DNA of 64,000 nucleotides from a virus (IMGVR_UViG_3300005327_000002:1-64000), one strand, 5' to 3'. Positions 1 through 64,000 are shown, counted from the stretch's first letter. The notes: generated by a model from the sequence alone, not told the origin. Translations and numbers: made by a program.

Positions 1-1
1 G

Positions 2-328
2 GTGGAGGCCGGTGCGGGCGGCAGCGGCTGCGGGGAGGCCCAGCAGGAGGAGCCCCGAACCCAGCTCCCCTCCGGCGTCACCTGCCCGGAGTGCCTGGAG
101 ACCATCGCGGAGCGGGCGAAGGACGCGGCCGCCGACGACATCCCGGCCGTCCTGGAGCGCAGCGTGCTGGCCACGGTCCGGGTCGGCGGCCAGGAGCCGG
201 TGCTGACCGGGGACGTCGTCGGCCTGGGCCGCACCCGCACCGGCCTGTGGCAGGTGGCCGTCCTGTTCGCCTCCCTGGGCGTGGAGGAGCCGCTGATCTT
301 CCCCGCCGACCAGGTCACCCGCGCCTGA
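2..328 (+). CDS. Hypothetical protein (probably 5'-truncated by window), CxxC motif
   Basis: Open frame with GC3-biased codons, followed by hairpin. Confidence 0.55.
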   Translation: MEAGAGGSGCGEAQQEEPRTQLPSGVTCPECLETIAERAKDAAADDIPAVLERSVLATVRVGGQEPVLTGDVVGLGRTRTGLWQVAVLFASLGVEEPLIFPADQVTRA

Positions 329-383
329 CCCGACGGCCCCGGGCAACCGGCCCGGGGCCCCTACCCCCTGGAAGGGGAACACC

Positions 384-863
384 ATGACCGCCAGCACCAC
401 CTACACCGCCACCGAGGACGACGTCTGGGAGGCCCTGAAGCCGCACGGCTACCGCCCCCGGCCGGAGTCCTTCGGGGAGATCCTGCGCGCCGTGGAGAAG
501 ACCGCCGGGGTGGAAGTGAAGTACTCCATGGGCCACGTCGTGAAGACCGGCCCGACCGTCGCCCAGGCCGCCCTGAAGAAGCTGCTGGCCGCGATGGTGG
601 AGACCGGCCAGGTGGCCGTCTACACCCAGGCCGACTCCGGCCCGGTGGAGGGCCTGTCCCTGCACCACATCCGCCCCGGCGCGACCTACTACCTGCGCGC
701 CGACGCCTACCGCGCCGCCCGGGAGGCCGGGGACCGCGCCCAGGCACTGAACGCCCTGGGCGCCGCGCAGGCGGCCGCCCTGAAGGCGCTGGCCCGGGAG
801 TTCCCGCAGCGCTACCAGGAGCTGGTGGAGGCCCACCTGCGCGGCGACGCCGACCGCTCCTGA
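384..863 (+). CDS. Hypothetical protein
   Basis: SD GAAGGGG before ATG; Streptomyces-like codon usage. Confidence 0.7.
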   Translation: MTASTTYTATEDDVWEALKPHGYRPRPESFGEILRAVEKTAGVEVKYSMGHVVKTGPTVAQAALKKLLAAMVETGQVAVYTQADSGPVEGLSLHHIRPGATYYLRADAYRAAREAGDRAQALNALGAAQAAALKALAREFPQRYQELVEAHLRGDADRS

Positions 864-934
864 ACGACCTGCCGGGCGCCCGCTGGCGTGGCGCCCACAC
901 CCGAACCGCCCACACCCGAGAGGACCGCACCGAG

Positions 935-2197
935 ATGACCGACACCACCAGCACCGCTGCCGCAGACGGCCAGAGCTACTACCTGCTGGACCAGCCGGAC
1001 ATGATCTACCCCAGCCTGGACGACTACGGAGCCGCGCCGCACGACTACCTGACCGCCAGCGCGGAGCCCGCCTCCTTCGGCCCGCTGGACCCGGAATCCG
1101 GCGTGCAGGAGCAGTACCGCGACCTGGCCGTGATCGTGCCGCTGGCCGACCTGGAGCACCGCCAGATCCGGGTGGGCTCCCAGGCCCTGGAGGCGGAGCT
1201 GATGCGCATCTCCCGCCGCCTGGAGGAGGACCGGGAGCTGTGGGAGCGGGCCAAGGCCCGGGCCACGGAGGACTTCACCCACGCCCGCGCCCGCTACGCC
1301 CCGCTGGAGCAACTGCTGCGCCAGCGGTCGGCGGAGGTGCTGGCCGGGCAGGCGGCCGCCCGGGAGATGGAGGAGCACCGGGCGCAGGAGCGGGCGGCGG
1401 CCGCGCAGGCGGCGGAGGACGCGGAACTGGGCCCGCGCGACTTCGTGGTGCGGCGCCCCCGGGACACCGGCCAGCACTCCTCCGAGATGGACGTCCCCAC
1501 TGTCCACCTGGCGACGTGCGGGACGCTGAAGGACGCCCGGGAGTCGGGCCCCTCCAGCCGCCGGGTGCAGTGGCGCCTGGTGCGGGCGGCGGAGGCCTTC
1601 GAAGCGCTGATGGACGGCGCGACGCGGCGCCGCAAGCGCCTCAGCGCCTGGGACAAGGACCCGGACGGGGAGCGTCTGGAGGGCAAGGTGTGCCGCTCCT
1701 GCAAGCCCGGTGAGCGGCTGGCGGAGGTGGCGCCGGAGACCTACGCGGCCTGGGAGGCGCGCATGGACGCGGTGCAGCCGAAGACGGCGCCGACGGCGGC
1801 CGCCCTGATCCGGGACCTGGGCAAGGTCGGCGTCCGGGTGCAGAAGTTCGCCTCCCGGCCGGACATGTGGGCGGAGGCGCGCCTGTGGGCGGAGAACCTG
1901 CGCCGGGACGGTCTGCTGGCCCCGTACGAGACCGTGATCGGCTACCTGGTCCAGCCGGAGGGGGAGAGCAGCCCGGTCTGGGCGGACGGCGTCCTGGAGC
2001 GGCTGCCGGAGCTGGCGCCGCTGGCGGCCCGGGCGGGGCTGGCGGTGCGCGCGGTGCAGCGGCCCGTGCAGACCTGGGAGGAGGCCCAGCGGAAGGCGGA
2101 GGGCCTGGAGGACACGCCGCTGTCGGAGTACTACCTGGCGGTGCGACGGATGACGCGCGCGGAGATCAAGCGGGAGCGGGAGACGCGGGCGGCGTGA
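935..2197 (+). CDS. Hypothetical coiled-coil protein with DUF6233-like H/C motif (PTVHLATC...CRSCKP)
   Basis: SD GAGAGGA; coiled-coil segment; His/Cys pattern recalled from DUF6233. Confidence 0.6.
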   Translation: MTDTTSTAAADGQSYYLLDQPDMIYPSLDDYGAAPHDYLTASAEPASFGPLDPESGVQEQYRDLAVIVPLADLEHRQIRVGSQALEAELMRISRRLEEDRELWERAKARATEDFTHARARYAPLEQLLRQRSAEVLAGQAAAREMEEHRAQERAAAAQAAEDAELGPRDFVVRRPRDTGQHSSEMDVPTVHLATCGTLKDARESGPSSRRVQWRLVRAAEAFEALMDGATRRRKRLSAWDKDPDGERLEGKVCRSCKPGERLAEVAPETYAAWEARMDAVQPKTAPTAAALIRDLGKVGVRVQKFASRPDMWAEARLWAENLRRDGLLAPYETVIGYLVQPEGESSPVWADGVLERLPELAPLAARAGLAVRAVQRPVQTWEEAQRKAEGLEDTPLSEYYLAVRRMTRAEIKRERETRAA

Positions 2198-2207
2198 GCG
2201 GCCGGGC

Positions 2208-2236
2208 GGCCCCCGGGGAGGCCTTCCCCGGGGGCC
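2208..2236 (+). terminator. GC-rich inverted repeat after 935..2197
   Basis: ggccccccgggga...tccccgggggcc. Confidence 0.5.
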
Positions 2237-2372
2237 GTCGGCGTCTCCAGGAGCCCCCGACTCCATGGACAAATAGGACAAATCAGGCGGCCTCCGAGCA
2301 CCCCGTGTCCAGCATGTGGACACCCGGGCACCCAGCCCCACCTGCGCTTTCTCAAATGGGTTATCAAGTGAT

Positions 2373-2401
2373 TTGACAAGACGCTTTGCTGGTCCTAAGC
2401 T
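2373..2401 (+). promoter_or_regulatory. Sigma70/HrdB-type promoter TTGACA-N17-TAAGCT
   Basis: Near-consensus boxes with 17-nt spacer in AT-rich patch upstream of 2438. Confidence 0.75.
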
Positions 2402-2437
2402 GGCGAAGCCAGCACAGACCGACCGAAGGAGCCCCCG

Positions 2438-5400
2438 ATGGCCCGCACCGCCGCCACCAGCTACACCGCCCAGGCGACCGCCGAGACCACCGGAGAGACC
2501 TTCACCCGCACCATCCAGCTGGTGCAGCTGGCGGACGCGGTCCTGAAGGACGGCCCGGTCCTGCCGCTGGGGAAGAAGGACCTGGGGTACGGCAAGTCCT
2601 TCCGGACCGTGGTCATCACCGTGGCGGGCATCGGCTACGAGTTCGCCCGCACCAGCGGCGGCCTGCGCTTCGTCTGCGACACCTGCGACAACCACGGCTC
2701 CGGCCACCGCCGGGCCTACGCGGGCCTGCACGGCGGCCAGTGCTACCCCTGCAACGGCACCGGCCTGCAGGGTGAGGGCCGCACGGAGCAGGAGGCGATC
2801 ACCTACCTGGTGCGCCGCGCCAACGCCAACCGCCGCGCCGCCGCCCGCGCCGACGTGAAGTCCCAGGCCTCCGTCACCGACCGGGACAACCGCCGCGCCG
2901 CCTACCTGGCCGACAAGCCGGAGCTGGCCGCCTACGCCGCCACGGAGGCCGGTGAGTTCGTCGCGGACATGCTGCTGCGCACCGGCACCCTGACGGACAA
3001 CCAGCTGGCCGCCGCCGAGAAGGCCATGGCCCGGGACGCCGCCAAGGCCGCGAAGGCCGCCGCCTCCACCTACGCCGGGGCCAAGGGCGACAAGGTCACC
3101 GTCACCGGCACCGTGAAGGTCGCCAAGGTCCTGAACGGTGAGTTCGGGTCGAAGATGCTGATCATCGTGGAGGCGGCGGGCGGCGTCACCGTCAAGACCT
3201 TCTCCACCGCCGCCAGCGCCTGGGAGGTGAACACCGGCGACTACGTCACCGTCACCGCCACCGTGAAGGAGCTGGAGACCTACGACGGTGTGGCGCAGAC
3301 CGTGGTCACCCGCTCGAAGTTCACCCCCGCCCAGGCCCCCGCCGAGACCGCCGCCCCCGCCGCCGCCGCCGCCGTGGAGCCCCCGGCCCAGCCGGTCGCC
3401 CCGGCCGTGGAGGCCGCCGCCGCCGAGACCACCGCCCCGGCCTACACCCACAGCTACACCGTGGAGCGCCAGGAGCTGGAGGACGGGGAGGAGCAGTTCT
3501 GGGTGATCGAGGGCAAGACCGGCCGCCAGGTCACCTTCTTCGCCAGCCCGGAGGGCGCCGCCGAGACCGCCGACGACCTGAACCGGGGTGAGGCCACGGA
3601 GGAGGAGGTGCGCCACCCCTTCTACGACGGTCCCGGCACCGTCGCCCGCGCCGTGGCGGCCACCGCCTACTCCGTCCAGGCGCTGGCCGACCGCCAGGAG
3701 GCCGACGCCGCCGAGATCGCCACCAACGCCCAGGGCGTGCGCTACCGCACCGACACGGGCCGGATCGTCTCCCTCCCGCTGGAGATCACCACCCACCGCC
3801 GCACTGCCCGCGACACCTACACCGACGCCCGCACCCGCGTGATCGACACCCGGGGCGCCAAGCACGCCCGCGCCATCGTGCGGGCCGTCGCCCGGGACGG
3901 GGAGCTGGTGTCCGCCCGCTTCACGGAGCCGCTGGGCCGGGGCGCCGTCCACCACACCATCACCCTGCACACCGACGACGTCACCGGCTCCGACCGCGCC
4001 GGGACGTGGCGGCACTTCGGCACCAGCCGGGACGCCGTCCACTACGACCTGGACGCCAAGCCCGCGTTCCTGGACCTTCCCGACGACCCCCAGACTCCGG
4101 CCGCCCCGGCCGGGCACGACCGGCCGGACACCGACCCGGCCAGCACCACCGACACCGACGACACGAAGGAGGCCCCCGTGGCCGACCCCACCCCGGACGA
4201 CCTGGCCGCCGCCCAGCAGGCCGTGGCCGACGCCAAGGCCGCCCTGCCCGACGTCCACGTGACCCTCACCCGCACCCAGGTGGACCTGTTCCTGGAGGAC
4301 CGGGAGCACTACGCCGACGACGACTCCGCCGGGGGCGACGAAGACCGCCGCGCCCTCTACGCCCTGATGGGCCGCGCCACCGGGAAGAAGAACGTCTCCC
4401 TGGTCCTGGACGCCGGGCAGGCCTGCGACCTGCTGGACGCCTTCGACACCGTCTTCCAGCTCCTGGGCGATCAGGCCGCCTACGACGTGGCCGCCCGCAA
4501 CCGGCGCCGGGCCGCCGACGGCGCGGCGGAGCGCCTGGAGAAGGCCGGGGCCCTGCACATCCACAACTACAACGGCAAGCTGCAGGCCCTGAAGGGCGCC
4601 CGCAGCGTCCTGAAGAAGCTCCAGCAGGCCGGGCAGCCCCAGGAGGCCCCCGCACCGACCGGGGAGCAGCCGGTCCAGGAGCCCGCGCCGGGCCGCGACG
4701 TCCGCTCCGCCGCCGACGTCCCCGCCTTCCCCGCCACCTGGGAGGCCACCAACCGCAACGGCCTCCTGGAGCGCGGCTGGACGGCCCACCTCCTGGAGAC
4801 CCGCCTGGGCCAGCCCGACCGCCTGGACAACGTCCAGTGCGGCACCGCCACCCGCCGGGTCGGCGCCTGGAACCGGGACCGCGTCCTGCAGGAGGAGCGG
4901 GAGCTGCGCGGGGAGACCCGCGCCGACACCGCCACCCCGGCGGGCACCCGCGTGCGGATCGAGTCCACCGGCCGCACCGGCACGATCGGCGCCCTGCAGC
5001 TGGCCGCCGACGGGGGCGCCCCCGCCGACCAGGTCTCCGTGGACCTGGACCACCTCCTGCCCGGCGGCATCACCACGGAGCGCGCCCCACTGGCCGACGG
5101 CGTCACCGTCCTGGCCGACCAGACCCCCGTGGAGAGCGACGCCCGCACCCGGATGAACACCCGCCGGGAGGAGCTGCGACGTACCCGGGAGGAACTGCAG
5201 CACCAGGCCCGCGTCCTGGAGGCCCAGGAGCGGGCCCTGGAGGCCCTGGACCGCGACCGGCACGCCCTGGTGGCCGTCGACCTGCCGCAGCCCTTCCGGG
5301 TCCTGCTGGAGTCCCGCGAGGAGATCGCCGGACCGGAGCCCACCGACCTGGCGGCCGCGAAGCTGCGCCTGGCCTGGCGCTCCTCCCTGGTGATCGCCGA

Positions 5401-5590
5401 CCACGCCGGGCGCACGGACGGCCTGCTGCTGGTGTGCCTGCCGGAGACCGCCGCCCTGGTCGGCCGACTGGCCCGGGAGGTGGAGCAGGCGCCGCAGTGG
5501 ACCCTGGCGGACGACACCGACCGGGCCGCCGCCCGCGCCGTCCGCCAGAACGTGAACGCCGCCCTGGGCCGCCCCGCCCCGCAGGACTGA
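2438..5590 (+). CDS. Large multidomain hypothetical protein: DnaJ-like CxxC/CxxCxGxG zinc motif, OB-fold-like segment, several fused modules
   Basis: CDTCDNHGSG...CYPCNGTG; beta-rich GDKVTVTGTVK...VTVTATVK...QTVVTR; SD GAAGGAG. Confidence 0.7.
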   Translation: MARTAATSYTAQATAETTGETFTRTIQLVQLADAVLKDGPVLPLGKKDLGYGKSFRTVVITVAGIGYEFARTSGGLRFVCDTCDNHGSGHRRAYAGLHGGQCYPCNGTGLQGEGRTEQEAITYLVRRANANRRAAARADVKSQASVTDRDNRRAAYLADKPELAAYAATEAGEFVADMLLRTGTLTDNQLAAAEKAMARDAAKAAKAAASTYAGAKGDKVTVTGTVKVAKVLNGEFGSKMLIIVEAAGGVTVKTFSTAASAWEVNTGDYVTVTATVKELETYDGVAQTVVTRSKFTPAQAPAETAAPAAAAAVEPPAQPVAPAVEAAAAETTAPAYTHSYTVERQELEDGEEQFWVIEGKTGRQVTFFASPEGAAETADDLNRGEATEEEVRHPFYDGPGTVARAVAATAYSVQALADRQEADAAEIATNAQGVRYRTDTGRIVSLPLEITTHRRTARDTYTDARTRVIDTRGAKHARAIVRAVARDGELVSARFTEPLGRGAVHHTITLHTDDVTGSDRAGTWRHFGTSRDAVHYDLDAKPAFLDLPDDPQTPAAPAGHDRPDTDPASTTDTDDTKEAPVADPTPDDLAAAQQAVADAKAALPDVHVTLTRTQVDLFLEDREHYADDDSAGGDEDRRALYALMGRATGKKNVSLVLDAGQACDLLDAFDTVFQLLGDQAAYDVAARNRRRAADGAAERLEKAGALHIHNYNGKLQALKGARSVLKKLQQAGQPQEAPAPTGEQPVQEPAPGRDVRSAADVPAFPATWEATNRNGLLERGWTAHLLETRLGQPDRLDNVQCGTATRRVGAWNRDRVLQEERELRGETRADTATPAGTRVRIESTGRTGTIGALQLAADGGAPADQVSVDLDHLLPGGITTERAPLADGVTVLADQTPVESDARTRMNTRREELRRTREELQHQARVLEAQERALEALDRDRHALVAVDLPQPFRVLLESREEIAGPEPTDLAAAKLRLAWRSSLVIADHAGRTDGLLLVCLPETAALVGRLAREVEQAPQWTLADDTDRAAARAVRQNVNAALGRPAPQD

Positions 5591-5650
5591 CCGACCGCCA
5601 GCCCCCGGCCGCCCGGCCGGGGGCCCGTCCCGTACGAAGGAGAAGACGAC

Positions 5651-6151
5651 GTGAGGAACCGAAAGGACCGGTGGCTGGGCTTCGCGCAGGCCGCAGCCGC
5701 CGGGCTCCTGATGGCCGTGGCCGTGGCCTACGCCACCGGCGCCGGAAACACCCGGGTGATCGCGCCCCTGCTGTCCGTGTGCGCGCTGGCCGTGCTGCTC
5801 ACCACCCTGGCCCGCAGCTTCGGACCGCCCCCGGCCCTGGACGACCTGGACCGCCTCTACCGGCTGGGCCGCCTGGTGGAGGACCTGGCCCGCTGCCAGC
5901 ACGGCCACCTGCCGGGCCAGCCCTGCCGGTGCTGCGGGGGCTTCTCCCGGGGCAACCGCCTGCTGCACGCGGGCCAGCGCCTGGGGCACGACGGACCCGG
6001 CCGGGGCATCTTCTACCCCGGCCACGTCCAGCGCACCGACCCGGCCGCCTGGCGTATCCAGCCCGTCGTGGTCGACCAGGCGTGCACCGTCGACCCTGGC
6101 AGCCCGGCCGCCGTGAACCTGCTGAAGGACGAAGGGACCGACAAGCCGTGA
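5651..6151 (+). CDS. Membrane protein, two N-terminal TM segments, Cys/His-rich C-terminus
   Basis: SD GAAGGAG; hydrophobic helices. Confidence 0.6.
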   Translation: MRNRKDRWLGFAQAAAAGLLMAVAVAYATGAGNTRVIAPLLSVCALAVLLTTLARSFGPPPALDDLDRLYRLGRLVEDLARCQHGHLPGQPCRCCGGFSRGNRLLHAGQRLGHDGPGRGIFYPGHVQRTDPAAWRIQPVVVDQACTVDPGSPAAVNLLKDEGTDKP

Positions 6152-6849
6152 CCACCACCGCCAGCGACGCCGCCGAGTGTGGGCCCGTGCTGCTCCCCAT
6201 GAACGTGCTGGGCCTGCTCCTGCACCAGGCCTCCGTGGACGCCGACGGCCGCCTGTACCGCCTGCTGACCGAAGGCCCCCGCGCCGCGTCCGGCGGCTAC
6301 CAGACCGGCCGCTTCCGCTCCCCCGGCATGGACCCGGAAGAAGCCCGCCACCTGCTGGCCGCCCTGACCCGGCTGCGCTCCGCCATGAACGCCCGCACCC
6401 TCCAGGTCGTCGGCACCACCGCCCAGGAAGTCCACCAGGTCGTGCGCGCCGTCCAGGACGCCCTGCGCCCGCCCCGGCCCGCCGACGACCTGATGCCCAT
6501 GGAGGAGCGCAGGCAGTGCGGCCCCTTCCAGCTGCGCGCGGACGTCGGATTCCTGCTGGCCGCGTTCCTCTCCACCCAGGGCGACACCCGGGTGATGGGG
6601 CTGCTCCTGCAGCGCCACCACCTGGCCCAGCCCGCCGACCGCTCCGCCTTCTACCTGGCGTTCGGACAGGGGGACCTCACCGTCGGGGAGGCCCGCCAGC
6701 TGCACACCGCGCTGCGCCAGCTGCTGGGCGCGGTGGACGACACCCGGTCCTTCCCGCTGCGGGAGATCGACTTCCCCACCGTCCGCTACGGGGACGTGGA
6801 CCGGGCCCTGCAGGACCTGGACGACGCCATGGACCCCCGCGCGCGCTGA
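6148..6849 (+). CDS. Hypothetical protein (true start inside ORF 4006..6849)
   Basis: GTGA overlap with upstream stop, SD GAAGGGA, normal composition from VTTTASD onward. Confidence 0.65.
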   Translation: MTTTASDAAECGPVLLPMNVLGLLLHQASVDADGRLYRLLTEGPRAASGGYQTGRFRSPGMDPEEARHLLAALTRLRSAMNARTLQVVGTTAQEVHQVVRAVQDALRPPRPADDLMPMEERRQCGPFQLRADVGFLLAAFLSTQGDTRVMGLLLQRHHLAQPADRSAFYLAFGQGDLTVGEARQLHTALRQLLGAVDDTRSFPLREIDFPTVRYGDVDRALQDLDDAMDPRAR

Positions 6850-6866
6850 CCCGCCGCACACAGCAC

Positions 6867-6899
6867 GAAGGCCCCCGGAGGCGTCCTCCGGGGGCCTTC
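6867..6899. terminator. Bidirectional terminator between convergent genes
   Basis: gaaggcccccggagg-cgt-cctccgggggccttc perfect inverted repeat. Confidence 0.75.
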
Positions 6900-6911
6900 C
6901 GCGTTCCGGGC

Positions 6912-7286
6912 TCACTGCAGCCGCTGGCGGGCCTTGCGCACCATCAGGCCCAGCGCCTCCCCGGCCGCGACGTGCACGCGCAGCGGCCGCGCCGGGTCGC
7001 CCTGCCCGTGCGCCCGGCAGTCCGCCCGCTGCAGCTCCAGCAGCGCCTCCAGGCCGTCCAGTACGTCGTGGTCCACGGTGATGTACCGGCCCGTGCCCGT
7101 GCCGGAGCGGCGCACCCGGCCGGAGCGGATCGCGGCCCGCAGCGCCGGGGACACGGACACCCGCCCGGCGCCCGTGGGGACCAGGTCGGAGTTCAGGCGG
7201 GCCCACTCCAGGAACGCCCCGGACAGCGACAGCTGCACCGGCCCGGTCGCGGAATCGCGGGGCGTGTTGTACGCGGAGGTGTACAT
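6912..7286 (-). CDS. Hypothetical protein (MYTSAYN...)
   Basis: SD GAAAGGA upstream of ATG 7286. Confidence 0.6.
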   Translation of the reverse strand: MYTSAYNTPRDSATGPVQLSLSGAFLEWARLNSDLVPTGAGRVSVSPALRAAIRSGRVRRSGTGTGRYITVDHDVLDGLEALLELQRADCRAHGQGDPARPLRVHVAAGEALGLMVRKARQRLQ

Positions 7287-7374
7287 GACGTCGGGTCCTT
7301 TCGTGTGATCATCGGTTCGGGGACAGACGGGCCCGGGTGCGCGGGGAGCACCCGGGCCCGCTGTGGTCTCCGGG

Positions 7375-7941
7375 TCAGGCCAGCGGCCAGACCCACCAGC
7401 AGCCGACCACCGCCACGGCGGCCACCACCCAGTCGGAGGCCGCGCCGGAGCGCAGGCGGCCCAGGCGGACCATGTGCCAGCGGCGGCCGCGCACCGGCAG
7501 CGGCCACAGCAGGGGCACACCCATGCGGGTGCAGGCGTCGGCCAGCAGGTGGGACAGCCACCCGGCGAAGAACGCCCAGCCGACGGGCGCCCCCGCGAAC
7601 AGGTAGAACGGGGCCGCGCTGACGGCGGCCGCCAGCGCGGTGTGGGTGAGCGCGCGGTGGTCCGGGTCGATGCCGTGGTGGGAGCAGCGGTGCCAGGCGT
7701 CGTGGTCGCGGCCGCTGCCGGTGAGCTGGCGCAGGTTCCACGACGCGGCCCGGGCGGTGCGCTGGGCGGGGCGCCCCAGCGGGCCCAGGTAGCGGATCGC
7801 GGCGGAGCGGTGCGGGTGGTCCAGGTCGGGCAGCAGGGCGGCGGCCGCGCCGACCGCCAGCAGCCACGGCTGGCCGCCGCCGACCGCCACGACGGGCAGG
7901 ACGGCGGCGGCGCCGATCAGCAGGTGAGCCTCCGCGCGCAT
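7375..7941 (-). CDS. YdjM/DUF457-like membrane metal-dependent hydrolase
   Basis: Motifs H(6), LLPDLDH, HRALTHT, SHLLAD; TM helices. Confidence 0.8.
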   Translation of the reverse strand: MRAEAHLLIGAAAVLPVVAVGGGQPWLLAVGAAAALLPDLDHPHRSAAIRYLGPLGRPAQRTARAASWNLRQLTGSGRDHDAWHRCSHHGIDPDHRALTHTALAAAVSAAPFYLFAGAPVGWAFFAGWLSHLLADACTRMGVPLLWPLPVRGRRWHMVRLGRLRSGAASDWVVAAVAVVGCWWVWPLA

Positions 7942-7997
7942 GGGTCAGGCCTCCAGAAGGTGCGTCGGGGACGGCGCGCCCGCCCGGATCAGGTAGA

Positions 7998-8672
7998 TCA
8001 CTGCTCCACCCCTGGCAGGTACGTGTCCACGGCGACCTCCAGGACCACGGGGGTCTCCCCGGTGACGTGCTCGGAGGCCGGGGCGGTCCACACGCAGACG
8101 ACCTGGCGCACGGTCAGGTCGTCCCCGTCCAGCAGGCCCAAGGCGGCCGCCTCCTGGGTGTCGCCCTGGGTGACCAGGCCGTCCGAGTGCAGGCCGACCG
8201 TCAGCGGCGTGCCGGTGCGCTGGGTGTACAGGCGCTGCCAGCCGCCGGGCATCCGGTCTTCGGTGACCAGCTCCGGGACGAACTGCAGGACGGACCGGGC
8301 GATCCAGGACACGGAGTATCCGATGGTGCGCCCGTGCTTCGTGATGGTCCGGTCCCGGCGCAGCGCGGGCTGGCCGGACAGGAGCTGCGCCGCGACCCCG
8401 GAGGGGCTGGTCTCGGTGACGCGCCGGTAGGTGACCACGGTCCCGCTGGTGTTGGCGTCCACCAGCCCCTCCGCCTTCAGGGTGGCCAGCGCGGCGGAGG
8501 CCGTCTGAATGGCCACGCCGAAGTCCTCCGCGATCTTGCGTCGGGGCGGGAGGGTGTCGCCGTACGCCAGGCGGCCGCCGTAGATCGCGGCGCGGTAGTG
8601 GTCGGCGATGCGGGCCTGTGCGCCGGAGCGGGCCCGGCTGCGGCCGGTCGGGGTTTCGTTCGGGTCGGACAT
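7998..8672 (-). CDS. GntR-family regulator (KorA/TraR-like transfer repressor)
   Basis: IADHYRAAIYGGRL...LPPRRKIAEDFGVA...ALATLKAEGLV wHTH; divergent from transfer genes. Confidence 0.85.
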   Translation of the reverse strand: MSDPNETPTGRSRARSGAQARIADHYRAAIYGGRLAYGDTLPPRRKIAEDFGVAIQTASAALATLKAEGLVDANTSGTVVTYRRVTETSPSGVAAQLLSGQPALRRDRTITKHGRTIGYSVSWIARSVLQFVPELVTEDRMPGGWQRLYTQRTGTPLTVGLHSDGLVTQGDTQEAAALGLLDGDDLTVRQVVCVWTAPASEHVTGETPVVLEVAVDTYLPGVEQ

Positions 8673-8705
8673 GGCCTTGATCTCCTTTAGTTACGGATTG
8701 TGTTG

Positions 8706-8756
8706 GTCTGTCATAGCTTAGTGCTTGACACCCTGTGTGTCATAGAACACTCTATG
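8706..8756. promoter_or_regulatory. Overlapping divergent promoters with palindromic operator
   Basis: Plus: TTGACA(8725)-N17-CACTCT; minus: ATGACA(8743)-N17-TAAGCT; palindrome TGACAC-N5-GTGTCA 8726-8742. Confidence 0.7.
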
Positions 8757-9056
8757 TGTACGCCCGGCAAGACGGTAGACCCAATCCGCCGGGTGAGATG
8801 ACCCACCAGCCGCCCGGAGGCGACCCGAGAGGGCCCGTGCCGGAAGCGCAAGTCATTTGATAACTGAATGGAGACCGGCCGCATGAGCGCCGCCCCTACG
8901 CCGGGGGTGGGCGGGTTCGATGCCCGCGCCGGTCGCTGGCCACCCACCGCCGATCCGGGGAGGACGTCGTGGCCCGTCGTAGGAGGAACGATCCGGCCCC
9001 GGGCCAGGACCCGCTGCCGGGCATAGACGACTACCTCACCGGAATGGCGGCCCCGG

Positions 9057-9443
9057 GTGGTCACCATGGGTCGCATGACGACCTTGGGAGAACGGACCTG
9101 GTACGCGATCCGTCGCGTGCCGCTGCAGAACAGCCCGCTGTGGGAGTCGCTGCAGAACGGTCAGATGGACCGGGACGTGCTGATGATCGCAGCCGACCCG
9201 GCGATGATCACGGCGGTGCGGGCGGCCGTCCGGATGACCGGCACGCCGGTCAGCAGGCAGGAGGCCGTGGCCCGGCTGCTGTACACCGCCGACCTGGGCC
9301 TGACCGGGCACCAGGCGCAGCAGGGTGCCGCCGCCGTGATCCGGTACGTGCGTAAGCGCAGGAACGAGAGGGAGGAGGCCCGCCGGTGCCCCGCGCCGCA
9401 AGCCGACTCATCGTCCGAGTCACCCGGCCCGATGGCCGCGTGA
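9057..9443 (+). CDS. Hypothetical protein (start uncertain)
   Basis: Helical-looking ORF downstream of plus-strand promoter. Confidence 0.5.
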   Translation: MVTMGRMTTLGERTWYAIRRVPLQNSPLWESLQNGQMDRDVLMIAADPAMITAVRAAVRMTGTPVSRQEAVARLLYTADLGLTGHQAQQGAAAVIRYVRKRRNEREEARRCPAPQADSSSESPGPMAA

Positions 9444-9568
9444 GTCGGACGGAGGTTCGGGAGACGTCCGGTGGCGCGCCCGCGCCGTCGGAGACCTACC
9501 GGGAGCTGTCGCAGGTCGGGTACCCGCCCTGCCGCTGCCCGGGCTGCAGGTAGAACAGAGCCCCACGA

Positions 9569-9604
9569 CGAAGGCCCCCGGCGTGATCGCGCCGGGGGCC
9601 TTCG
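9569..9604 (+). terminator. Strong hairpin just upstream of the transfer operon RBS
   Basis: cgaaggcccccggcg-tgatcg-cgccgggggccttcg. Confidence 0.55.
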
Positions 9605-9629
9605 CACTTCTGACGGAAGGAAGCATCCC

Positions 9630-10748
9630 ATGGAGGAGACGAAGGCGCCGCCCCGGCAGACCCGGGTGTGGCGTGATCCGCTGAACCTGGCGGCGGTCGT
9701 GATCGCGGCCGTAGTGATCGTGGTGGGTATCCACAACACCGGCGGGGCCATCGGCTACTGGAACGCGATGGGCCTGGCGGCTGGCACGGAGCTGTTCGTG
9801 GGTATCGCGGGCGCGGCCAGCGTCACGGCGGCCCGCAACGGGACCACGGCGCTGGCGGCGCGCCGGATCATGTGGTCCATGCCGCTGGCGGCGGTGGTCG
9901 CCAACGTGGCGATCTACGCCGGGCGGCCGGACTTCCACTGGGCGCAGGCGATGATCAACGCGCTTCCGGCGGCCACCAGCTGCGCCGCGCTGGAGCTGAT
10001 CGCCTACCGCAAGCGCCTGGACATCGCGGCGGAGGACGGCCTGCCGGGCCTGCGCCGATCGGCGGCCGTCGACATCGAGCGGCGCACGATCGCCGACCGG
10101 TTGTCGGCGGACCAGCGGGACCGGGACCGGCGCCTGCAGCTGCGGGAGGCGGAGCTTTTCTTCTGGATCGCCCGGTATGAACGTAAGCGCGGCCCGTCGA
10201 AGTGGTGGGCGGAGCACCGGGTGTGGGGGCTGCTGCGCAGCGCCGCCCTGGACGACCCGGCCCGCACGCAGATGATGTCCGCGACGGTGGACGGCGCGCT
10301 GCGCACGTGGATCAAGGGCAACGGCGGGGCGGGCGCGCTGTCCCGCTTCGCGTCCGTGGCGGAGGTGCCCGGACAGCCGCCGGTGCTGCCGCCGTCCGAG
10401 GCGGACACGGGGGAGGACACCGGGCCGATCTACCTGTCCGACCCGGATGACACCGTCCCGGACAACCCCCCGGACAACGCGGACACGGACGATGAATCCG
10501 CAGGTCAGGCCCCGGACGGCGGGGAGGACAACGCGGACCAGGACCAGGACGTCCCGGACCTGGTCCCCACCGACTGGGACGACCTGATCCCCCTGGAACC
10601 GGGTGCGGCGGAGGCCGTCCAGACGCTCCTGGACCGGGGCCTGTCCGGCCCGGACATCACCCGGATTCTGACCGACCTCCGGCCGAACTGGGACAAGGCG
10701 ACGATCAAGCGCACCGTCCGCCGCAAGACGGCCGCCCAGAAGTCCTGA
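9630..10748 (+). CDS. Spd-like / DUF2637-like plasmid spread membrane protein with C-terminal HTH
   Basis: Four TM segments, acidic low-complexity linker, C-terminal GLSGPDITRIL...WDKATIKRTVR; SD GGAAGGAAG. Confidence 0.65.
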   Translation: MEETKAPPRQTRVWRDPLNLAAVVIAAVVIVVGIHNTGGAIGYWNAMGLAAGTELFVGIAGAASVTAARNGTTALAARRIMWSMPLAAVVANVAIYAGRPDFHWAQAMINALPAATSCAALELIAYRKRLDIAAEDGLPGLRRSAAVDIERRTIADRLSADQRDRDRRLQLREAELFFWIARYERKRGPSKWWAEHRVWGLLRSAALDDPARTQMMSATVDGALRTWIKGNGGAGALSRFASVAEVPGQPPVLPPSEADTGEDTGPIYLSDPDDTVPDNPPDNADTDDESAGQAPDGGEDNADQDQDVPDLVPTDWDDLIPLEPGAAEAVQTLLDRGLSGPDITRILTDLRPNWDKATIKRTVRRKTAAQKS

Positions 10749-10846
10749 CGCTTCCCGGCGCCTCCGGCCAGCACCCGCTGTCCGGCGGCGTCGGAGCCCG
10801 CCAGGGCCCACGAAGAACGCCCCACCGAGACGATTGGAACCCGTCG

Positions 10847-11329
10847 ATGGAGCGCAACGACCAGTCTCCCCTGCCCCTGGACTTCACCGTCCCCGACACC
10901 CCGGCGGCCCTGGACGGGCTGCTGGACCGCATCCCGCCGGGCGTCACCCCGGTGGACGTGCGCCGGATCATCGCGGAGACGCTGGCCAGCCTGCCCCCGC
11001 AGGCGCCCGCCTCTCTGCCCGGACCGTCCCCGGCACCGGCTGCCGACGCCCGCCCGCGCCGCCTCCCCGCGTGGCCGACCACCTGGACGAAGCCCGCCGC
11101 GCTGGGCACCGCCGCGCTGGGGGGCCTGTACGGCGGGACCGCCGCCGTGTCCGCCGCCACCGGCCTGGGCCTGGCGCCCTCCTTCGGCCTGCTGGTCGGC
11201 GTCCCGGCCGCCGGGATCGCCTGGTGGAAGGGCCGGGGCTGGGGCTCCGGCGGCAGCGCCGACGGCCAGCAGTCCACCGCCTGCACCACCACCGTGACCA
11301 CGACCACCACCGTCACCCACCAGCACTGA
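10847..11329 (+). CDS. Membrane protein of transfer/spread region
   Basis: Pro-rich N-terminus, two TM segments, Thr-rich tail. Confidence 0.6.
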   Translation: MERNDQSPLPLDFTVPDTPAALDGLLDRIPPGVTPVDVRRIIAETLASLPPQAPASLPGPSPAPAADARPRRLPAWPTTWTKPAALGTAALGGLYGGTAAVSAATGLGLAPSFGLLVGVPAAGIAWWKGRGWGSGGSADGQQSTACTTTVTTTTTVTHQH

Positions 11330-11344
11330 AAGGACTCCCCGGCC

Positions 11345-11890
11345 ATGACCCAGCAGCAGGAGCCGCCCGTCTTCGGCGGCACGGTGGAGGAGACCCTGCA
11401 GTCCCTGCCGCCGTACATCGCGCACTACGTGCTGAACGTGGGCCGCGACGCCCACCGCATGCAGTCCCAGCTCCACGGCCTGCGGGCGCAGCTGGCCTCC
11501 ACGCACTTCGACCACGACACCCCGGTGGCCCGCCTGGTGCGGGCCCGCCGCCTGGTGCGGCTGTTCGCGCAGGCGGAGCGCGGCCTGCAGGACTCCGTGA
11601 AGGCGCTGGAGAAGTTCCAGGCGGCCTACGTCGCGGAGATGGTCGCCAAGCCCCAGCAGCGGACCGCGAAGGCCCTGGACAAGGCCACCCGGAAGGAGGC
11701 GCAGCAGCTGGAGCGGAAGGTGCGCAACGCGGCGCTGGCGGCCTCCCTGCAGCAGGCCGCGCAGGAGGCGCAGGACGCCGGGTCGGTGTACCAGGCGCCG
11801 GAGCCGAAGGTCCCGGCGCAGGGCGCGGCGGACCGTCCCCGGTCGGTGTCGGAGACGCTGGCGGACCTCCTGAAGAAGCAGACCGCGTGA
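11345..11890 (+). CDS. Coiled-coil protein of transfer region
   Basis: SD AAAGGA; helical composition. Confidence 0.7.
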   Translation: MTQQQEPPVFGGTVEETLQSLPPYIAHYVLNVGRDAHRMQSQLHGLRAQLASTHFDHDTPVARLVRARRLVRLFAQAERGLQDSVKALEKFQAAYVAEMVAKPQQRTAKALDKATRKEAQQLERKVRNAALAASLQQAAQEAQDAGSVYQAPEPKVPAQGAADRPRSVSETLADLLKKQTA

Positions 11891-12069
11891 GCGGCCAGCA
11901 GTCCCCGGCGCGGGGCGGTCAGCGGTTCTGGCAGGAGCGTTTCGACGCCGTGAAGGACGACGCCGGGTACCTGCGGGTGGTCCTGCAGTGGGCGCTTCGA
12001 CAGGCGAAGGCGAAGGACCGTCGGCGGGAGCTGGCGGAGTACATCCGGGCCTGGCCGCACTTCAAGTGA
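11887..12069 (+). CDS. Small hypothetical protein (60 aa)
   Basis: GTGA overlap with upstream stop. Confidence 0.5.
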   Translation: MSGQQSPARGGQRFWQERFDAVKDDAGYLRVVLQWALRQAKAKDRRRELAEYIRAWPHFK

Positions 12070-12174
12070 CCGCTACGCAGCGTCACCAATTCATCTTCAT
12101 CATGGGCCCCCGTCGGACGACCGGCGGGGGCCCACCGTATACGCGCGTGCATACGCGCGAGGAGGTGACCGGCT

Positions 12175-14109
12175 GTGTCCGGTGATGTGATCGAGTTCCC
12201 CGGCGGCGCGGCGCCGCCGGAGGCCGCCTGGACCCCTCCCGTGGACGGCCGGGACATGCCGTGGTGGAGCAGTGACAGCTCCTCCGCGCTGCGCCTGGAG
12301 TCGCCCCCGGCGAGCACTCCGGCCCCCGGGTCGGCGGCGGTCCCGGCGACGTTCGCGGCCCCTGCGCCGCCCGCCGGTGCGGCTGGTTCGGCGGGGGTGG
12401 GCGGGGCGGAGACGGTGGCCGTGTCGGTCTCCGCGCTGGCCGCGCTGACGGTGGCGACGGTGGGGGCGCTGGTGTCCGTCACCGCGTCGCTGGCGGAGCG
12501 GGCGGCGGCCTGGCGCAAGGGCGGCGAGAAGCCCGGCACGGGGGGCCTCACGGGCTCCGGCGGCGGGTCTTCCGGCGTCCCGGGCGGGGGCAGCCGGGGC
12601 GGAGGTTCTGGCGGAGGCCCTGGAGGGCTTTCTGGCGGCCGTGGAGGGCCCGGCGGGTCCCAGTCGGCGCAGCAGGGCTCGGGAGGGCGTCAGGGGCCGC
12701 CTGGAGGGCCGCAGGACCGCCAGCGCGACCGGCGCCAGGGTGGTGGAAACGACCGTCCCGGCGGGCCGCACTCCCCCGGCAGCCCGGGCCCGGGGCGGGG
12801 TGGACAGGACCCGCACAAGGGCGGGAAGGGTCCCGCCCCGGCCACTGGCGGTACGTCCGGCGGGGGCGGACAGGCCCCCGGGGCGAAGGCGTCCGGGGGC
12901 GGACACGGCAGCCGGACAGGGGCGGACAAGGGCGCGGACAAGCCGCCCGCGAAGACCCCGGACAAGGCGGACAAGGGGGCGGACAAGACCACCACCGCCA
13001 AGGGCGCCAAGCCCGACACCGCCGCCGCCCCGGACAAGGCGTCCGCCCCGAAGGACCGCAGCTCAGCAGGCGCCGGGGGCAAGTCGCCCGGCAAGGGCGC
13101 GGACAAGGCGCCGTCCGGGCCGGACATGTCCAAGGACCCGTCCGCGAAGGGCGCGGACAAGACCGCGTCCGCCTCGGGCGCGGGGGCGGACACGGGGGCG
13201 GACAAGCCGGACAGCCTGGCGGACGCCCTGGGCGCCCCGACCGGTCCGGGGGCGGACAAGGCCTCCTCCGGGGCGGACACGGGGGCGGACGGGCCCGCGC
13301 CGTCCACCGATCCGTCTGCCGATCCGGGCGGCACCCCCGGCGCCGACGCGGGCGCGGAGGACGACGCCGACGCGGAGGAGCCGGAGGAGGACCGGCGGGA
13401 GCACTTCCGCTTCTCCTACGCGGAGTGGAAGCGCCAGAAGGCGGAGGAGCAGGCGCGCCTGAAGGCGGAGTGGGAGGGCCGCCGGGAGCAGGAGGAGAAG
13501 GAGAGGGCGACGGGCTGGGCCGGGGTGCCGACCACGGAGCACTGGGTGTCGGAGCGCACCGACCGGCCGAAGGGGCCGCGCACCCCGGTGGCCGCCGTCC
13601 GGCCCGCCGCGAAAGTTGAGCGACCGGGACTCAACCCGGGGACAGGAGCAGCACCCATGACCGTGCCCGTCACCACCGGCCCGGGTGTCCAGATCCACCT
13701 GCGCGCCAGCGGGGCCGACCTGGAGCCCGACCAGGTCACCGACATCAGCGCCGTGGAGGCGGTGCGCCGCTACGGCGCGCTGGCCGCCGAGATCGGCAAC
13801 GACAACGACCGCGCAGGCGAGCTGGAGGAGGAGCTGATCAAGCTGGGAGACCGCCTGGACGACTTCCGCCGCCAGCTGAAGCGGCAGAACGTCAAGGGCC
13901 GGACGCAGCGCAGGGCCAAACGGCTGCGCGACCGGGCCGCTGACGCGGCGGCGCTGGCTGCAGAGCTGTACGCCTCCGCCACCGACGGCTGGGAGCAGGC
14001 CCTGGAGACCCAGGCCTACCTGGAGGACCACTACGTGCCGGTCACCGACACCACGGCCGACATGGGCCTGACCACCCCGTCCACCCGCGAACACAACCAG
14101 GAGGGCTGA
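12175..14109 (+). CDS. Transfer-region protein: TM segment, Gly/ADK-repeat low-complexity region, C-terminal coiled coil (possible internal start 13657)
   Basis: SD GGAGGTG; located in operon with TraB-like gene. Confidence 0.65.
   Translation: MSGDVIEFPGGAAPPEAAWTPPVDGRDMPWWSSDSSSALRLESPPASTPAPGSAAVPATFAAPAPPAGAAGSAGVGGAETVAVSVSALAALTVATVGALVSVTASLAERAAAWRKGGEKPGTGGLTGSGGGSSGVPGGGSRGGGSGGGPGGLSGGRGGPGGSQSAQQGSGGRQGPPGGPQDRQRDRRQGGGNDRPGGPHSPGSPGPGRGGQDPHKGGKGPAPATGGTSGGGGQAPGAKASGGGHGSRTGADKGADKPPAKTPDKADKGADKTTTAKGAKPDTAAAPDKASAPKDRSSAGAGGKSPGKGADKAPSGPDMSKDPSAKGADKTASASGAGADTGADKPDSLADALGAPTGPGADKASSGADTGADGPAPSTDPSADPGGTPGADAGAEDDADAEEPEEDRREHFRFSYAEWKRQKAEEQARLKAEWEGRREQEEKERATGWAGVPTTEHWVSERTDRPKGPRTPVAAVRPAAKVERPGLNPGTGAAPMTVPVTTGPGVQIHLRASGADLEPDQVTDISAVEAVRRYGALAAEIGNDNDRAGELEEELIKLGDRLDDFRRQLKRQNVKGRTQRRAKRLRDRAADAAALAAELYASATDGWEQALETQAYLEDHYVPVTDTTADMGLTTPSTREHNQEG
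12860..13290 (+). repeat. Cluster of about 16-17 direct (G/C)CGGACA repeats; candidate clt / TraB recognition sequences
   Basis: Counted by eye; same orientation; occur in all three reading frames. Confidence 0.55.
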
Positions 14110-14112
14110 CCG

Positions 14113-14583
14113 ATGGCGAAGGACCTGATCCCCCGGGGTGACGGGAAGAAGCCGAAGAAGACGGCGGGCGAATGGATGGTGGACGCGGTGGTGGACACCG
14201 CCGTGGCCGCCGCCGGTGCCGTCAACTACGTCAACACCCAGGCCGCGATGCTCGCCCTGTCGGCCAAGTTGCGCGTCACCGTGGCCCGGGTGGAGGCCCT
14301 GCAGCGCCGCAAGCGCGCCCGGGCGCAGCAGGCCACCCGGGTGCACGGCCTGCTGGAGCGGGCCGGGGTCAGCGGGGAGGGCCTGGCCCGGGCGCAGGAG
14401 ACCGCCGACGCCATGGCCGCCCACGCCCAGGCCTGCGACGAACTGGCCGCCGAACTGGCCGGTGTGGCGCGGGACGCCCAGGCGGTGCAGCAGACGCACC
14501 AGGCCGAATACGGCCCGATCAAAGAGACGGTCGACGCAATGGGCGTCGACCAGGCCCGCGCCGGGTTCTACGAGACGAAGTAG
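14113..14583 (+). CDS. Helical transfer-region protein (TraA-like position)
   Basis: SD GGAGGG; immediately precedes TraB-like gene. Confidence 0.65.
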   Translation: MAKDLIPRGDGKKPKKTAGEWMVDAVVDTAVAAAGAVNYVNTQAAMLALSAKLRVTVARVEALQRRKRARAQQATRVHGLLERAGVSGEGLARAQETADAMAAHAQACDELAAELAGVARDAQAVQQTHQAEYGPIKETVDAMGVDQARAGFYETK

Positions 14584-14596
14584 GAGGGGAACGCAG

Positions 14597-16792
14597 ATGC
14601 ACGCCCGATGGATCATCGCCCCCGCTGCCGCCGTGGTGCTGTGCGCCACCGGCAGCCCCGCCACCGCCCTGGTCGCCGGAGGAACCGGCGTGCTGGTCGG
14701 CGCCGGACTGCTGAAGACCGACTGGAGCAAGCTGGCCCACCGCACCCTGGAGTGGACCCGCCGGGGCCTGTGCGTGATCACCGGCTGCGCCCTGCACGCC
14801 TTCGCCGCGACCGGCCACCTGGAGAGCCCCGGCCTGTGGGCCGCCGGGGCCGCCTGGGCGGCGGGGTCCATGTTCCTGTGGCCCCGCCGGTCGCGGGCGC
14901 CGCGCCTGTCCCGCCAGGTCGTCCTGCCGCTGCCCGCGCCCCGGGTGGAGGCCATCGACCCGGAGGCCGACCGGCGGCGCACCTTCGAGATGGCCCCGGC
15001 GGCGTGGGCCGCCGACCCCCGGCAGGCCTGGAACCTGGCCATCGCCCGGGAGGCCGCCCCCGGGGTGACCATGCTGGAGTACACCGCCGGGGAGGACGGC
15101 GCCTTCACCGCCGTGCTGCACGCCGGGCACGGCCAGCCGATGCCGCACCTGGACCTGCGCAAGGTGGAGGCGATGGCGGGGCTGCCCGCCAAGTCCCTGG
15201 AGCTGGAGCCGGTGGAGGGCGCCAGCCCGTCCTACGGGCGGCTGCGCTCCTGGGGCTCCGGAGCGGCCTCCGACGGGTACGGCAGCGACCTGGAGCGGGA
15301 CTGGGCCCGGCTGGTGGCCGGTGCGGGCGGTCCGGCGCCCGGCACCCGGGTGCGGACCGTGCGCCGGGCCGACAACGGCGTGCGGGTGCTGATCGAGCGC
15401 AACGACGGGGAGCCGCTGTCGGTCGACGTCGCCCGGCTGGCCACGAAGCTGGGCCTGGGGGAGACACCGGAGCTGCTGGTGGTCGACAAGCGCAACGTCT
15501 CCGCCGTGGTGTCGATCTACGACCGGGACCCGCTGGCGTCTATGCCCAACGCGGCGCTGGAGCTGCTGCAGTGCAACGACGCCGGGGAGGTGACCCTGGG
15601 CCTGACCCACGACGGGAAGCCCGGCCGGATCAAGCTGATCGATCCGAAGCGCGGCGCAGTCCACTCCTTCGTCGTGGGCATGACCGGGTCCGGGAAGTCG
15701 CAGCTGGCCCTGCTGTGCGTGATCGCGGAGCGGGTCAACGGCATCGCCTCCCGGGTCCTGGACTGCGGCGGCGCCGGGATGCCGGAGCTGGAGGGCCGGG
15801 TGCCGTACTTCAAGGGCGTGCCCGCCGTCCTGCAGGAGCTGCAGCGCCTGACCCGGGAGGCCGCCTGGCGCAAACAGGAGCTGGCCCGCCTGGGCGTGGG
15901 TTCGATCGCCGACCTGGCGCCGGAGGACCAGCCCTTCCCGTACCTGAACGTCAGCATCGATGAGTTCAACGCGCTCTCCCGCTGGCCGGACGCCAAGGCC
16001 CGCAAGCGCGCCCGCGCGATCTGCGAGACGGCCGTCTCGGAGTGGCGCAAGCTCGGCATCGGCTTCCGCATCCTGGGCCAGTCGCTCCTGCTGGCCGACA
16101 TGCTGGGCTCCAACGTCCTGCGGGAGCAGGGCCGCTCCGGCGGCGGCGTCATGCTGCGGGTCGCCTCCGACATGACCGCCCGCAAGTCGCTGGAAGGCCT
16201 GGTGGACGACACGGACACGATCGTCAACGTCCCGCCGTACGTGCTGCGCCCCCTCACGGAGGAGGAGCTGCTGGCCGGGGCGGAGGAGGAGAAGCAGCCG
16301 ACCTACGGCGCCGGGTACGTCCTGGACGGCGCCCGGGCGCTGAAGTTCCGGGCGCTGAACGTCTCCCCGAAGATCATCACCGGGATGCTGGACGCCACCC
16401 ACGAAGTGCTCACCGGGGACGGCTGGCAGGGCGTGGAGGGCATGCCCGTCCCGGCTGCCAAGGGCGACGCTGACGACGAAGACGGGGACGACGACTACGG
16501 GGACGGGGAGGACTGGGCCGACGACGCGGACGACGATGCGGACGACCCGCAGGAGGAGGCGGACGGACCGGCCACCGTGGCGGACGTCATCCTGCGGGTG
16601 CTGGCCGACACGGACGACCCCATGCAGACCGCCGACATCGTCTCCGCCGTCCGGGCGCGCCTTGACGTCGGATCGGGGGCCGTGCAGAACAAGATCAGCG
16701 ACATGGCCCGCTCCGGGGAGATCGCCCGCCTCAAGCGCGGCCTGTACCGGCTGGCGAGCGTCTCGGGAGGTTCGAGTGGCGACGACGACTGA
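14597..16792 (+). CDS. traB: TraB-like FtsK/SpoIIIE DNA translocase (conjugative transfer)
   Basis: N-terminal TM helices, Walker A GMTGSGKS, Walker B VSIDE, acidic linker, C-terminal winged helix (...GEIARLKRGLYRL); SD AGGAGG. Confidence 0.8.
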   Translation: MHARWIIAPAAAVVLCATGSPATALVAGGTGVLVGAGLLKTDWSKLAHRTLEWTRRGLCVITGCALHAFAATGHLESPGLWAAGAAWAAGSMFLWPRRSRAPRLSRQVVLPLPAPRVEAIDPEADRRRTFEMAPAAWAADPRQAWNLAIAREAAPGVTMLEYTAGEDGAFTAVLHAGHGQPMPHLDLRKVEAMAGLPAKSLELEPVEGASPSYGRLRSWGSGAASDGYGSDLERDWARLVAGAGGPAPGTRVRTVRRADNGVRVLIERNDGEPLSVDVARLATKLGLGETPELLVVDKRNVSAVVSIYDRDPLASMPNAALELLQCNDAGEVTLGLTHDGKPGRIKLIDPKRGAVHSFVVGMTGSGKSQLALLCVIAERVNGIASRVLDCGGAGMPELEGRVPYFKGVPAVLQELQRLTREAAWRKQELARLGVGSIADLAPEDQPFPYLNVSIDEFNALSRWPDAKARKRARAICETAVSEWRKLGIGFRILGQSLLLADMLGSNVLREQGRSGGGVMLRVASDMTARKSLEGLVDDTDTIVNVPPYVLRPLTEEELLAGAEEEKQPTYGAGYVLDGARALKFRALNVSPKIITGMLDATHEVLTGDGWQGVEGMPVPAAKGDADDEDGDDDYGDGEDWADDADDDADDPQEEADGPATVADVILRVLADTDDPMQTADIVSAVRARLDVGSGAVQNKISDMARSGEIARLKRGLYRLASVSGGSSGDDD

Positions 16793-17036
16793 CAGGGCCT
16801 CCGGCGGGGGCTCCGACCGGTCCCACCGCCTGGCCCAGGTCCACCTGTCCTGGGTGCCGCCGACCACCGAAGTGGCCGCGTGCATCGGTGACACCCGCTT
16901 CGATGCCCAGATCGACGGGCGCGTTCCCTCCGGCCAGCTGCAGGCCCGCCTGCCGCAGGGCCTGCGCAAGGATCTGGCCCAGGTGTGCGCGGGGTGCCGT
17001 GTCAGCACGTGCCAGTGGCGGGTACAGTCGGCGTAG
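16776..17036 (+). CDS. Small four-Cys protein, WhiB-like spacing
   Basis: SD GGAGG + GTG; AAC...VCAGCRVSTC. Confidence 0.45.
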   Translation: MATTTDRASGGGSDRSHRLAQVHLSWVPPTTEVAACIGDTRFDAQIDGRVPSGQLQARLPQGLRKDLAQVCAGCRVSTCQWRVQSA

Positions 17037-17071
17037 TCGGTAGTTCGGTCGAAGCGGAGGCCGCCCCGGGG

Positions 17072-17326
17072 TCACAACCCCAGGGCGGCCTTTCGCTTGT
17101 CCCGCTTCTGCCGGGCCCGGGCCGCCGACGTGGAGACCGCCGCACCCAGCCGGGCCAGGCAGGCCGGACCGGCGCCGGTCAGCTGGGAGTCCCGGGTGCG
17201 CAGCACGTGGCGGCAGTAGCGGCAGGTGCGGCGCGGGCCCAGGGCGGAGTTCCAGTCGTCCAGGGACACGCCGATGTCCTCCGGGCCGAACAGGGTGTCC
17301 ATCTCGGTGGTGTGGTCGTGCTGCAC
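17072..17326 (-). CDS. DUF6011-like zinc-finger protein
   Basis: CRYCRHVLRTRDSQLTGAGPAC motif; SD GGAGGA. Confidence 0.65.
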   Translation of the reverse strand: MQHDHTTEMDTLFGPEDIGVSLDDWNSALGPRRTCRYCRHVLRTRDSQLTGAGPACLARLGAAVSTSAARARQKRDKRKAALGL

Positions 17327-17445
17327 GGGTCCTCCCCAGGGCGTGCTGGCGGCTGCTGGGGACCAGATTCGCACGGGGCGCCGTCGGCGGGCAGGTGCGC
17401 CGCCGATCCCGGGCCGCTGTCAGACCCTTGCCCTAGCGTCCAACC

Positions 17446-17724
17446 ATGGTGCGCAACTGGCGAGTTATGGCCGTGGTGACCGGCCACGAGACGAGACCCA
17501 TCCTGCGCGGGGACGTGCAGGCGCCGACCGCCCAGGAGGCCCTGGAGGCCGTCCTGCCGGACGTGGAGGAGATGGTGACCGGCGCCATGGCCTGGGTCGG
17601 CCTGGAGGGCTCCCTGGAGTACACCGTGGCGATCCTGGAGCCCGGCTTCCGGGCCGGGGACAAGGCAGCCGCCCATCGGCGGGTGCGGACGGTGATGCTC
17701 CTGGAGGACCCGCTGGCGGCGTGA
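17446..17724 (+). CDS. Hypothetical protein
   Basis: GC3-biased ORF followed by hairpin at 17734-17769. Confidence 0.55.
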   Translation: MVRNWRVMAVVTGHETRPILRGDVQAPTAQEALEAVLPDVEEMVTGAMAWVGLEGSLEYTVAILEPGFRAGDKAAAHRRVRTVMLLEDPLAA

Positions 17725-17778
17725 GGACATGGAAGGGCCCGTCCCCCGGGGAAGTGGGGGACGGGCCCTGACCCTTTC

Positions 17779-18021
17779 TCAGGAAGGTTCGCGGGGCGGG
17801 TAGATCGGGGCGCCCTGCGGTTCCGGTGGACCGGGCCGCACGTGCACTCCTCCCCCGCCGCCGCTGCCGTGGTCGTCCGGCGCACGCCGTGGCGGCCTGT
17901 GCTGCTGGCCCTTCACGAACTGCGCGACGACCGCACGCAGCGCCGTGTAGACCAGCACCGCCACCCCCAGGCTGATCCCCAGCGCCAAGCCGGAGATCAG
18001 CAGGGACAGGGAGCCTTCCAT
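17779..18021 (-). CDS. Small single-TM protein
   Basis: Hydrophobic N-terminus. Confidence 0.45.
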   Translation of the reverse strand: MEGSLSLLISGLALGISLGVAVLVYTALRAVVAQFVKGQQHRPPRRAPDDHGSGGGGGVHVRPGPPEPQGAPIYPPREPS

Positions 18022-18091
18022 CCGTCGATCATCCGATGATCAGCGCGCCGGAACGGGGAGCGTCCCCCGTGTGGCGCAGCGGTTCACCCGG

Positions 18092-18859
18092 CTAGTCCAG
18101 CAGCTCCGCCTCCATCGCGGGGCCCAGCTGCGCCCGGCCGCTGGCGGCGTCCAGGCGGACGGCGGAGGCCTGGACGACGGGCAGCGGGGGCAGGCGCTCC
18201 GTGGAGGTGGGAACCCAGCCCTCCAGGGAGCGGACCGCGCACTTCAGCCACATCTGGTCCTCCCAGCGCTGCCACGGGGACTTCGGGTTCTGCCAGCCCG
18301 CCGACATGGCGCGGCGCTTGTGTACGTCCCGCTTGTTGAGCACCACGACGCGGGACAGGCCGCCGGAGGCCAGCTGGGCGTAGGCGTAGACCTTGACCAG
18401 CTCCCCGGGGTCGTCGTCCCCGTCGTAGGGGGTGTGGTCCGGGACGGCGCCCAGGGCGGGCTTGTAGCTGAACCGGTCGCGGGCGTGGACCACCTCCGCG
18501 ATCACGGCCAGCACGGCGCCGGAGTTGAAGATCCGGGAGACGATGCCCTTCCAGGACTCCGACCCGCGCACCTCCGACCCCTGGGGGATCAGGTAGAAGC
18601 GGTCCGTCCCGGGTTCGTGGCCCAGCCGGGCGGCCTCCATCAGCGCGGAGGCGAAGCTGACCGGGTTGCGGGCGGCGCACGCGGCCAGGTCCTCATTGCG
18701 GCGCAGCAGGCCCTGGGCCAGGCGCATCCACGTCTCCGGCCGGACGTGGGTGGGCAGGACGCTGGCGAAGTCGTCGGCGTAGGTGGTGATCATCTGGGAG
18801 GCCGGGTTCTCCCGGCGGGCCAGGGCGCCGCCCACGCTGCGGTCGGGGCTGGTGGTCAT
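18092..18859 (-). CDS. recT: RecT-family single-strand annealing protein
   Basis: VLPTH..PE...R.A...LRRN..LA.C..PVSF..ALM.AARLG.EPG...YLIP, W...DQMWLK.AVR; adjacent to YqaJ. Confidence 0.88.
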   Translation of the reverse strand: MTTSPDRSVGGALARRENPASQMITTYADDFASVLPTHVRPETWMRLAQGLLRRNEDLAACAARNPVSFASALMEAARLGHEPGTDRFYLIPQGSEVRGSESWKGIVSRIFNSGAVLAVIAEVVHARDRFSYKPALGAVPDHTPYDGDDDPGELVKVYAYAQLASGGLSRVVVLNKRDVHKRRAMSAGWQNPKSPWQRWEDQMWLKCAVRSLEGWVPTSTERLPPLPVVQASAVRLDAASGRAQLGPAMEAELLD

Positions 18860-19941
18860 GCCGGGCACTCCTTCGTGGGGCTGGTGGCGTGGCGCTGCAG
18901 GTGGTGGCCGGGCATCAGGGCCCGGGTGCGGCCGGTGCTGGCGCTGATCTGGCGGTAGGCGATGGTGTCGGTGCCGACCTTGGCGCGGCGGCCGCCGCCG
19001 ATGCACAGCAGCACCTGGGAGCGGCGCAGGTTGGCCTCCTCCTCCGCGCGGGCGGAGCCGTTGACGGCGTCGGCGTAGGCGCGGGCCAGGTCGGGGTCCA
19101 GCTGGACGTCCTGCTCCGCGTCCGGGTCGGCGCCGGGCAGCAGCTCCTTCACGGCGTTCAGGGTGGCGCTGTGGCCGTCCAGGGGCGGCGGGGTGCCGTC
19201 CTGGAGGGACTGCACGAAGTCCTGCCCGGCGCGGCGCATCAGCTCCAGGTCCTCCTGGTCGGCCTCCACGCTGTAGTGGCGCAGGGTGTGGCCGGACATC
19301 AGGACGGCGATACGAGCGCGCTGAAGGCCCAGGATGTCCAGGTACCACAGCACCTGGCAGCGGTAGTAGACGGGGATCTGGTCGGTGCCCTCCTCCCCCC
19401 AGTCCTCCGACCGGTCGGACAGCTTGATCTCCAGCACCTCCCGGCGGCGGGCCAGGGTGGGGCAGGTGGGGCAGTGCTCGCAGCAGGGCCCGCAGTCGTC
19501 CGGGTCGCAGCAGGCGCGGGTGCACGACGGGCACGGGGAGCCCGGCGGGCACAGGCAGGAGCGGGCGCGGTGCAGGCCGCAGTCGCAGGCCGGGATCAGG
19601 ATGCGGTCGGGGGAGCCGATCTGCCACGGGCGCTTCGGGTGGGCGCGCAGGGGGACGGGGAGCATCTGCCACTGGGGGTGCAGCTGGGCGTAGCGGTCGG
19701 CCACCACGGGTTCGATCAGGCGGCCCCACATCATGCGCTCGGAGTCCTCCTGGCCCAGGGAGCGCAGCGGGGGCAGGTCGTGGCCGGGCGGGACGGCCAG
19801 GATCGCGCGCTTCTTGTGCCACAGGGAGAAGGCCGACTCCCAGGGGGACAGGCCCAGGACGGCCGCGATCTCGGAGCCGCCGAGTCCGGCGGCGCGGGCG
19901 CGGTGCCAGTCGGGTGTGCCGTGCAGGGGTGCTGTCTTCAT
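18856..19941 (-). CDS. YqaJ-like (lambda exonuclease/RecE-type) recombination nuclease with Cys-rich insertion
   Basis: WHRARAAGLGGSEIAAVLGLSPW, WG..IEP, SPD...LEIK, YYRCQVLWY. Confidence 0.88.
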   Translation of the reverse strand: MKTAPLHGTPDWHRARAAGLGGSEIAAVLGLSPWESAFSLWHKKRAILAVPPGHDLPPLRSLGQEDSERMMWGRLIEPVVADRYAQLHPQWQMLPVPLRAHPKRPWQIGSPDRILIPACDCGLHRARSCLCPPGSPCPSCTRACCDPDDCGPCCEHCPTCPTLARRREVLEIKLSDRSEDWGEEGTDQIPVYYRCQVLWYLDILGLQRARIAVLMSGHTLRHYSVEADQEDLELMRRAGQDFVQSLQDGTPPPLDGHSATLNAVKELLPGADPDAEQDVQLDPDLARAYADAVNGSARAEEEANLRRSQVLLCIGGGRRAKVGTDTIAYRQISASTGRTRALMPGHHLQRHATSPTKECPA

Positions 19942-19976
19942 GTCGTCACCGTAGGTATCTGCTCGGACACTGCCGG

Positions 19977-20531
19977 TCAGGAGGTGCGGGCGGCGGCCGG
20001 GGGAGCGACGGCCCGCAGGGGCGGGGGCACCAGCTCGAAGGAGGCCTGTGCGCCGATGCACCCGCCCGCCGGGCCGATCTGCCGGACCTCCGACAGGCCG
20101 ATGGCGTAGGGCTTCAGCGGGGCGCAGCAGGTCAGGGCCTGCTGGACCAGCAGTTCGTCCCAGGCGGTGTCCGCCGTGAAGGCGGTCATGTCGGCGCAGG
20201 GCAGGCCGTTCTTCGGCTCCGGCCAGCAGCGCACCACCCCGGCCTGCACCTCCCACACCTCCTGGCGGCGCACCCCGCAGGCCGCGCCGCCGAAGCCGCG
20301 CTGGGGCGGGAGGGCGTCGAAGCGGCGGCGGGCCAGGCGGATGAACGCGGTACCGGCGCCGGTGTCGCACTTGCAGTGGCAGCCGTAGGCCAGGGGGCCG
20401 CGCTGGCCGGGAATCCACCAGCAGCAGCACACGCCGCGCCCGGCGGCGGCCAGGGTGTCGCACAGGCACTGCAGGACGGCGCGCAGGACGGTCTCCGCGC
20501 GGGGGTCGCCCTGGATCGGGGGCTGGGTCAC
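19977..20531 (-). CDS. Putative tail terminator / head-tail completion protein, Cys-rich
   Basis: Position after adaptor; actinophage-type V.AGVVRC and GP.GGC.G motifs. Confidence 0.6.
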   Translation of the reverse strand: MTQPPIQGDPRAETVLRAVLQCLCDTLAAAGRGVCCCWWIPGQRGPLAYGCHCKCDTGAGTAFIRLARRRFDALPPQRGFGGAACGVRRQEVWEVQAGVVRCWPEPKNGLPCADMTAFTADTAWDELLVQQALTCCAPLKPYAIGLSEVRQIGPAGGCIGAQASFELVPPPLRAVAPPAAARTS

Positions 20532-21442
20532 GTGGTCGTCTCCGGGGAGCAGCAGCGGGGGATGGGCGGGGCGTCCTTGATCCGGTCGAATTCGGAGACG
20601 CCCCGGAAGGTCCAGCGGGGAAGGTCGGGGCTGTACAGGCGGGCGATCTGGCGGCGGCGCTGGCCGTTGGGACCGGGCGGGTTGACGATGTCCAGCCATT
20701 CGTCCGCCTCCGGCACGCCGGTGTCACCGGCGCCCGGGGTCAGGTCCCACTCCACCCCGTCGCGGGAGACCCGGGTGGCGCCCTTCAGGGCGCCTTCGCA
20801 GGAGGGATCGCACATGCGCCGATAGAGGGCGCAGGCCAGCGCGGAGACGGCCCGGATCGCGTCGGGGTCCGCCGCCGGGTCGATCCCCCGCAGGTAGCGC
20901 ACGCAAAAGGACCCCTCCTGGGCGCAGGTGGCGCGGAAGTTCTGGGAGTGCGGCCAGCAGCCGTCCGTCCGGATCAGGCGGCCCTCCCCGTCCACCCACC
21001 AGTCGGCGGGGTCCAGCTCGCAGCCGTCCATCGTCACGGCCAGCACGCGGGCGACCGGCCCGGGCAGCGGCAGGGCGCACCCGACGTCGCAGGCGCAGGA
21101 GCACCCGCAGTTGTACATCCGGCCGTCGGCGACGTACGGGCGCAGCACCGGGTTGAAGTAGGAGCCCGCGCCGTAGGGCCCGCAGCCGACCGGCTGGCGG
21201 CACTGGGTGGGGCCGCAGGGTCTCAGCAGGTCTTCGCACAGCCCCCAGCGGAACGCGGTCAGCGCCCGCAGGCGGCTGGAGGCGATGGCCTGGGCGGACA
21301 GGGCGCGCCGTTCGCTGGCGGTCAGCTCCCGGTCCGGGCGGCCGGTGGTGATCTCCTCCCACGTGTCCGGCCAGTCGGAGCAACAGCACGGGTCGATTGG
21401 CCACGCGCAGCACGGCGTGGTCTCGGGTCCCCGGTAGGCCAC
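20528..21442 (-). CDS. Head-to-tail adaptor
   Basis: LRALT..RWGLC...LRPC, LPGPV..V..V..DG, VSRDGV, TGVPEAD.WL..VNP motifs of actinophage adaptors. Confidence 0.7.
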   Translation of the reverse strand: MAYRGPETTPCCAWPIDPCCCSDWPDTWEEITTGRPDRELTASERRALSAQAIASSRLRALTAFRWGLCEDLLRPCGPTQCRQPVGCGPYGAGSYFNPVLRPYVADGRMYNCGCSCACDVGCALPLPGPVARVLAVTMDGCELDPADWWVDGEGRLIRTDGCWPHSQNFRATCAQEGSFCVRYLRGIDPAADPDAIRAVSALACALYRRMCDPSCEGALKGATRVSRDGVEWDLTPGAGDTGVPEADEWLDIVNPPGPNGQRRRQIARLYSPDLPRWTFRGVSEFDRIKDAPPIPRCCSPETTT

Positions 21443-21554
21443 GGGGGGCTCCTCTCGAACGTGGGAGCGCCCCGCCTCCGGGTCTCGGGTCCGGGTGGCG
21501 GGGCGCGGGTCCCCGGCCCGGCGCCTCCCCTGGTGTGGGCGCCGGGCCGGGGTG

Positions 21555-22874
21555 CTACTTGGACGCCGCCCCGGCGGGGGCCAGCGCCGCCGGGGGCGCG
21601 GCGTCGGCCGGGATCGGCGCGTAGGTGACCTGGCACTGGGAGATGGACTTGCGCTTGGCCCAGGACGCGCAGACCCGGTAGCGGCCCGGGTACTTGTAGT
21701 CGTGGGTCAAGGTCGCCTTGCCGGTGGACTGGGAGACCTTCGCGGAGGACGTCTGCTGGTCGCCCCAGTCGATCACCACGTCAACGTCCTGCTGCGGCGT
21801 CATCTTGTACGCCTGCGCGGGCAGGGTGACCTCCAGGCTGACGCGGTTGGGGTGGGTCGCGTCGTCGGCGGCCGTGAAGGCCAGCACCGGCTTGTCCCCG
21901 GTGGCCGGGTCCGGCAGCGGCAGGGGCAGCGGGCCGATCTGGCGGCAGACGGTGGGCTCCGTCTTGTCGCACACCTTGATCGTGACCGGGTCGGCCACGG
22001 TGCCCGCGTAGGTGTGGCTGACCGTGGTCAGCTCCGCGACGTCCTGGACCGGGGTTCCGTCGCCCCAGTCGACGGTGACCGGGCCCAGGCCCGCGTTGTC
22101 GGCCATCAGCCGCGCGGTGCGGCGGGGCGACTCCCCGTCCACGCCGGTGACCACCACGGTGGCGGGCTCCGGGATCGGGCGGGGCACCTCCTCGCAGTCG
22201 CAGGAGGCCTGTGGCGGCGGGAGCGTGACGATGCCCTCCCAGAACGGTTCGTCCAGGGCCGGGTCAAAGGCGTCCGGGAGCCCGGCCGGGACGCCTTCGG
22301 ACAGCGTGATCTGGTAGGGGCCCTTGCCCCAGCGGGTGCCCGTCTTCGTCCGGCCGGTCATGACGAAGGACACTTCGTCGGTGCCGCCCATGGTCAGGTC
22401 GCCCGGGGTGCCGCCGGTCACCCAGGGGTAGACGCGGTAGTACCAGGCGCCCACGCCGTCCTCACCGGTGCAGGCGTCATTGCTGCCCCCGGCGGAGGCC
22501 CACACCTCCACGGCGTACCCGGCGGAGCACTCGATCTTGTTGTTGGCGAACAGGCCGATGACCTCACCGGTGGCGGGGTCGAAGGACGCGCGCAGGCCCG
22601 GGTTCATGATCCGGAAGCCGTCCATGCTGATCTGCGACCAGGTCACCTCCAGCGTGTGGAAGTTGACGGTGTCGCAGCCCGCGCGGGTGTAGCAGGGCTT
22701 GCCGTCGAAGCCGGTCTGGGTCCGGGTGTCGGCGGTGGTGACGTCGGCGGAGTCCGCGATGGTCGCAATGCAGCGGGAGACGACCGCGCAGGCCCCGTAG
22801 ATCGGGCGCCCGCAGGCGTCCACGGGGGTGATCCGGACCACTTCCCACTGGTCCGGGATGAGACAGGTACCCAT
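21555..22874 (-). CDS. Major tail (tube) protein with two C-terminal PKD/Ig-like domains
   Basis: RITPVDACGRP, A.EVW, Y.VYPWV, WGKGPY; VDWGDG...SHTY and IDWGD...THDYKYPG PKD signatures. Confidence 0.75.
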   Translation of the reverse strand: MGTCLIPDQWEVVRITPVDACGRPIYGACAVVSRCIATIADSADVTTADTRTQTGFDGKPCYTRAGCDTVNFHTLEVTWSQISMDGFRIMNPGLRASFDPATGEVIGLFANNKIECSAGYAVEVWASAGGSNDACTGEDGVGAWYYRVYPWVTGGTPGDLTMGGTDEVSFVMTGRTKTGTRWGKGPYQITLSEGVPAGLPDAFDPALDEPFWEGIVTLPPPQASCDCEEVPRPIPEPATVVVTGVDGESPRRTARLMADNAGLGPVTVDWGDGTPVQDVAELTTVSHTYAGTVADPVTIKVCDKTEPTVCRQIGPLPLPLPDPATGDKPVLAFTAADDATHPNRVSLEVTLPAQAYKMTPQQDVDVVIDWGDQQTSSAKVSQSTGKATLTHDYKYPGRYRVCASWAKRKSISQCQVTYAPIPADAAPPAALAPAGAASK

Positions 22875-22875
22875 G

Positions 22876-23700
22876 TCAGCCTCCAGGAGGTGGGGTCGGG
22901 GCGCAGGTCGGGAGGTTCACTACGGCGGCCAGGCAGTCGGCGGTGGCCACGAAGGTCCGTTCCGCGATGCCCAGGTGCTCATTGGTGGCGTGGTCCACGT
23001 CGGAGTTGGCGAAGGGGTTGCTGCGCCACAGCGTGACCTGGCCGGTGATCAGGACGGGCGTGGTCGTGGGGACCGGGTCCACCGCCGGGTCGGAGTACCC
23101 GGCACCGGCGACCACCGGGGTGCCCCAGGTCGTCTCCAGGCCGGTGGCGGTGCGCACCAGCATGTGCTGGCGGGTCATCTCCGGCACCAGGCGGACGGGG
23201 ACGTGCAGGACGGGCCGCCCGGCGTAGTGACCGGCGGCCCAGGACTCCAGCAGGCCCAGGGCGCAGGCCAGCTGGGTGTCCCCGTCGGGCGGGGTGGGGA
23301 CGGTGTGCAGGTCTTCGCGGGCCAGCTGGTCGCGCCAGAAGACCTGCTCCAGGCGGTACTGGTCGCCCCGGGACAGCTGCGCCAGGGCCTCCTGCCGGGA
23401 GTCGAAGCCGGGCTGCGTGCACACCGTCCCGGAGTGGACGGTGCGCGGGGCGCCGGTGACGCGCACCGGCCGGAAGGGGGTGAATTCCTTGTCCGACCCC
23501 TCCACCGGGCAGAAGCCGTCCAGGGAGCCGGTCTCCAGGTTGCAGTTGGGGCTCCAGTACTCCACGCCCCGTTCGAAGGTCCCGGCCGGGGGCGGCGCCC
23601 CTTCGGCCGCCTGGGAGGGCAGGCCGAAGGGGCGCGGCTGGGCCGCCGGGGGTGCCACCGTGAACCGGACATCGGTCCCCGGGATGGGCGGCGTGCTCAC
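22876..23700 (-). CDS. Second capsid protein (major capsid pentamer-like)
   Basis: Directly follows capsid gene; ALGLLE, T.WGTPVVAGAGY, TG.V..WRS, N....AER motifs. Confidence 0.6.
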   Translation of the reverse strand: MSTPPIPGTDVRFTVAPPAAQPRPFGLPSQAAEGAPPPAGTFERGVEYWSPNCNLETGSLDGFCPVEGSDKEFTPFRPVRVTGAPRTVHSGTVCTQPGFDSRQEALAQLSRGDQYRLEQVFWRDQLAREDLHTVPTPPDGDTQLACALGLLESWAAGHYAGRPVLHVPVRLVPEMTRQHMLVRTATGLETTWGTPVVAGAGYSDPAVDPVPTTTPVLITGQVTLWRSNPFANSDVDHATNEHLGIAERTFVATADCLAAVVNLPTCAPTPPPGG

Positions 23701-23726
23701 GGGTCACTCCTCCAGGTCGGCCCGGG

Positions 23727-25898
23727 TCACTTCTTCGTGGACCGGGTGGAGACGGCGGCGCTGGCGGCCAGCCCGGCCGCCGCCGACGTCTTGCCCGTCT
23801 TCAGGACCGGGGAGGACTTGCCCCCGGGGCCCACGGCCACGAACTCCACTTCGTAGGTGGTGTCCGCGTCCAGTCCGGTGAAGGTGTGGCTGGTCGAGCT
23901 GGCGCCCTTGGCGGTCACCGCCGACCAGGTCCCGGTGGAGGCCGGGGTCCGGTACCGCAGTTCGTAGCCGGTGATGTCTCCTCCGGTGGCGGGGGCGTCC
24001 CAGGTGGCCGTCAGGCTGGAGGATGTCGGGGTCCCGACGGCCGCAGACTCGGGGGAGGCGGGCGCCTCCGCCGCCGGAGCGGTGGGCGGGGGCCCGTAGC
24101 AGGGCCCCGGGTTCAGCGGGTACTCCGCGAAGCCGCCGGAGACGCCGCCCGGGCAGAACGGCACCTTGAAGGCCGCGATGGGCCCGCAGCGGTAGGCCAC
24201 GCAGTACATGTCCTCCGCGAACAGGCGGATCTCCCGGTTCTGGGACAGGAGCGCCTTGTCGTGCACCATCTCGATCTGGACGGACGGGCCGTTGATCGCC
24301 ACGAAGGCGCCCGCCTTGTACATCATGAACTCGAAGCTGGTCGGCCAGGCGGTGACCGCCCCGGCGGCGCCGATCGCGTCGTCCTGCCAGTCCCACACGA
24401 ACTGGGCGCGGATGCCCCGGGAGAGCAGGTACCGCTGCAGGTCGGCGTCGGTGATGTCGTAGCGGGAGCGGTCCCAGCCGCCCTTCTTCGACAGGTCGGC
24501 GCGCATGATCCCCAGCGCGAAGCGCGGGAAGACGGCCTCCAGGGTCGTGTTCAGCGCCAGGCGGCGGCGGGTGCGGATGTGCTCCGCCTGCAGCTCCACG
24601 AAGGAGAGCAGCGACTCGAACGCGCCCGGGCCGTGGGTGGCCCAGTCGGTCGCACCGGCGCCGGTGGTCATGTCGGTGTACGCGCCGCTGGTCGCCTTGA
24701 TCTTGTTGTAGACGGCCCGGATGCGCTTGGCGTTCAGGGACCGCTGGTGGGCGATCATCAGTTCCGCGATGGCCCGCTGAACCTGGGACGGGTCGATGCG
24801 GGCCTGCAGGATGCCGGTCTCCAGGCACAGGGAGCAGGCGGTGAGGCGGCACTCGTCCCAGCCGTCGGGGCAGGGGATGGAGACGCACGGCTTGTTGACG
24901 GCCACCGGCGGGTCGTCGGTGGTCATCATGTCTTCGGTGAAGCAGTACGACCGGTAGAGCGCGCTGTAATCCGTGTTGTGCGGCCACATGACGCCGCCAC
25001 GGGTGGTGACCATCGTCGGGAGGTCCAGCATCGCGTCCAGGCTGCCCTCAATCGGGCACAGCTCCGTGCGGATCTCCATGGGCCCGCACCAGGCCCAGCC
25101 GACGGTGGCGGCGGTGAGCGCGTTCATCTGCGCGGTGGGCAGCACGCTGGAGGCCGACAGGCCCGGCACCGAGTTCATGCGCTTCAGGAGCGCGGCGGCC
25201 AGGGAGCCGCCGGGCATGGAGAACTCGTCGGCGGCCGCGTCCATGCGGTGCCAGTCGCGCATCTCGTCCGCGATCAGGTGCGTCTCCGGGACCTGGCGCT
25301 GCAGGGAGACGACCGGGACCTGCCGACCGGCGCCGGAGCGGGCCAGGGTCCGGGAGCGGGAGATGACAGCGGCGGTCAGGTCCGTCATGGACCCGATGGT
25401 CTGGCCGGAGAAGAAGCCCGGCAGGTCGCTGGAGGCGACCATCTGAATGGCCTCCCGGCGCACCACCGGCAGGCTGGCGCCCTGGTGGCTGACCACGGTG
25501 CCGGTGTGCACGGAGCCGCCGGAGGCCGCCACGGTGCCGGAGCCGCCGGTGCCGTCGGACAGGACCTTCGTGGAGGCGATGCGCTCCGCCAGCTTGGCGG
25601 CGTGCTCCGCGCGGGCGGCCTTCTCCCGCTGCTCCTCGATCGCCTCCACCCGGACGGAGATCGCGTCGGAGATGTCCGCCAGAAGGGCGAACTCCACCAG
25701 CGCCTCCGGCGTGATGTCGGAGGCCTCCGGGTTCACGTTGCGGGCCTTCTCCGTGACGGCGGCGGTCACGGCCGTCAGGTCCACGGCGGAGTTGGACAGG
25801 ATCTCCGCCAACAGGAGCTTGCGGGCGTCGGCCTGGTCTTCGGGGCCCAGGTCCCCGTCTACGTCACGGAGTTGCGTGAGGATGTCGTCCAGAGTCAC
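23727..25898 (-). CDS. Major capsid protein (hexamer-like) with N-terminal scaffold-like coil and C-terminal fibronectin type III domain
   Basis: GWAWC.P.E...LC...S.D.MLDLP.....RGG, KPC..IPCP; FN3 signature SLTATWDAP...ITGYELRYR...FTGLDADTTYEV. Confidence 0.8.
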   Translation of the reverse strand: MTLDDILTQLRDVDGDLGPEDQADARKLLLAEILSNSAVDLTAVTAAVTEKARNVNPEASDITPEALVEFALLADISDAISVRVEAIEEQREKAARAEHAAKLAERIASTKVLSDGTGGSGTVAASGGSVHTGTVVSHQGASLPVVRREAIQMVASSDLPGFFSGQTIGSMTDLTAAVISRSRTLARSGAGRQVPVVSLQRQVPETHLIADEMRDWHRMDAAADEFSMPGGSLAAALLKRMNSVPGLSASSVLPTAQMNALTAATVGWAWCGPMEIRTELCPIEGSLDAMLDLPTMVTTRGGVMWPHNTDYSALYRSYCFTEDMMTTDDPPVAVNKPCVSIPCPDGWDECRLTACSLCLETGILQARIDPSQVQRAIAELMIAHQRSLNAKRIRAVYNKIKATSGAYTDMTTGAGATDWATHGPGAFESLLSFVELQAEHIRTRRRLALNTTLEAVFPRFALGIMRADLSKKGGWDRSRYDITDADLQRYLLSRGIRAQFVWDWQDDAIGAAGAVTAWPTSFEFMMYKAGAFVAINGPSVQIEMVHDKALLSQNREIRLFAEDMYCVAYRCGPIAAFKVPFCPGGVSGGFAEYPLNPGPCYGPPPTAPAAEAPASPESAAVGTPTSSSLTATWDAPATGGDITGYELRYRTPASTGTWSAVTAKGASSTSHTFTGLDADTTYEVEFVAVGPGGKSSPVLKTGKTSAAAGLAASAAVSTRSTKK

Positions 25899-25959
25899 GT
25901 GGACGCGCCCCCCTTCATGGTGATGGGTCGGGTACGTGGCTCGCCCGGCCCAGAGTCAC

Positions 25960-26045
25960 CAGCGGCGCGTCCGCCTTACATGGTAGGCCGGATTCCGCAT
26001 TTCTGGCTGATAGTGATGGGTGATAGCGCTCTGTATTCTCGGGAT
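25960..26045. promoter_or_regulatory. AT-richer divergent control region between capsid and portal operons
   Basis: Local GC drop between divergent late genes; boxes not firmly assigned. Confidence 0.4.
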
Positions 26046-26366
26046 GTGGTCGAAATCATCCTGATCGTGACACTTGCGACATTGGCGACAGCCCGTCTGA
26101 ACCGGCTGATCACCACCGACCGGATCACCAACAGGCTGCGCACCTGGGCCACCCGCCCGCGCGACCCGCAGGACCCCTCCCAGGGGGCCCGCCACCCGAT
26201 GCTGGGATACCTGGTCACCTGTACCTGGTGCGTCGGCATCTGGACCGCCGCCGCCACCACCGCGTACGCCTTCGCCCTCACCGGCTGGCCCTGGCCCTGG
26301 TACCCCCTGGTGCTCCTGGCCGCCGCCTACGCCTCCGCCCTGCTGGCCACCCACGCGGAGGGCTGA
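26046..26366 (+). CDS. DUF1360-like membrane protein
   Basis: ATARLNRLITTDRIT...LVTCTWCVGIW motif. Confidence 0.7.
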   Translation: MVEIILIVTLATLATARLNRLITTDRITNRLRTWATRPRDPQDPSQGARHPMLGYLVTCTWCVGIWTAAATTAYAFALTGWPWPWYPLVLLAAAYASALLATHAEG

Positions 26367-26369
26367 CCC

Positions 26370-28271
26370 GTGCGCCGTCCAGCATCACCCGGCCGCCGTC
26401 TCACGGCCTCCTCCATGCTGGACCCGCGCAGCGTCGGCGGGATCATCCCGACCCGGGGTGAGGGCAGCAGGCCCTGGGACCTCTACCGGCAGGTGCCGGA
26501 GCTGCGCTCCGGAATCCAGTGGCTGGCCGCCGCGATCAGCCGGGCCGACCTGTACGTGGCCCGCATCGAACCGGAGGGCCCGGTCCGGGAGGACGATCCG
26601 GAGATCACGTGCGTGCTGGACGAACTGTTCAGCACCGGCCCGTCCATGTCGGACATGCTGAAGCGGATGATCCTCCACCTGGAGTGCCCCGGGGAAACGT
26701 TCCTGGCGCCCTGGGTGGACGACCGGATGGGCCGGGTCTGGTCGGTGGCCTCCGCGAAGGAGCTGCGCTCCAACGGCTCCGGGCAGGTCGAGTACCAGCG
26801 GGACCTGAACGTGTGGGTGCCCTGCGACGGGAAGGTGGGCCGGATCTGGCACGCCGACCCGGAGGAGGGCTGGCGCGCCGACTCCCCCGTGGTCGCCATG
26901 GAGTCGATCCTGCACAACATCATCTCCCTGACCGCCCGCCTGACCGCCATCGGCCAGTCCCGGGCGGCGGGCAACGGCCTGCTGGGCATCGCCGACACCC
27001 TCTCCGTGCAGTCGCCCGCCAGCGAAGGCGTCAACCCGATCCACAGCCGCGACATCGCCACCTCCCTGGAGGACGCGATGGTGGCGCCCATGACGGACCG
27101 GGGCCTGGCCTCCTCCGTCGTGCCGCTGCTCCTGGTCGGCCCGAAGGAGGACCTGAAGGACGGCATCATCCGCGTCAATTTGGCCTCCGACCTGGACGCG
27201 CAGCTGCCCGACCAGCTGGACCAGGCGCTGCGCCGACTGGGCATCTCCCTGGCCATCCCGCCGGACGTGCTGACCGGCCTGGGGGAGGTGAACCACTGGT
27301 CCGGCGCGGTCATCCTGGAGGAGGCCGTGCAGGTCGCGGTGGAGCCCCGCACCGACACGGTGTGCGCGGCCTTCACGTCGATGTTCCTGCGGCCGCACGT
27401 GGAGAAGCTGGGCCTGGACCCGGCGTCGTACGCGGTGCTGGCCGACCTGATGGACCTCACCGTCAAGCCCGACAAGTCGCAGTCCGCGATGACCGCCCGC
27501 CAGCAGGGCCTGCTGACGGACGAAGCCTGGGCCCGCTACAGCGGCTTTGAGGAGTCCGACGTGCCGAAGGGCAAGGACCGGGAGCGCATCCTGCTGGAGC
27601 GCGTCATGCTCGCCGACCCGACCACCGCGCCGTTCATCCTGCCGAAGCTGGGCATCAGCGTGCCGGGCCTGACCGCCGCGCCGGTGCAGGCCGACCCGGA
27701 GGAGGACCTGCCGACGGCCGGGGACGTGGAGCCCGCGCTGGACACCGTCGCGCCGCCGGAGCGGCTGCCCACGCCCGGCCAGGGCGGCCGGGTGCTCCCC
27801 TCCCCGTCCCCCTCCCCCGAGATCGCCCCGCCGGACGCCGCGCACCGCACCCAGCCCCTGACCCGGGCGGCGCTGGCAGCGTCCGTGCTGACCGACCCGG
27901 AGGCGGAGGACGACGCGGCCAACGACGTGGAGGAGCAGGTGGTCACCGCCGTGGAGGCCTGCGTGCTGGCCGCCCTGGACCGCGCGGGGGCGCGCCTGCT
28001 GCGCTCCCACTCCCGGTCCCACCGGGCCGGGCTGCGGGAGGTGCCGAACGCTGAGATGCACCTGCACCTGCCGGTCACCGCGTCACTGAAGGCGCACATG
28101 CTGAAGGGCGCGTTCGCCCCGTGGGAGCAGTCCATGCCGCGCCTGGCACTGATGGCCGACTCCTACGTGGGGTACCTGCTGGACAATCGCGTCCGGCACT
28201 CCCGGGAGCTGCTGAAGGAGACCCTGTACCGGCTCTCCGACCACTGGGACCAGCAGGGAGAGGCGGCCTGA
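26370..28271 (+). CDS. Phage portal protein
   Basis: WDLYRQVPELR....WLA.AISR, W..DP......DSP, SRAAGNGLL, RRL...L.IPP.VLTG.G..NHWS. Confidence 0.8.
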   Translation: MRRPASPGRRLTASSMLDPRSVGGIIPTRGEGSRPWDLYRQVPELRSGIQWLAAAISRADLYVARIEPEGPVREDDPEITCVLDELFSTGPSMSDMLKRMILHLECPGETFLAPWVDDRMGRVWSVASAKELRSNGSGQVEYQRDLNVWVPCDGKVGRIWHADPEEGWRADSPVVAMESILHNIISLTARLTAIGQSRAAGNGLLGIADTLSVQSPASEGVNPIHSRDIATSLEDAMVAPMTDRGLASSVVPLLLVGPKEDLKDGIIRVNLASDLDAQLPDQLDQALRRLGISLAIPPDVLTGLGEVNHWSGAVILEEAVQVAVEPRTDTVCAAFTSMFLRPHVEKLGLDPASYAVLADLMDLTVKPDKSQSAMTARQQGLLTDEAWARYSGFEESDVPKGKDRERILLERVMLADPTTAPFILPKLGISVPGLTAAPVQADPEEDLPTAGDVEPALDTVAPPERLPTPGQGGRVLPSPSPSPEIAPPDAAHRTQPLTRAALAASVLTDPEAEDDAANDVEEQVVTAVEACVLAALDRAGARLLRSHSRSHRAGLREVPNAEMHLHLPVTASLKAHMLKGAFAPWEQSMPRLALMADSYVGYLLDNRVRHSRELLKETLYRLSDHWDQQGEAA

Positions 28272-28272
28272 C

Positions 28273-30930
28273 ATGGCGAAGGAGATCGTCCTGGAGCCCG
28301 TCGGGGAGGACGACCTGACGGAGGCCTTCACGGCGGCGCTGGAGCAGTGGCTGGCCATCGCGCGCGGGGACAAGGCGGCGCCGGTGGTGCGCTCCTCCTT
28401 CGCGGCCAGCGCGAAGATCCAGCAGCGCACGGTGCGCCGGTGGCTGGACCACGGGTCGCTGACGGCGGCGGTGTCGTGGCCCACCGCGCGGATCTGGCGG
28501 GCCCTGGTGGACGACCACGTCCTGCCGGTGTCCGACCGCCTGTACCGGGCGGCGGCCAGCACCGTGGACGGGACGCTGCTGCAGACGTTCCTCACCGGGG
28601 TGCGCTGGCGGCTGACGGAGGTGTCCACGCTGCTGGACGACATCAAGGCCGCCTACCGCCAGCACGGGGAGGCGGCCCTGGACATCGACTGGGGCGGCGC
28701 CGACGGCACGTCCCTGCCGTGGCGCAGCCGGGCGTCCCTGACCGGCCAGAACGAATCCCAGGTCACCGGCATGCAGGCCGGGGTGGATTCCGCCCCAGTG
28801 GGGGCCATGAAGCGCTGGGTGACCCGGGGTGACGACAAGGTCCGGGCCACCCACGTCAAGGCCGGGCGCTCCGACCCGGTCCCCGTCGGCCAGCCGTTCA
28901 GGGTCGGCGGCCACGACCTCCAGTACCCGGGGGACCCGGCCGGTCCGGCCTCCGAGACGATGCGGTGCCGCTGCCACGCCGTACTGGTGCCGCCCGCGCC
29001 CACCGCACCACCGAGAGAGAGCAGGAAAGCCGCCATGACGGTGGACCACATCACGGCGGCCGTGTCCGCCGACCTGAAGGCGCCGTTCGCGCCCCGGGAC
29101 ACCTCCTGGGACTCCCAGGCCGCCAAGGACGCGCTGCGCACCTGGGCGACCACGGACGGGACCCTGGACGAAGACAAGCTGGCGCAGGGGTACCTGTGGC
29201 GCTCCGACGGCCCGCCGTCGGACTGGTCGCTGCCCGTGGCCACCGTCCGCGACGGCCAGCTGCAGCTGGTCTGGGACGGCGTCACGGCGGCGGCCGCAGC
29301 CGCGCAGGGCGCCCGCACCCCGCTGGCCCTCCCGGCCGCCGACGTCGACCGGATCAAGGCCGCCATCAGCACGCTCTACAAGCGCGCCGGGCAGGAGTTC
29401 GGGGACGACTCCCTGGAGGCCCCCTGGGACCGGCAGACCGCCGCCCTGGGTCCGGGCCTGGACGTCGTCATGGCCGCGCTGCGCACCGCGCCGGGCCTGG
29501 AGCTGGACCTGCTGGCCGCCGCGCAGGCGCGCCTGGAGCAGGACCGCCGCTCCGAGCTGGCGCAGCAGGAGCGGGCACTGATCGCCTCCGCGCTGGGGGA
29601 CGCGATCAAGGCCGCGCCGGAGTGGACGCCCCCGGCGGCGTGGTTCCTCGCCCCGGACGGTTCCCAGAAGGAACTCATCTCCCCGGAGGGCCGGGTGGCG
29701 GGGTACGTCGCCACGTGGCTGGACGACCAGGGCAATCCGACCTGCCACACCGGCTACGCCTCCCAGGGGTACTGCGAACCGGTCCCGCGCGGGGGCGACT
29801 ACTCGTACTTCCACCAGGCGAACGTGGTCCTGACCCTGGACGACGGAACCCAGGTGCACCCCGGCCTGCTGACCACCGACATCGGGCACGGCTCCCCGGC
29901 CGCGCAGTCCGTGGACGCCCAGGCCGCGCACTATGACAACCCGCTGGCCATCGCGGCCGCCGTGGTCGTCGGGGAGGACGAGAAAGGCATCTGGATGGCG
30001 GGGTCCGTCCTGCCGGACGTCCTGCAGGACGCGGACCGGCTGCGGCGCCTGCGCCTGGCCTCCGTCTCCGGGCACTGGGCGCCGACGATGCCCGGCGGCC
30101 CCATGGACATGATCGCGGTGACGGCCGTCAACCACCCCGGCTTCGCCCAGCGCAGCCGGGGGCGCTACGCCCTGGCCGCGTCGCTGGCGGCCGCGCTGCA
30201 GGGCGACGACCAGAAGTACGCCACCGCGCTGCTGGACGTCCTGGAGCAGGCCCTGGTGCTGTCCTCCAACTACCTGGAGTCGGGCGCCGGTGCGGCCTCC
30301 GGCATGGCGGAGCTGGCGGCGGAGGTGCTGGAGAACGTCGGGGAGGCCGTGGCCACCCTGCAGGAGTGGACCAGCGGCGCCTCCCCGGAGGGCGACGCGC
30401 CGCCGGAGGACATGGCGGCGTCCGGCCGCACGCTGCGCGCCCAGGCCAAGGCCCAGATCCGGGTCCTGGCCACGCTCCTGGACCAGCTGACCGACCCGCA
30501 GGAGCAGCTGGCGCCGGTGATCCCGCTGCAGGCCGGTGGCGACGGCTGCGGCTGTTCCGGGGCGGCTCCCGAAGGCGCTCCGGCGTCGGAGCCGGTGGCG
30601 GCCTCCGGCGGCGCGCTGGCGGCGCTGCCCGACGGCCTGGAGCCGGAGCTGGTGGCCGCCGCCCGCGCGGCCCTGGCGGAGCTGGCGGACGCCAAGGCCC
30701 TGAAGGCGGCGTCCGTCCCGGACCAGGTGACGCTGCCGAAGTGCCTGCAGATCCTGTCCGACTACCTGTCCGAGACCGGCGCGGACTCCCCGCAGCAGTC
30801 CCGGGCGGCGGCGGTGAAGGCGGCGGAGTCCATCTGCCGCAGCGGTGAAGTGATCGACGCGGCGCTGCGGGCCAAGGCCTGCCGCCTGCTCTCCGAGTAC
30901 CGGGTGAAGTCCGGTGGAAAGGCGGCCTGA
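28273..30930 (+). CDS. MuF-like minor head protein fused to putative capsid maturation protease/scaffold
   Basis: KRWVTRGDDKVRATH...PF.VGG..L.YPGDP.GP..ET..CRC (MuF); GEDEKGIWMAG...SGHW...VTAVNHPGF protease-like region. Confidence 0.75.
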   Translation: MAKEIVLEPVGEDDLTEAFTAALEQWLAIARGDKAAPVVRSSFAASAKIQQRTVRRWLDHGSLTAAVSWPTARIWRALVDDHVLPVSDRLYRAAASTVDGTLLQTFLTGVRWRLTEVSTLLDDIKAAYRQHGEAALDIDWGGADGTSLPWRSRASLTGQNESQVTGMQAGVDSAPVGAMKRWVTRGDDKVRATHVKAGRSDPVPVGQPFRVGGHDLQYPGDPAGPASETMRCRCHAVLVPPAPTAPPRESRKAAMTVDHITAAVSADLKAPFAPRDTSWDSQAAKDALRTWATTDGTLDEDKLAQGYLWRSDGPPSDWSLPVATVRDGQLQLVWDGVTAAAAAAQGARTPLALPAADVDRIKAAISTLYKRAGQEFGDDSLEAPWDRQTAALGPGLDVVMAALRTAPGLELDLLAAAQARLEQDRRSELAQQERALIASALGDAIKAAPEWTPPAAWFLAPDGSQKELISPEGRVAGYVATWLDDQGNPTCHTGYASQGYCEPVPRGGDYSYFHQANVVLTLDDGTQVHPGLLTTDIGHGSPAAQSVDAQAAHYDNPLAIAAAVVVGEDEKGIWMAGSVLPDVLQDADRLRRLRLASVSGHWAPTMPGGPMDMIAVTAVNHPGFAQRSRGRYALAASLAAALQGDDQKYATALLDVLEQALVLSSNYLESGAGAASGMAELAAEVLENVGEAVATLQEWTSGASPEGDAPPEDMAASGRTLRAQAKAQIRVLATLLDQLTDPQEQLAPVIPLQAGGDGCGCSGAAPEGAPASEPVAASGGALAALPDGLEPELVAAARAALAELADAKALKAASVPDQVTLPKCLQILSDYLSETGADSPQQSRAAAVKAAESICRSGEVIDAALRAKACRLLSEYRVKSGGKAA

Positions 30931-30931
30931 C

Positions 30932-31165
30932 ATGGCTGGTTCGTGCTGCGGAGGAGGCGCTGCGGCGCCCCGTCCGGCGGTGTCCGTCCCGGGCGGCGGC
31001 TCCGGCCCGCTGGTGACGCGCCACGGCGTGCTGGAGTGGGTGCACATCTCGGCGGGCGGCGCGGAGTCGTTCTACGCCAGCGCGGCGGAGGTGGACTCCG
31101 CCATTGAGCTGTTCGGCGGGAGCAAGGACCACCGGCCCGCCCCCGGGTCGAAGCCGACCGCGTGA
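30932..31165 (+). CDS. Small virion-associated hypothetical protein (MAGSCCGGG)
   Basis: Follows head protease gene by 1 nt. Confidence 0.55.
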   Translation: MAGSCCGGGAAAPRPAVSVPGGGSGPLVTRHGVLEWVHISAGGAESFYASAAEVDSAIELFGGSKDHRPAPGSKPTA

Positions 31166-31258
31166 CGGGGCGCCAGCGGTAGCATGCCGCCAGCAACCCG
31201 GGCCCCCGGCCGCGATCAGCGGCCGGGGGCCTCCCACGTTCGGCAGCAGGAGAAGCAC

Positions 31259-31786
31259 ATGGACGACCGGCCGGAGAACCTGGTGCACAAGCTGATGGAC
31301 CACGTGGCCGTCCAGGCCGTCGGCGACGCCATGCCGCTGGTGGGCCAGCCCGCCACCCAGGAGGGGAAGCTGGACTGGGACAACCCAAGCGCGGTCTACC
31401 TGCAGCTGGACACCCAGGTCCGCATGATGCGCGACCTGACCCGCATCCCCGGGGAGAAGCTGGCCGACCCGGACTACCGGCTGCGCACCCAGGCCGCCCT
31501 GCAGTGCCTGGGTGCCGGGTACCTGCTGCTGCTGTCCGTCGACTCCGAACCGGGCTCCGCCGCCCTGGCGTCCGGCGGCACCGTGGGCGACCTGACCGCG
31601 CTGCACGGCCTGCGCTACCGCAACCTGGCACGGACGCTCCTGGACCACGAAGTGGAGTGCCCGGGCCACGCGGAGCCCAGCGGCCTGCGGGTGGCGGTGG
31701 ACCTGCACGTGGAGAACGTGCCCGGCGGTGCTCCGTCCGGGGGAGTCCCGGGCCGGACGGACGGCGCGGACGGCGGCTCCCGGTAG
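31259..31786 (+). CDS. Hypothetical protein
   Basis: SD AGGAG before ATG. Confidence 0.6.
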   Translation: MDDRPENLVHKLMDHVAVQAVGDAMPLVGQPATQEGKLDWDNPSAVYLQLDTQVRMMRDLTRIPGEKLADPDYRLRTQAALQCLGAGYLLLLSVDSEPGSAALASGGTVGDLTALHGLRYRNLARTLLDHEVECPGHAEPSGLRVAVDLHVENVPGGAPSGGVPGRTDGADGGSR

Positions 31787-31809
31787 GGTCGGCACCGACG
31801 CACCACGCG

Positions 31810-31848
31810 GCGAAGGCCCGCCCCGACGGACATGGGGGCGGGCCTTCG
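31810..31848. terminator. Bidirectional terminator
   Basis: cgaaggcccgcccc...ggggcgggccttcg between convergent operons. Confidence 0.7.
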
Positions 31849-31859
31849 TCGTGCGGGCG

Positions 31860-32186
31860 CTACAGGGACTGGACGACCAGGTGTCCGGCGCGGTGCAGCA
31901 GGGCCAGGTGGTGGCGCAGCTGGTCCTTGTGCTCGCTGGGCGGGCCGTCCGGGTGGGTGCAGCCGGTGCAGCCGAAGCGCGCCCCGGCGGGCACCCAGAA
32001 CTCCAGCAGGTCGGCGTGCTGGCGGGCCAGGTGGGCCGTCAGCCGCTCGAAGGCCGACAGGGCGCCCTGGTCGGGACGGCCCGGACCGGCCAGCCGGGGC
32101 GGGTACTCCAGGCGCAGCAGGAGGGCGGCGTGGCCCTTCTCGCACTCCTCGCAGCCCTGCGCCCAGCGGACCGGAGCGGCGCTCAC
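31860..32186 (-). CDS. Small Cys/His-rich hypothetical protein
   Basis: GTGA coupling; CEEC, CTGC, several His. Confidence 0.55.
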   Translation of the reverse strand: MSAAPVRWAQGCEECEKGHAALLLRLEYPPRLAGPGRPDQGALSAFERLTAHLARQHADLLEFWVPAGARFGCTGCTHPDGPPSEHKDQLRHHLALLHRAGHLVVQSL

Positions 32187-32707
32187 CGGACGGCCTCCGC
32201 CCGGGCCAGCCGGACGTGGGCGACGTCGTCCACCATGTCGAACTCCAGCGTGCCGTCCTCCCGCCAGACGTCCACCTGGTGGTTGAAGGCGATCATGTGG
32301 ACGCCTCCCTGGACCTCCATCACCCAGTGCTCCAGGTCCTGCACGGTGGTGAAGCCCCGGGGGTCGGCGTCCGGGAAGTCGGGGTCCTCCGGCTGGTCGA
32401 AGTACGCCCGGATGACCTTCTGCGCCTGGGCCACCTCCTGCCCCTTCTCCAGGGAGAACAGCTGCAGGGCCCGGGTGATCTCGGCGCCGGGCTCCAGCAG
32501 GAAGCCCCAGAAGTCCTCCACGGCGCTGGTCGGGCGCAGGACCCTGCCGCCAGTGCTGCCGGGCTGGGGCGCGATCCACACGCGGTGGGTGGTGTCGACG
32601 TAGGCGACGGGGTGGGAGCTGTATTCGCTCCATCCGCCCTGCCGGTGGGGGTTGACGACGACGAAGCGCCAGTCCGGCATGAGGATGGCGGGGGTGGGCT
32701 GGGTCAT
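32183..32707 (-). CDS. Hypothetical protein
   Basis: SD GGAAGGA. Confidence 0.7.
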   Translation of the reverse strand: MTQPTPAILMPDWRFVVVNPHRQGGWSEYSSHPVAYVDTTHRVWIAPQPGSTGGRVLRPTSAVEDFWGFLLEPGAEITRALQLFSLEKGQEVAQAQKVIRAYFDQPEDPDFPDADPRGFTTVQDLEHWVMEVQGGVHMIAFNHQVDVWREDGTLEFDMVDDVAHVRLARAEAVR

Positions 32708-32765
32708 GTCGGTGATCCTTCCGGTTCGATCGGTCGAAGTGCTGTAGTCGGTTGGTGACAGCGTG

Positions 32766-33035
32766 TCAGGCGGTGGGGGTGTCGTCGGCGGGCTTGGCGA
32801 ACTCCGCCGTGTAGCGGGCCAGCCACCAGCCCAGGAACTCCACGGCCTTGTTCCGGGCCGCCTGCTCCGTCTGGAAGCGCTGCTGGGCCAGGCGCAGGGC
32901 GGCGCGGCCGGGCAGCTTGCAGTCCAGGACGTACATTCCGCCGGGGTCGCGGGTGGTGGCGTAGCCGACGGTGAACATCTCGGTGGTGCCGAGCGTCCCC
33001 ACGGTCGTGTTGCGGGTCTTCGTCCAGGCGAGCAT
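32766..33035 (-). CDS. Hypothetical protein
   Basis: SD GAGAGGG before ATG. Confidence 0.6.
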   Translation of the reverse strand: MLAWTKTRNTTVGTLGTTEMFTVGYATTRDPGGMYVLDCKLPGRAALRLAQQRFQTEQAARNKAVEFLGWWLARYTAEFAKPADDTPTA

Positions 33036-33106
33036 GTGCGTGCCCTCTCGGGTCGGTGGCGGGCCCCCGGCCGGGCGGCCGGGGGCAGTGGTGCGATCGT
33101 GCCGGG

Positions 33107-34150
33107 TCAGTCGCTGCCGGGCGGCCAGGGCTTGGACCAGCCCCACGCCGACGGGTCGTCCCCCAGGCAGTCCGGGCAGGAGCCGCAGTCGTTGCAGGAC
33201 TCGTACGGGAGCGGGGTGCGGTCGCCGTACTTCGACGCCGCCGGGTCGGCGCCCGGGTGGGCGTGCTCCGGGTGGACCAGCTTCGACGGGTCGCGGCGCT
33301 CCGGCTGCGGCCGGGCCGGGGCCTGGGCGCGTCCGGCGGCGGGCAGCTGCTGGCGGGACGGGGCATTCAGCGCGGCCAGCGCGGTGCGCAGCTGATGCTC
33401 CGTGGCGTCGTTCGGGTTGTGGCCGTAGGTCCGGGTGTACTGGTCCACCAGCTGCTCCCGGGACCAGCCCAGGGCGTGGGCGGCGTCCTTCAGCTGGCGC
33501 GCGGCCTGGGACCGTCCGGACGGCTGCTGCCCGGAGGGCTGGCGGCCCTGCTGCGGGCGCTGGCCCTGGCGCTGGCCTCCACGGTCCGGGCGCTGCCCCC
33601 GGGGCTGCTGGCGGCCGCGCTGCGCCCCGCCGTCGGCCATCTCCTGGCGGCCGCGCTCCATCATCCGGGCCTCATGCTCCGCCTTGTGGCGGTCGGGGGT
33701 GTCGGAGTCCCCGTCGGCCAGGCCGTCCACCGGGATGTGGAACAACGCGGTGAGCATGTACTTCAGGGCGGCGGTCTCCGCCTTCATGGTGGCCTTGTCC
33801 GCGACGTCCCCGCCCTCACCCCAGTACGCGGCGGTGAAGGTGGAGCCGTCGGGGCCCACCAGGGTGTACTCCACCCGGACGGCCACGTAGTTCTGGCGGC
33901 CGCGCTGCTCGGAGACGCGCTCACCGGCCACGGGGATGATGACCAGCTGGTGCTGGACCAGGGCCCGGTTGAAGGCCGCCAGCACGTCCTCAATGGACCT
34001 GTAGGAGTAGCTGCTGTGGTCGTTCCAGCCGGACTTGCCGATGCCCACCGTGCCGATGGTGTGCATCACGTCCAGGACGGCCTGGTGGACGGTGCGGGGC
34101 GCCGCCCCCCGGGAGGGGGCGGCGGTCGTGATGACTGCTTCGACGGTCAC
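33107..34150 (-). CDS. ERF-family single-strand annealing protein
   Basis: YSYRSIEDV..AFNRALVQHQL, GEGGD.ADKATMKA.TAALKY.L...FHIP. Confidence 0.85.
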   Translation of the reverse strand: MTVEAVITTAAPSRGAAPRTVHQAVLDVMHTIGTVGIGKSGWNDHSSYSYRSIEDVLAAFNRALVQHQLVIIPVAGERVSEQRGRQNYVAVRVEYTLVGPDGSTFTAAYWGEGGDVADKATMKAETAALKYMLTALFHIPVDGLADGDSDTPDRHKAEHEARMMERGRQEMADGGAQRGRQQPRGQRPDRGGQRQGQRPQQGRQPSGQQPSGRSQAARQLKDAAHALGWSREQLVDQYTRTYGHNPNDATEHQLRTALAALNAPSRQQLPAAGRAQAPARPQPERRDPSKLVHPEHAHPGADPAASKYGDRTPLPYESCNDCGSCPDCLGDDPSAWGWSKPWPPGSD

Positions 34151-34584
34151 GCGGCCAGGCCCATCCGGGCGGCGCGGGCGGTGGCGATGCCCTCACGGAC
34201 ACCGGCCAGCAGGCCGTCCGCGTCGTAGGTCTTGCGGGTCTGGCGCTCCGTCACGCTCTCGTCGGCGGAGGCCATGTCCTCCACGGAGGCGCGGAACATG
34301 GAGAAGAAGGCGGTGACCTTCGGCTGCGGGCCGCGCCACACACGGCGGGTGGTGCGGTGGCGGGTGATGCGGTCCAGGCGGAAGGTGCGCATCTCGCCGC
34401 GCAGCTGGCAGTAGGCGCGGATGACGATGTCCCCGGCCTTCGTGACGTCGATCGAGTGGATCTCGATCGTCCGGACCTCCACCTCCGGGGAGTCCTTCCC
34501 GCACTCGTAGGTGATGGTGACGGGGCGCAGGGCTTCGGCGGCGGTGGTGAGCTGGGCCAGGCGGCGGGTCTCGGTGATCGGCAC
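34147..34584 (-). CDS. Stand-alone WYL-domain protein
   Basis: VTITY...RTIE...AYCQLRGEMRTFRLDRI; coupled to ERF by GTGA. Confidence 0.85.
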   Translation of the reverse strand: MPITETRRLAQLTTAAEALRPVTITYECGKDSPEVEVRTIEIHSIDVTKAGDIVIRAYCQLRGEMRTFRLDRITRHRTTRRVWRGPQPKVTAFFSMFRASVEDMASADESVTERQTRKTYDADGLLAGVREGIATARAARMGLAA

Positions 34585-34682
34585 GGTAGGGTCGTCCTTG
34601 CTCTCGGTGGGACCGGGGGTGCTGGGCCCCTCCCGCGTGCTGGCGTGCGATCGGGTGGGGCCCTTCGTTGTACTGCCTTGTG

Positions 34683-34736
34683 ATAGTACACCGAAGCCCC
34701 GCCATGATGCAACATGATGTGGCATCTTGGCGGGGC
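34683..34736 (-). promoter_or_regulatory. Hairpin/operator/promoter unit 1
   Basis: Minus strand ATGCCACATCATGTTGCAT; TTGCAT-N18-TACTAT; arms gccccgcca/tggcggggc. Confidence 0.75.
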
Positions 34737-34750
34737 CGGGTTGTGGCCGG

Positions 34751-35716
34751 TCAGGCTTGCTTCTGGACCACCAGCAGGTCGCCCAGGCCGTATCCGGAGA
34801 CGTCCCAGCGCTGCTCCAGGAGCGCGCGGACCTCCTCCAGGCGGCGGGCGACCGTGCTGCCGTCGGAGTCCAGTGCGGCGTGGCTCTCGGTGTAGCCGAC
34901 CACCACGCCGCCGGAGGCCCGGGTGCGCACGCGAGCACCTTCCGACCAGCGGCGCCCACCCGGGGCGGTCTTGCTCAGGGCGACGCCGTGGCGGGCCAGG
35001 TAGCGACGGACGGCGTCGTAGGCGGCCTCCGGGCCCGGGCCGGTCGGGATGCGCGGGGAGGCGATGGCGTCCGGCGGCAGCTGGCGGGTGGAGCCGTCGG
35101 CGTAGTGCTCCACCCAGCCCAGGGAGCCGTCCACGTTGGGCTTGTGCGCCTGATCGACCTGCAGCAGGCGCCCGCACGCGGTGCACCAGCTGCCGGAGCG
35201 GTCGACCACGCGGCCCTGGGCGGTGCACAGCACCTCCGTGCGGCGGGTCGCGGGGTGGATCATCTGGTACTGCGTGCGGCGCTGCGGTGCGGTCACCGGC
35301 GCGGCGGCGGGCTTGGCGGTGGCGGGCACGGGCTCCTCCTGGGCGGCCGGGGCGGGGGTCTCCTCCGCCTCCTGCGTGGTGTCGGTGATGCCGGGCACGT
35401 CCTGGCGGACCCGGGGGCCGCTGTTGGAGATGCTGCAATCGGCCCGGCCGTTGAAGTTGTAGACGCTGACCCGGAACGGGAAGCCCTCCGCGTCCGTCGC
35501 TGCTTCGATCGCGTCGGCGTGACGGGCAACCGTGTTGTTGGCCTCCCGGCTGTAGAGGATCACCAGGGTGTACAGGCGCTCCCCGGCGGAGTTGTACTGG
35601 CCCGTCACGCTGAAGTCCCGGCGGCCCGCGCCGCCGCGCTGCTGCAGGCCCAGGGCGCGCAGCGCGCGGGCGACGGCGACGGTCGGGGTCTTCGCGGGGG
35701 CGGGCTTGCGGGCCAT
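34751..35716 (-). CDS. Hypothetical multidomain protein (MARKPAP...)
   Basis: SD GAAGGAG; leader shared with gene at 2438. Confidence 0.7.
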   Translation of the reverse strand: MARKPAPAKTPTVAVARALRALGLQQRGGAGRRDFSVTGQYNSAGERLYTLVILYSREANNTVARHADAIEAATDAEGFPFRVSVYNFNGRADCSISNSGPRVRQDVPGITDTTQEAEETPAPAAQEEPVPATAKPAAAPVTAPQRRTQYQMIHPATRRTEVLCTAQGRVVDRSGSWCTACGRLLQVDQAHKPNVDGSLGWVEHYADGSTRQLPPDAIASPRIPTGPGPEAAYDAVRRYLARHGVALSKTAPGGRRWSEGARVRTRASGGVVVGYTESHAALDSDGSTVARRLEEVRALLEQRWDVSGYGLGDLLVVQKQA

Positions 35717-35754
35717 CGGGGGCTCCTTCGGGTCGGTCGTGCTGGCGTCCCCCG

Positions 35755-35811
35755 ATGATGACACACGAAGACCCCTGATGCAACATCATGAGGCATCAGG
35801 GGTCTTCGTGT
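35755..35811 (-). promoter_or_regulatory. Hairpin/operator/promoter unit 2
   Basis: Minus strand ATGCCTCATGATGTTGCAT; TTGCAT-N17-CATCAT; arms acacgaagacccctg/caggggtcttcgtgt. Confidence 0.75.
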
Positions 35812-35815
35812 CCGG

Positions 35816-36238
35816 TCACGCCACCGTCGCGGGGTAGGTGCGCTCCTGGGCTCCGTCCGGGACGGGCAAGCTGTAGTGCTCGCCCTCCCGGGACGGCCAG
35901 GTGAACACCCGGATGTCCCGGCCGTCCACGGCCCACGGCATGGTGTCCCGGGTGTCCTGGGCCACCTGGTCGGCCAGGTCCTGCTCCGTGGCCGACCAGG
36001 CGGAGGAGCCGTACCTGCTGGCCCGGTCGGCGTCCCCGACGAACACCCGGTAGGTCAGGTCACGGGTGCCGGGCTGCGCGCCGCCGACGTGGTCCCAGCC
36101 CCAGCTGCCCATGGCCAGCAGGCTGGCGAAGGGGCAGCTGTCCAGCGCGGTCCGGGCGGCGGCGTGGTCGGTGCCCTTGTACAGCTCCGTCACGCTGCGG
36201 CCGTCGGAGGTGACCACGGAGTACATGCGGGCGCTCAC
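35816..36238 (-). CDS. Hypothetical protein
   Basis: GTGA coupling to HTH gene. Confidence 0.6.
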   Translation of the reverse strand: MSARMYSVVTSDGRSVTELYKGTDHAAARTALDSCPFASLLAMGSWGWDHVGGAQPGTRDLTYRVFVGDADRASRYGSSAWSATEQDLADQVAQDTRDTMPWAVDGRDIRVFTWPSREGEHYSLPVPDGAQERTYPATVA

Positions 36239-36468
36239 CGGGCGGCCTGCGTGCGGGCGCGGGGCTTGGAGCGGCCCGGGAACTGGGTGCCGTAGCGGCG
36301 CCGGACGGTCTCCCGGGTCACGCCCAGGATGCCGGAGACGGAGTTGACCACGCCGTCCACGCGGGTGGCCAGGATCTCCCGGGCCAGACCGTCGATCTTC
36401 TCCTGCAGGTCGGCCTGCTGCTGCTGCAGGCCTTCCAGCTCCTGAATCTTGCTCTCGGTGGTGTCCAT
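36235..36468 (-). CDS. Small coiled-coil + HTH protein, probable leaderless repressor of the repeated operator
   Basis: VNSVSGILGVTRETVRRRY HTH; ATG 6 nt after -10 box, no SD. Confidence 0.7.
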   Translation of the reverse strand: MDTTESKIQELEGLQQQQADLQEKIDGLAREILATRVDGVVNSVSGILGVTRETVRRRYGTQFPGRSKPRARTQAAR

Positions 36469-36474
36469 GGCCCC

Positions 36475-36580
36475 ATGATGGAGCACGAAGACGCTTAATG
36501 CAACAGGGTGCGCCATTGGGCCTACAGACGGTAACCCAATGCCACATCCTGTTGCATTGAGGGGACTTGCGTGTCATGCT
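36475..36580. promoter_or_regulatory. Divergent operator/promoter pair (units 3 and 4)
   Basis: Minus TTGCAT(36503)-N17-CATCAT; plus ATGCCACATCCTGTTGCAT with TTGCAT(36552)-N17-CATGCT. Confidence 0.75.
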
Positions 36581-36622
36581 GGCTTCTGCCAGCACGGAAC
36601 AGCCCGCCGAGAGGAACCCGAC

Positions 36623-37123
36623 ATGACCGCCTCCGAGACCCCCGCCCGCACCGGGATGCACGTCCGCACCGAGAACGGCACCCGCACCCTGGTGACCACC
36701 CGGGCCGCCCTGGACGAGATGAACGCGGCCATGATGGACAAGGCCGTGAAGCGCACCGTCCGGGAGATGTCCGCCAGCCGCGACAGCGCCGACATCACGT
36801 ACCGGGACGGTCGCAAGGGCCGCAAGGTCAGCCTGCGCCCGGCCAGCGCCCAGGACGTGGCCGACCTGACCCCCGCGCCGGAGACGGAGCCGGAGGCGCC
36901 CGTGGAGAGCGCCCCGGCGGCGCCTGAGTGGCGCACCCTGAAGGGCCTGCGCGTCGGGGACACCGTCCGCCTGTGGTCGGGCAACCGGAAGACCGGACCG
37001 ACCGGAGAGGGCCGGGAGGCCACCCTGGTGGAGATCCGCACCGGCTGGGTCTTCCAGTACACCGACACCGGATGGACGGGCTGGATCGGCGGCGCCGCGT
37101 CCAAGCACTGGGTCTCCGTCTGA
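36623..37123 (+). CDS. Hypothetical protein with SH3/KOW-like C-terminal half
   Basis: SD GAGAGGAA; LRVGDTVRL motif. Confidence 0.65.
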   Translation: MTASETPARTGMHVRTENGTRTLVTTRAALDEMNAAMMDKAVKRTVREMSASRDSADITYRDGRKGRKVSLRPASAQDVADLTPAPETEPEAPVESAPAAPEWRTLKGLRVGDTVRLWSGNRKTGPTGEGREATLVEIRTGWVFQYTDTGWTGWIGGAASKHWVSV

Positions 37124-37189
37124 CCGTCACCGCCCCACGGGGCGCAGCCGCCCGGCTGCGCCCCTGCCCTTACCGAGAGGAACCGAACG

Positions 37190-37273
37190 ATGGCCCGCAA
37201 GACACAGCAGCCCCGCAGGCTGACCGACGCGCCCGGCTGGGTCCGCGACGTCCTGGACGGGGGGCTGCGGTGA
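37190..37273 (+). CDS. 27-aa small ORF (MARKTQQPRRL...)
   Basis: SD GAGAGGAA; GTGA overlap with next ORF. Confidence 0.45.
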   Translation: MARKTQQPRRLTDAPGWVRDVLDGGLR

Positions 37274-37461
37274 GCGCGGGTGTCGCCTGCCGGGTGCGGG
37301 CGCACCGGGGTCTGTGGCGGGTGACGGTCCGCAAGGCCAACTACTCCGCCTTCAACGGCGGGCGCCGGACGCCGTCGGCCTGGTCCCAGCTGCGCTGCCC
37401 GGCCTGCTCCACGTCCTGGCGGAGCAAGGGCGCCTACGTGGACAACGTCCCCGACGCCTGA
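37270..37461 (+). CDS. Small zinc-binding protein (C..H...CPAC)
   Basis: NYSAFNG..RTPS.WS..RC..C...WR pattern. Confidence 0.55.
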   Translation: MSAGVACRVRAHRGLWRVTVRKANYSAFNGGRRTPSAWSQLRCPACSTSWRSKGAYVDNVPDA

Positions 37462-37468
37462 CCTGCGC

Positions 37469-37522
37469 CGAAGACCCCCAATGCCACATGATGTTGCATT
37501 GGGGGTCTTCGTGTGTCATTCT
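37469..37522 (+). promoter_or_regulatory. Hairpin/operator/promoter unit 5
   Basis: ATGCCACATGATGTTGCAT; TTGCAT-N17-CATTCT; arms cgaagaccccca/tgggggtcttcg. Confidence 0.78.
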
Positions 37523-37560
37523 GGTCTCTCGACCGCACGACCGACCCGAAGGAGCACGAC

Positions 37561-38460
37561 ATGGCGACCATCTCCCCGCGCATGCAGGACGCGATCCGCA
37601 CCGGAGCCGACGGCGCGGTGGTCTTCTGCGAGCGCGCCGACACGGAGTCCGCCCTGATCCGGCACGGCCTGATCCACCCGGTGCAGTCCACCCTCACCGA
37701 GTACGGCCAGCAGGTCCTGGCGGGCCTGCTGGAGGCCGACGCGGCGGCGCAGGCCGCCACCGGCGGCACAGTGCACCGGCCGCAGTCCTGCGCCCAGGAC
37801 GCCGACGCCCCGGCGGAGTGGGAGGGCTTCGCCTTCAGCCGGGTGGCGGTGGGCGACTACGTCCGCTTCCAGACCCGGGAGACCGGCTTCGACGGGCGCG
37901 GCCTGTACTACCGGGAGGGCTGGGTGATCCGCGTCACGGAGTCCTCCATGGTGGTCAGGGTCGGCCACAACGAGACCGCCCGCATCAGCGCGCAGTCCTT
38001 CATGGAGCGGGATGTGGCCCGCAAGCCCGGGATCAAGGTCCCCTACCACCCCGACTTCGCGCACCGGGTCGTCCGGGGCGCGAACGTGACCGTGATCTGG
38101 TCGCCCTTCCCGATCATCGACGCGGCGGCCGTGGTGGACAACTTCCTGGACGCCCGCTACCGGGACGTGGAGACCGTCGCGGAGGCCGCCCGCTTCACGA
38201 AGGCGGAGGGGGCCGACTTCTCCGGCTGGGTGGTGCGCAGCGGGCTGGACTACTCGGACCCGCGACGGACCCGGAAGGCCGCCCTGGAGCAGCTGGAGAT
38301 GGCGGTGGCGGACTACTTCGGCGCGGCCGTGGACTACCTGCGCCAGGGCCCGCAGCCGGTGGAGGACCGGCCCACCCCGATGGCCGCGAAGGTGGCGGCC
38401 TTCCAGGAGCTGGCGAAGGAGCTGGAGGCGGCCGGGCTCAACGTGCGCGCCCTGCTCTGA
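37561..38460 (+). CDS. Hypothetical multidomain protein
   Basis: SD GAAGGAG; shared leader. Confidence 0.7.
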   Translation: MATISPRMQDAIRTGADGAVVFCERADTESALIRHGLIHPVQSTLTEYGQQVLAGLLEADAAAQAATGGTVHRPQSCAQDADAPAEWEGFAFSRVAVGDYVRFQTRETGFDGRGLYYREGWVIRVTESSMVVRVGHNETARISAQSFMERDVARKPGIKVPYHPDFAHRVVRGANVTVIWSPFPIIDAAAVVDNFLDARYRDVETVAEAARFTKAEGADFSGWVVRSGLDYSDPRRTRKAALEQLEMAVADYFGAAVDYLRQGPQPVEDRPTPMAAKVAAFQELAKELEAAGLNVRALL

Positions 38461-38470
38461 CCCCTGCCGG

Positions 38471-38525
38471 ACAACGACCCCTGATGCGACATGATGTTGC
38501 ATCAGGGGTCGTTGTGTGTCATGAT
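38471..38525 (+). promoter_or_regulatory. Hairpin/operator/promoter unit 6
   Basis: ATGCGACATGATGTTGCAT; TTGCAT-N17-CATGAT; arms acaacgacccctg/caggggtcgttgt. Confidence 0.78.
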
Positions 38526-38584
38526 GGCGCTTCGACCGAAACACCCGCCGCGCCCGCCAGCCGGGCCGCCGAAAGGACACCGAC

Positions 38585-39025
38585 ATGAACGCCCCCGTCT
38601 GCGGCTACTCCGCCGCCCACACCGCCGCAGCAGTCCCCGCCGACCTCCGGGTGGGCATGGGCCCGCTGGGCCAGGTCCCCTGCTGCACCCCCTGCGCCGA
38701 CACCTACGACCGGCTGAACGGGGTGCCCGGTGAGCGCCTGCCGCTGGCCGCCGTCCGGTTCGCGGTCGTCGCCACGGAGGCGACCTACGACGAAGACGAC
38801 GCCGAGATCATCGCGGTGACCGGCCCCCTGGCCTTCGGCGACAGCCTGGAGCAGGCCCTGAAGGCGCTGCCCGGGGAGACCGTCGGGGAGGTGTACGCGG
38901 TGTGGGCCTCCGCCGACGTGGAGCAGCGCGCGGGCGGCTGCCGCCCCGACTCCCTGGTGATGATCAACGTCTACGGGGACGCCATGGCGCTGGCCGACAC
39001 CTACCTGCAGATCGTGGCGATCTGA
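38585..39025 (+). CDS. Hypothetical protein, paralog family member A
   Basis: SD GAAAGGA; AVW...RPD.L...GD...LA..YL. Confidence 0.7.
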   Translation: MNAPVCGYSAAHTAAAVPADLRVGMGPLGQVPCCTPCADTYDRLNGVPGERLPLAAVRFAVVATEATYDEDDAEIIAVTGPLAFGDSLEQALKALPGETVGEVYAVWASADVEQRAGGCRPDSLVMINVYGDAMALADTYLQIVAI

Positions 39026-39399
39026 TGGCCCGCCGCGCCTTCGTCCGCACCGCCGTGGCCAACCAGGTGCACGACCTGGTGGAGGAGCGCCTGGCCCCCC
39101 TGCAGATCCCCGCCGGGAACCTGTCCTTCGGCTACGCCCTGGCGGAGGACATCCTGGCCCTGGTCCGGGGCCAGGAGCCCGACACCGGCCGGAACCTGGA
39201 CCGGGAGTGCTACGGCACCCTGTGCAAGGTCGCGCCGACCTGGCGGGCCCGCCTGTCCCCCACCCCGGAGGACGAGACCGGCGGCACGTGGCTGGGCGCC
39301 TGCGGCCGCCACCTGGCCTGGGTGTGCGACCAGATCTCCGACGGGGAGAACGTCGACCTGGACGTGGAGCGCATCCGCGCCTCCCTGACCGCCCGCTGA
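39025..39399 (+). CDS. Hypothetical Zn-binding protein (C..C...CGRH)
   Basis: TGATG coupling. Confidence 0.6.
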   Translation: MARRAFVRTAVANQVHDLVEERLAPLQIPAGNLSFGYALAEDILALVRGQEPDTGRNLDRECYGTLCKVAPTWRARLSPTPEDETGGTWLGACGRHLAWVCDQISDGENVDLDVERIRASLTAR

Positions 39400-39421
39400 A
39401 CTACCCGAGAGGACACAGCAC

Positions 39422-39733
39422 ATGACCGAGCACTACGCCGTCCAGAAGACCACCGCCACCGAGACCGCCGACGGGGCCGCCTTCGTGCTGGACGGGGACG
39501 GCCGGGTCTCCCTGGGCCTGGTCAACGCGGTGCACCGCATCGGCGCCTGGGCCGGGAACGTCTTCGCGGTGTGGACCGCCGACGGCCGGGACGCGGCGCT
39601 GGAGGCGCAGCGGACCCGCAGGCCCGACGCCCTGTACACCGTGACCGACTCCGGCGACCTGCTCCAACTGGCGGACCGCTACCTGGAGTTCGTGGTCCGC
39701 ATCGACCGGGCGACCGGCGGATGGGCCGCCTGA
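39422..39733 (+). CDS. Hypothetical protein, paralog family member B
   Basis: SD GAGAGGA; same motif. Confidence 0.7.
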   Translation: MTEHYAVQKTTATETADGAAFVLDGDGRVSLGLVNAVHRIGAWAGNVFAVWTADGRDAALEAQRTRRPDALYTVTDSGDLLQLADRYLEFVVRIDRATGGWAA

Positions 39734-40077
39734 TGGGCGCCTTCCTGTCGGCCAGCCGCTACGCGGTGCGCCGGGTGGTCCCGCGCGGGACCACCGGCGG
39801 CGGCGGCTGGGACCTGGTCCTGGAGCAGGACGGTCCCGTGTGGACCGGGGACAGCTGGTCGCGGGGCGCCAACGCGCTGCAGCTGCCGCTGGGCGGCGTG
39901 CTGGCGGTGTGGGCGGACCCGGCCTGGGAGGAGCGGCCGCCGTCCCGGCCGGACCGCCTGTACGCGGTGCTGGGCAGCGGGGACCTGGTGGCGATGGCGC
40001 CGGAGTACCTGACCGGGGTTCAACTCCCGTACTGGGAGCGTCACGGAACGCAGTTGCCCGTGGTGATCAAGGGGTAA
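39733..40077 (+). CDS. Hypothetical protein, paralog family member C
   Basis: TGATG coupling; same motif. Confidence 0.65.
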   Translation: MGAFLSASRYAVRRVVPRGTTGGGGWDLVLEQDGPVWTGDSWSRGANALQLPLGGVLAVWADPAWEERPPSRPDRLYAVLGSGDLVAMAPEYLTGVQLPYWERHGTQLPVVIKG

Positions 40078-40094
40078 GATCCCCGAAATGCAAC

Positions 40095-40122
40095 AGGGCC
40101 CCCGCCCGGAGGCGGGGGCCCT
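40095..40122 (+). terminator. Terminator ending accessory operon
   Basis: agggcccccgcc-cgga-ggcgggggccct. Confidence 0.7.
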
Positions 40123-40254
40123 TCACACTCGGTGCCGGTGAACTTTGGCGAGCGACCCGGCGCCCCGAACGTAAGACGTGGACCACCGTACAGGGCCCGT
40201 GCGCGGTTGCGCACCTGGGGACCCGTCGGTGCGTCGGCGTCGTAGGAGCAGCGC

Positions 40255-41367
40255 ATGTCCTTCACCGCCATCACCTGGGCCCTGGAAGACGCCCCCGTGG
40301 CCGACACCGTGGAGCGGGCCATCCTGGTCAAGCTGGCCAGCCACGCCGACCACGACGGTCGGGCCGCCTTCCCGTCGAAGAAGACCATGGCCCGCGTGGC
40401 CCTGTGCGACCCGAAGACCGTCCAGCGCAAGCTGGCCGCGATGGTCCGCCGGGGGCTGATCGCCCTGGGCGACCAGGAGGCCGCCCGCATGATCCCGAAG
40501 CACCTTCGCCCCACGGTCTACGACCTCCTGATTCCGGCGGCCTGGTACGGGCCGGAGCAGCTGGAGCGCGTCAACCGGGACCGGGTCTACGTCGGCCTGC
40601 CGCCGCTGGACGCTCTGGACCGCCCCGGCCTGGCCCCCGCCCCGGAGCGCGCGAAGCGGTCGGACGCCGGGGTGCCCCGCCCGCGCCGGGACGCCCAGGA
40701 GACCGGGGACGGAGTTGTCCACAGGGGGGACTCACAGTCCCCCCACCCGGGGACTGTGAGTCCCCCCACCCGGGGACTGACAGTCCCCCAAACCAGTACT
40801 AGTAACCAGTCCAGTGAACCTGTCCCTCCGTCTCCCGCCCGCAGGGCGGCAGGTGCGGGTAGTGGGCGCGCGGGCGCGGGGCGGCCCGCTTCGCGGGGAG
40901 ATGGGGAGGCAGCGACCGGAGCGACCGAAGGCCTGGTGATCCACGACCGCCCCGACGGGGCCGTGGCGGCCGTCCTGGAGGCCGTGCCCGGCATCGTGCG
41001 GGCGCTGACCCCCGGACAGCTGCGCCTGGCCTCCAGGGCCGTCCTGGGCGTCCTCCAGGGGCCCTTCCAGGACCCGGCCGCCCTGGCCGCCCACCTGGAG
41101 GCCCGGCTGGCGCCCATGTCGCTGACCGACGACTGCGACCCCCGGGCGTTCATCCGCGACCCCTACGCCTGGCTGATCTCCCAGCTGCCGGACATCACCG
41201 TGTGCCAGGGCGGCTGCGGGCGCACCGTCCACGCCACGGCCGGGCGCAGCGGGCTGCGGTGCGCTTACTGCTCGGACGGCGTCGACCCGGCCCGGGCGCT
41301 GGCGGAGCTGGCGCGGGAGAACGCGGCCGTACTCGGCGACGGGTGCCCTCCGCCGGACTGGGCGTGA
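40255..41367 (+). CDS. HTH_36-type replication initiator-like protein
   Basis: MSFTAITWAL..AP....ERAILVKLA.HAD..G..AFPS..T.A....C...TVQR.L..M...GLI; internal iterons; C-terminal Cys motif. Confidence 0.75.
   Translation: MSFTAITWALEDAPVADTVERAILVKLASHADHDGRAAFPSKKTMARVALCDPKTVQRKLAAMVRRGLIALGDQEAARMIPKHLRPTVYDLLIPAAWYGPEQLERVNRDRVYVGLPPLDALDRPGLAPAPERAKRSDAGVPRPRRDAQETGDGVVHRGDSQSPHPGTVSPPTRGLTVPQTSTSNQSSEPVPPSPARRAAGAGSGRAGAGRPASRGDGEAATGATEGLVIHDRPDGAVAAVLEAVPGIVRALTPGQLRLASRAVLGVLQGPFQDPAALAAHLEARLAPMSLTDDCDPRAFIRDPYAWLISQLPDITVCQGGCGRTVHATAGRSGLRCAYCSDGVDPARALAELARENAAVLGDGCPPPDWA
40715..40810 (+). repeat. DnaA box plus three 17-bp palindromic iterons at 23-bp period (candidate origin)
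   Basis: TTGTCCACA 40715-23; GGGGACT(CAC/GTG/GAC)AGTCCCC at 40726, 40749, 40772; AT-richer tract follows. Confidence 0.75.
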
Positions 41368-41618
41368 GTTTCACCGGATCGGGTGACTAACGGTCGGGGG
41401 CTGCCGCCCGGGCGGCGTATCGTCGGCGGCTCCGGTGCTCCCGGGGGGCTGGTCCTCCGGGCGGGCGCCGACCCGCCGCCCCCGGGCGGCCCTCCGCGCA
41501 CCCCACGGCGGCCATCACCCCGGCCGCAGGTCCGCAGCCGCCACGGCCCCCAGGCATCCGGCGGTGCGGACCCCCTCCCCGCGCGGTCGGCCTCCCGGGG
41601 GCGCCGCGCTTCCCGGGC

Positions 41619-43361
41619 CTACGGCGCGGGCGGGATGTACACCGCGCCGACGGCCAGCCGGGCCGTCAGCTTCGGGACGTCCCCGGCCTGGCCGCTGCTC
41701 TGGGCCATCACCCGCAGCTGCGTGCCGCCGGGAATCCGGGCGCTGCGGGACATGAACAGCTGCAGCGGGTTGCGGCCCTTGCCGATGGTGGCGCTGATCT
41801 CCTGCTGGTCGGTGTCGACGGTCTCCGTCCCGTCGCCCCAGCGCAGCCACACCCGCAGCGTCGCCCAGTAGGGCTCCTGGGCGGTGCTGGCCAGCAGCAG
41901 GCGCCCGGCGATCGTCCACAGTCCGGTGGAGGCCGGGGTGAGCGTGCCGTCCGCGCCGACCGCCAGGCCCTCCGGGGGCTGCTCCGGCACCAGCAGGAGC
42001 TGCACGGCGGTGCCGGAGGGGAGCGACTGCGCGGCCGCGTCCAGGAGGGCGCCTGCGGACTGCGCGGCCGGTCCGGGCGCCCCGGTGTCGCCCTTCGGCC
42101 CGGGGTCGCCCTGGTCGCCCTGCGGGCCCCGCAGGTTGGCCAGCTTCACCCAGTCGGTGCCGCGCTTGACGTAGAAGTCGCCGGTGAGCTGGTCCGTGTA
42201 CAGGTCCCCGTCGGCACCCAGGTCCGGGGCGGGGACACCGGCGGCGCCGTAGACCGCAGGGGTGCGGCCGTCGCGGCCGTCGGCGCCCGGGGCCCCGTCG
42301 GCGCCCTTGTCGGCGGCCAGCTCCCAGGGCGACTGCGGGGGCTCCGTCCCGGCGGGCACCTCCTGGGCGGTGGAGTACGACCGGCCGCCGTGCCCCACGA
42401 CGGAGTCCGGCGGGTACGTCACGGAGTCGACCCACTCCCCGGCCCAGGTCAGGCCGCCGCCGGTGGAGCCGCCGTCCATCGTGGCCAGCAGCAGCCACTG
42501 GCCGTCCGTGCCCGGGGTGCTGACCGCGTGGTCCTCCACCGCGCCCCACAGGCGGCGGCTGAAGGTCACCACGGTGCCGCGCCGGTAGTAGTCGCCGGGC
42601 ACCCAGGCCCCGGCCAGCAGCATCCAGGTGTCCGTGCCGCCGTTGGGCAGCTGCGGGTCCGGGGTGCGCGGCGCCAGGCCCTGGGCGGGCACCAGGAGGG
42701 CCGCGCCGGGGGTGCCTTCACGGACCTGCAGGCGCGACAGCAGCGCACCGCCGGAGACCTTCACCGTGGTGTCGGACTCCCGGCCGAAGGTCTGGCACCA
42801 CAGCTCGAACTGCTCGCCCACGTCCATGGGGACGTCGAAGGCGATCGGCTGGGCGATCTTCTGGCCGCCGCCGATCAGGCCGGAGCCGCGCACCGGCAGG
42901 GACGTGACGCTCTGCCCGCCCCGCGTCCACGACAGCCACAGCTCCACGTCCATGGTGTAGGCCGTCGGGGAGTCGGAGGTGAGGACCAGGCCGCCGATCC
43001 AGGACCAGGACGCGGCCGTGTCGGAGGAAACCCGGCCGTCGGCCACCGTGATGCCCTCCGCGTCGCCCACCTCCAGGAGCAGCGGCAGCCGGGCCGGGCC
43101 GACGGGCGCCAGCTGCTCCTGGACGGACAGCTCCCCGCCCTCCGGCAGGGTGCTCCCGGCCGGGCTGAACAGCTGCCAGGGCGGCTGCGGCGGGGCGGCC
43201 GCGCCCGGGCTGGCGGTGGCGATGAACACGCCGTCGGGGGTGGAGACCAGGTCGCCCCGGCGGTAGCAGCCACCGGGCTGGAAGTCGCCCCGGTAGGAGT
43301 CGATCACGGAGCCCGGCGGACCCACCACGCCGTAGCCGCCGCACTGTGTGGGGTGCGTCAT
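41619..43361 (-). CDS. Tail fibre-like protein with CBM5/12-like modules and collagen-like Gly-X-Y repeats
   Basis: YRRGDLV...W, YRRGTVV...W, YPPDSVV...W modules; GADGAPGADG, GPQGDQGDPGPKGDTG. Confidence 0.7.
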   Translation of the reverse strand: MTHPTQCGGYGVVGPPGSVIDSYRGDFQPGGCYRRGDLVSTPDGVFIATASPGAAAPPQPPWQLFSPAGSTLPEGGELSVQEQLAPVGPARLPLLLEVGDAEGITVADGRVSSDTAASWSWIGGLVLTSDSPTAYTMDVELWLSWTRGGQSVTSLPVRGSGLIGGGQKIAQPIAFDVPMDVGEQFELWCQTFGRESDTTVKVSGGALLSRLQVREGTPGAALLVPAQGLAPRTPDPQLPNGGTDTWMLLAGAWVPGDYYRRGTVVTFSRRLWGAVEDHAVSTPGTDGQWLLLATMDGGSTGGGLTWAGEWVDSVTYPPDSVVGHGGRSYSTAQEVPAGTEPPQSPWELAADKGADGAPGADGRDGRTPAVYGAAGVPAPDLGADGDLYTDQLTGDFYVKRGTDWVKLANLRGPQGDQGDPGPKGDTGAPGPAAQSAGALLDAAAQSLPSGTAVQLLLVPEQPPEGLAVGADGTLTPASTGLWTIAGRLLLASTAQEPYWATLRVWLRWGDGTETVDTDQQEISATIGKGRNPLQLFMSRSARIPGGTQLRVMAQSSGQAGDVPKLTARLAVGAVYIPPAP

Positions 43362-43461
43362 GCGCCCAGTATCTGACGGTATGTCCGCAATCCGACGGCA
43401 CCCGGGCGGGTGACCGCCGCACGGGGTGTCCGGCCGGGTGGCGCTGCGCCATGCTGGTGCG

Positions 43462-43611
43462 ATGCCTGTCACCCATCTGCACTACACCTGCTGGGCCTGC
43501 GGGGCGGACAACGTCCTGCACGGCACGTCGGAGGACTGCTGCGACCTGGTCCACGGCATCCCGGAGGAGTGGGAGTGCTGGAACTGCGACGCGCTGAACG
43601 CGACCCCGTGA
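43462..43611 (+). CDS. Small zinc-ribbon protein (49 aa)
   Basis: CWAC...CC...CWNC. Confidence 0.55.
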   Translation: MPVTHLHYTCWACGADNVLHGTSEDCCDLVHGIPEEWECWNCDALNATP

Positions 43612-43688
43612 CCGTCAACGGCGCTGGTGTGCATTCCACCCCGCCGGGGGACTTGACGCACCATCACAGGTCAGGGGAGCCTGGATGT

Positions 43689-44012
43689 ATGAACACACGC
43701 CAGCACACCCCCTCCCGCGTCCGCATCGGGGAGACCTTGCACCTGATCGCGGCCTGGACCCGGGAGTCCACCCGCGACCTGGCCCCCTACGTCGGCGCCA
43801 CCGACGACCGCCCCGGCGGCGTCGACCACACCACCGTCTCCCGCCTCCTGCGCCAGGGCCCCGGCAACCTGGACCACGTGGACGACCTGTGCCGCCACTG
43901 GGGCATCACCCTGACGGAGCTGCTGGCCGGGTTCGGATGGCTGGAGGAGAAGGGCCGCCTTCCCCGCGCCGTCCGCGACGCCAAGGCCACCGGCCAGCAG
44001 CTGCTGGCCTAG
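43689..44012 (+). CDS. XRE-family HTH protein
   Basis: STRDLA...VDHTTVSRLL...LDHVDDLCRHWGITLTELL. Confidence 0.7.
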   Translation: MNTRQHTPSRVRIGETLHLIAAWTRESTRDLAPYVGATDDRPGGVDHTTVSRLLRQGPGNLDHVDDLCRHWGITLTELLAGFGWLEEKGRLPRAVRDAKATGQQLLA

Positions 44013-44599
44013 CCGCCCAGCCGCTCCTGCAGGTCCCGCAGGTCCTGCTCCCGGGCGGCCCGCACAGCCTCCTGGTCCGGGTCGTCCACCTCCGCCGCCA
44101 TCCGCACGTAGCTGAACAGCCCCGCGATCTCCTCCGGCCCGGCGCCCTGGAAGTCCTCCAGGGCCCGGGCCATCCGTTCGTCGTAGACCGCGCTGGCCGA
44201 CACCTTCAGCCAGTCCGTGGCCATCTTCCGCGCCGCCCCCGGCGCCAGCGCCCCGTGCTGGCCCAGGCCCTCCAGCACCACCACGGCCCGCCGCGCCCGG
44301 GAGTTGGCCGTGGCCATCAGGTCCCGCGCCAGCTGCTCCACCTGGTCGGCGTCCACCACCGCCTGCCCGTGCCCCCAGCGGATCACGCACGGCGGCGGCC
44401 CCACCCGCATCTCACCCGGCGCCAGGCGCGGGGAGCCGATGATGTCCAGCACCGGCACCGGCTCCGCGACCACCGGCGCGGGCGCCAGCAGCGCCGCCAG
44501 CTCCTCCTGCGCCGCCGCCTGTCGGGCCGGGCGGGTGCGCCCCTCCCCGACGCGCCGACCGATCCGCCGCCGCCGCCGCCGCCGTCCGCCCTTGCCCAC
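44009..44599 (-). CDS. Hypothetical protein with Arg-rich N-terminus
   Basis: SD GGAGGAG + GTG. Confidence 0.55.
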   Translation of the reverse strand: MGKGGRRRRRRRIGRRVGEGRTRPARQAAAQEELAALLAPAPVVAEPVPVLDIIGSPRLAPGEMRVGPPPCVIRWGHGQAVVDADQVEQLARDLMATANSRARRAVVVLEGLGQHGALAPGAARKMATDWLKVSASAVYDERMARALEDFQGAGPEEIAGLFSYVRMAAEVDDPDQEAVRAAREQDLRDLQERLGG

Positions 44600-44624
44600 G
44601 CCGCACTCCTCCCGCTCCGCCGCC

Positions 44625-45017
44625 CTAGTCCAGGCGGTCGCTGTGCGCCACAGCGTAGAGCGGGTGCCAGGACGGCTCCCCCGTCGGCAGCAGTTCACCC
44701 AGGGCGTAGAACTCACCCGTACGGCCCGACAGCCAACCGACCTGACGCCACACCGTCCGCTCCCCGCCGCACGTCGTCACCCGCTCCGGGCCCGCGTCCG
44801 ACAGCATCCGCACCGGCCGCACCTCCGGAGGCGCCCCGGTGAGCACCACCGGGACGTCCGCCGCCCCCGGCGCCGGGATCTCCGGCTCCAGGCGGAAGCC
44901 GTACAGCACCGTGCGCTCCGGCGGCCCCAGCGGCCTGCCGCCCGGGTCCAACCGGGTCACGTGCGCCACGGTGCGGTCGGGGAACTCCGGGTCAGGCCCG
45001 GTCGCGTTCGTCGTCAC
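44625..45017 (-). CDS. Hypothetical protein
   Basis: SD GGGAGG + GTG. Confidence 0.5.
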   Translation of the reverse strand: MTTNATGPDPEFPDRTVAHVTRLDPGGRPLGPPERTVLYGFRLEPEIPAPGAADVPVVLTGAPPEVRPVRMLSDAGPERVTTCGGERTVWRQVGWLSGRTGEFYALGELLPTGEPSWHPLYAVAHSDRLD

Positions 45018-45066
45018 CTGGCCAGCCTCCCAGGACTGCCGGGTGCAGCGTGGGACCCTGCCCGGC

Positions 45067-45684
45067 ATGAACCGACCGCCCCGCCGCCAGCCGCGCGGCC
45101 GCCGCGCCACCCTCACCCAGGACCAGCTCTGGGCCGACGCCGAACCCCGGGACCTGGCCCGCCTGTTCCGCACCGCCGCGACCGTCGGCGTACCAGAGCC
45201 CACCCCCGACTGGGCGCAGGCCTGGGCCCAGGTCGTGGCGATGATCGAAGGCTCCCCCGCCCGCTGGGCCTTCGGCCGGACCGGCGGCCCGCTGCTCCCC
45301 GCCTGGGCGACCGGGGAGAACCCGGAGGACGTGCTAATCCGCCTGGACTGGACGGAGAACCCCGGCGGCCACCCCGACCTGGAATACGCCATGGCCGCAC
45401 GCCAGCGCGCCTCCCGGGAGCAGCGCGTACTGGCCGACGTGGAGCGCCGCCAGGCCGCCCTGGAGCTGGAGCGCCTGCTGAACGCCAAGGCCGCCCGTCG
45501 GGGGCTCCCCCGCGACCAGTCCGACTGCCTGGACGGGCTCTGCTCCCACGGCGCGCCGGACTCCGCCGACACGGCGCCCCCGGCCGTCTACGGAAAGCCC
45601 TCCGCCACCGTCTACCCCGACCCCGGGACCGGAACGGTATGGCTGGGGAACTGCCCCATCAGCCCACCGGGCAGCGCCCAGTGA
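45067..45684 (+). CDS. Hypothetical protein
   Basis: GC3-biased frame, divergent from 44625..45017. Confidence 0.5.
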   Translation: MNRPPRRQPRGRRATLTQDQLWADAEPRDLARLFRTAATVGVPEPTPDWAQAWAQVVAMIEGSPARWAFGRTGGPLLPAWATGENPEDVLIRLDWTENPGGHPDLEYAMAARQRASREQRVLADVERRQAALELERLLNAKAARRGLPRDQSDCLDGLCSHGAPDSADTAPPAVYGKPSATVYPDPGTGTVWLGNCPISPPGSAQ

Positions 45685-45696
45685 AGGGCCCGGGGC

Positions 45697-47694
45697 TCAC
45701 AGGTACCAGGGGTTCCCGTCGCCCAGGTTGAACCTCATCTTGCGGAACGACACCCCCGGGGTGCCGTTGGTGCTCCCCGACTGCGTGATGGCCACGTACG
45801 TGTACCGGTGCGGCACCGTGTCGTCGTTCAGCACCGCCCGGTAGCGCGGGACCGCCCCCGGGGACGACGTGTCGTACATGCTGAACTGCACAGACCCGGC
45901 GGCCACCGACAGCTTGAACTTGTACCAGGTGTTCTGCTGCAGCGCCCCGGCCTGGGTCGACTGGTAGGAGCCCGCCACGCCGTTCTGCCGCCAGGTGGAG
46001 AACATCTCCCCGTTCTGGCGGCAGCCCACCAGGCCGTAGTTGGGCGGGATCTGGTCCTCCCGCACCCGGGAGTCGTCCCGCAGCGACCACACCAGGCCCC
46101 CGAAGTCGGCGCTGTTCGCGGAGAACTGGTCGAAGCGCATCCACCAGGTGGCCATCCATGACTGCGGGTTGGGCAGCGGGCACGCCCAGCCCAGCACGAC
46201 GGAGGACGCGAAGCTGGCGCCGTTGACCAGCGGCGTGGGCAGCTTCCATCCGCCGTCGAAGTTGCCCGCCCCGTTGCGGGAGCCCTGCCCGCGCAACCAG
46301 AACGGCCGGTAGTCGTAGGTGGAGAAACCGTCATGGAGCTGCCCCGACATGTACGCCACCGAACCGCCCGCGCCACTCAGGGAGATGGGCCAGGTGTCCT
46401 TCTGCCGCACCGGGGTCCGATACCCGTAGTACATCGGGTCGGTGACGCACACCCCCCGCACCGCGTAGGTCCGCTCCGTCGGCTCGTTCACCCGACGGTT
46501 CAGCCCGTGGTAGACGACCTGCAGCCCGGCCGCGACGTACGGCGCCGCGCTGCTCCCGTAGACGTAGCCGCCCGGCGCGCCGGTCGGGTTGACGGGCACG
46601 AACACCCACGTGACCCCGGCGCGCACCAGCTGCGCGGGCGGGTTGGCCGTGATGTCGGCCTGGTCGGCCAGCCACACCCCGCGCGCGTAGTTCGCGGCCG
46701 CCCAGCCGGTCGTGTCGGCGCTCTCTCCTGGGAACCGGGCCGTGGTGACGTCCTGGTACTGGCCGTTGGCCAGGACGACGGAGGACTGCCGCACGCACTG
46801 GCGTTGCAGGGTCGGCAGCAGCGCCTTGTTGGCGGCCAAGTGGGTGGGGTCCACGGTGCCGGTGAAGGTGTCGGACGCCGGGGAGGTGGTCGTGTTGTTG
46901 CGCGGCAGCCGGTAGAAGACGGCCAGGCGGCCGCCGACTTCGTCCAGCATGTCGTCCACGGTCTCCCCGCCGGTCTGGAAGAACTCCCCGCCGCCGAACC
47001 AGCTGGGCCACGAGTCGTTCAGCCATGGCACGCCGTCTTTCGTGATGTTCAGCTGCCGCCACTGGGCCAGCGTCAGCTCCTCGTAGCGGTAGCCGGTGAA
47101 GCGGTCGGCCGACGCCGTCCAGGACTGACCGGCGCCCGGCACCGAGCTGTTCGCGGGCTTCGGGTCGGCGCTCAGTCCGAAGCGGTAGTAGGGGCACAGC
47201 ACGGAGGTGCCGTCCCCCAGGCCGGAGACGTCGATGTGCACCGCCTCCAGGCCATCGTCCACGGCCCCCCGGACCGACTTCGCCAGGTTCCACGGCATCA
47301 CGTTCTCCCCGTAGCCGGACCTGCCGACGATCAGCCCCGGGCCCCCGGCCGTCTTCCCCAGCGGCAGCTGGCCCAGCGTCACCGTGCACGCCGGGGACGG
47401 CTCCGGGGGCGTGCCCGGCTTCAGCAGCCCGCCGTCCGGCCCGAACGTCAAGCTGTTGCCGTCCCGGCTGGACACCCCCAGCTGCCACTTCGCCGGGGAG
47501 CCGCCGGAGGACTTCGTCCCGGACCCGGCCCACACCGGGGCGCAGCCGCCCGCCTGGTCGCACACCCCCGTCCACGGGCCCGCCAGGTTCAGCCCGATCT
47601 GGACCGTGTCGGCGTCGGGCTGGGTGATCTCCACCGCTTCGTTGCCCGGCTTCCAGTGGCAGGCGCACTTGTCGGAGCATCCCGCGCGGCCCAT
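45697..47694 (-). CDS. Tail protein 3: Cys-rich N-terminus, degenerate GDPD-like barrel, lectin-like C-terminus
   Basis: IVGRSG...PWN..KS.R.AV..G.E.VHIDV..LGDGT.V; paralog of two upstream genes. Confidence 0.7.
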   Translation of the reverse strand: MGRAGCSDKCACHWKPGNEAVEITQPDADTVQIGLNLAGPWTGVCDQAGGCAPVWAGSGTKSSGGSPAKWQLGVSSRDGNSLTFGPDGGLLKPGTPPEPSPACTVTLGQLPLGKTAGGPGLIVGRSGYGENVMPWNLAKSVRGAVDDGLEAVHIDVSGLGDGTSVLCPYYRFGLSADPKPANSSVPGAGQSWTASADRFTGYRYEELTLAQWRQLNITKDGVPWLNDSWPSWFGGGEFFQTGGETVDDMLDEVGGRLAVFYRLPRNNTTTSPASDTFTGTVDPTHLAANKALLPTLQRQCVRQSSVVLANGQYQDVTTARFPGESADTTGWAAANYARGVWLADQADITANPPAQLVRAGVTWVFVPVNPTGAPGGYVYGSSAAPYVAAGLQVVYHGLNRRVNEPTERTYAVRGVCVTDPMYYGYRTPVRQKDTWPISLSGAGGSVAYMSGQLHDGFSTYDYRPFWLRGQGSRNGAGNFDGGWKLPTPLVNGASFASSVVLGWACPLPNPQSWMATWWMRFDQFSANSADFGGLVWSLRDDSRVREDQIPPNYGLVGCRQNGEMFSTWRQNGVAGSYQSTQAGALQQNTWYKFKLSVAAGSVQFSMYDTSSPGAVPRYRAVLNDDTVPHRYTYVAITQSGSTNGTPGVSFRKMRFNLGDGNPWYL

Positions 47695-47695
47695 C

Positions 47696-49669
47696 TCAGA
47701 CCTTCTTCCACTCGAAGTTCGCCCAGGACCCGGACGCCCGGTCGGCGGGGTCCTGGCGCTTGTGCAGGGCCACGTAGCCGCCCCGTGGGCCGCCCGCCAG
47801 CGCGGGCGTGGACGCCGTGGCCGACTGGGCGCCGTTGATGCCCCACGCGGGCAGCGGGAACTGCTCCATGACCACGCCGACCGCCGGGGTCACGGTCACG
47901 CGGAAGTGGTACCAGGTCGCGGCGGACACCAGCACCCCGGCGGCGGACATCGCGGTCACCGGCGCCTGCCCGGTCCGGTACATCGTGACCACCAGGCGGC
48001 CGCTGGCGGTCTGCAGCGCTGTGAAGTAGTCCCGGTCCCAGGTGGTGTCCCGCAGGTCCCGGTCGTCGGGCAGAGCGAAGGCCAGGCCCAGGCCGTTGGG
48101 CTCCGCCCGCGCGGCCGCGCCCGCCGGGATCGAGTTCCACAGGTGCGACCACGCCACGGTGTAGGAGTTCGGGTCGGCCACCGGGGACGCCCACCCCAGC
48201 ACCGTGGTGACCCGGCCCCACGTCGTGCCGTAGTCCGCCGACGTCTCGAACGACGTCTCCGGGCGCCACCCCACGTACGGCTTAGGGTCGGCCGGGACGG
48301 CGCAGTACGGCGGGTAGCCGAGCGAACCGGGGTCGCCCATGGTCGACTGGCCGCGCCACAGCGCGGAGGTGTCGTCCTCCGCCAGCGGCGCCAGCTGCCC
48401 CTCCGTGAACGCACCCATCGCCCAGGTGTCCCGGGTCATCACCGGCATGGAGGCGTACCCCACCATGGCGTCGCGCCGGTAGTAGGCCGGGTCCGTCGAC
48501 ACCACCCCGGCGTAGCCGTTCGCCGCGACCTGGGCGCGGTGGGTGCGGCGCTGCACCGCGCCGTTGATGACCACCCGCAGTCCGGCCGTGACGAACGGCG
48601 CCAGGGAGGACGCCGGGATACGCCAGTCGGCGAACACCCAGTCGACGCCGTTTCCCAGCAGGGTGGCCGCGCTCACCGCGTCCGCGTCCGCCTGGGAGCG
48701 CGCCAGGTAGCCGGTCTGGATACCGGCCTGGGAGGCCGCCGTCAGGTTGGCGATGTTGCGGGACGCCACCACGGACGACGACTGGGTGCAGGCCCGCAGG
48801 ATCGTCGCCACCAGCTTCGTGGCCACGTCCGGGCGGGTGTCCGTCGTCAGCCCCAGGGCGTAGACGTACACCATGCTGCGCCCGGTCTCCCCCAGCAGCT
48901 GCGCCACCGTGTTGATCCCGATCTGCGGCAGGCCCGCGAACTTGCCGTAGTAGGGCCCGGTCGTCACCCGGCCCTGCTCGCCCGGCCACACCCCGGCGGG
49001 CCAGCGGTGGGTGCCCTGCCGGTACCAGTTGTTCACGGCCAGTACCAGGTTGCGCGCGGACTGGGTCGTCAGGTCGGACCAGTTCAGGTCCACGGCCGGG
49101 TCGGACAGGCTCCCGTCGTAGCCGCCCGTGATGCACCAGTTGTCCAGCTGGTCGGTGCCCAGGTAGCAGTTGCGCAGGTACGGGGTGCCGTCGGCCAGGC
49201 CGTCGATGTCCAGCTGCACGCCGTCCAGCTCCAGGTCCACCGCTGCCCTGCAGGAGCGCAGCAGGCCCTGCGGGAAGCCGTTGACGCCGTACCCCCGGTC
49301 GCCCATCACGATGTCCCCGGCGGTGCGCCCGGCCGTCGGCGGGAGGATGTCCGCGACGGTGCGCCCGCAGGCGGTGGCCGACTGCGGGGAGTACAGGCCA
49401 TCGCTCTCCACGGTGACGGTGTTGCCGGACGCCTCCGAGATGCGGACCCTGATCCGGCCGGTGGCCGGGTCGTAGACCAGGCCGGTGCCCAGGTGCGCGC
49501 CCATGCACTGCGCGGCCTGCCCGCACACGCCCAGGTTCGCGGACGTCGGGTCGTAGAACTGGCCGGACACCACGAAGTCGTTGCCCTCCGCGCCGGTGCC
49601 GGTGACCGTGGTGCCCGCGCCATTGCGCATGTAGCACTGGCAGGAGGCTTCGTGCAGGCAGTCCGCCAT
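47696..49669 (-). CDS. Tail protein 2: degenerate GDPD-like barrel, lectin-like C-terminus
   Basis: VMGDRG...PQG..RS.R.AV....DGVQLDI..LADGTP; SD AAGGGAG. Confidence 0.7.
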   Translation of the reverse strand: MADCLHEASCQCYMRNGAGTTVTGTGAEGNDFVVSGQFYDPTSANLGVCGQAAQCMGAHLGTGLVYDPATGRIRVRISEASGNTVTVESDGLYSPQSATACGRTVADILPPTAGRTAGDIVMGDRGYGVNGFPQGLLRSCRAAVDLELDGVQLDIDGLADGTPYLRNCYLGTDQLDNWCITGGYDGSLSDPAVDLNWSDLTTQSARNLVLAVNNWYRQGTHRWPAGVWPGEQGRVTTGPYYGKFAGLPQIGINTVAQLLGETGRSMVYVYALGLTTDTRPDVATKLVATILRACTQSSSVVASRNIANLTAASQAGIQTGYLARSQADADAVSAATLLGNGVDWVFADWRIPASSLAPFVTAGLRVVINGAVQRRTHRAQVAANGYAGVVSTDPAYYRRDAMVGYASMPVMTRDTWAMGAFTEGQLAPLAEDDTSALWRGQSTMGDPGSLGYPPYCAVPADPKPYVGWRPETSFETSADYGTTWGRVTTVLGWASPVADPNSYTVAWSHLWNSIPAGAAARAEPNGLGLAFALPDDRDLRDTTWDRDYFTALQTASGRLVVTMYRTGQAPVTAMSAAGVLVSAATWYHFRVTVTPAVGVVMEQFPLPAWGINGAQSATASTPALAGGPRGGYVALHKRQDPADRASGSWANFEWKKV

Positions 49670-49680
49670 GGCCAACTCCC

Positions 49681-51714
49681 TTACAGGGTCGTACTGCTGG
49701 TGATGGTCAGGGACCGGTACAGGCCGGGGAAGTTCGCCTCCGTGGCCACCTTGACCTTGCGCAGGGAGGCGTACTTCAGGTCCGGGGTGGTGCGCAGCCG
49801 CGTCTGCTCGGAGGCGGTGTGCGTCATGACCACGGACTGCTCCACCGCGCCGGTGCCGGTGTTCAGGCGCTGCAGCTCCACGTTGGCGGAGCGCACGATC
49901 AGCCGGAAGCGCTGCCAGGTGCCCGCCGTCGGCGCCACCAGGGTGCCCGTGGGGGTCGACACCACCCCGGTGAAGGCGGCGCCGTTGGCCTTGCCGTCGA
50001 TCGCCAGGGAGCCGTCCCGCTTCTGGTACCCGAAGTAGTAGTCCGGCGGGTCGTAGTTGAGCACCGGGGCGGGGGTGGGACGGTCGATGCCGGGCTGATC
50101 GGTGGGCTGCAGGATCACCAGGCCCAGGCCCAGCGTCGCGGACGCGCCGGGGAAGGCCGGGACGGGGTCGGTCGTGCAGTCGTTCATGTCCGGCATGGGT
50201 TCGCTGGGGGCCCACATCTGGTCCCACTGGTACACCAGCCGGTTGGTGCCGATGGCCGACACCGGGCCGGGTGTCGCCCACGCCAGCAGGATGTCCCGGC
50301 GGGTCTCCCCGACCCCCACGGCGCCCTGGCCCAGGTTCGGCATCACCCACACCCCCGGGTTGCCGTTGTTGGCCACCGGAGCCGCCCAGTTGTAGCCGCG
50401 CCGGTTGGTGCGGTAGCCGCCGATGTCCATGTCCCCGTGGAACTGGCCGTCCGGGTGGCCGCCGAAGGGCCACGGGTCCTTCCGCATCGGCTTCAGGGCG
50501 CCCTTCGTGTAGACGCCGTTCTCCGACAGCACCCCCTTGAAGCCCTTCCCGGCCGCGATGGCGGCGGCCTTCACGGGCATGCGTGTGGCGTTGGTGGCCA
50601 CCGTCGTCAGCCCGGCGCCGGAGTACGCCAGCGGGTCGTACAGGGCGGGCTGGTCGTTCCAGTTCAGGAACGCCCACTTCGCCCCGGTCCCGGCCACCTG
50701 CGCCGGGGTGTTGGCCGTGTAGTCGCCCGACCCGGACAGGAACACCCCGTACTGCAGGCCGGAGCCGTTCAGCGGCGTCAGCAGGCTGTAGAGGTTCGTC
50801 AGGATGATCACGGACTTCTGCAGGCACCGCCGCTCGATCATGCGGCGCAGGATCGGGATCGCCCGCTGCACCGCCACGTCGTTGTTGCCCGGGGTGTAGC
50901 CGTTGCGGAACAGGTAGAAGGCGATGCCGATCTTCCCGCCCATCTCGTCCAGGACCTCACCGACGGTGTTCCCGCCCCACTGGTTGGAGTGCTGCGGGAA
51001 GCTGTAGACCTCCGAGTTGACGATCATCGTCTTCCATGCCGACAGCGTCAGGCGGTCGTACTCGATCGGCGTCGGGGGCAGCGACTTGTCCGGCGTCTGC
51101 CGCGCCCAGGGCAGGTAGTCCAGGACGTTGTTGCAGTCGTTGGTGGCCGCGCCGCCGGTCTGGGTCCCGGGCGACATCACGCAGGACGGATAGGTCCAGT
51201 TGTTCAGCATCGACCCGTACGGGGCGACGACCAGCGCGCCGTCCGCCAGCACCGCGACCGACAGCGTCATGCCTTCCAGGTTCTGCGACACCGCGTTGCG
51301 GGCGGAGCGGATCGTGCCCCACGGGGCTGAGATCGGCCCCGCCCCGTCGTGCCCCCACACGTGCCCGACCGGGAACGCCGTCACGTCCCGCTGGCATGAC
51401 CTGGTGGCCGCCTCCGCAGCGGGCACGTACAGGCCGTCCGGGCGCACCTGCACCAGGTTGCCCGGCTGCCCCGACACCTCCAGGCACACCGTGCCGGGCT
51501 GCGCCGGATCGTCGGGCACCGGCGGGCACCATCCCAGCCCGTTGCCCGTCACCCGGGGCACGCAGTCCCGCATGAACCGCAGGCACCCGTCCCCGCCGGA
51601 GATGTCGACGTTCACCGCGTACGCCGTCAGCAGCGACCCGTTGCCCGACACCGTGGCGCCGTCCCCGGCGATCACCCGGCACCGGCACTGCCCGGAGCAT
51701 CCGCACCCAGCCAC
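49681..51714 (-). CDS. Tail protein 1: degenerate GDPD-like barrel, lectin-like C-terminus
   Basis: VWGHDG...APWGT.RS.R.AV...LEGMTLSV..LADGALVV. Confidence 0.7.
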   Translation of the reverse strand: MAGCGCSGQCRCRVIAGDGATVSGNGSLLTAYAVNVDISGGDGCLRFMRDCVPRVTGNGLGWCPPVPDDPAQPGTVCLEVSGQPGNLVQVRPDGLYVPAAEAATRSCQRDVTAFPVGHVWGHDGAGPISAPWGTIRSARNAVSQNLEGMTLSVAVLADGALVVAPYGSMLNNWTYPSCVMSPGTQTGGAATNDCNNVLDYLPWARQTPDKSLPPTPIEYDRLTLSAWKTMIVNSEVYSFPQHSNQWGGNTVGEVLDEMGGKIGIAFYLFRNGYTPGNNDVAVQRAIPILRRMIERRCLQKSVIILTNLYSLLTPLNGSGLQYGVFLSGSGDYTANTPAQVAGTGAKWAFLNWNDQPALYDPLAYSGAGLTTVATNATRMPVKAAAIAAGKGFKGVLSENGVYTKGALKPMRKDPWPFGGHPDGQFHGDMDIGGYRTNRRGYNWAAPVANNGNPGVWVMPNLGQGAVGVGETRRDILLAWATPGPVSAIGTNRLVYQWDQMWAPSEPMPDMNDCTTDPVPAFPGASATLGLGLVILQPTDQPGIDRPTPAPVLNYDPPDYYFGYQKRDGSLAIDGKANGAAFTGVVSTPTGTLVAPTAGTWQRFRLIVRSANVELQRLNTGTGAVEQSVVMTHTASEQTRLRTTPDLKYASLRKVKVATEANFPGLYRSLTITSSTTL

Positions 51715-51728
51715 CTAGCGCTCCTCTC

Positions 51729-53033
51729 TCACGCCGCGTCCACGCGGGCCGCGATCTCCACCCGGACCCGGGCCGAACCGTCCACCGGCGACTGCGCGAC
51801 CAGCTCCACGCACCAGCCGCCCCCGCACCCGAACACCGGCCAGGAGAAGCTGCTGCCCTGCGGGCCCGTCATCACCGGCCGACCGCTGCCGCCCGGGCAC
51901 GACATGGACGCGCGCAGCTGGCGGCCGTCCAGGACCACGGTGGAGCGCTTCGGCAGGTACGCGATGTTCAGATCGGCGCACGCGGAGCACGGGTCCGGGT
52001 CCTGCTCGGTGCACGGGATGCCCAGCGGGTTGGAGTAGAAGCGCACCGTCAGGCGCCGCAGGTCCGTCTCCCCCGTCTCGATCGTCACCACCGGCACCGA
52101 CTCCCACCAGTCCGGCACGTGGTCCGGGGCGACCGTCAGCAGGGTGCGCTGCGCCGCCATCGCCCCGGTGGGGTAGCAGGCGTTCGCGGGCAGCGCCGGG
52201 AAGAACGGGAACGGCGGCGGCGGGCAGTTGGGGTCCGACGGGCACGGGGACGCCGCCACGGACGCGCACTGGGCGTAGATCGCGTCCGGGTCGTAGTCGG
52301 GCACGAAGGAGCCGTGGGACAGGTCGACCCACCCGCCGGAGGCATCGGTGGGCTGGCAGTAGATCCAAGGGTTGGCCAGCGCCAGGGTGACCTCCACCGT
52401 CAGCAGCACCGGCACGCCGGGGTCGCAGCCCTGCGGACCGCACCCGGCCGACCCCGGCAGGTACTCCCGCGCGGTCTCCGAAGGCCCGTCGATCACGCCG
52501 ACGTCGTACATGGTGCGCAGCTCCTGCTCCCCGGGGAGCCGGTCGGCGCCGGAGGGCGGGGTGCAGCCCGGGCAGCAGGCGTACATGCACATCACGTCCC
52601 CGCCGCAGGCGTCCGGGCGGCACAGGCGGCCCTTCAGCGCCGCCGACAGGTACCCCAGCGCGTAGGACGCCGCGCAGTCACCCAGTGCCAGCACCTGGAA
52701 CTGCAGGCGCACCTCCCGGTGCGGGGTGCGCAGCCCCGACAGGATGCCGCCTCCGCCCGGCAGGTCGGTGACCGTGCGGGCCGTCGGCGCGCTCTGGAAT
52801 CCGTCCGCGCCGGTGCACCACACGCCCAGCAGCTGGCCGGACTCCGGCCGCGACGGGTCCCACCACGGCGCGTCGTCGGCCTCCGGCGTCTCGTAGTACG
52901 GCCAGCCCAGGACCTGCTCCAGCCCGTCGCACGGCGGGCAGGCGACCTGGACGCCGTAGCGGTCGGCGTAGGCCCGGGCCCGGGCCGTGTTGGCCAGCTC
53001 CGACCCGGCGAAGGCGATCCACCCCGTGTACAT
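51729..53033 (-). CDS. Minor tail (distal tail-like) protein, Cys-rich
   Basis: GSELAN.AR..AY, DDAPWWDP..PES..LLG motif; position after tape measure. Confidence 0.7.
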   Translation of the reverse strand: MYTGWIAFAGSELANTARARAYADRYGVQVACPPCDGLEQVLGWPYYETPEADDAPWWDPSRPESGQLLGVWCTGADGFQSAPTARTVTDLPGGGGILSGLRTPHREVRLQFQVLALGDCAASYALGYLSAALKGRLCRPDACGGDVMCMYACCPGCTPPSGADRLPGEQELRTMYDVGVIDGPSETAREYLPGSAGCGPQGCDPGVPVLLTVEVTLALANPWIYCQPTDASGGWVDLSHGSFVPDYDPDAIYAQCASVAASPCPSDPNCPPPPFPFFPALPANACYPTGAMAAQRTLLTVAPDHVPDWWESVPVVTIETGETDLRRLTVRFYSNPLGIPCTEQDPDPCSACADLNIAYLPKRSTVVLDGRQLRASMSCPGGSGRPVMTGPQGSSFSWPVFGCGGGWCVELVAQSPVDGSARVRVEIAARVDAA

Positions 53034-53317
53034 CAGCACACCCTCCGGAAGCGCAGGGACCCGTCGTCGGCCACGTACCGCTCATAGCGGGGGCACGTGC
53101 CGTCCGCAGCGGCGGAGGCCGCCACAGGGCCCGCCAGGGCCGCCCGCGCGGCCGTGGAGGACACGCCCCCGGTGGTGCCGTCCTCCCAGACGCTCACCAG
53201 CTGGGTGCCGTTGGGCGAGTTGAGCACCGGCTGCGCCCGCAGCGCCGCCAGCAGCTGCTGCAGGCGGACGGCGGACGGCAGCCCCGGCACGGCGCCGGGA
53301 ACGGCGTACAGCGGCAT
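53033..53317 (-). CDS. Small tail-associated protein
   Basis: SD GAGGAGG; TGATG coupling. Confidence 0.6.
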   Translation of the reverse strand: MPLYAVPGAVPGLPSAVRLQQLLAALRAQPVLNSPNGTQLVSVWEDGTTGGVSSTAARAALAGPVAASAAADGTCPRYERYVADDGSLRFRRVC

Positions 53318-53327
53318 CAGGGCCTCC

Positions 53328-54545
53328 TCACGGGTTGTCGGTCGGCAGGGCCATCAGCGGCGCCAGCGAGACGGTGACCTTCTCCCCGCCGGTCGACCAC
53401 TCCCCGCCGACGTAGACCAGGCGCAGCCCCTGGCGGACCTCCACGCACCGGTCGGTGAACAGCACGTCCACCCGCACCCCGGGGATGAGTCGCTTGATGT
53501 CCACCGGCGCGGTCGGTGCCAGCTGCGCCCGGTCCCCGACTTCGAAGGACACCGGCCACACGGTGCGGCCGCGCAGCAGCTCCTGGGCGTAGCGGGTCAG
53601 CAGCTGCTGCTCCTGGCCCTGCTGGTCCTGGGGGATGGAGACCTTCGTGCCGACGTCCAGGCGCCCGAACAGGCGCGTCCAGCGGTTGTCCTCCCCGGAC
53701 GGGTCGACGCACCGCACCCCGGCGGTCACCGCCATGCCGGAGTTCTCCGTGGTCTGGGAGGTGGCCCAGGCCCGGGTGGCGATCTGGTCGATCGACCGGA
53801 CCACGCGCACCGCGCCGCCCAGGTCTTCGGCGGTGAGCAGCGCCTGGGCGTTGGTCCACCACAGGTTGCCCGTCGGGTCGGGGGTGAGCCCGGCGCCGGG
53901 CTTCACCAGCAGGGAGCGCCGGTACACCGTCCAGTCGAAGCCCTGGTCCGACAGGTCGTTCAGGATCTCCAGCAGCGGCACGTACCAGGAGTCCCGGGTG
54001 GTCGACTCCCACCGCACCCCGGTGTAGTAACCCACCATGCTGTCCAGCATGTTGGGCCAGTCCGGCTCACAGGAGTAGTCGCTGTCCAGGAGGTTGTCCG
54101 CGATCGTGCCCAGGGCCACGTCCATGATGTCGCGGGGGCTGTCGGGCAGGCCCTGGATCACCTTCGTGTTCCAGCAGCGGCCCAGCCACAGCCCCATGTC
54201 CTGGGCCTGGATCGTGATCTGGGAGCCCTCCGTGGAGGTGTGGGTGACCGGGCCGCACCACACCAGGTCCGCGTCCCGGTAGACGTGCAGTTCGTGGCCG
54301 CCGGGCATCAGCTTGGACAGCGGTTCGCAGCACTCGGTGGAGGCCTGCGCCAGGTCCAGCACGCACTCCGCCTCCGAGACGTCGCACAGGCGCCGGTCCC
54401 ACTTCACCGTGAGCAGCATGCGGTCCGTCTGGTCGGCCTGCAGGTACGGCACCGTGCCGCCGCGCCAGAACAGGGCGACGTGCAGGGCCTGCGGGCAGCC
54501 CAGGGTGTCGCCCGGCTTCAGGTTCTCCCACACCCCCAGGGACAT
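53328..54545 (-). CDS. Minor tail / baseplate hub protein
   Basis: WDR.L..VSEA, HEL.VYRD..LVW.GP, L.PTAPV.I..LIPG; directly follows tape measure. Confidence 0.75.
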   Translation of the reverse strand: MSLGVWENLKPGDTLGCPQALHVALFWRGGTVPYLQADQTDRMLLTVKWDRRLCDVSEAECVLDLAQASTECCEPLSKLMPGGHELHVYRDADLVWCGPVTHTSTEGSQITIQAQDMGLWLGRCWNTKVIQGLPDSPRDIMDVALGTIADNLLDSDYSCEPDWPNMLDSMVGYYTGVRWESTTRDSWYVPLLEILNDLSDQGFDWTVYRRSLLVKPGAGLTPDPTGNLWWTNAQALLTAEDLGGAVRVVRSIDQIATRAWATSQTTENSGMAVTAGVRCVDPSGEDNRWTRLFGRLDVGTKVSIPQDQQGQEQQLLTRYAQELLRGRTVWPVSFEVGDRAQLAPTAPVDIKRLIPGVRVDVLFTDRCVEVRQGLRLVYVGGEWSTGGEKVTVSLAPLMALPTDNP

Positions 54546-57500
54546 CAGACCCACGCCCCCTGGACGGAGGAGCCGAACAGGGAGCCGACGCGGGCGGCCA
54601 CCAGGTTGGCCAGCAGCCGGGAGTCCTGCGCCTGCGACTGGATCACGAACGTCTGGGTGACCTGGGCGCCGCCGTCCGGCTGCTGGCCGTCGCGGCGCTG
54701 GATCATCGCGGTAAGGCCGGACAGGTCGGCCAGCTGCAGCGCCCGCTGGCGGTTGGTCAGCGGGATGACGACCTCCGCCCCGGCCTCACCGATCAGCGCG
54801 GTGGTGGGGCCGGTGACGATCGCGCCCCGGGCCAGGCGGGGAATGTGCGGGATGTCCACCGGGGAGAAGTCGTTGAAGCCGTCGGCAAACTTGTTGATCA
54901 GGTCGATTCCCTGATTGATCATCGCCTTCAGTCCGGACCAGATGGTGGAGCCGAAGGACGACAGCGCGGAGCCGATCTTGCCCGGCAGGCCGGAGAAGAA
55001 GCCCGCGATCCGGTCGATCCCCTCCGAAGCTTTCTGACCGGCCCAGGACAGGGCGCTTGACACGGCGTCACCGACCGAACTGCCCAGCGACGCAAGGGCG
55101 TTGTAGGCCCGGCCGGGCAGCGCGCGGAACCACGCCAGGACGGCGTCACCCCAGGACGGCAGGGTGACCGCCACGAAGTTGATCGCGGATTCGAAGACGC
55201 TTGCGATCATGGAACCCAGGGACGACAGGGCAGAGCCGATCCGGCCCGGCAGGTCCTTGAACCACTGCAGGACGGCGTCGATCGCGGCCGGGATCGCCTG
55301 GATCAGGAACTGCACGGCCCCGATCACGACCGATACGAGCATGCCCGCCAGCGCACCCAGGGCGTACGCGATCCGGCCGGGCAGCGCCGCGAAGAAGTCC
55401 ACCACGGCCTGGAACCACACCGGCAGGGTCTCCGTCACGAACGACGCCGCCGCCGTCCAGGCCGCCGTCAGCCCTTGCACCAGCAGGTCGCCCAGGGAGG
55501 AGAACCAGCCGGGCACCGTGACCGTGAAGAAGTCGGCCACGGCCGTGCCGATCGGCGCCAGCCACTCACCGATCTTGCCCGCCAGGCCGACGACAGCGCC
55601 GACGATCGCGGCGCCGATCGCCACCGCGATCACTGTAGGCAGCGCCGCGAAGAACAGCACCACCTTGGCCGCGATGGGCCCCCACTGGTCGATGCTGGAG
55701 CCGATCTTGTCACCCAGGGAGAAGACGGCGGACAGCACCTTCGGCGCGGCATCCTCCACCCCCTGGGCAACCTTTTCGATCAGCTGGCCGCCCAGGTCAA
55801 GGGCCGCCTTCGCCAGCGGCGGCCCGTACGTCTTCGCCCCGTCGATCAAGGACCCGATCACCCGGGCGCCGGTCTCCTTCAGATCCGGCCAGGCCTTCTT
55901 CAGGTTGTCCGCCGCCTGGGAGATCGCGGTCTTCAGGGCGGGCAGCGCGTCCTCCACGGACGCTTCGAACTCCCCGATCCCGGAGAAGTCCCCGGAGAAG
56001 ATCCCGCCCAGCAGCGTCCGGGCGTTGCGCGCCACGGACTGCAGCTTCGTACCCAGGTTGTCGCGCAGGGCGTCCGCCGCCTTGTCGCTGGCCCCGGCGA
56101 CGTCGCCCAGCGACTGGGCGGCGGTCTGCAGGTTCAGGTTGAAGAAGGCCTCACCCTGGGTGATGCCCGGGTCACCGAACAGGGCGCGCACCGCGTTGAC
56201 CGCGTCCTGCGACCCGGGCCCCAGCTCCCGGATTCGGTCCAGGACCTTTCCCAGCCCGGCCCGGGCGGAGTCACCGCCCTTCAGCACCTGGGCGGACAGG
56301 TCGTCGAAGTCGATCCCGATCGCCTTCAGGGCATCGGTGGTCCCCTGCGCCTCCGTGGTGGCCTTCTCGAAGAACTGCGTGATGCCGTCGGCCAGGGCGT
56401 CGCTGTCCTTGGCGCCCTTCTGCAGGCCCTGGTTGAGCAGGCCCATGGCGTCGCTGGCGTTCAGGCCCAGCTGGTGGAACATCACCGGGTACTCGGAGAA
56501 GGTGTCCAGCAGGTCGTCCGCGATGCCCACGTTCAGCTGCTGGCCCCGGATCAGGATGTCCATGGCCTCCTGGGCGGACCCGGCCAGCTGGTTCTTCAGG
56601 ATCGTGGACACCGCCCGCGCGGCGCCGCCCACGTCCCCCTCCAGGACCGTGGCCACGTCCTGCAGCTTCGTGGACAGCCCCTCCAGCCCCAGGCCCGTGG
56701 TGTCGAAGTTCAGCAGCCCCTGGCGCAGCACCTGCTTGACGGCGTCGGCGCCCTCCTCCACGGAGTCCGTGACGCCCTTGGTGTACAGGTGCCCGGCCAC
56801 GGTCCCGGCTTCGTGCGCGGCGTCGTCGCTGGCCCCCAGGGCGGCCCGCAGCGAGCCCTCCAGGACCTGGCGGTCCATCATCTGGGAGAAGGCCTCCGTG
56901 AACTGCTCCCGGACCGTGTCGGCGACCTTCAGGAACACGCCCACGGTGATGGCGGCCGCCGCCGCCACGGCCGCCGCAGCCCCGGCCTTGGCCGACGCCC
57001 CGAAGGACGCCATGAAGCCGCCCCCGGCCTCCTCCCCGGCCGCGTCGATGCCCTCCGTGTCGGCGTCCACCTCCACGGTCACCGGGTCCGCTTCGATCCC
57101 GTCGATCTCCGCTTCGGCCCGGGAGGTGTCGGCCGTGACCTCCACCTGGACGCGCTGCGCCGCGTCCCCGACGTCGCGCACCTCCGACTCCGCGCGGGAG
57201 GTGTCCGCGATCACGTCGATCTGGACCACCTCACCGTCCAGGCGGTCGATCTCCCGGGCGACGTCGCCGGTGTCGGCGTCCACCTGGACTTCGACGTCCG
57301 GCACCCGGGTGGACTCGATCTCCTGGACCAGGCCGTCCGTGTCGGCGGTCACCTCCACGTCGGCGGTCAGGTCCTGGGAGGCGCGGTCCAGGTCGCGGCG
57401 CAGCCCCTGCAGCAGCTCCCGGGCGTCGGCGGTCAGGGCGATGCTGGCGGTGATCCCGCCGATCGCGTCGCGCACCGCCCGGGCGAAGCCGTTCAGGTCG

Positions 57501-57616
57501 GGGGCCATCTTGACCTTGAAGGCGGGCATCCGCGCCAGCTTGCGGGCCAGGTCCTGCTGGAACTTGGCCGTGTCCGCTTCTACTTCAACCGCCGCTGTGG
57601 CGTAGGGAGTTGACAC
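54545..57616 (-). CDS. Tape measure protein
   Basis: Ala/Gly-rich helical protein, DLLDTFSEY tape-measure motif, periodic W/F repeats, LARGAIVTGPTTALIGEAG.E.VIPL C-terminus. Confidence 0.9.
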   Translation of the reverse strand: MSTPYATAAVEVEADTAKFQQDLARKLARMPAFKVKMAPDLNGFARAVRDAIGGITASIALTADARELLQGLRRDLDRASQDLTADVEVTADTDGLVQEIESTRVPDVEVQVDADTGDVAREIDRLDGEVVQIDVIADTSRAESEVRDVGDAAQRVQVEVTADTSRAEAEIDGIEADPVTVEVDADTEGIDAAGEEAGGGFMASFGASAKAGAAAAVAAAAAITVGVFLKVADTVREQFTEAFSQMMDRQVLEGSLRAALGASDDAAHEAGTVAGHLYTKGVTDSVEEGADAVKQVLRQGLLNFDTTGLGLEGLSTKLQDVATVLEGDVGGAARAVSTILKNQLAGSAQEAMDILIRGQQLNVGIADDLLDTFSEYPVMFHQLGLNASDAMGLLNQGLQKGAKDSDALADGITQFFEKATTEAQGTTDALKAIGIDFDDLSAQVLKGGDSARAGLGKVLDRIRELGPGSQDAVNAVRALFGDPGITQGEAFFNLNLQTAAQSLGDVAGASDKAADALRDNLGTKLQSVARNARTLLGGIFSGDFSGIGEFEASVEDALPALKTAISQAADNLKKAWPDLKETGARVIGSLIDGAKTYGPPLAKAALDLGGQLIEKVAQGVEDAAPKVLSAVFSLGDKIGSSIDQWGPIAAKVVLFFAALPTVIAVAIGAAIVGAVVGLAGKIGEWLAPIGTAVADFFTVTVPGWFSSLGDLLVQGLTAAWTAAASFVTETLPVWFQAVVDFFAALPGRIAYALGALAGMLVSVVIGAVQFLIQAIPAAIDAVLQWFKDLPGRIGSALSSLGSMIASVFESAINFVAVTLPSWGDAVLAWFRALPGRAYNALASLGSSVGDAVSSALSWAGQKASEGIDRIAGFFSGLPGKIGSALSSFGSTIWSGLKAMINQGIDLINKFADGFNDFSPVDIPHIPRLARGAIVTGPTTALIGEAGAEVVIPLTNRQRALQLADLSGLTAMIQRRDGQQPDGGAQVTQTFVIQSQAQDSRLLANLVAARVGSLFGSSVQGAWV

Positions 57617-57620
57617 GTGC

Positions 57621-58103
57621 TCACCCCCTGGCCTTCACGCCGGGCGGGGGCATGAACATGCGGGTGGACCAGCCCTTGACCTCCGCCGGGCCGTCCATCC
57701 GCTCCACCCGGTAGGCCACCGCGCTGGCCAGGATGCGCCGGGCGTCCTCCCGCTCCGGGTCGAAGCCCCTGCGCACGCACCACACCGTCCACGCCAGGTG
57801 CTCCTCCGCGACCTCCAGGAGGATGCGGTGGGCGGCCCACCACGGCATGCCGTACACCTGCTCCGCGACCGCGAAGGCCACCGGGCGCAGCGCCATGTAG
57901 TCCAGGACGTCGTCCGGGTCCTCCAGGCGCTCCTGCCACCAGGCGCGCTGATCGTCCGGCAGGTGGCCGGGGAACAGCGGGCGCCAGTCGTCGGCGGCCG
58001 CCCAGGTGCACGCCAGCGGTCCCGGCGGCTGCTCCATGGTGACCAGGTAGGCCTGGCCGTCCATGTCCACCGGGACAGCGACGGGGGCGACGGTGCCGAA
58101 CAC
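57621..58103 (-). CDS. Tail assembly chaperone (second)
   Basis: Immediately upstream of tape measure; G.PWWAA motif. Confidence 0.55.
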   Translation of the reverse strand: MFGTVAPVAVPVDMDGQAYLVTMEQPPGPLACTWAAADDWRPLFPGHLPDDQRAWWQERLEDPDDVLDYMALRPVAFAVAEQVYGMPWWAAHRILLEVAEEHLAWTVWCVRRGFDPEREDARRILASAVAYRVERMDGPAEVKGWSTRMFMPPPGVKARG

Positions 58104-58105
58104 CG

Positions 58106-58576
58106 TCAGCGGCGACCGGCCGCCACGGCGGCGCGGCGGGTGGAGGACTTCTTCGCCGGGGAGGCGGCCTTCTTCACCGGGATGGTGCGCGGCTTCTGGC
58201 CGGAGCCGATGGCCTTCAGCTGCTCCTGGACCTGGTCACCCCAGCGCGGGCCGTCCGGGTCGTTCAGCAGGTACTGGGTCAGCTGGTACAGCGTCGTGAT
58301 CGACACCTCCCCGTTGTCCGGGTCCAGCAGCATGGCCTCCACCCGGGCGGCCGGTTCGGTGCCCAGCATGGCGGCCATGAAGCGGGTGACCAGAGACAGG
58401 GAGCGCTTCTCCTCCTGGTAGATCATCACCAGGACGGAGTCCTTCGGGCAGTGCGCTTCGAAGACCTCCCCGCCGATGCGGACCCAGGCGGTGCGCCCGG
58501 TCTTCGTGGCCAGGGCGGCGGTGTCGATCTCGACAGCGGGGGTGGCGGGCGCGGCGGCGCGGGGCATCGGGGGCAC
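58106..58576 (-). CDS. Tail assembly chaperone (first)
   Basis: Position; F.A.CPKD...R.EAML.DP motif; SD GGAAG. Confidence 0.6.
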   Translation of the reverse strand: MPPMPRAAAPATPAVEIDTAALATKTGRTAWVRIGGEVFEAHCPKDSVLVMIYQEEKRSLSLVTRFMAAMLGTEPAARVEAMLLDPDNGEVSITTLYQLTQYLLNDPDGPRWGDQVQEQLKAIGSGQKPRTIPVKKAASPAKKSSTRRAAVAAGRR

Positions 58577-58741
58577 CTTCCGGTAGGACCACCGACGACT
58601 CCCGGGGAGGGGGGCGCCGCCGGTGGATCTGGCAGCGGTCCCGCCCGGGGCGGCGGTACGGCCTGGTGCGACCTACACCCGATGTGACCCAGTATGCACC
58701 TTCTGTGACCCGGCCTGGTGGACCCGGCTACGCTCCGACGC

Positions 58742-59302
58742 ATGACCGGAGCCCCGCACCGCTGCATCGACGCCTGCCACTGCCCCGACCACGGCACCCC
58801 GCTGCTGTTCGCCCCCGCCAGCGGGGAGCACGCCTGCCCGGACGCGGACTGCCGGTACTCCGGCGGCCTGGAGAGCGCGGAGGAGGCCCGGCGCACCGGC
58901 CTGTGGCTGAACGACGCCGCCGTGGACCACGGCTTCATCCAGGCCTGCATGTACGCGGGCCTGTGGACCGCCCGGAACGGAGCCGACCGGGCGGCCGGGG
59001 AGCTGCTGGACGCCCTGTACGCCCAGTCCAGGCTGCGCAAGCTGGCCGCCGGGAAGGCCCGGACCGGGGAAGGGGACAGCGCCTACGGGCCCGGCACGCC
59101 GTACCTGGAGCACCTGGTGCTGCGCCAGCACCTGGCCCTGGTGGCGGAGGGGACCGGTCCGGCCGACCCGCTGGTGACCGACCACGCCACCCTGCAGCAC
59201 GCCGCAGAGCGCGCCGGGTACCTGCTCACCCCGGAGCAGCGGGAGGAGATCCAGACCGTCGGCCAGCCCCTGGACTTCACCGTCCCGCCGCCCGGCCGCT
59301 AG
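58742..59302 (+). CDS. Hypothetical protein with N-terminal Zn-finger, inserted antisense in the late operon
   Basis: CPDH...HACPDADC; convergent stop overlap with 59299. Confidence 0.6.
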   Translation: MTGAPHRCIDACHCPDHGTPLLFAPASGEHACPDADCRYSGGLESAEEARRTGLWLNDAAVDHGFIQACMYAGLWTARNGADRAAGELLDALYAQSRLRKLAAGKARTGEGDSAYGPGTPYLEHLVLRQHLALVAEGTGPADPLVTDHATLQHAAERAGYLLTPEQREEIQTVGQPLDFTVPPPGR

Positions 59303-59685
59303 TCGTTCTCCCGGATCGCGTACCGGTCGCCCAGCAGCTCCTTCAGCGCGTCGACCAGCCACGGCTGCGCGGCGGCCGCCCGCACCCGGCGCACGAAGCG
59401 CGGATAGGGGGATGGCAGCGGGCCCAGCACCTTGCCCGGCCGGGCCTGCACGGGACCGCGCCCCTGGTGGACGTACGGGGCGTAGGGGATCGCGGTGTAG
59501 ACCCAGCCGCGCACCCGGGTGCCCTCCGTCCAGACCTTGAACTTCTGCGACTTCCACAGGTCCCCGTCACGCTCCGGCGCGGTGCGCAGCGCCCGGTTCC
59601 AGACCCGCATCACGTCCCGCTCCACGGCCCCGCTGACCGCGTCCAGCAGGACGTCATCCCTCACCGTCAACAGCCTGATGGCCAT
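59299..59685 (-). CDS. HK97 gp10-like neck/tail completion protein
   Basis: AP.RDG.L..S...YA.YVH.G...QPWL.DAL; SD GGAAGGAG. Confidence 0.7.
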   Translation of the reverse strand: MAIRLLTVRDDVLLDAVSGAVERDVMRVWNRALRTAPERDGDLWKSQKFKVWTEGTRVRGWVYTAIPYAPYVHQGRGPVQARPGKVLGPLPSPYPRFVRRVRAAAAQPWLVDALKELLGDRYAIREND

Positions 59686-59899
59686 CTTCGAACTCCTTCC
59701 ACGCGGTCCAGTGGGACAGGTCCCCGACGACGTCCACGAACACCGGGGCGCGCGGCGCCGGGACGGTGCCGGGGTCCAGGTCGTCGTAGGCGCCTTCGTC
59801 GGCGTACCGGTGGCAGCGCCCGCAGTAGCGGTGCTTGGCGTCGGCCGGGTGCTGCGACGTCGCGGTGCAGTGCGGGCAGGTGTAGGCCACGGCGGTCAC
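59654..59899 (-). CDS. Small Zn-finger protein
   Basis: TCPHC..TS.HP.D..HRYCGRCH. Confidence 0.6.
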   Translation of the reverse strand: MTAVAYTCPHCTATSQHPADAKHRYCGRCHRYADEGAYDDLDPGTVPAPRAPVFVDVVGDLSHWTAWKEFEDGHQAVDGEG

Positions 59900-60288
59900 T
59901 TCCCCGGGGCGTAGGACGGCGGCCGGTGCCGCCAGGCGGTGCGCGTGGCACAGGCCATGTTGGTCAGCACGACGCCCAGGGCCACGCCGACGTAGTACCA
60001 GATCCCGGCGGAGGGGAGCAGCAGCACGGTGCCGATGCCGACCAGGAGCCCGTCCACGGCCACCTCCGCAGCGACCACCCGCCAGCCGGTCCAGCGGCGG
60101 CGCAGCCGGGGCGTGATGTGCGTCCACGCCGTCCAGGCGGCCACCAGCCACGCGGCCGTCCCGGCCACCAGCAGGGCGGCGCCGTCCGGGCCCGCGCGGT
60201 GCAGCGCCCGGGCGAAGGAGCCCAGGAGCAGCACCGCCAGCATCCACAGGACCAGGGCCCAGCCCGCGTCTGTCATGAACCTGCGCAT
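59896..60288 (-). CDS. Four-TM membrane protein
   Basis: Hydrophobic segments; start uncertain (60276/60288/60297). Confidence 0.55.
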   Translation of the reverse strand: MRRFMTDAGWALVLWMLAVLLLGSFARALHRAGPDGAALLVAGTAAWLVAAWTAWTHITPRLRRRWTGWRVVAAEVAVDGLLVGIGTVLLLPSAGIWYYVGVALGVVLTNMACATRTAWRHRPPSYAPGK

Positions 60289-60290
60289 GA

Positions 60291-60434
60291 TCACCATCCG
60301 ATCCAGCGTCCGAAGACGCACCAGACAATGCCGATGTACGTCAGCAGGGAGCCGCCGACGACCAGCGCGGCCAGCGCGGTGGACTCCGCGAACCGGCGCA
60401 GCGTCCGGCGCCACAGGGCCCTCCAGTCCGTCAC
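60291..60434 (-). CDS. 47-aa single-TM peptide (not in ORF track)
   Basis: SD GGGAGG + GTG; MTDWRALWRRTLRRFAESTALAALVVGGSLLTYIGIVWCVFGRWIGW. Confidence 0.45.
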   Translation of the reverse strand: MTDWRALWRRTLRRFAESTALAALVVGGSLLTYIGIVWCVFGRWIGW

Positions 60435-60446
60435 GCGGCCCTCCCC

Positions 60447-61997
60447 TCACCGGCCCGGCAGGCGGCGGCCCCCGGGCGACGTGCGGCCCTCCAGGCGCCG
60501 TCCGGCGCGGCCGCTGACGGTGTCCAGTCTGCGGGGCCCGGTCTCCTTCACCAGGTGCTCCGTCCCGGCGGGTCGCAGCAGGTTGATAGCGATGTACGCG
60601 GAGGCGTCCAGCGCGCCCGGGCTGTCGACCGACCCGGCGCGGTAGGAGGCCCACTGCCGCTGGAGGTGGGTGAGGCCGCCGACGAACAGGACGCGGCCCA
60701 TCGCCACCTCCTGGGCGACGGGCTCCGCCCGCAGCACCTTCCCGCGCAGCGCCCGCACCGAGATGATCGCGGGCATAAGGCCGCTGCGGGGCTTGCGGCT
60801 CCAGGCGGTGCGGATGGCCTGCTCCACCAGCCGGTTGGCGAAGTTGACCTCCAGCAGGATGCGGTCCGCCTGGGCGCGGTCGGCGATGTCGCACACCCGC
60901 TCCGGCCACTCCGTCACCGGCATCACGGCGGAGTCGTCGGCCGTGATGATCACCCGTTCGTCGTGGGTCTGGATACCGGTGATGATGCCGACTTCGTCCC
61001 CGCCGCCGCCGGACGGGTCGACCGCCACGACGACCAGGGACGCCTCCGGCAGCCGGGCCGCCGGGATGGTGGCCTCCTGGAGCTTGTCCCAGGAGATCAG
61101 CGCGCCCTCCCGGGGGTGCGGGTCGCCCTGGTACAGGGCGTGCCAGTCCAGCGCCAGCGGCAGGCCGGAGCGCTTGTCCTCCCAATGTTGCAGAAGACGC
61201 ACCACGTCCCGGTCCGGGATCTTCGGGTGCGTCAGCGGCTCCCCGTCACGCCTGCCCAACGGGTCCGTCCCGCCCGTCAGCTTCAGGTCCGCCAGCGCCG
61301 GGAGGTGGATCACCGACCACTTCCCGCCCTCCTCCGCCCGCCCCTCCCGGTCGATCAGGCGCAGCACCGGGTCCCGCTCCGTCCACAGCGTGCCGATCAT
61401 CACCACCGGGCTGGAGGGCGCCAGGCGCGTCAGCATGGACGACGACAGCCAGTCCCAGGCGGTCTGCTGCTCCGCCGGGCTCTCCGCCTGCGCGCGGTTC
61501 TTCCAGATGTCGTCCACCAGCACGATGTCCGCGTCGTAGCCGGTGATGCCGCCGCCGATGCCCGACGACTTCAGGCCGCCCCCGGCCGACGTCGACCACT
61601 CCGCCACCGACTTGGCGTCCCGCGCCAGCCGCACTCCGTACCGGCCGCCGATGTCCCGGACCAGGTTGCGCACCCGGCGTCCGTTGCGGTTGGCCAGGTT
61701 CTGGCCGTAGCTGGTCGTGATGATCTTCGTGTGCGGGTTGCGCATCAGCAGCCACGCCGGGGTCCACACGTTGGCCAGCTCCGTCTTGCCGACCTGCGGC
61801 GGCGTGATGATCGCCACCCGCGCGCCCGGGCGGCGCAGCGCGGCCGCCAGCTGCTCCCCGATCAGCTCCGTGTGCGCCCGGATCTTGAACCGGTCGCGGG
61901 GCGTGTGGCGGGCCGCCAGCAGGTGCGGGAAGCGCAGCGCCGCCAGGTCGGCGGAGCGCTGCTCCTGCGGGCTCTCACGCCGCTTCGTCGTCGGCAT
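60447..61997 (-). CDS. terL: Terminase large subunit (alternative start 62033)
   Basis: TPPQVGKT Walker A, ITGYDADIVLVDD Walker B, ALYQG.P, VVAVDPS...DEVGII, GK..RAEPV nuclease domain. Confidence 0.9.
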   Translation of the reverse strand: MPTTKRRESPQEQRSADLAALRFPHLLAARHTPRDRFKIRAHTELIGEQLAAALRRPGARVAIITPPQVGKTELANVWTPAWLLMRNPHTKIITTSYGQNLANRNGRRVRNLVRDIGGRYGVRLARDAKSVAEWSTSAGGGLKSSGIGGGITGYDADIVLVDDIWKNRAQAESPAEQQTAWDWLSSSMLTRLAPSSPVVMIGTLWTERDPVLRLIDREGRAEEGGKWSVIHLPALADLKLTGGTDPLGRRDGEPLTHPKIPDRDVVRLLQHWEDKRSGLPLALDWHALYQGDPHPREGALISWDKLQEATIPAARLPEASLVVVAVDPSGGGGDEVGIITGIQTHDERVIITADDSAVMPVTEWPERVCDIADRAQADRILLEVNFANRLVEQAIRTAWSRKPRSGLMPAIISVRALRGKVLRAEPVAQEVAMGRVLFVGGLTHLQRQWASYRAGSVDSPGALDASAYIAINLLRPAGTEHLVKETGPRRLDTVSGRAGRRLEGRTSPGGRRLPGR

Positions 61998-62529
61998 CGT
62001 CGCCCCCGGCCCCGGCGGGCGGGAAGAACTCATCGAAGCGGGCCACGGCGTCGTCCACGGCCGCCCGCAGGTCGTAGGAGTCGTCCTCCGCCGTGCCGTC
62101 CGGGATGACCGGGTGGGCGCTGCGCAGCGCGGTGGCCATGCGCATCACGTCGGCGGTCTGCACCCGCTCGATCGGCTGGCCCAGCAGGGACTCCGCCTTG
62201 TTGTTGATCAAGGTCATGACCTTCAGCACGGCGGAGGAGCGCAGCCGGGCGGCCTCCGTCAGGTCGGCCAGCACCCCGGCCCGGCTGTCCACCCGGTCGG
62301 CCAGCGACTGCTGCGCCTGCTCGGTGTCCCAGGCGATGGCGCGGGCGCTCCACCCCCAGTCGGCGGCCACCCGCCGCAGGTAGCTGTGGGACAGCCGCAG
62401 CACGTCCGCCGCGCGGTCCAGGCGGCGGTCCGGCAGCGCCAGCCAGTCCAGGAACCGTCCGTACTGCTTGTCCGGCTCCCCCGGCTGCTGCGCCCAGGCG
62501 TGTGGTCCGGTATCGGTGAGATCGTCCAT
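61975..62529 (-). CDS. Terminase small subunit-like protein
   Basis: W.QQPGE..KQY.RF..WL...W..RA.AWD; directly upstream of TerL; SD GGAGGA. Confidence 0.7.
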   Translation of the reverse strand: MDDLTDTGPHAWAQQPGEPDKQYGRFLDWLALPDRRLDRAADVLRLSHSYLRRVAADWGWSARAIAWDTEQAQQSLADRVDSRAGVLADLTEAARLRSSAVLKVMTLINNKAESLLGQPIERVQTADVMRMATALRSAHPVIPDGTAEDDSYDLRAAVDDAVARFDEFFPPAGAGGDDADDEAA

Positions 62530-62710
62530 TGTGTCCTCCGATGACCGATTGTGCCTGTCCGGGCACGCGGCGTGAAGATCACGGAGGGGGTGGGGTCCCG
62601 GGCGCTGGGGGGTCTCGGAGGTGAAAGGCCCTCTCTCCACCCATGGCGGCAGCACAGCGGCTTTGACGCCCGGGACAGCGGGACGGCGAGCCATGGAGCA
62701 CGCGAATCCG

Positions 62711-63073
62711 CTACGAGTCTGCGCCCAGGGGGGTGTGCACCGGGCGCGGCGCGCCGGGCATCGGCGGCAGGTATCCGCACACCAGGACGGCCAGCTTGTC
62801 GGTGGGGGAGGCGATGGCCAGGCCGGGCAGGTGCACCAGGCCCTGGTCCACCAGGTCGCGCAGCAGGGAGGCGGAGACGCGCGGGCCCAGCGGGCGCCCG
62901 TGCTTGCCCCGCAGGTCGGCCAGCTGGCGCAGCGTCACCCGGCGGCGCGCGGCGGCGGCCCAGGTGACGTAGGAGAAGACGATCAGGTGTTCCACGTCCA
63001 TGGTCGCCACGTCGTCGGCGTCCAGGGGCGTCGGCCGGGTGTGCCGGTGGGGGCGGGCGTCGGTCACGGTCAT
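62711..63073 (-). CDS. Hypothetical protein, possible winged helix
   Basis: TLRQLAD...VSASLLRDLVDQGLV. Confidence 0.5.
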   Translation of the reverse strand: MTVTDARPHRHTRPTPLDADDVATMDVEHLIVFSYVTWAAAARRRVTLRQLADLRGKHGRPLGPRVSASLLRDLVDQGLVHLPGLAIASPTDKLAVLVCGYLPPMPGAPRPVHTPLGADS

Positions 63074-63131
63074 GATCCCCAGGGTGCGGCCCGTACGTCC
63101 CGGGCCCGGGTGTTCGAGCGCCGTCCGGCGT

Positions 63132-63318
63132 GTCCCTACCCGCCCTTCGGTCGCGTCCCTAGTCCCTAGTCCCTAGCGCCCGCGCTCACTCTTCCGAACC
63201 GTTGACACCTCTCTGACCTGCTGTTACGCGCGATAACACACACAGCTGATGTCCGTTTTGTACACATTTATATAGTGGAGAGCGAGCGCGCCAGTCCCTA
63301 GAACTAGGGACTAGGGAC
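63132..63318. repeat. GTCCCTA heptamer array (5 direct, 2 inverted) framing an AT-rich core; candidate origin or packaging site
   Basis: Copies at 63132, 63155, 63162, 63169, 63294 and inverted at 63305, 63312; core TACACATTTATATAG. Confidence 0.7.
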
Positions 63319-63337
63319 ACCCTGCTGCGGGCACGCG

Positions 63338-63372
63338 AAAGGCCCCCCGGGCTGCTCGCCGGGGGGCCCTTT
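63338..63372. terminator. Terminator after 63383 ORF
   Basis: ggccccccgg...ccggggggcc with flanking A/T tracts. Confidence 0.65.
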
Positions 63373-63382
63373 GTTCGAACGG

Positions 63383-64000
63383 TCAGGCGCGGCCGCGCAT
63401 GAGCACGCCGCCCTCCAGGACCAGCAGCCCGGAGTTGACCGCGTACTCCAGGACGCGGGCCTTCGACCAGCCCGGCGCGTGCCGGTCAAGCTGGCGCTTC
63501 GTCAGGTAGTTCTGGTTCGCCTTCGTCTTCGTCAGGCCGCCCTGGTCGGCCACCTCCGCCAGCTTCTCCACCAGCTTGGCCACGTACGGCGGGACCGCCA
63601 TCTCCACCAGCTGCAGCTGCCGGGACTGCGCGGCCCGCGCGATGTACCGGGAGTCCTCCTCCAGGCGCCGCTGGCGGGCGTCCTCCAGCGCGGCCCGGTG
63701 GTAGGTGTCCCGGGCGTCCGCGTGCGCGTCCCACAACATCCTGGTGCGCCGCCAGACCTCCGGGTCCGGGTGGACGGAGCCGCACAGCAGGTTCAGCACG
63801 TGGTACATGGTGATCATCTGCCGGGGCCGGTGGACGTCCAGGTCCGACTCCAGCCCCTTGCCGGTGGCCTGGTCCAGCAGCTTGGCCACGTCCACCACCG
63901 CGTTGCTCGGCAGCTCCATGGTGCGGTCCGGCAGGGCGGACACCCACTGGCCCAGCGGCTGGCCGGTGGCGACCTTCAGCGACTCCACCGGCGCCTGGGC
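63383..64000 (-). CDS. C-terminal part of a protein truncated by the window; possibly a primase/helicase-type replication protein
   Basis: Open frame to window edge; C-terminal wHTH-like tail; adjacent repeat array. Function is a guess. Confidence 0.5.
   Translation of the reverse strand, partial: AQAPVESLKVATGQPLGQWVSALPDRTMELPSNAVVDVAKLLDQATGKGLESDLDVHRPRQMITMYHVLNLLCGSVHPDPEVWRRTRMLWDAHADARDTYHRAALEDARQRRLEEDSRYIARAAQSRQLQLVEMAVPPYVAKLVEKLAEVADQGGLTKTKANQNYLTKRQLDRHAPGWSKARVLEYAVNSGLLVLEGGVLMRGRA

Follow-up and report, generated by a model that had tools for sequence, protein, structure and literature searches.

A repeated palindromic element in the divergent early region of a tailed actinophage, most likely a common switch site combined with promoters and transcript-end hairpins

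In phage lambda, the OL and OR operators are combined with the tL and tR terminators and with N antitermination, and IncP plasmids carry global KorA and KorB operators. The conserved inverted repeats (CIR) of phage phiC31 are said to have been described by Ingham and colleagues in 1994 and by Wilson and colleagues in 1995 as operators of repressor c. The repressor sites of phiC31 are many and dispersed (PMC4557955). T4-like phages carry promoter-early stem-loops (PeSLs), which, like the units described here, are compact repeated intergenic cassettes; they combine a stem-loop with a host-type early promoter, the latter putative in the present units (Arbiol et al. 2010, PMC2839356; Comeau et al. 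2014, PMC4122927); the stem-loop may likewise overlap the -35 or sit between -35 and -10, and the cassettes stand upstream of ORFans. The PeSL stem-loop was tested as a terminator, and PeSLs were proposed as seams for modular shuffling (PMC2839356, PMC4122927), which is the idea of slot-in cassettes that an initial annotation of the present locus had put forward. Stoperators of Cluster A mycobacteriophages and R4-like Streptomyces phages are similar in being many intergenic, transcription-oriented copies of one repressor site that act together with an operator at the early promoter (PMC9283540, PMC6550527, PMC10276819). Cluster O mycobacteriophages share a repeated, mostly intergenic dyad motif (17 bp, TGTTCGGNNNCCGAACA) with a suggested dimeric regulator, as well as divergent leaderless promoters, and recombination between the repeats explains deletions (PMC4351075). 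The cassette concept is not new: the functions at issue are already united in the PeSLs of T4-like phages and in the CIR sites of phiC31.

The locus lies in a circularly assembled, high-GC virus record of 80,091 bp, of which the window, that is, the whole stretch of DNA analysed, covered 64,000 nucleotides. The genome carries a complete tailed-phage gene set (portal, capsid, tape measure, terminase, and DNA polymerase) together with a TraB-like gene; the element is a tailed actinophage rather than a plain plasmid. Its early region is the array, with Erf and WYL genes on the left and a Rep gene just past the right end, and the layout is lambdoid, with recombination genes on the left and the replication initiator on the right. 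We consider it an even chance that the stretch 34683-38525 serves a temperate-type actinophage with conjugation-like genes as its bidirectional early control region. Its six units most likely unite a common switch site with promoters and with hairpins at transcript ends, and the array is most likely a compact variant of the arrangements known from phiC31 and T4-like phages. The genes and units are as follows.

33107-34150, minus strand: Erf single-strand annealing protein, after the WYL gene in the u34707-headed operon (33107..34587)
34193-34587, minus strand: WYL-domain-only protein, same operon
34683..34737, minus strand: unit u34707, with hairpin 34695-34737, core 34707-34725, TTGCAT 34707-34712, 18-nt spacer, and TACTAT 34683-34688; heads the WYL-Erf operon with a 95-nt leader
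34751..35716, minus strand: 321-aa gene, N-terminal half matching phrog_15616 (function unknown)
35755..35811, minus strand: unit u35778, with hairpin 35763-35811 beginning 4 nt past the 140-aa gene's stop codon, core 35778-35796, and CATCAT 35755-35760; heads the 321-aa gene
35816..36238, minus strand: P0002, 140-aa ORFan
36235..36468, minus strand: P0001, 77 aa, with a coiled-coil helix at its N terminus, a conserved segment of HTH-like signature (SGILGVTRETVRRRY), and a tail of basic character
36475..36516, minus strand: unit u36498, with core 36498-36516, no hairpin arms, and CATCAT 36475-36480, which precedes the ATG of the probably leaderless 77-aa gene by 6 nt
36539..36580, plus strand: unit u36539, with core 36539-36557 and CATGCT 36575-36580; heads the 166-aa gene
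36623-37123, plus strand: P0003, 166 aa, first gene of the 36623..37461 group
37191-37274 and 37270-37461, plus strand: 27-aa ORF and 63-aa Cys-rich ORF, after hairpin 37139-37164
37465..37522, plus strand: unit u37481, with hairpin 37465-37516 beginning 3-4 nt past the stop at 37461, core 37481-37499, and CATTCT 37517-37522; heads the 299-aa gene
37561..38460, plus strand: 299-aa ORFan with a 69-aa domain common with P0003
38471..38525, plus strand: unit u38484, with hairpin 38471-38515 beginning about 10 nt past the stop at 38460, core 38484-38502, and CATGAT 38520-38525; heads the four-gene operon
38585..40077, plus strand: four-gene operon for proteins of 146, 124, 103, and 114 aa, three of which (146, 103, and 114 aa) are paralogues
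40088..40122, no strand assigned: right end of the array, an isolated half-site ATGCAACAGGG adjoining the 12-bp GC hairpin 40095-40122
40255-41367: Rep-like HTH_36 gene, following the right array end

The GTG start of P0002 overlaps the stop of P0001 (GTGA), which couples the translation of the two.

The core of every unit is the 19-bp near-palindrome ATGCNNCANNNTGTTGCAT, present in three leftward copies (34707, 35778, and 36498) and three rightward copies (36539, 37481, and 38484), and the six positions and sequences given in the initial annotation all matched exactly. Six copies were observed against a chance expectation of 0.06 in the 64-kb window, and none of 100 shuffles reached 11 strand-matches. 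A motif scan of the whole replicon detected no further copy in 80,091 bp. All sites were located within one 3.8-kb divergent region and each pointed at the next gene; scan and geometry thus bore out genuine, oriented units that are restricted to a single region. The hexamer TTGCAT occurred seven times on both strands of the whole genome, namely in the six units and at 40088 on the minus strand. The downstream half of the motif, TGTTGCAT, was invariant (0 changes in 48 positions), and the upstream half carried four changes. Read on the other strand, the upstream half was TGGCAT in three copies and AGGCAT, CGCCAT, and TCGCAT in one each, and never began with TTG; with TTGCAT in 0 of 6, it was indeed always altered relative to a reverse -35, as had been claimed. 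Copies 35778 and 37481 were identical at 74 of 89 positions over a stretch that starts with the 5′ arm, spans the leader, and reaches the RBS, showing that the repeat unit is longer than the roughly 50 bp originally proposed. The six copies are homologous duplicates, and therefore their common geometry does not represent six independent observations.

A Cluster A/R4 stoperator system was rejected, because every site here is a quasi-palindrome that falls on a promoter-like element, whereas stoperators are asymmetric 13-14-bp sites for a monomeric two-domain repressor that blocks elongation, and are neither promoters nor in hairpins. The Cluster O repeats differ in having more than 30 copies, about one-third of them inside genes; they lack an assigned function, and their positions bear no fixed relation to promoters or to hairpins (PMC4351075).

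Each copy ends in TTGCAT, which is followed after 17 nt (18 nt in the 34707 copy) by a -10-like hexamer, either CATNNT (CATCAT, CATCAT, CATGCT, CATTCT, and CATGAT) or TACTAT, with TGT upstream of the -10-like box in four of six copies. The unit boxes matched the Escherichia coli consensus at 7 of 12 positions; TTGCAT shares TTG alone with TTGACA, and the overlap with the TGAC motif of Streptomyces is limited to TG. Of the six -10-like boxes, five begin with C and not T, which makes them CANNNT in place of TANNNT. A simple sigma-70 consensus scan called 0 of 6 units, and it also missed a canonical TTGACA-17-TAAGCT at 2373-2401. The earlier reading of the downstream half as a -35 box paired with a -10 box was thus supported by the 17-18-nt geometry in all six units but weakened by the poor consensus match and the silent scan. 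The perfect TTGACA-17-TAAGCT promoter of the genome stands on a nearly identical leader; since the genome is able to build a consensus promoter, the weak unit boxes could mean activator dependence.

Four copies, each behind a gene, form the apex of 43-52-nt hairpins, at 34695-34737 (dG -35.9, z -4.4), 35763-35811 (dG -42.9, z -6.3), 37465-37516 (dG -42.8, z -7.3), and 38471-38515 (dG -42.8, z -7.2). The hairpins start 3-14 nt past the preceding stop codon and enclose the -35-like box and spacer. At arm positions 1-12 outside the core, 47 of 48 cells were paired, and 10 of 12 positions showed at least two Watson-Crick pair types, consistent with the initial description of arms that differ yet stay complementary near stop codons. 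Arms were present only in the four copies with an upstream gene, whereas the two central copies keep the spacer without a partner arm; the co-varying arms are therefore confined to units that an upstream gene reads into. A single-strand promoter of the Frpo/ssi type was rejected, as the -10-like box lies outside and 3′ of every hairpin, not within the stem. TraB-type transfer moves double-stranded DNA (PMC4447253).

We give about half of our confidence to a model in which the operators overlap the -35 of host-type promoters and are bound by P0001, a predicted homodimer, and in which the hairpins end or process upstream transcripts. Each unit would then be a promoter for host RNA polymerase, with TTGCAT as the -35, a 17-18-nt spacer, CATNNT or TACTAT as the -10, and a common leader and RBS. 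The -35 hexamer would be the right half of a 19-bp quasi-palindromic operator at about -48 to -30, on which a dimeric regulator, most likely P0001, would exclude sigma region 4. The leaderless gene of P0001 would itself be headed by one unit, so that all six promoters, its own included, would be repressed together and, if so, would fire jointly whenever the DNA enters a cell without P0001. In the units behind genes, the sequence 5′ of the operator appears to have been made complementary to the promoter spacer, and the upstream transcript would end in a hairpin of 21-24 bp that carries the operator at its apex. This hairpin may terminate, attenuate, or stabilise the transcript, with transcription restarting under the same control, and such terminate-and-restart units would do the job of lambda antitermination. 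From these features we infer promoter activity, the identity of the regulator and its sign (repression versus activation), and termination.

As in lambda and IncP plasmids, a central regulator lies between divergent early operons with recombination on the left and replication on the right, and the putative operators overlap promoter hexamers, with one repressor common to several promoters and a burst expected in a naive cell. However, no homology to CI, Cro, or Kor is known here, and, in contrast to lambda, the putative internal terminators are paired with new repressible promoters and not overridden by an antiterminator. Entry into a repressor-free cell, originally proposed as zygotic induction, would in a complete phage with a TraB-like gene mean infection no less than mating. 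The genes are not demonstrably the accessory or anti-defence cargo once suggested, but an early recombination and replication-side set (WYL, Erf, and ORFans, up to Rep); PADLOC, Pfam, and PHROGs searches of the array genes gave no matches beyond WYL, Erf, and one unnamed PHROG.

It is possible, though on balance unlikely, that the promoter and operator assignments are right while the hairpins are RNase III sites, 3′-end stabilisers, or DNA cruciforms rather than terminators. As happens in the early region of T7, a long early transcript might then be cut into individual messages, or the embedded promoter might be tuned to supercoiling. The 21-24-bp stems are long and nearly perfect, and no U-tract was detected after the four unit hairpins. 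In S. lividans, a U-rich terminator motif was found at 194 of 1,640 mapped 3′ ends and stems at many others (PMC6742748). Furthermore, the -35 and spacer are located within the palindrome, and cruciform extrusion would hide the promoter. Against this, the array contains two plain GC hairpins, 37139-37164 and 40095-40122, which resemble ordinary terminators or attenuators, the latter with a T-rich tail on the minus strand, indicating that hairpins are used at gene ends in the array.

The phiC31 CIR sites, re-derived here from NC_001978, likewise represent one short palindrome repeated in intergenic gaps, a few nucleotides past stops and often within hairpins, and both phages are of the Streptomyces-type, high-GC kind. 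At least four phiC31 copies (6098, 27543, 32544, and 34782) form the apex of longer hairpins whose arms differ yet pair (dG -27 to -38 kcal/mol), and copy 27543 lies 40 nt upstream of a repeated early-promoter motif. The motif sequences, however, are unrelated (CTACTCACGTGAGTAG versus ATGCCACATGATGTTGCAT); tblastn of phiC31 repressor c against the genome gave no homologue (best E-value 1.6), and no homologue of the sigma-like gp12 of phiC31 was found in it. Moreover, phiC31 has 16 sites genome-wide, including virion genes, and a separate promoter motif, whereas here six sites lie in 3.8 kb and the operator half itself is the -35-like box in every copy. A stable stem-loop at a promoter after an upstream stop, as in PeSLs, was found in four of six units (dG -36 to -43). 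PeSL promoters match the sigma-70 consensus, lack an operator, and number about 50 per genome in AT-rich, virulent myoviruses of Gram-negative hosts, whereas here a palindromic putative protein-binding site occupies the hairpin tip, the boxes are weak, and the six copies are divergent around a regulator gene.

The central pair had been described as flanking the 77-aa gene; instead, both copies lie in the 154-bp divergent gap between that gene (36235-36468, minus strand) and the 166-aa gene (36623-37123, plus strand). Neither has a hairpin of its own (z -0.4), but u36498 and u36539 jointly form one long inverted repeat of about 90 nt at 36483-36574 (dG -50.6, z -6.25). P0001 is the most likely candidate to bind the palindrome. 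ESMFold2 predicted a P0001 homodimer with an ipSAE of 0.64 versus 0.00 for the best control, and the runs had at least 94% of contacts in common and a partner pLDDT of at least 77. Of 30 proteins solved as one-chain pairs, 20 reached the mark, compared with 1 of 23 single-chain structures, counts that hold only roughly for P0001 because its dimer was run on a 3-row alignment. The predicted homodimer fits a palindromic site. The P0001 ATG follows the -10-like box by 6 nt with no room for an RBS, which makes the leaderless transcript proposed earlier plausible. Supporting this, the over-called N terminus MPHHGSM of a 79% identical homologue implies the same CAYCAY + 6 nt + ATG, and about 20% of Streptomyces mRNAs are leaderless, with AUG preferred (PMC6742748). 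The most conserved block in three P0001 family members was GILGVTRETVRR, and SGILGVTRETVRRRY was kept in all three. The former fits the common helix-turn-helix signature A-x-x-L-G-V-S-x-x-T-V-x-R. P0001 gave no family match in Pfam, PHROG, or NCBIfam and none among PDB sequences; Foldseek found nothing significant (best, Fis, E 2.4), VIA found generic long helices alone (Z ≤5.7), and Atlas feature matches scored 0.88, a lead only. The HTH label of the 77-aa product therefore stands as a conserved signature but not as a family or fold assignment.

Less probable than a misjudged hairpin function, and unlikely, is that the palindrome is an activator site, at which a dimer (P0001 or another) near -39 recruits RNA polymerase to weak promoters, analogous to Mor/C at Mu middle/late promoters or to class II CRP sites. 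The units would then be delayed-early or middle promoters under positive autoregulation. In line with this, the units depart systematically from the consensus at the -35 and -12 positions, even though a perfect promoter exists in the genome on a near-identical leader, and the site centre, at about -39, is near class II geometry. In P0001, moreover, the dimerisation helix is N-terminal and the HTH-like segment C-terminal, the order seen in Mor and Fis; a Mor-family cluster among its weak Atlas structure neighbours (TM 0.60) and Fis chains at the top of the non-significant Foldseek list are leads only. Nevertheless, the half-site contains the entire TTGCAT, an overlap that speaks for competition with sigma region 4, and the invariant promoter-side TTG suggests that sigma reads it. 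The TGT in four of six copies is an extended -10 that could be active unaided, and a small self-controlled divergent regulator amid an early region is the classic repressor/Cro layout.

Rather improbably, the units could be mainly recombination seams, as PeSLs are reported to be (PMC2839356, PMC4122927), with regulation secondary: ~90-bp homologous modules at gene boundaries, through which Erf-mediated or host recombination would duplicate, delete, invert, and swap cassettes. Erf is encoded in the array, identity between units (up to 74/89) includes leader and RBS, and the unit leader recurs at a gene 33 kb away. Paralogous genes occur within and between cassettes. As for the slotting in of new genes proposed earlier, the sequences (the paralogues of the four-gene operon, and the domain common to P0003 and the 299-aa ORFan) point within the genome to local duplication. 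Recombination alone, however, leaves the palindromic core, the fixed -35/-10 geometry, and the arms co-varying only behind genes unexplained.

Very unlikely, finally, is that the units are promoters only, with the 19-mer an upstream part for one of the ~60 Streptomyces sigma factors (PMC6742748) and the dyad a hairpin by-product: the boxes are non-canonical and very uniform, but the 19-bp dyad persists in the two central copies, which lack hairpin arms, no sigma factor gene was found in the phage genome, and the half-site at 40088 stands isolated without a promoter. The second regulator of the genome is a GntR protein, and the repeats in its own promoter region differ from the 19-mer.

Motif scanning confirmed the six positions at which the initial annotation had placed a 19-bp palindrome, ATGCNNCANNNTGTTGCAT, namely 34707, 35778 and 36498 on the minus strand and 36539, 37481 and 38484 on the plus strand, against a chance expectation of 0.06 copies per window; the whole 80,091-bp genome added no further copy. 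Toward the next gene, every copy terminates in TTGCAT, followed after a 17-nt spacer (18 nt in one copy) by a -10-like box (CATCAT, CATCAT, CATGCT, CATTCT, CATGAT and TACTAT in the six units), and TGT precedes four of these six boxes. The hexamer TTGCAT occurs only seven times in the 160 kb of both strands, that is, in the six units and in a half-site at 40088. The promoter-side half of the 19-mer, TGTTGCAT, is invariant; the upstream half, with consensus ATGCCACA, carries four changes, and in no copy does it offer TTG on the opposite strand. For six related copies, this half-site asymmetry is suggestive, not decisive. The centre of the 19-mer lies at about -39 relative to the putative start. 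Compared with reference promoter boxes (TTGACA or TGAC, and T at -12; PMC6742748), those of the units are weak: the -35 reads TTGCAT, and five of the six -10-like boxes have C in place of T at -12. A simple sigma-70 scan called no promoter at the units, and it also missed a canonical TTGACA-17-TAAGCT promoter at 2373-2401. No sigma factor gene was found in the genome. We know of no host regulator box that fits the 19-mer, with LexA, Crp, DasR, BldD, Nur, Rex, Zur and IdeR considered. A scan of IMG/VR for the motif plus CAT returned 20 single matches, 16 of them in contigs of 29-34% G+C and none above 63% G+C, and we judged them chance occurrences; a search for the divergent-pair pattern gave 0 matches.

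The four outer copies each lie at the apex of a 43-52 nt hairpin (dG -36 to -43 kcal/mol, z -4.4 to -7.3) that begins 3-14 nt past the preceding stop codon. When the arms of these four copies were aligned outward from the core, positions 1-12 were paired in 47 of 48 cells, and 10 of these 12 positions showed two or more kinds of Watson-Crick pair among the copies, indicating that complementarity, not sequence, has been maintained and bearing out the differing yet complementary arms first described for these hairpins. Since the 3' arm is the promoter spacer, the -35 and the spacer fall within the hairpin and the -10 just outside. No gene reads into either copy of the central pair, 36498 and 36539; both keep spacer-like sequence on the 3' side and have no complementary 5' arm (z -0.4), and together they form a mutual inverted repeat (36483-36574, dG -50.6, z -6.25). 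The restriction of arms to copies that follow a gene is the strongest internal argument for an action of the hairpins on the upstream transcript. The array also contains two GC hairpins free of the motif, at 37139-37164 and 40095-40122. Rfam searches with the palindromes gave sub-threshold miRNA-like matches only.

The gene groups served by the array are as follows.
Gene groups of the divergent array
Leftward, first, minus strand: 36235-36468, P0001 (77 aa), the candidate binder of the 19-mer, and 35816-36238, the translationally coupled P0002 (140 aa)
Leftward, next, minus strand: 34751-35716, 321-aa gene, phrog_15616
Leftward, last, minus strand: a WYL-only protein, Erf and two small ORFs
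Rightward, first, plus strand: 36623-37123, P0003 (166 aa), and two mini-ORFs
Rightward, next, plus strand: 37561-38460, 299-aa gene
Rightward, last, plus strand: 38585-40077, four-gene operon that closes at a strong hairpin

A replication-initiator-like HTH_36 gene lies directly beyond the closing hairpin of the four-gene operon. The early layout thus resembles that of lambda, recombination genes lying leftward and replication genes rightward. Among the array genes, PADLOC, Pfam and PHROGs recognised nothing besides WYL, Erf and one unnamed PHROG, the proper frame of the small ORF at 37270 having been examined with Pfam only, and a search of IMG/VR with the 321-aa protein gave no match. The possible anti-defence cargo proposed initially did not materialise as any identifiable anti-defence island; WYL was the sole PADLOC match among the cargo genes. 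The WYL protein (34193-34587, 131 aa) consists of this domain alone, without an HTH, and is encoded beside the recombinase gene; WYL domains are the ligand sensors of PafBC and of defence regulators.

Copies 35778 and 37481, which lie on opposite strands, are identical at 74 of 89 positions from the 5' arm through the RBS, and the differences between their arms are compensated. In addition, similarity at E 1e-6 to 1e-10 marks the 146-, 103- and 114-aa proteins as paralogues, and a 69-aa domain is common to P0003 and the 299-aa protein; all of these are ORFans. Unit identity and gene paralogy together suggest that the array grew at least partly through local duplication of a gene plus its module. 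Composition gave no sign of foreign cargo, GC3 being 0.87-0.98 throughout. Gene 2438-5590, which has a different promoter, the canonical one at 2373-2401, has a leader and RBS identical at 36 of 40 positions to those of copy 35778; the leader is a portable module serving two different promoters. The genes behind the two leaders both begin MAR.

P0001 matched no family or fold in Pfam, PHROG, NCBIfam or PDB sequences, a profile search against PDB sequences likewise gave no match, Foldseek against the PDB returned nothing at E 0.001 or better, and a wide structural comparison (VIA) gave generic long-helix matches only. Its family is tiny, comprising the metagenomic homologues P0004 (79% identical) and P0005 (45% identical), each on a short contig, of 1,508 bp (Logan) for P0004 and of 1,921 bp (JGI) for P0005. 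Searches of IMG/VR with P0001, of metagenome and genome contigs with the P0001/P0004 alignment, and of metagenome contigs with P0005 gave no match, and tblastn with P0001 as query produced no meaningful match in phages or plasmids. The AF2 monomer consists of two helices, a long one and then a short one (pLDDT 77); the most conserved block of the family, GILGVTRETVRR, which we take to fit the usual HTH signature, is followed by a basic tail. P0001 is predicted to form a homodimer, with an ipSAE of 0.64 versus 0.00 for the best control in a run on our own alignment; runs shared at least 94% of contacts, with partner pLDDT of at least 77. Among proteins solved as one-chain pairs, 20 of 30 attained the ipSAE mark, as did 1 of 23 solved as single chains. 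The predicted dimer fits a dyad site, to which its binding is putative. As the ATG of P0001 stands only 6 nt past its -10-like box, its mRNA is probably leaderless, and the P0004 N-terminus, over-called as MPHHGSM, implies that this relative has kept the same CAYCAY-N6-ATG.

The window covers the first 64 kb of an IMG/VR virus record whose ends share a 60-bp overlap, indicating a circular assembly of 80,091 bp with 73% G+C. It carries a full tailed-phage gene set, which also includes a minor tail protein, a large terminase, primase/polymerase proteins and a DNA polymerase.
Features of the replicon
7998-8672, minus strand: GntR regulator
14138-16792, plus strand: 884-aa protein
21555-22874: major tail
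23727-25898: capsid
26370-28271: portal
54545-57616: tape measure

The nearest cultured relatives, distant ones, are Mycobacterium and Gordonia phages, with about 30% identity in the portal, and the few homologues of the ORFans were found in Embleya and Streptomyces; the replicon is a phage of a Streptomyces-like host. Portal searches detected only three short contigs in IMG/VR (52-54% identity) and no match among genome contigs, and region 33000-41400 had no megablast match in INPHARED. In HMM searches, the 884-aa protein showed no more than a weak FtsK/EccC-like Walker region and a winged-helix match at its C terminus; with scores of 0.96-0.98, language-model features (Atlas) grouped it with actinobacterial clusters of the 'major plasmid transfer protein' (TraB/FtsK). 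Such a protein near the GntR gene, together with a complete virion module, suggests that the replicon is possibly a phage-conjugative hybrid. A tyrosine recombinase (genome 74100-75191) scored on the border of its Pfam cut-off (27.2 versus 27.1 bits) and could be an integrase or a dimer resolvase, in line with an integrating phage or a plasmid-like one. The GntR protein was rejected as a binder of the 19-mer, because the motif is absent from its own promoter region, where other repeats are found. These repeats (8700-8760; GTCTGTCATAG, GTGTGTCATAG...CTATGTGTAC) are unrelated to the 19-mer and probably belong to a separate kor-like control circuit. A phage protein with a ProQ C-terminal-like domain (genome 77554-78015, E 4.5e-13) is encoded in a leftward run of small genes near the genome end.

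We give an even chance to a mechanism in which dimeric P0001 would occupy a shared operator overlapping the -35 of all six host-type promoters, the four hairpins would end, attenuate or process upstream transcripts, and every gene group would restart transcription under common P0001 control. More tentatively, and on balance doubtfully, a module of about 90 bp would have a triple role, ending a transcript, binding the regulator at the hairpin tip and restarting transcription. A small, leaderless, self-controlled dimer would then govern a bidirectional early regulon without an antiterminator, the module would have spread by duplication with its 5' arm re-tailored to the promoter spacer for each gene placed before it, and entry by virion or TraB-like mating would set off a burst of establishment genes. 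Recombination at the modules, by analogy with the PeSLs of T4-type phages, may occur under any of the readings considered here. Alternatively, the stems might be cut by RNase III or merely stabilise 3' ends rather than terminate, consistent with the lack of a U-tract. The sign of regulation is the main uncertainty of the favoured P0001-operator mechanism: the weak boxes and a site centre near -39 would also suit a Mor/C-like or class II activator acting at the 19-mer instead of a repressor, which we consider unlikely. Promoters of the Frpo ssDNA type were rejected since the -10 lies outside the stem, as were iterons or a replication origin, the sites being unclustered, 0.7-1 kb apart and at gene boundaries.

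The central idea of the initial annotation is already published for T4-type phages, in which PeSLs are repeated promoter and stem-loop cassettes before ORFans; their promoter and terminator activities have been tested, and they are proposed to act as seams for modular shuffling (PMC2839356, PMC4122927). Recovering the phiC31 CIR operators de novo from NC_001978, we found 16 sites, almost all of which follow a stop codon by a few nt. Of these sites, at least four (6098, 27543, 32544 and 34782) are the tips of longer hairpins whose arms differ between copies yet pair, so an operator within a co-varying, terminator-like hairpin already exists. One CIR site lies 40 nt upstream of a repeated early-promoter motif. 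Besides CIR, phiC31 has a second repeated motif, CCGGGTTGCCGACT, which marks seven early-gene starts. Unlike in phiC31, however, only six sites occur here, all within one divergent region, the operator half is the -35 itself in every copy, the 19-mer is unrelated in sequence to CIR, and no homologue of repressor c was found in the genome. Stoperators (PMC9283540, PMC10276819) and Cluster O dyads (PMC4351075) are looser analogies. The units are a compact new form of a known phage regulatory cassette whose function we infer; what was first observed holds, and its interpretation as a repressor-controlled terminator-operator-promoter cassette is supported in part.

If this reading is true, the unit would serve as a highly compact regulatory part in high-GC actinomycetes, combining terminator, operator and promoter in about 60-90 bp and coming with its 77-aa cognate regulator. 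It would show that a phage early region can be organised otherwise than by antitermination, add a case of an operator that is physically the -35 box, at the hairpin tip of the preceding transcript, and link phiC31 CIR sites and T4 PeSLs, which were described separately.

Within 40088-40122, the 12-bp GC hairpin closing the rightward array is directly adjoined by a lone operator half-site, ATGCAACAGGG, which has the same sequence as the start of copy 36498 read on the plus strand; this half-site may be left over from a seventh unit, or it may be a single half-site by design.
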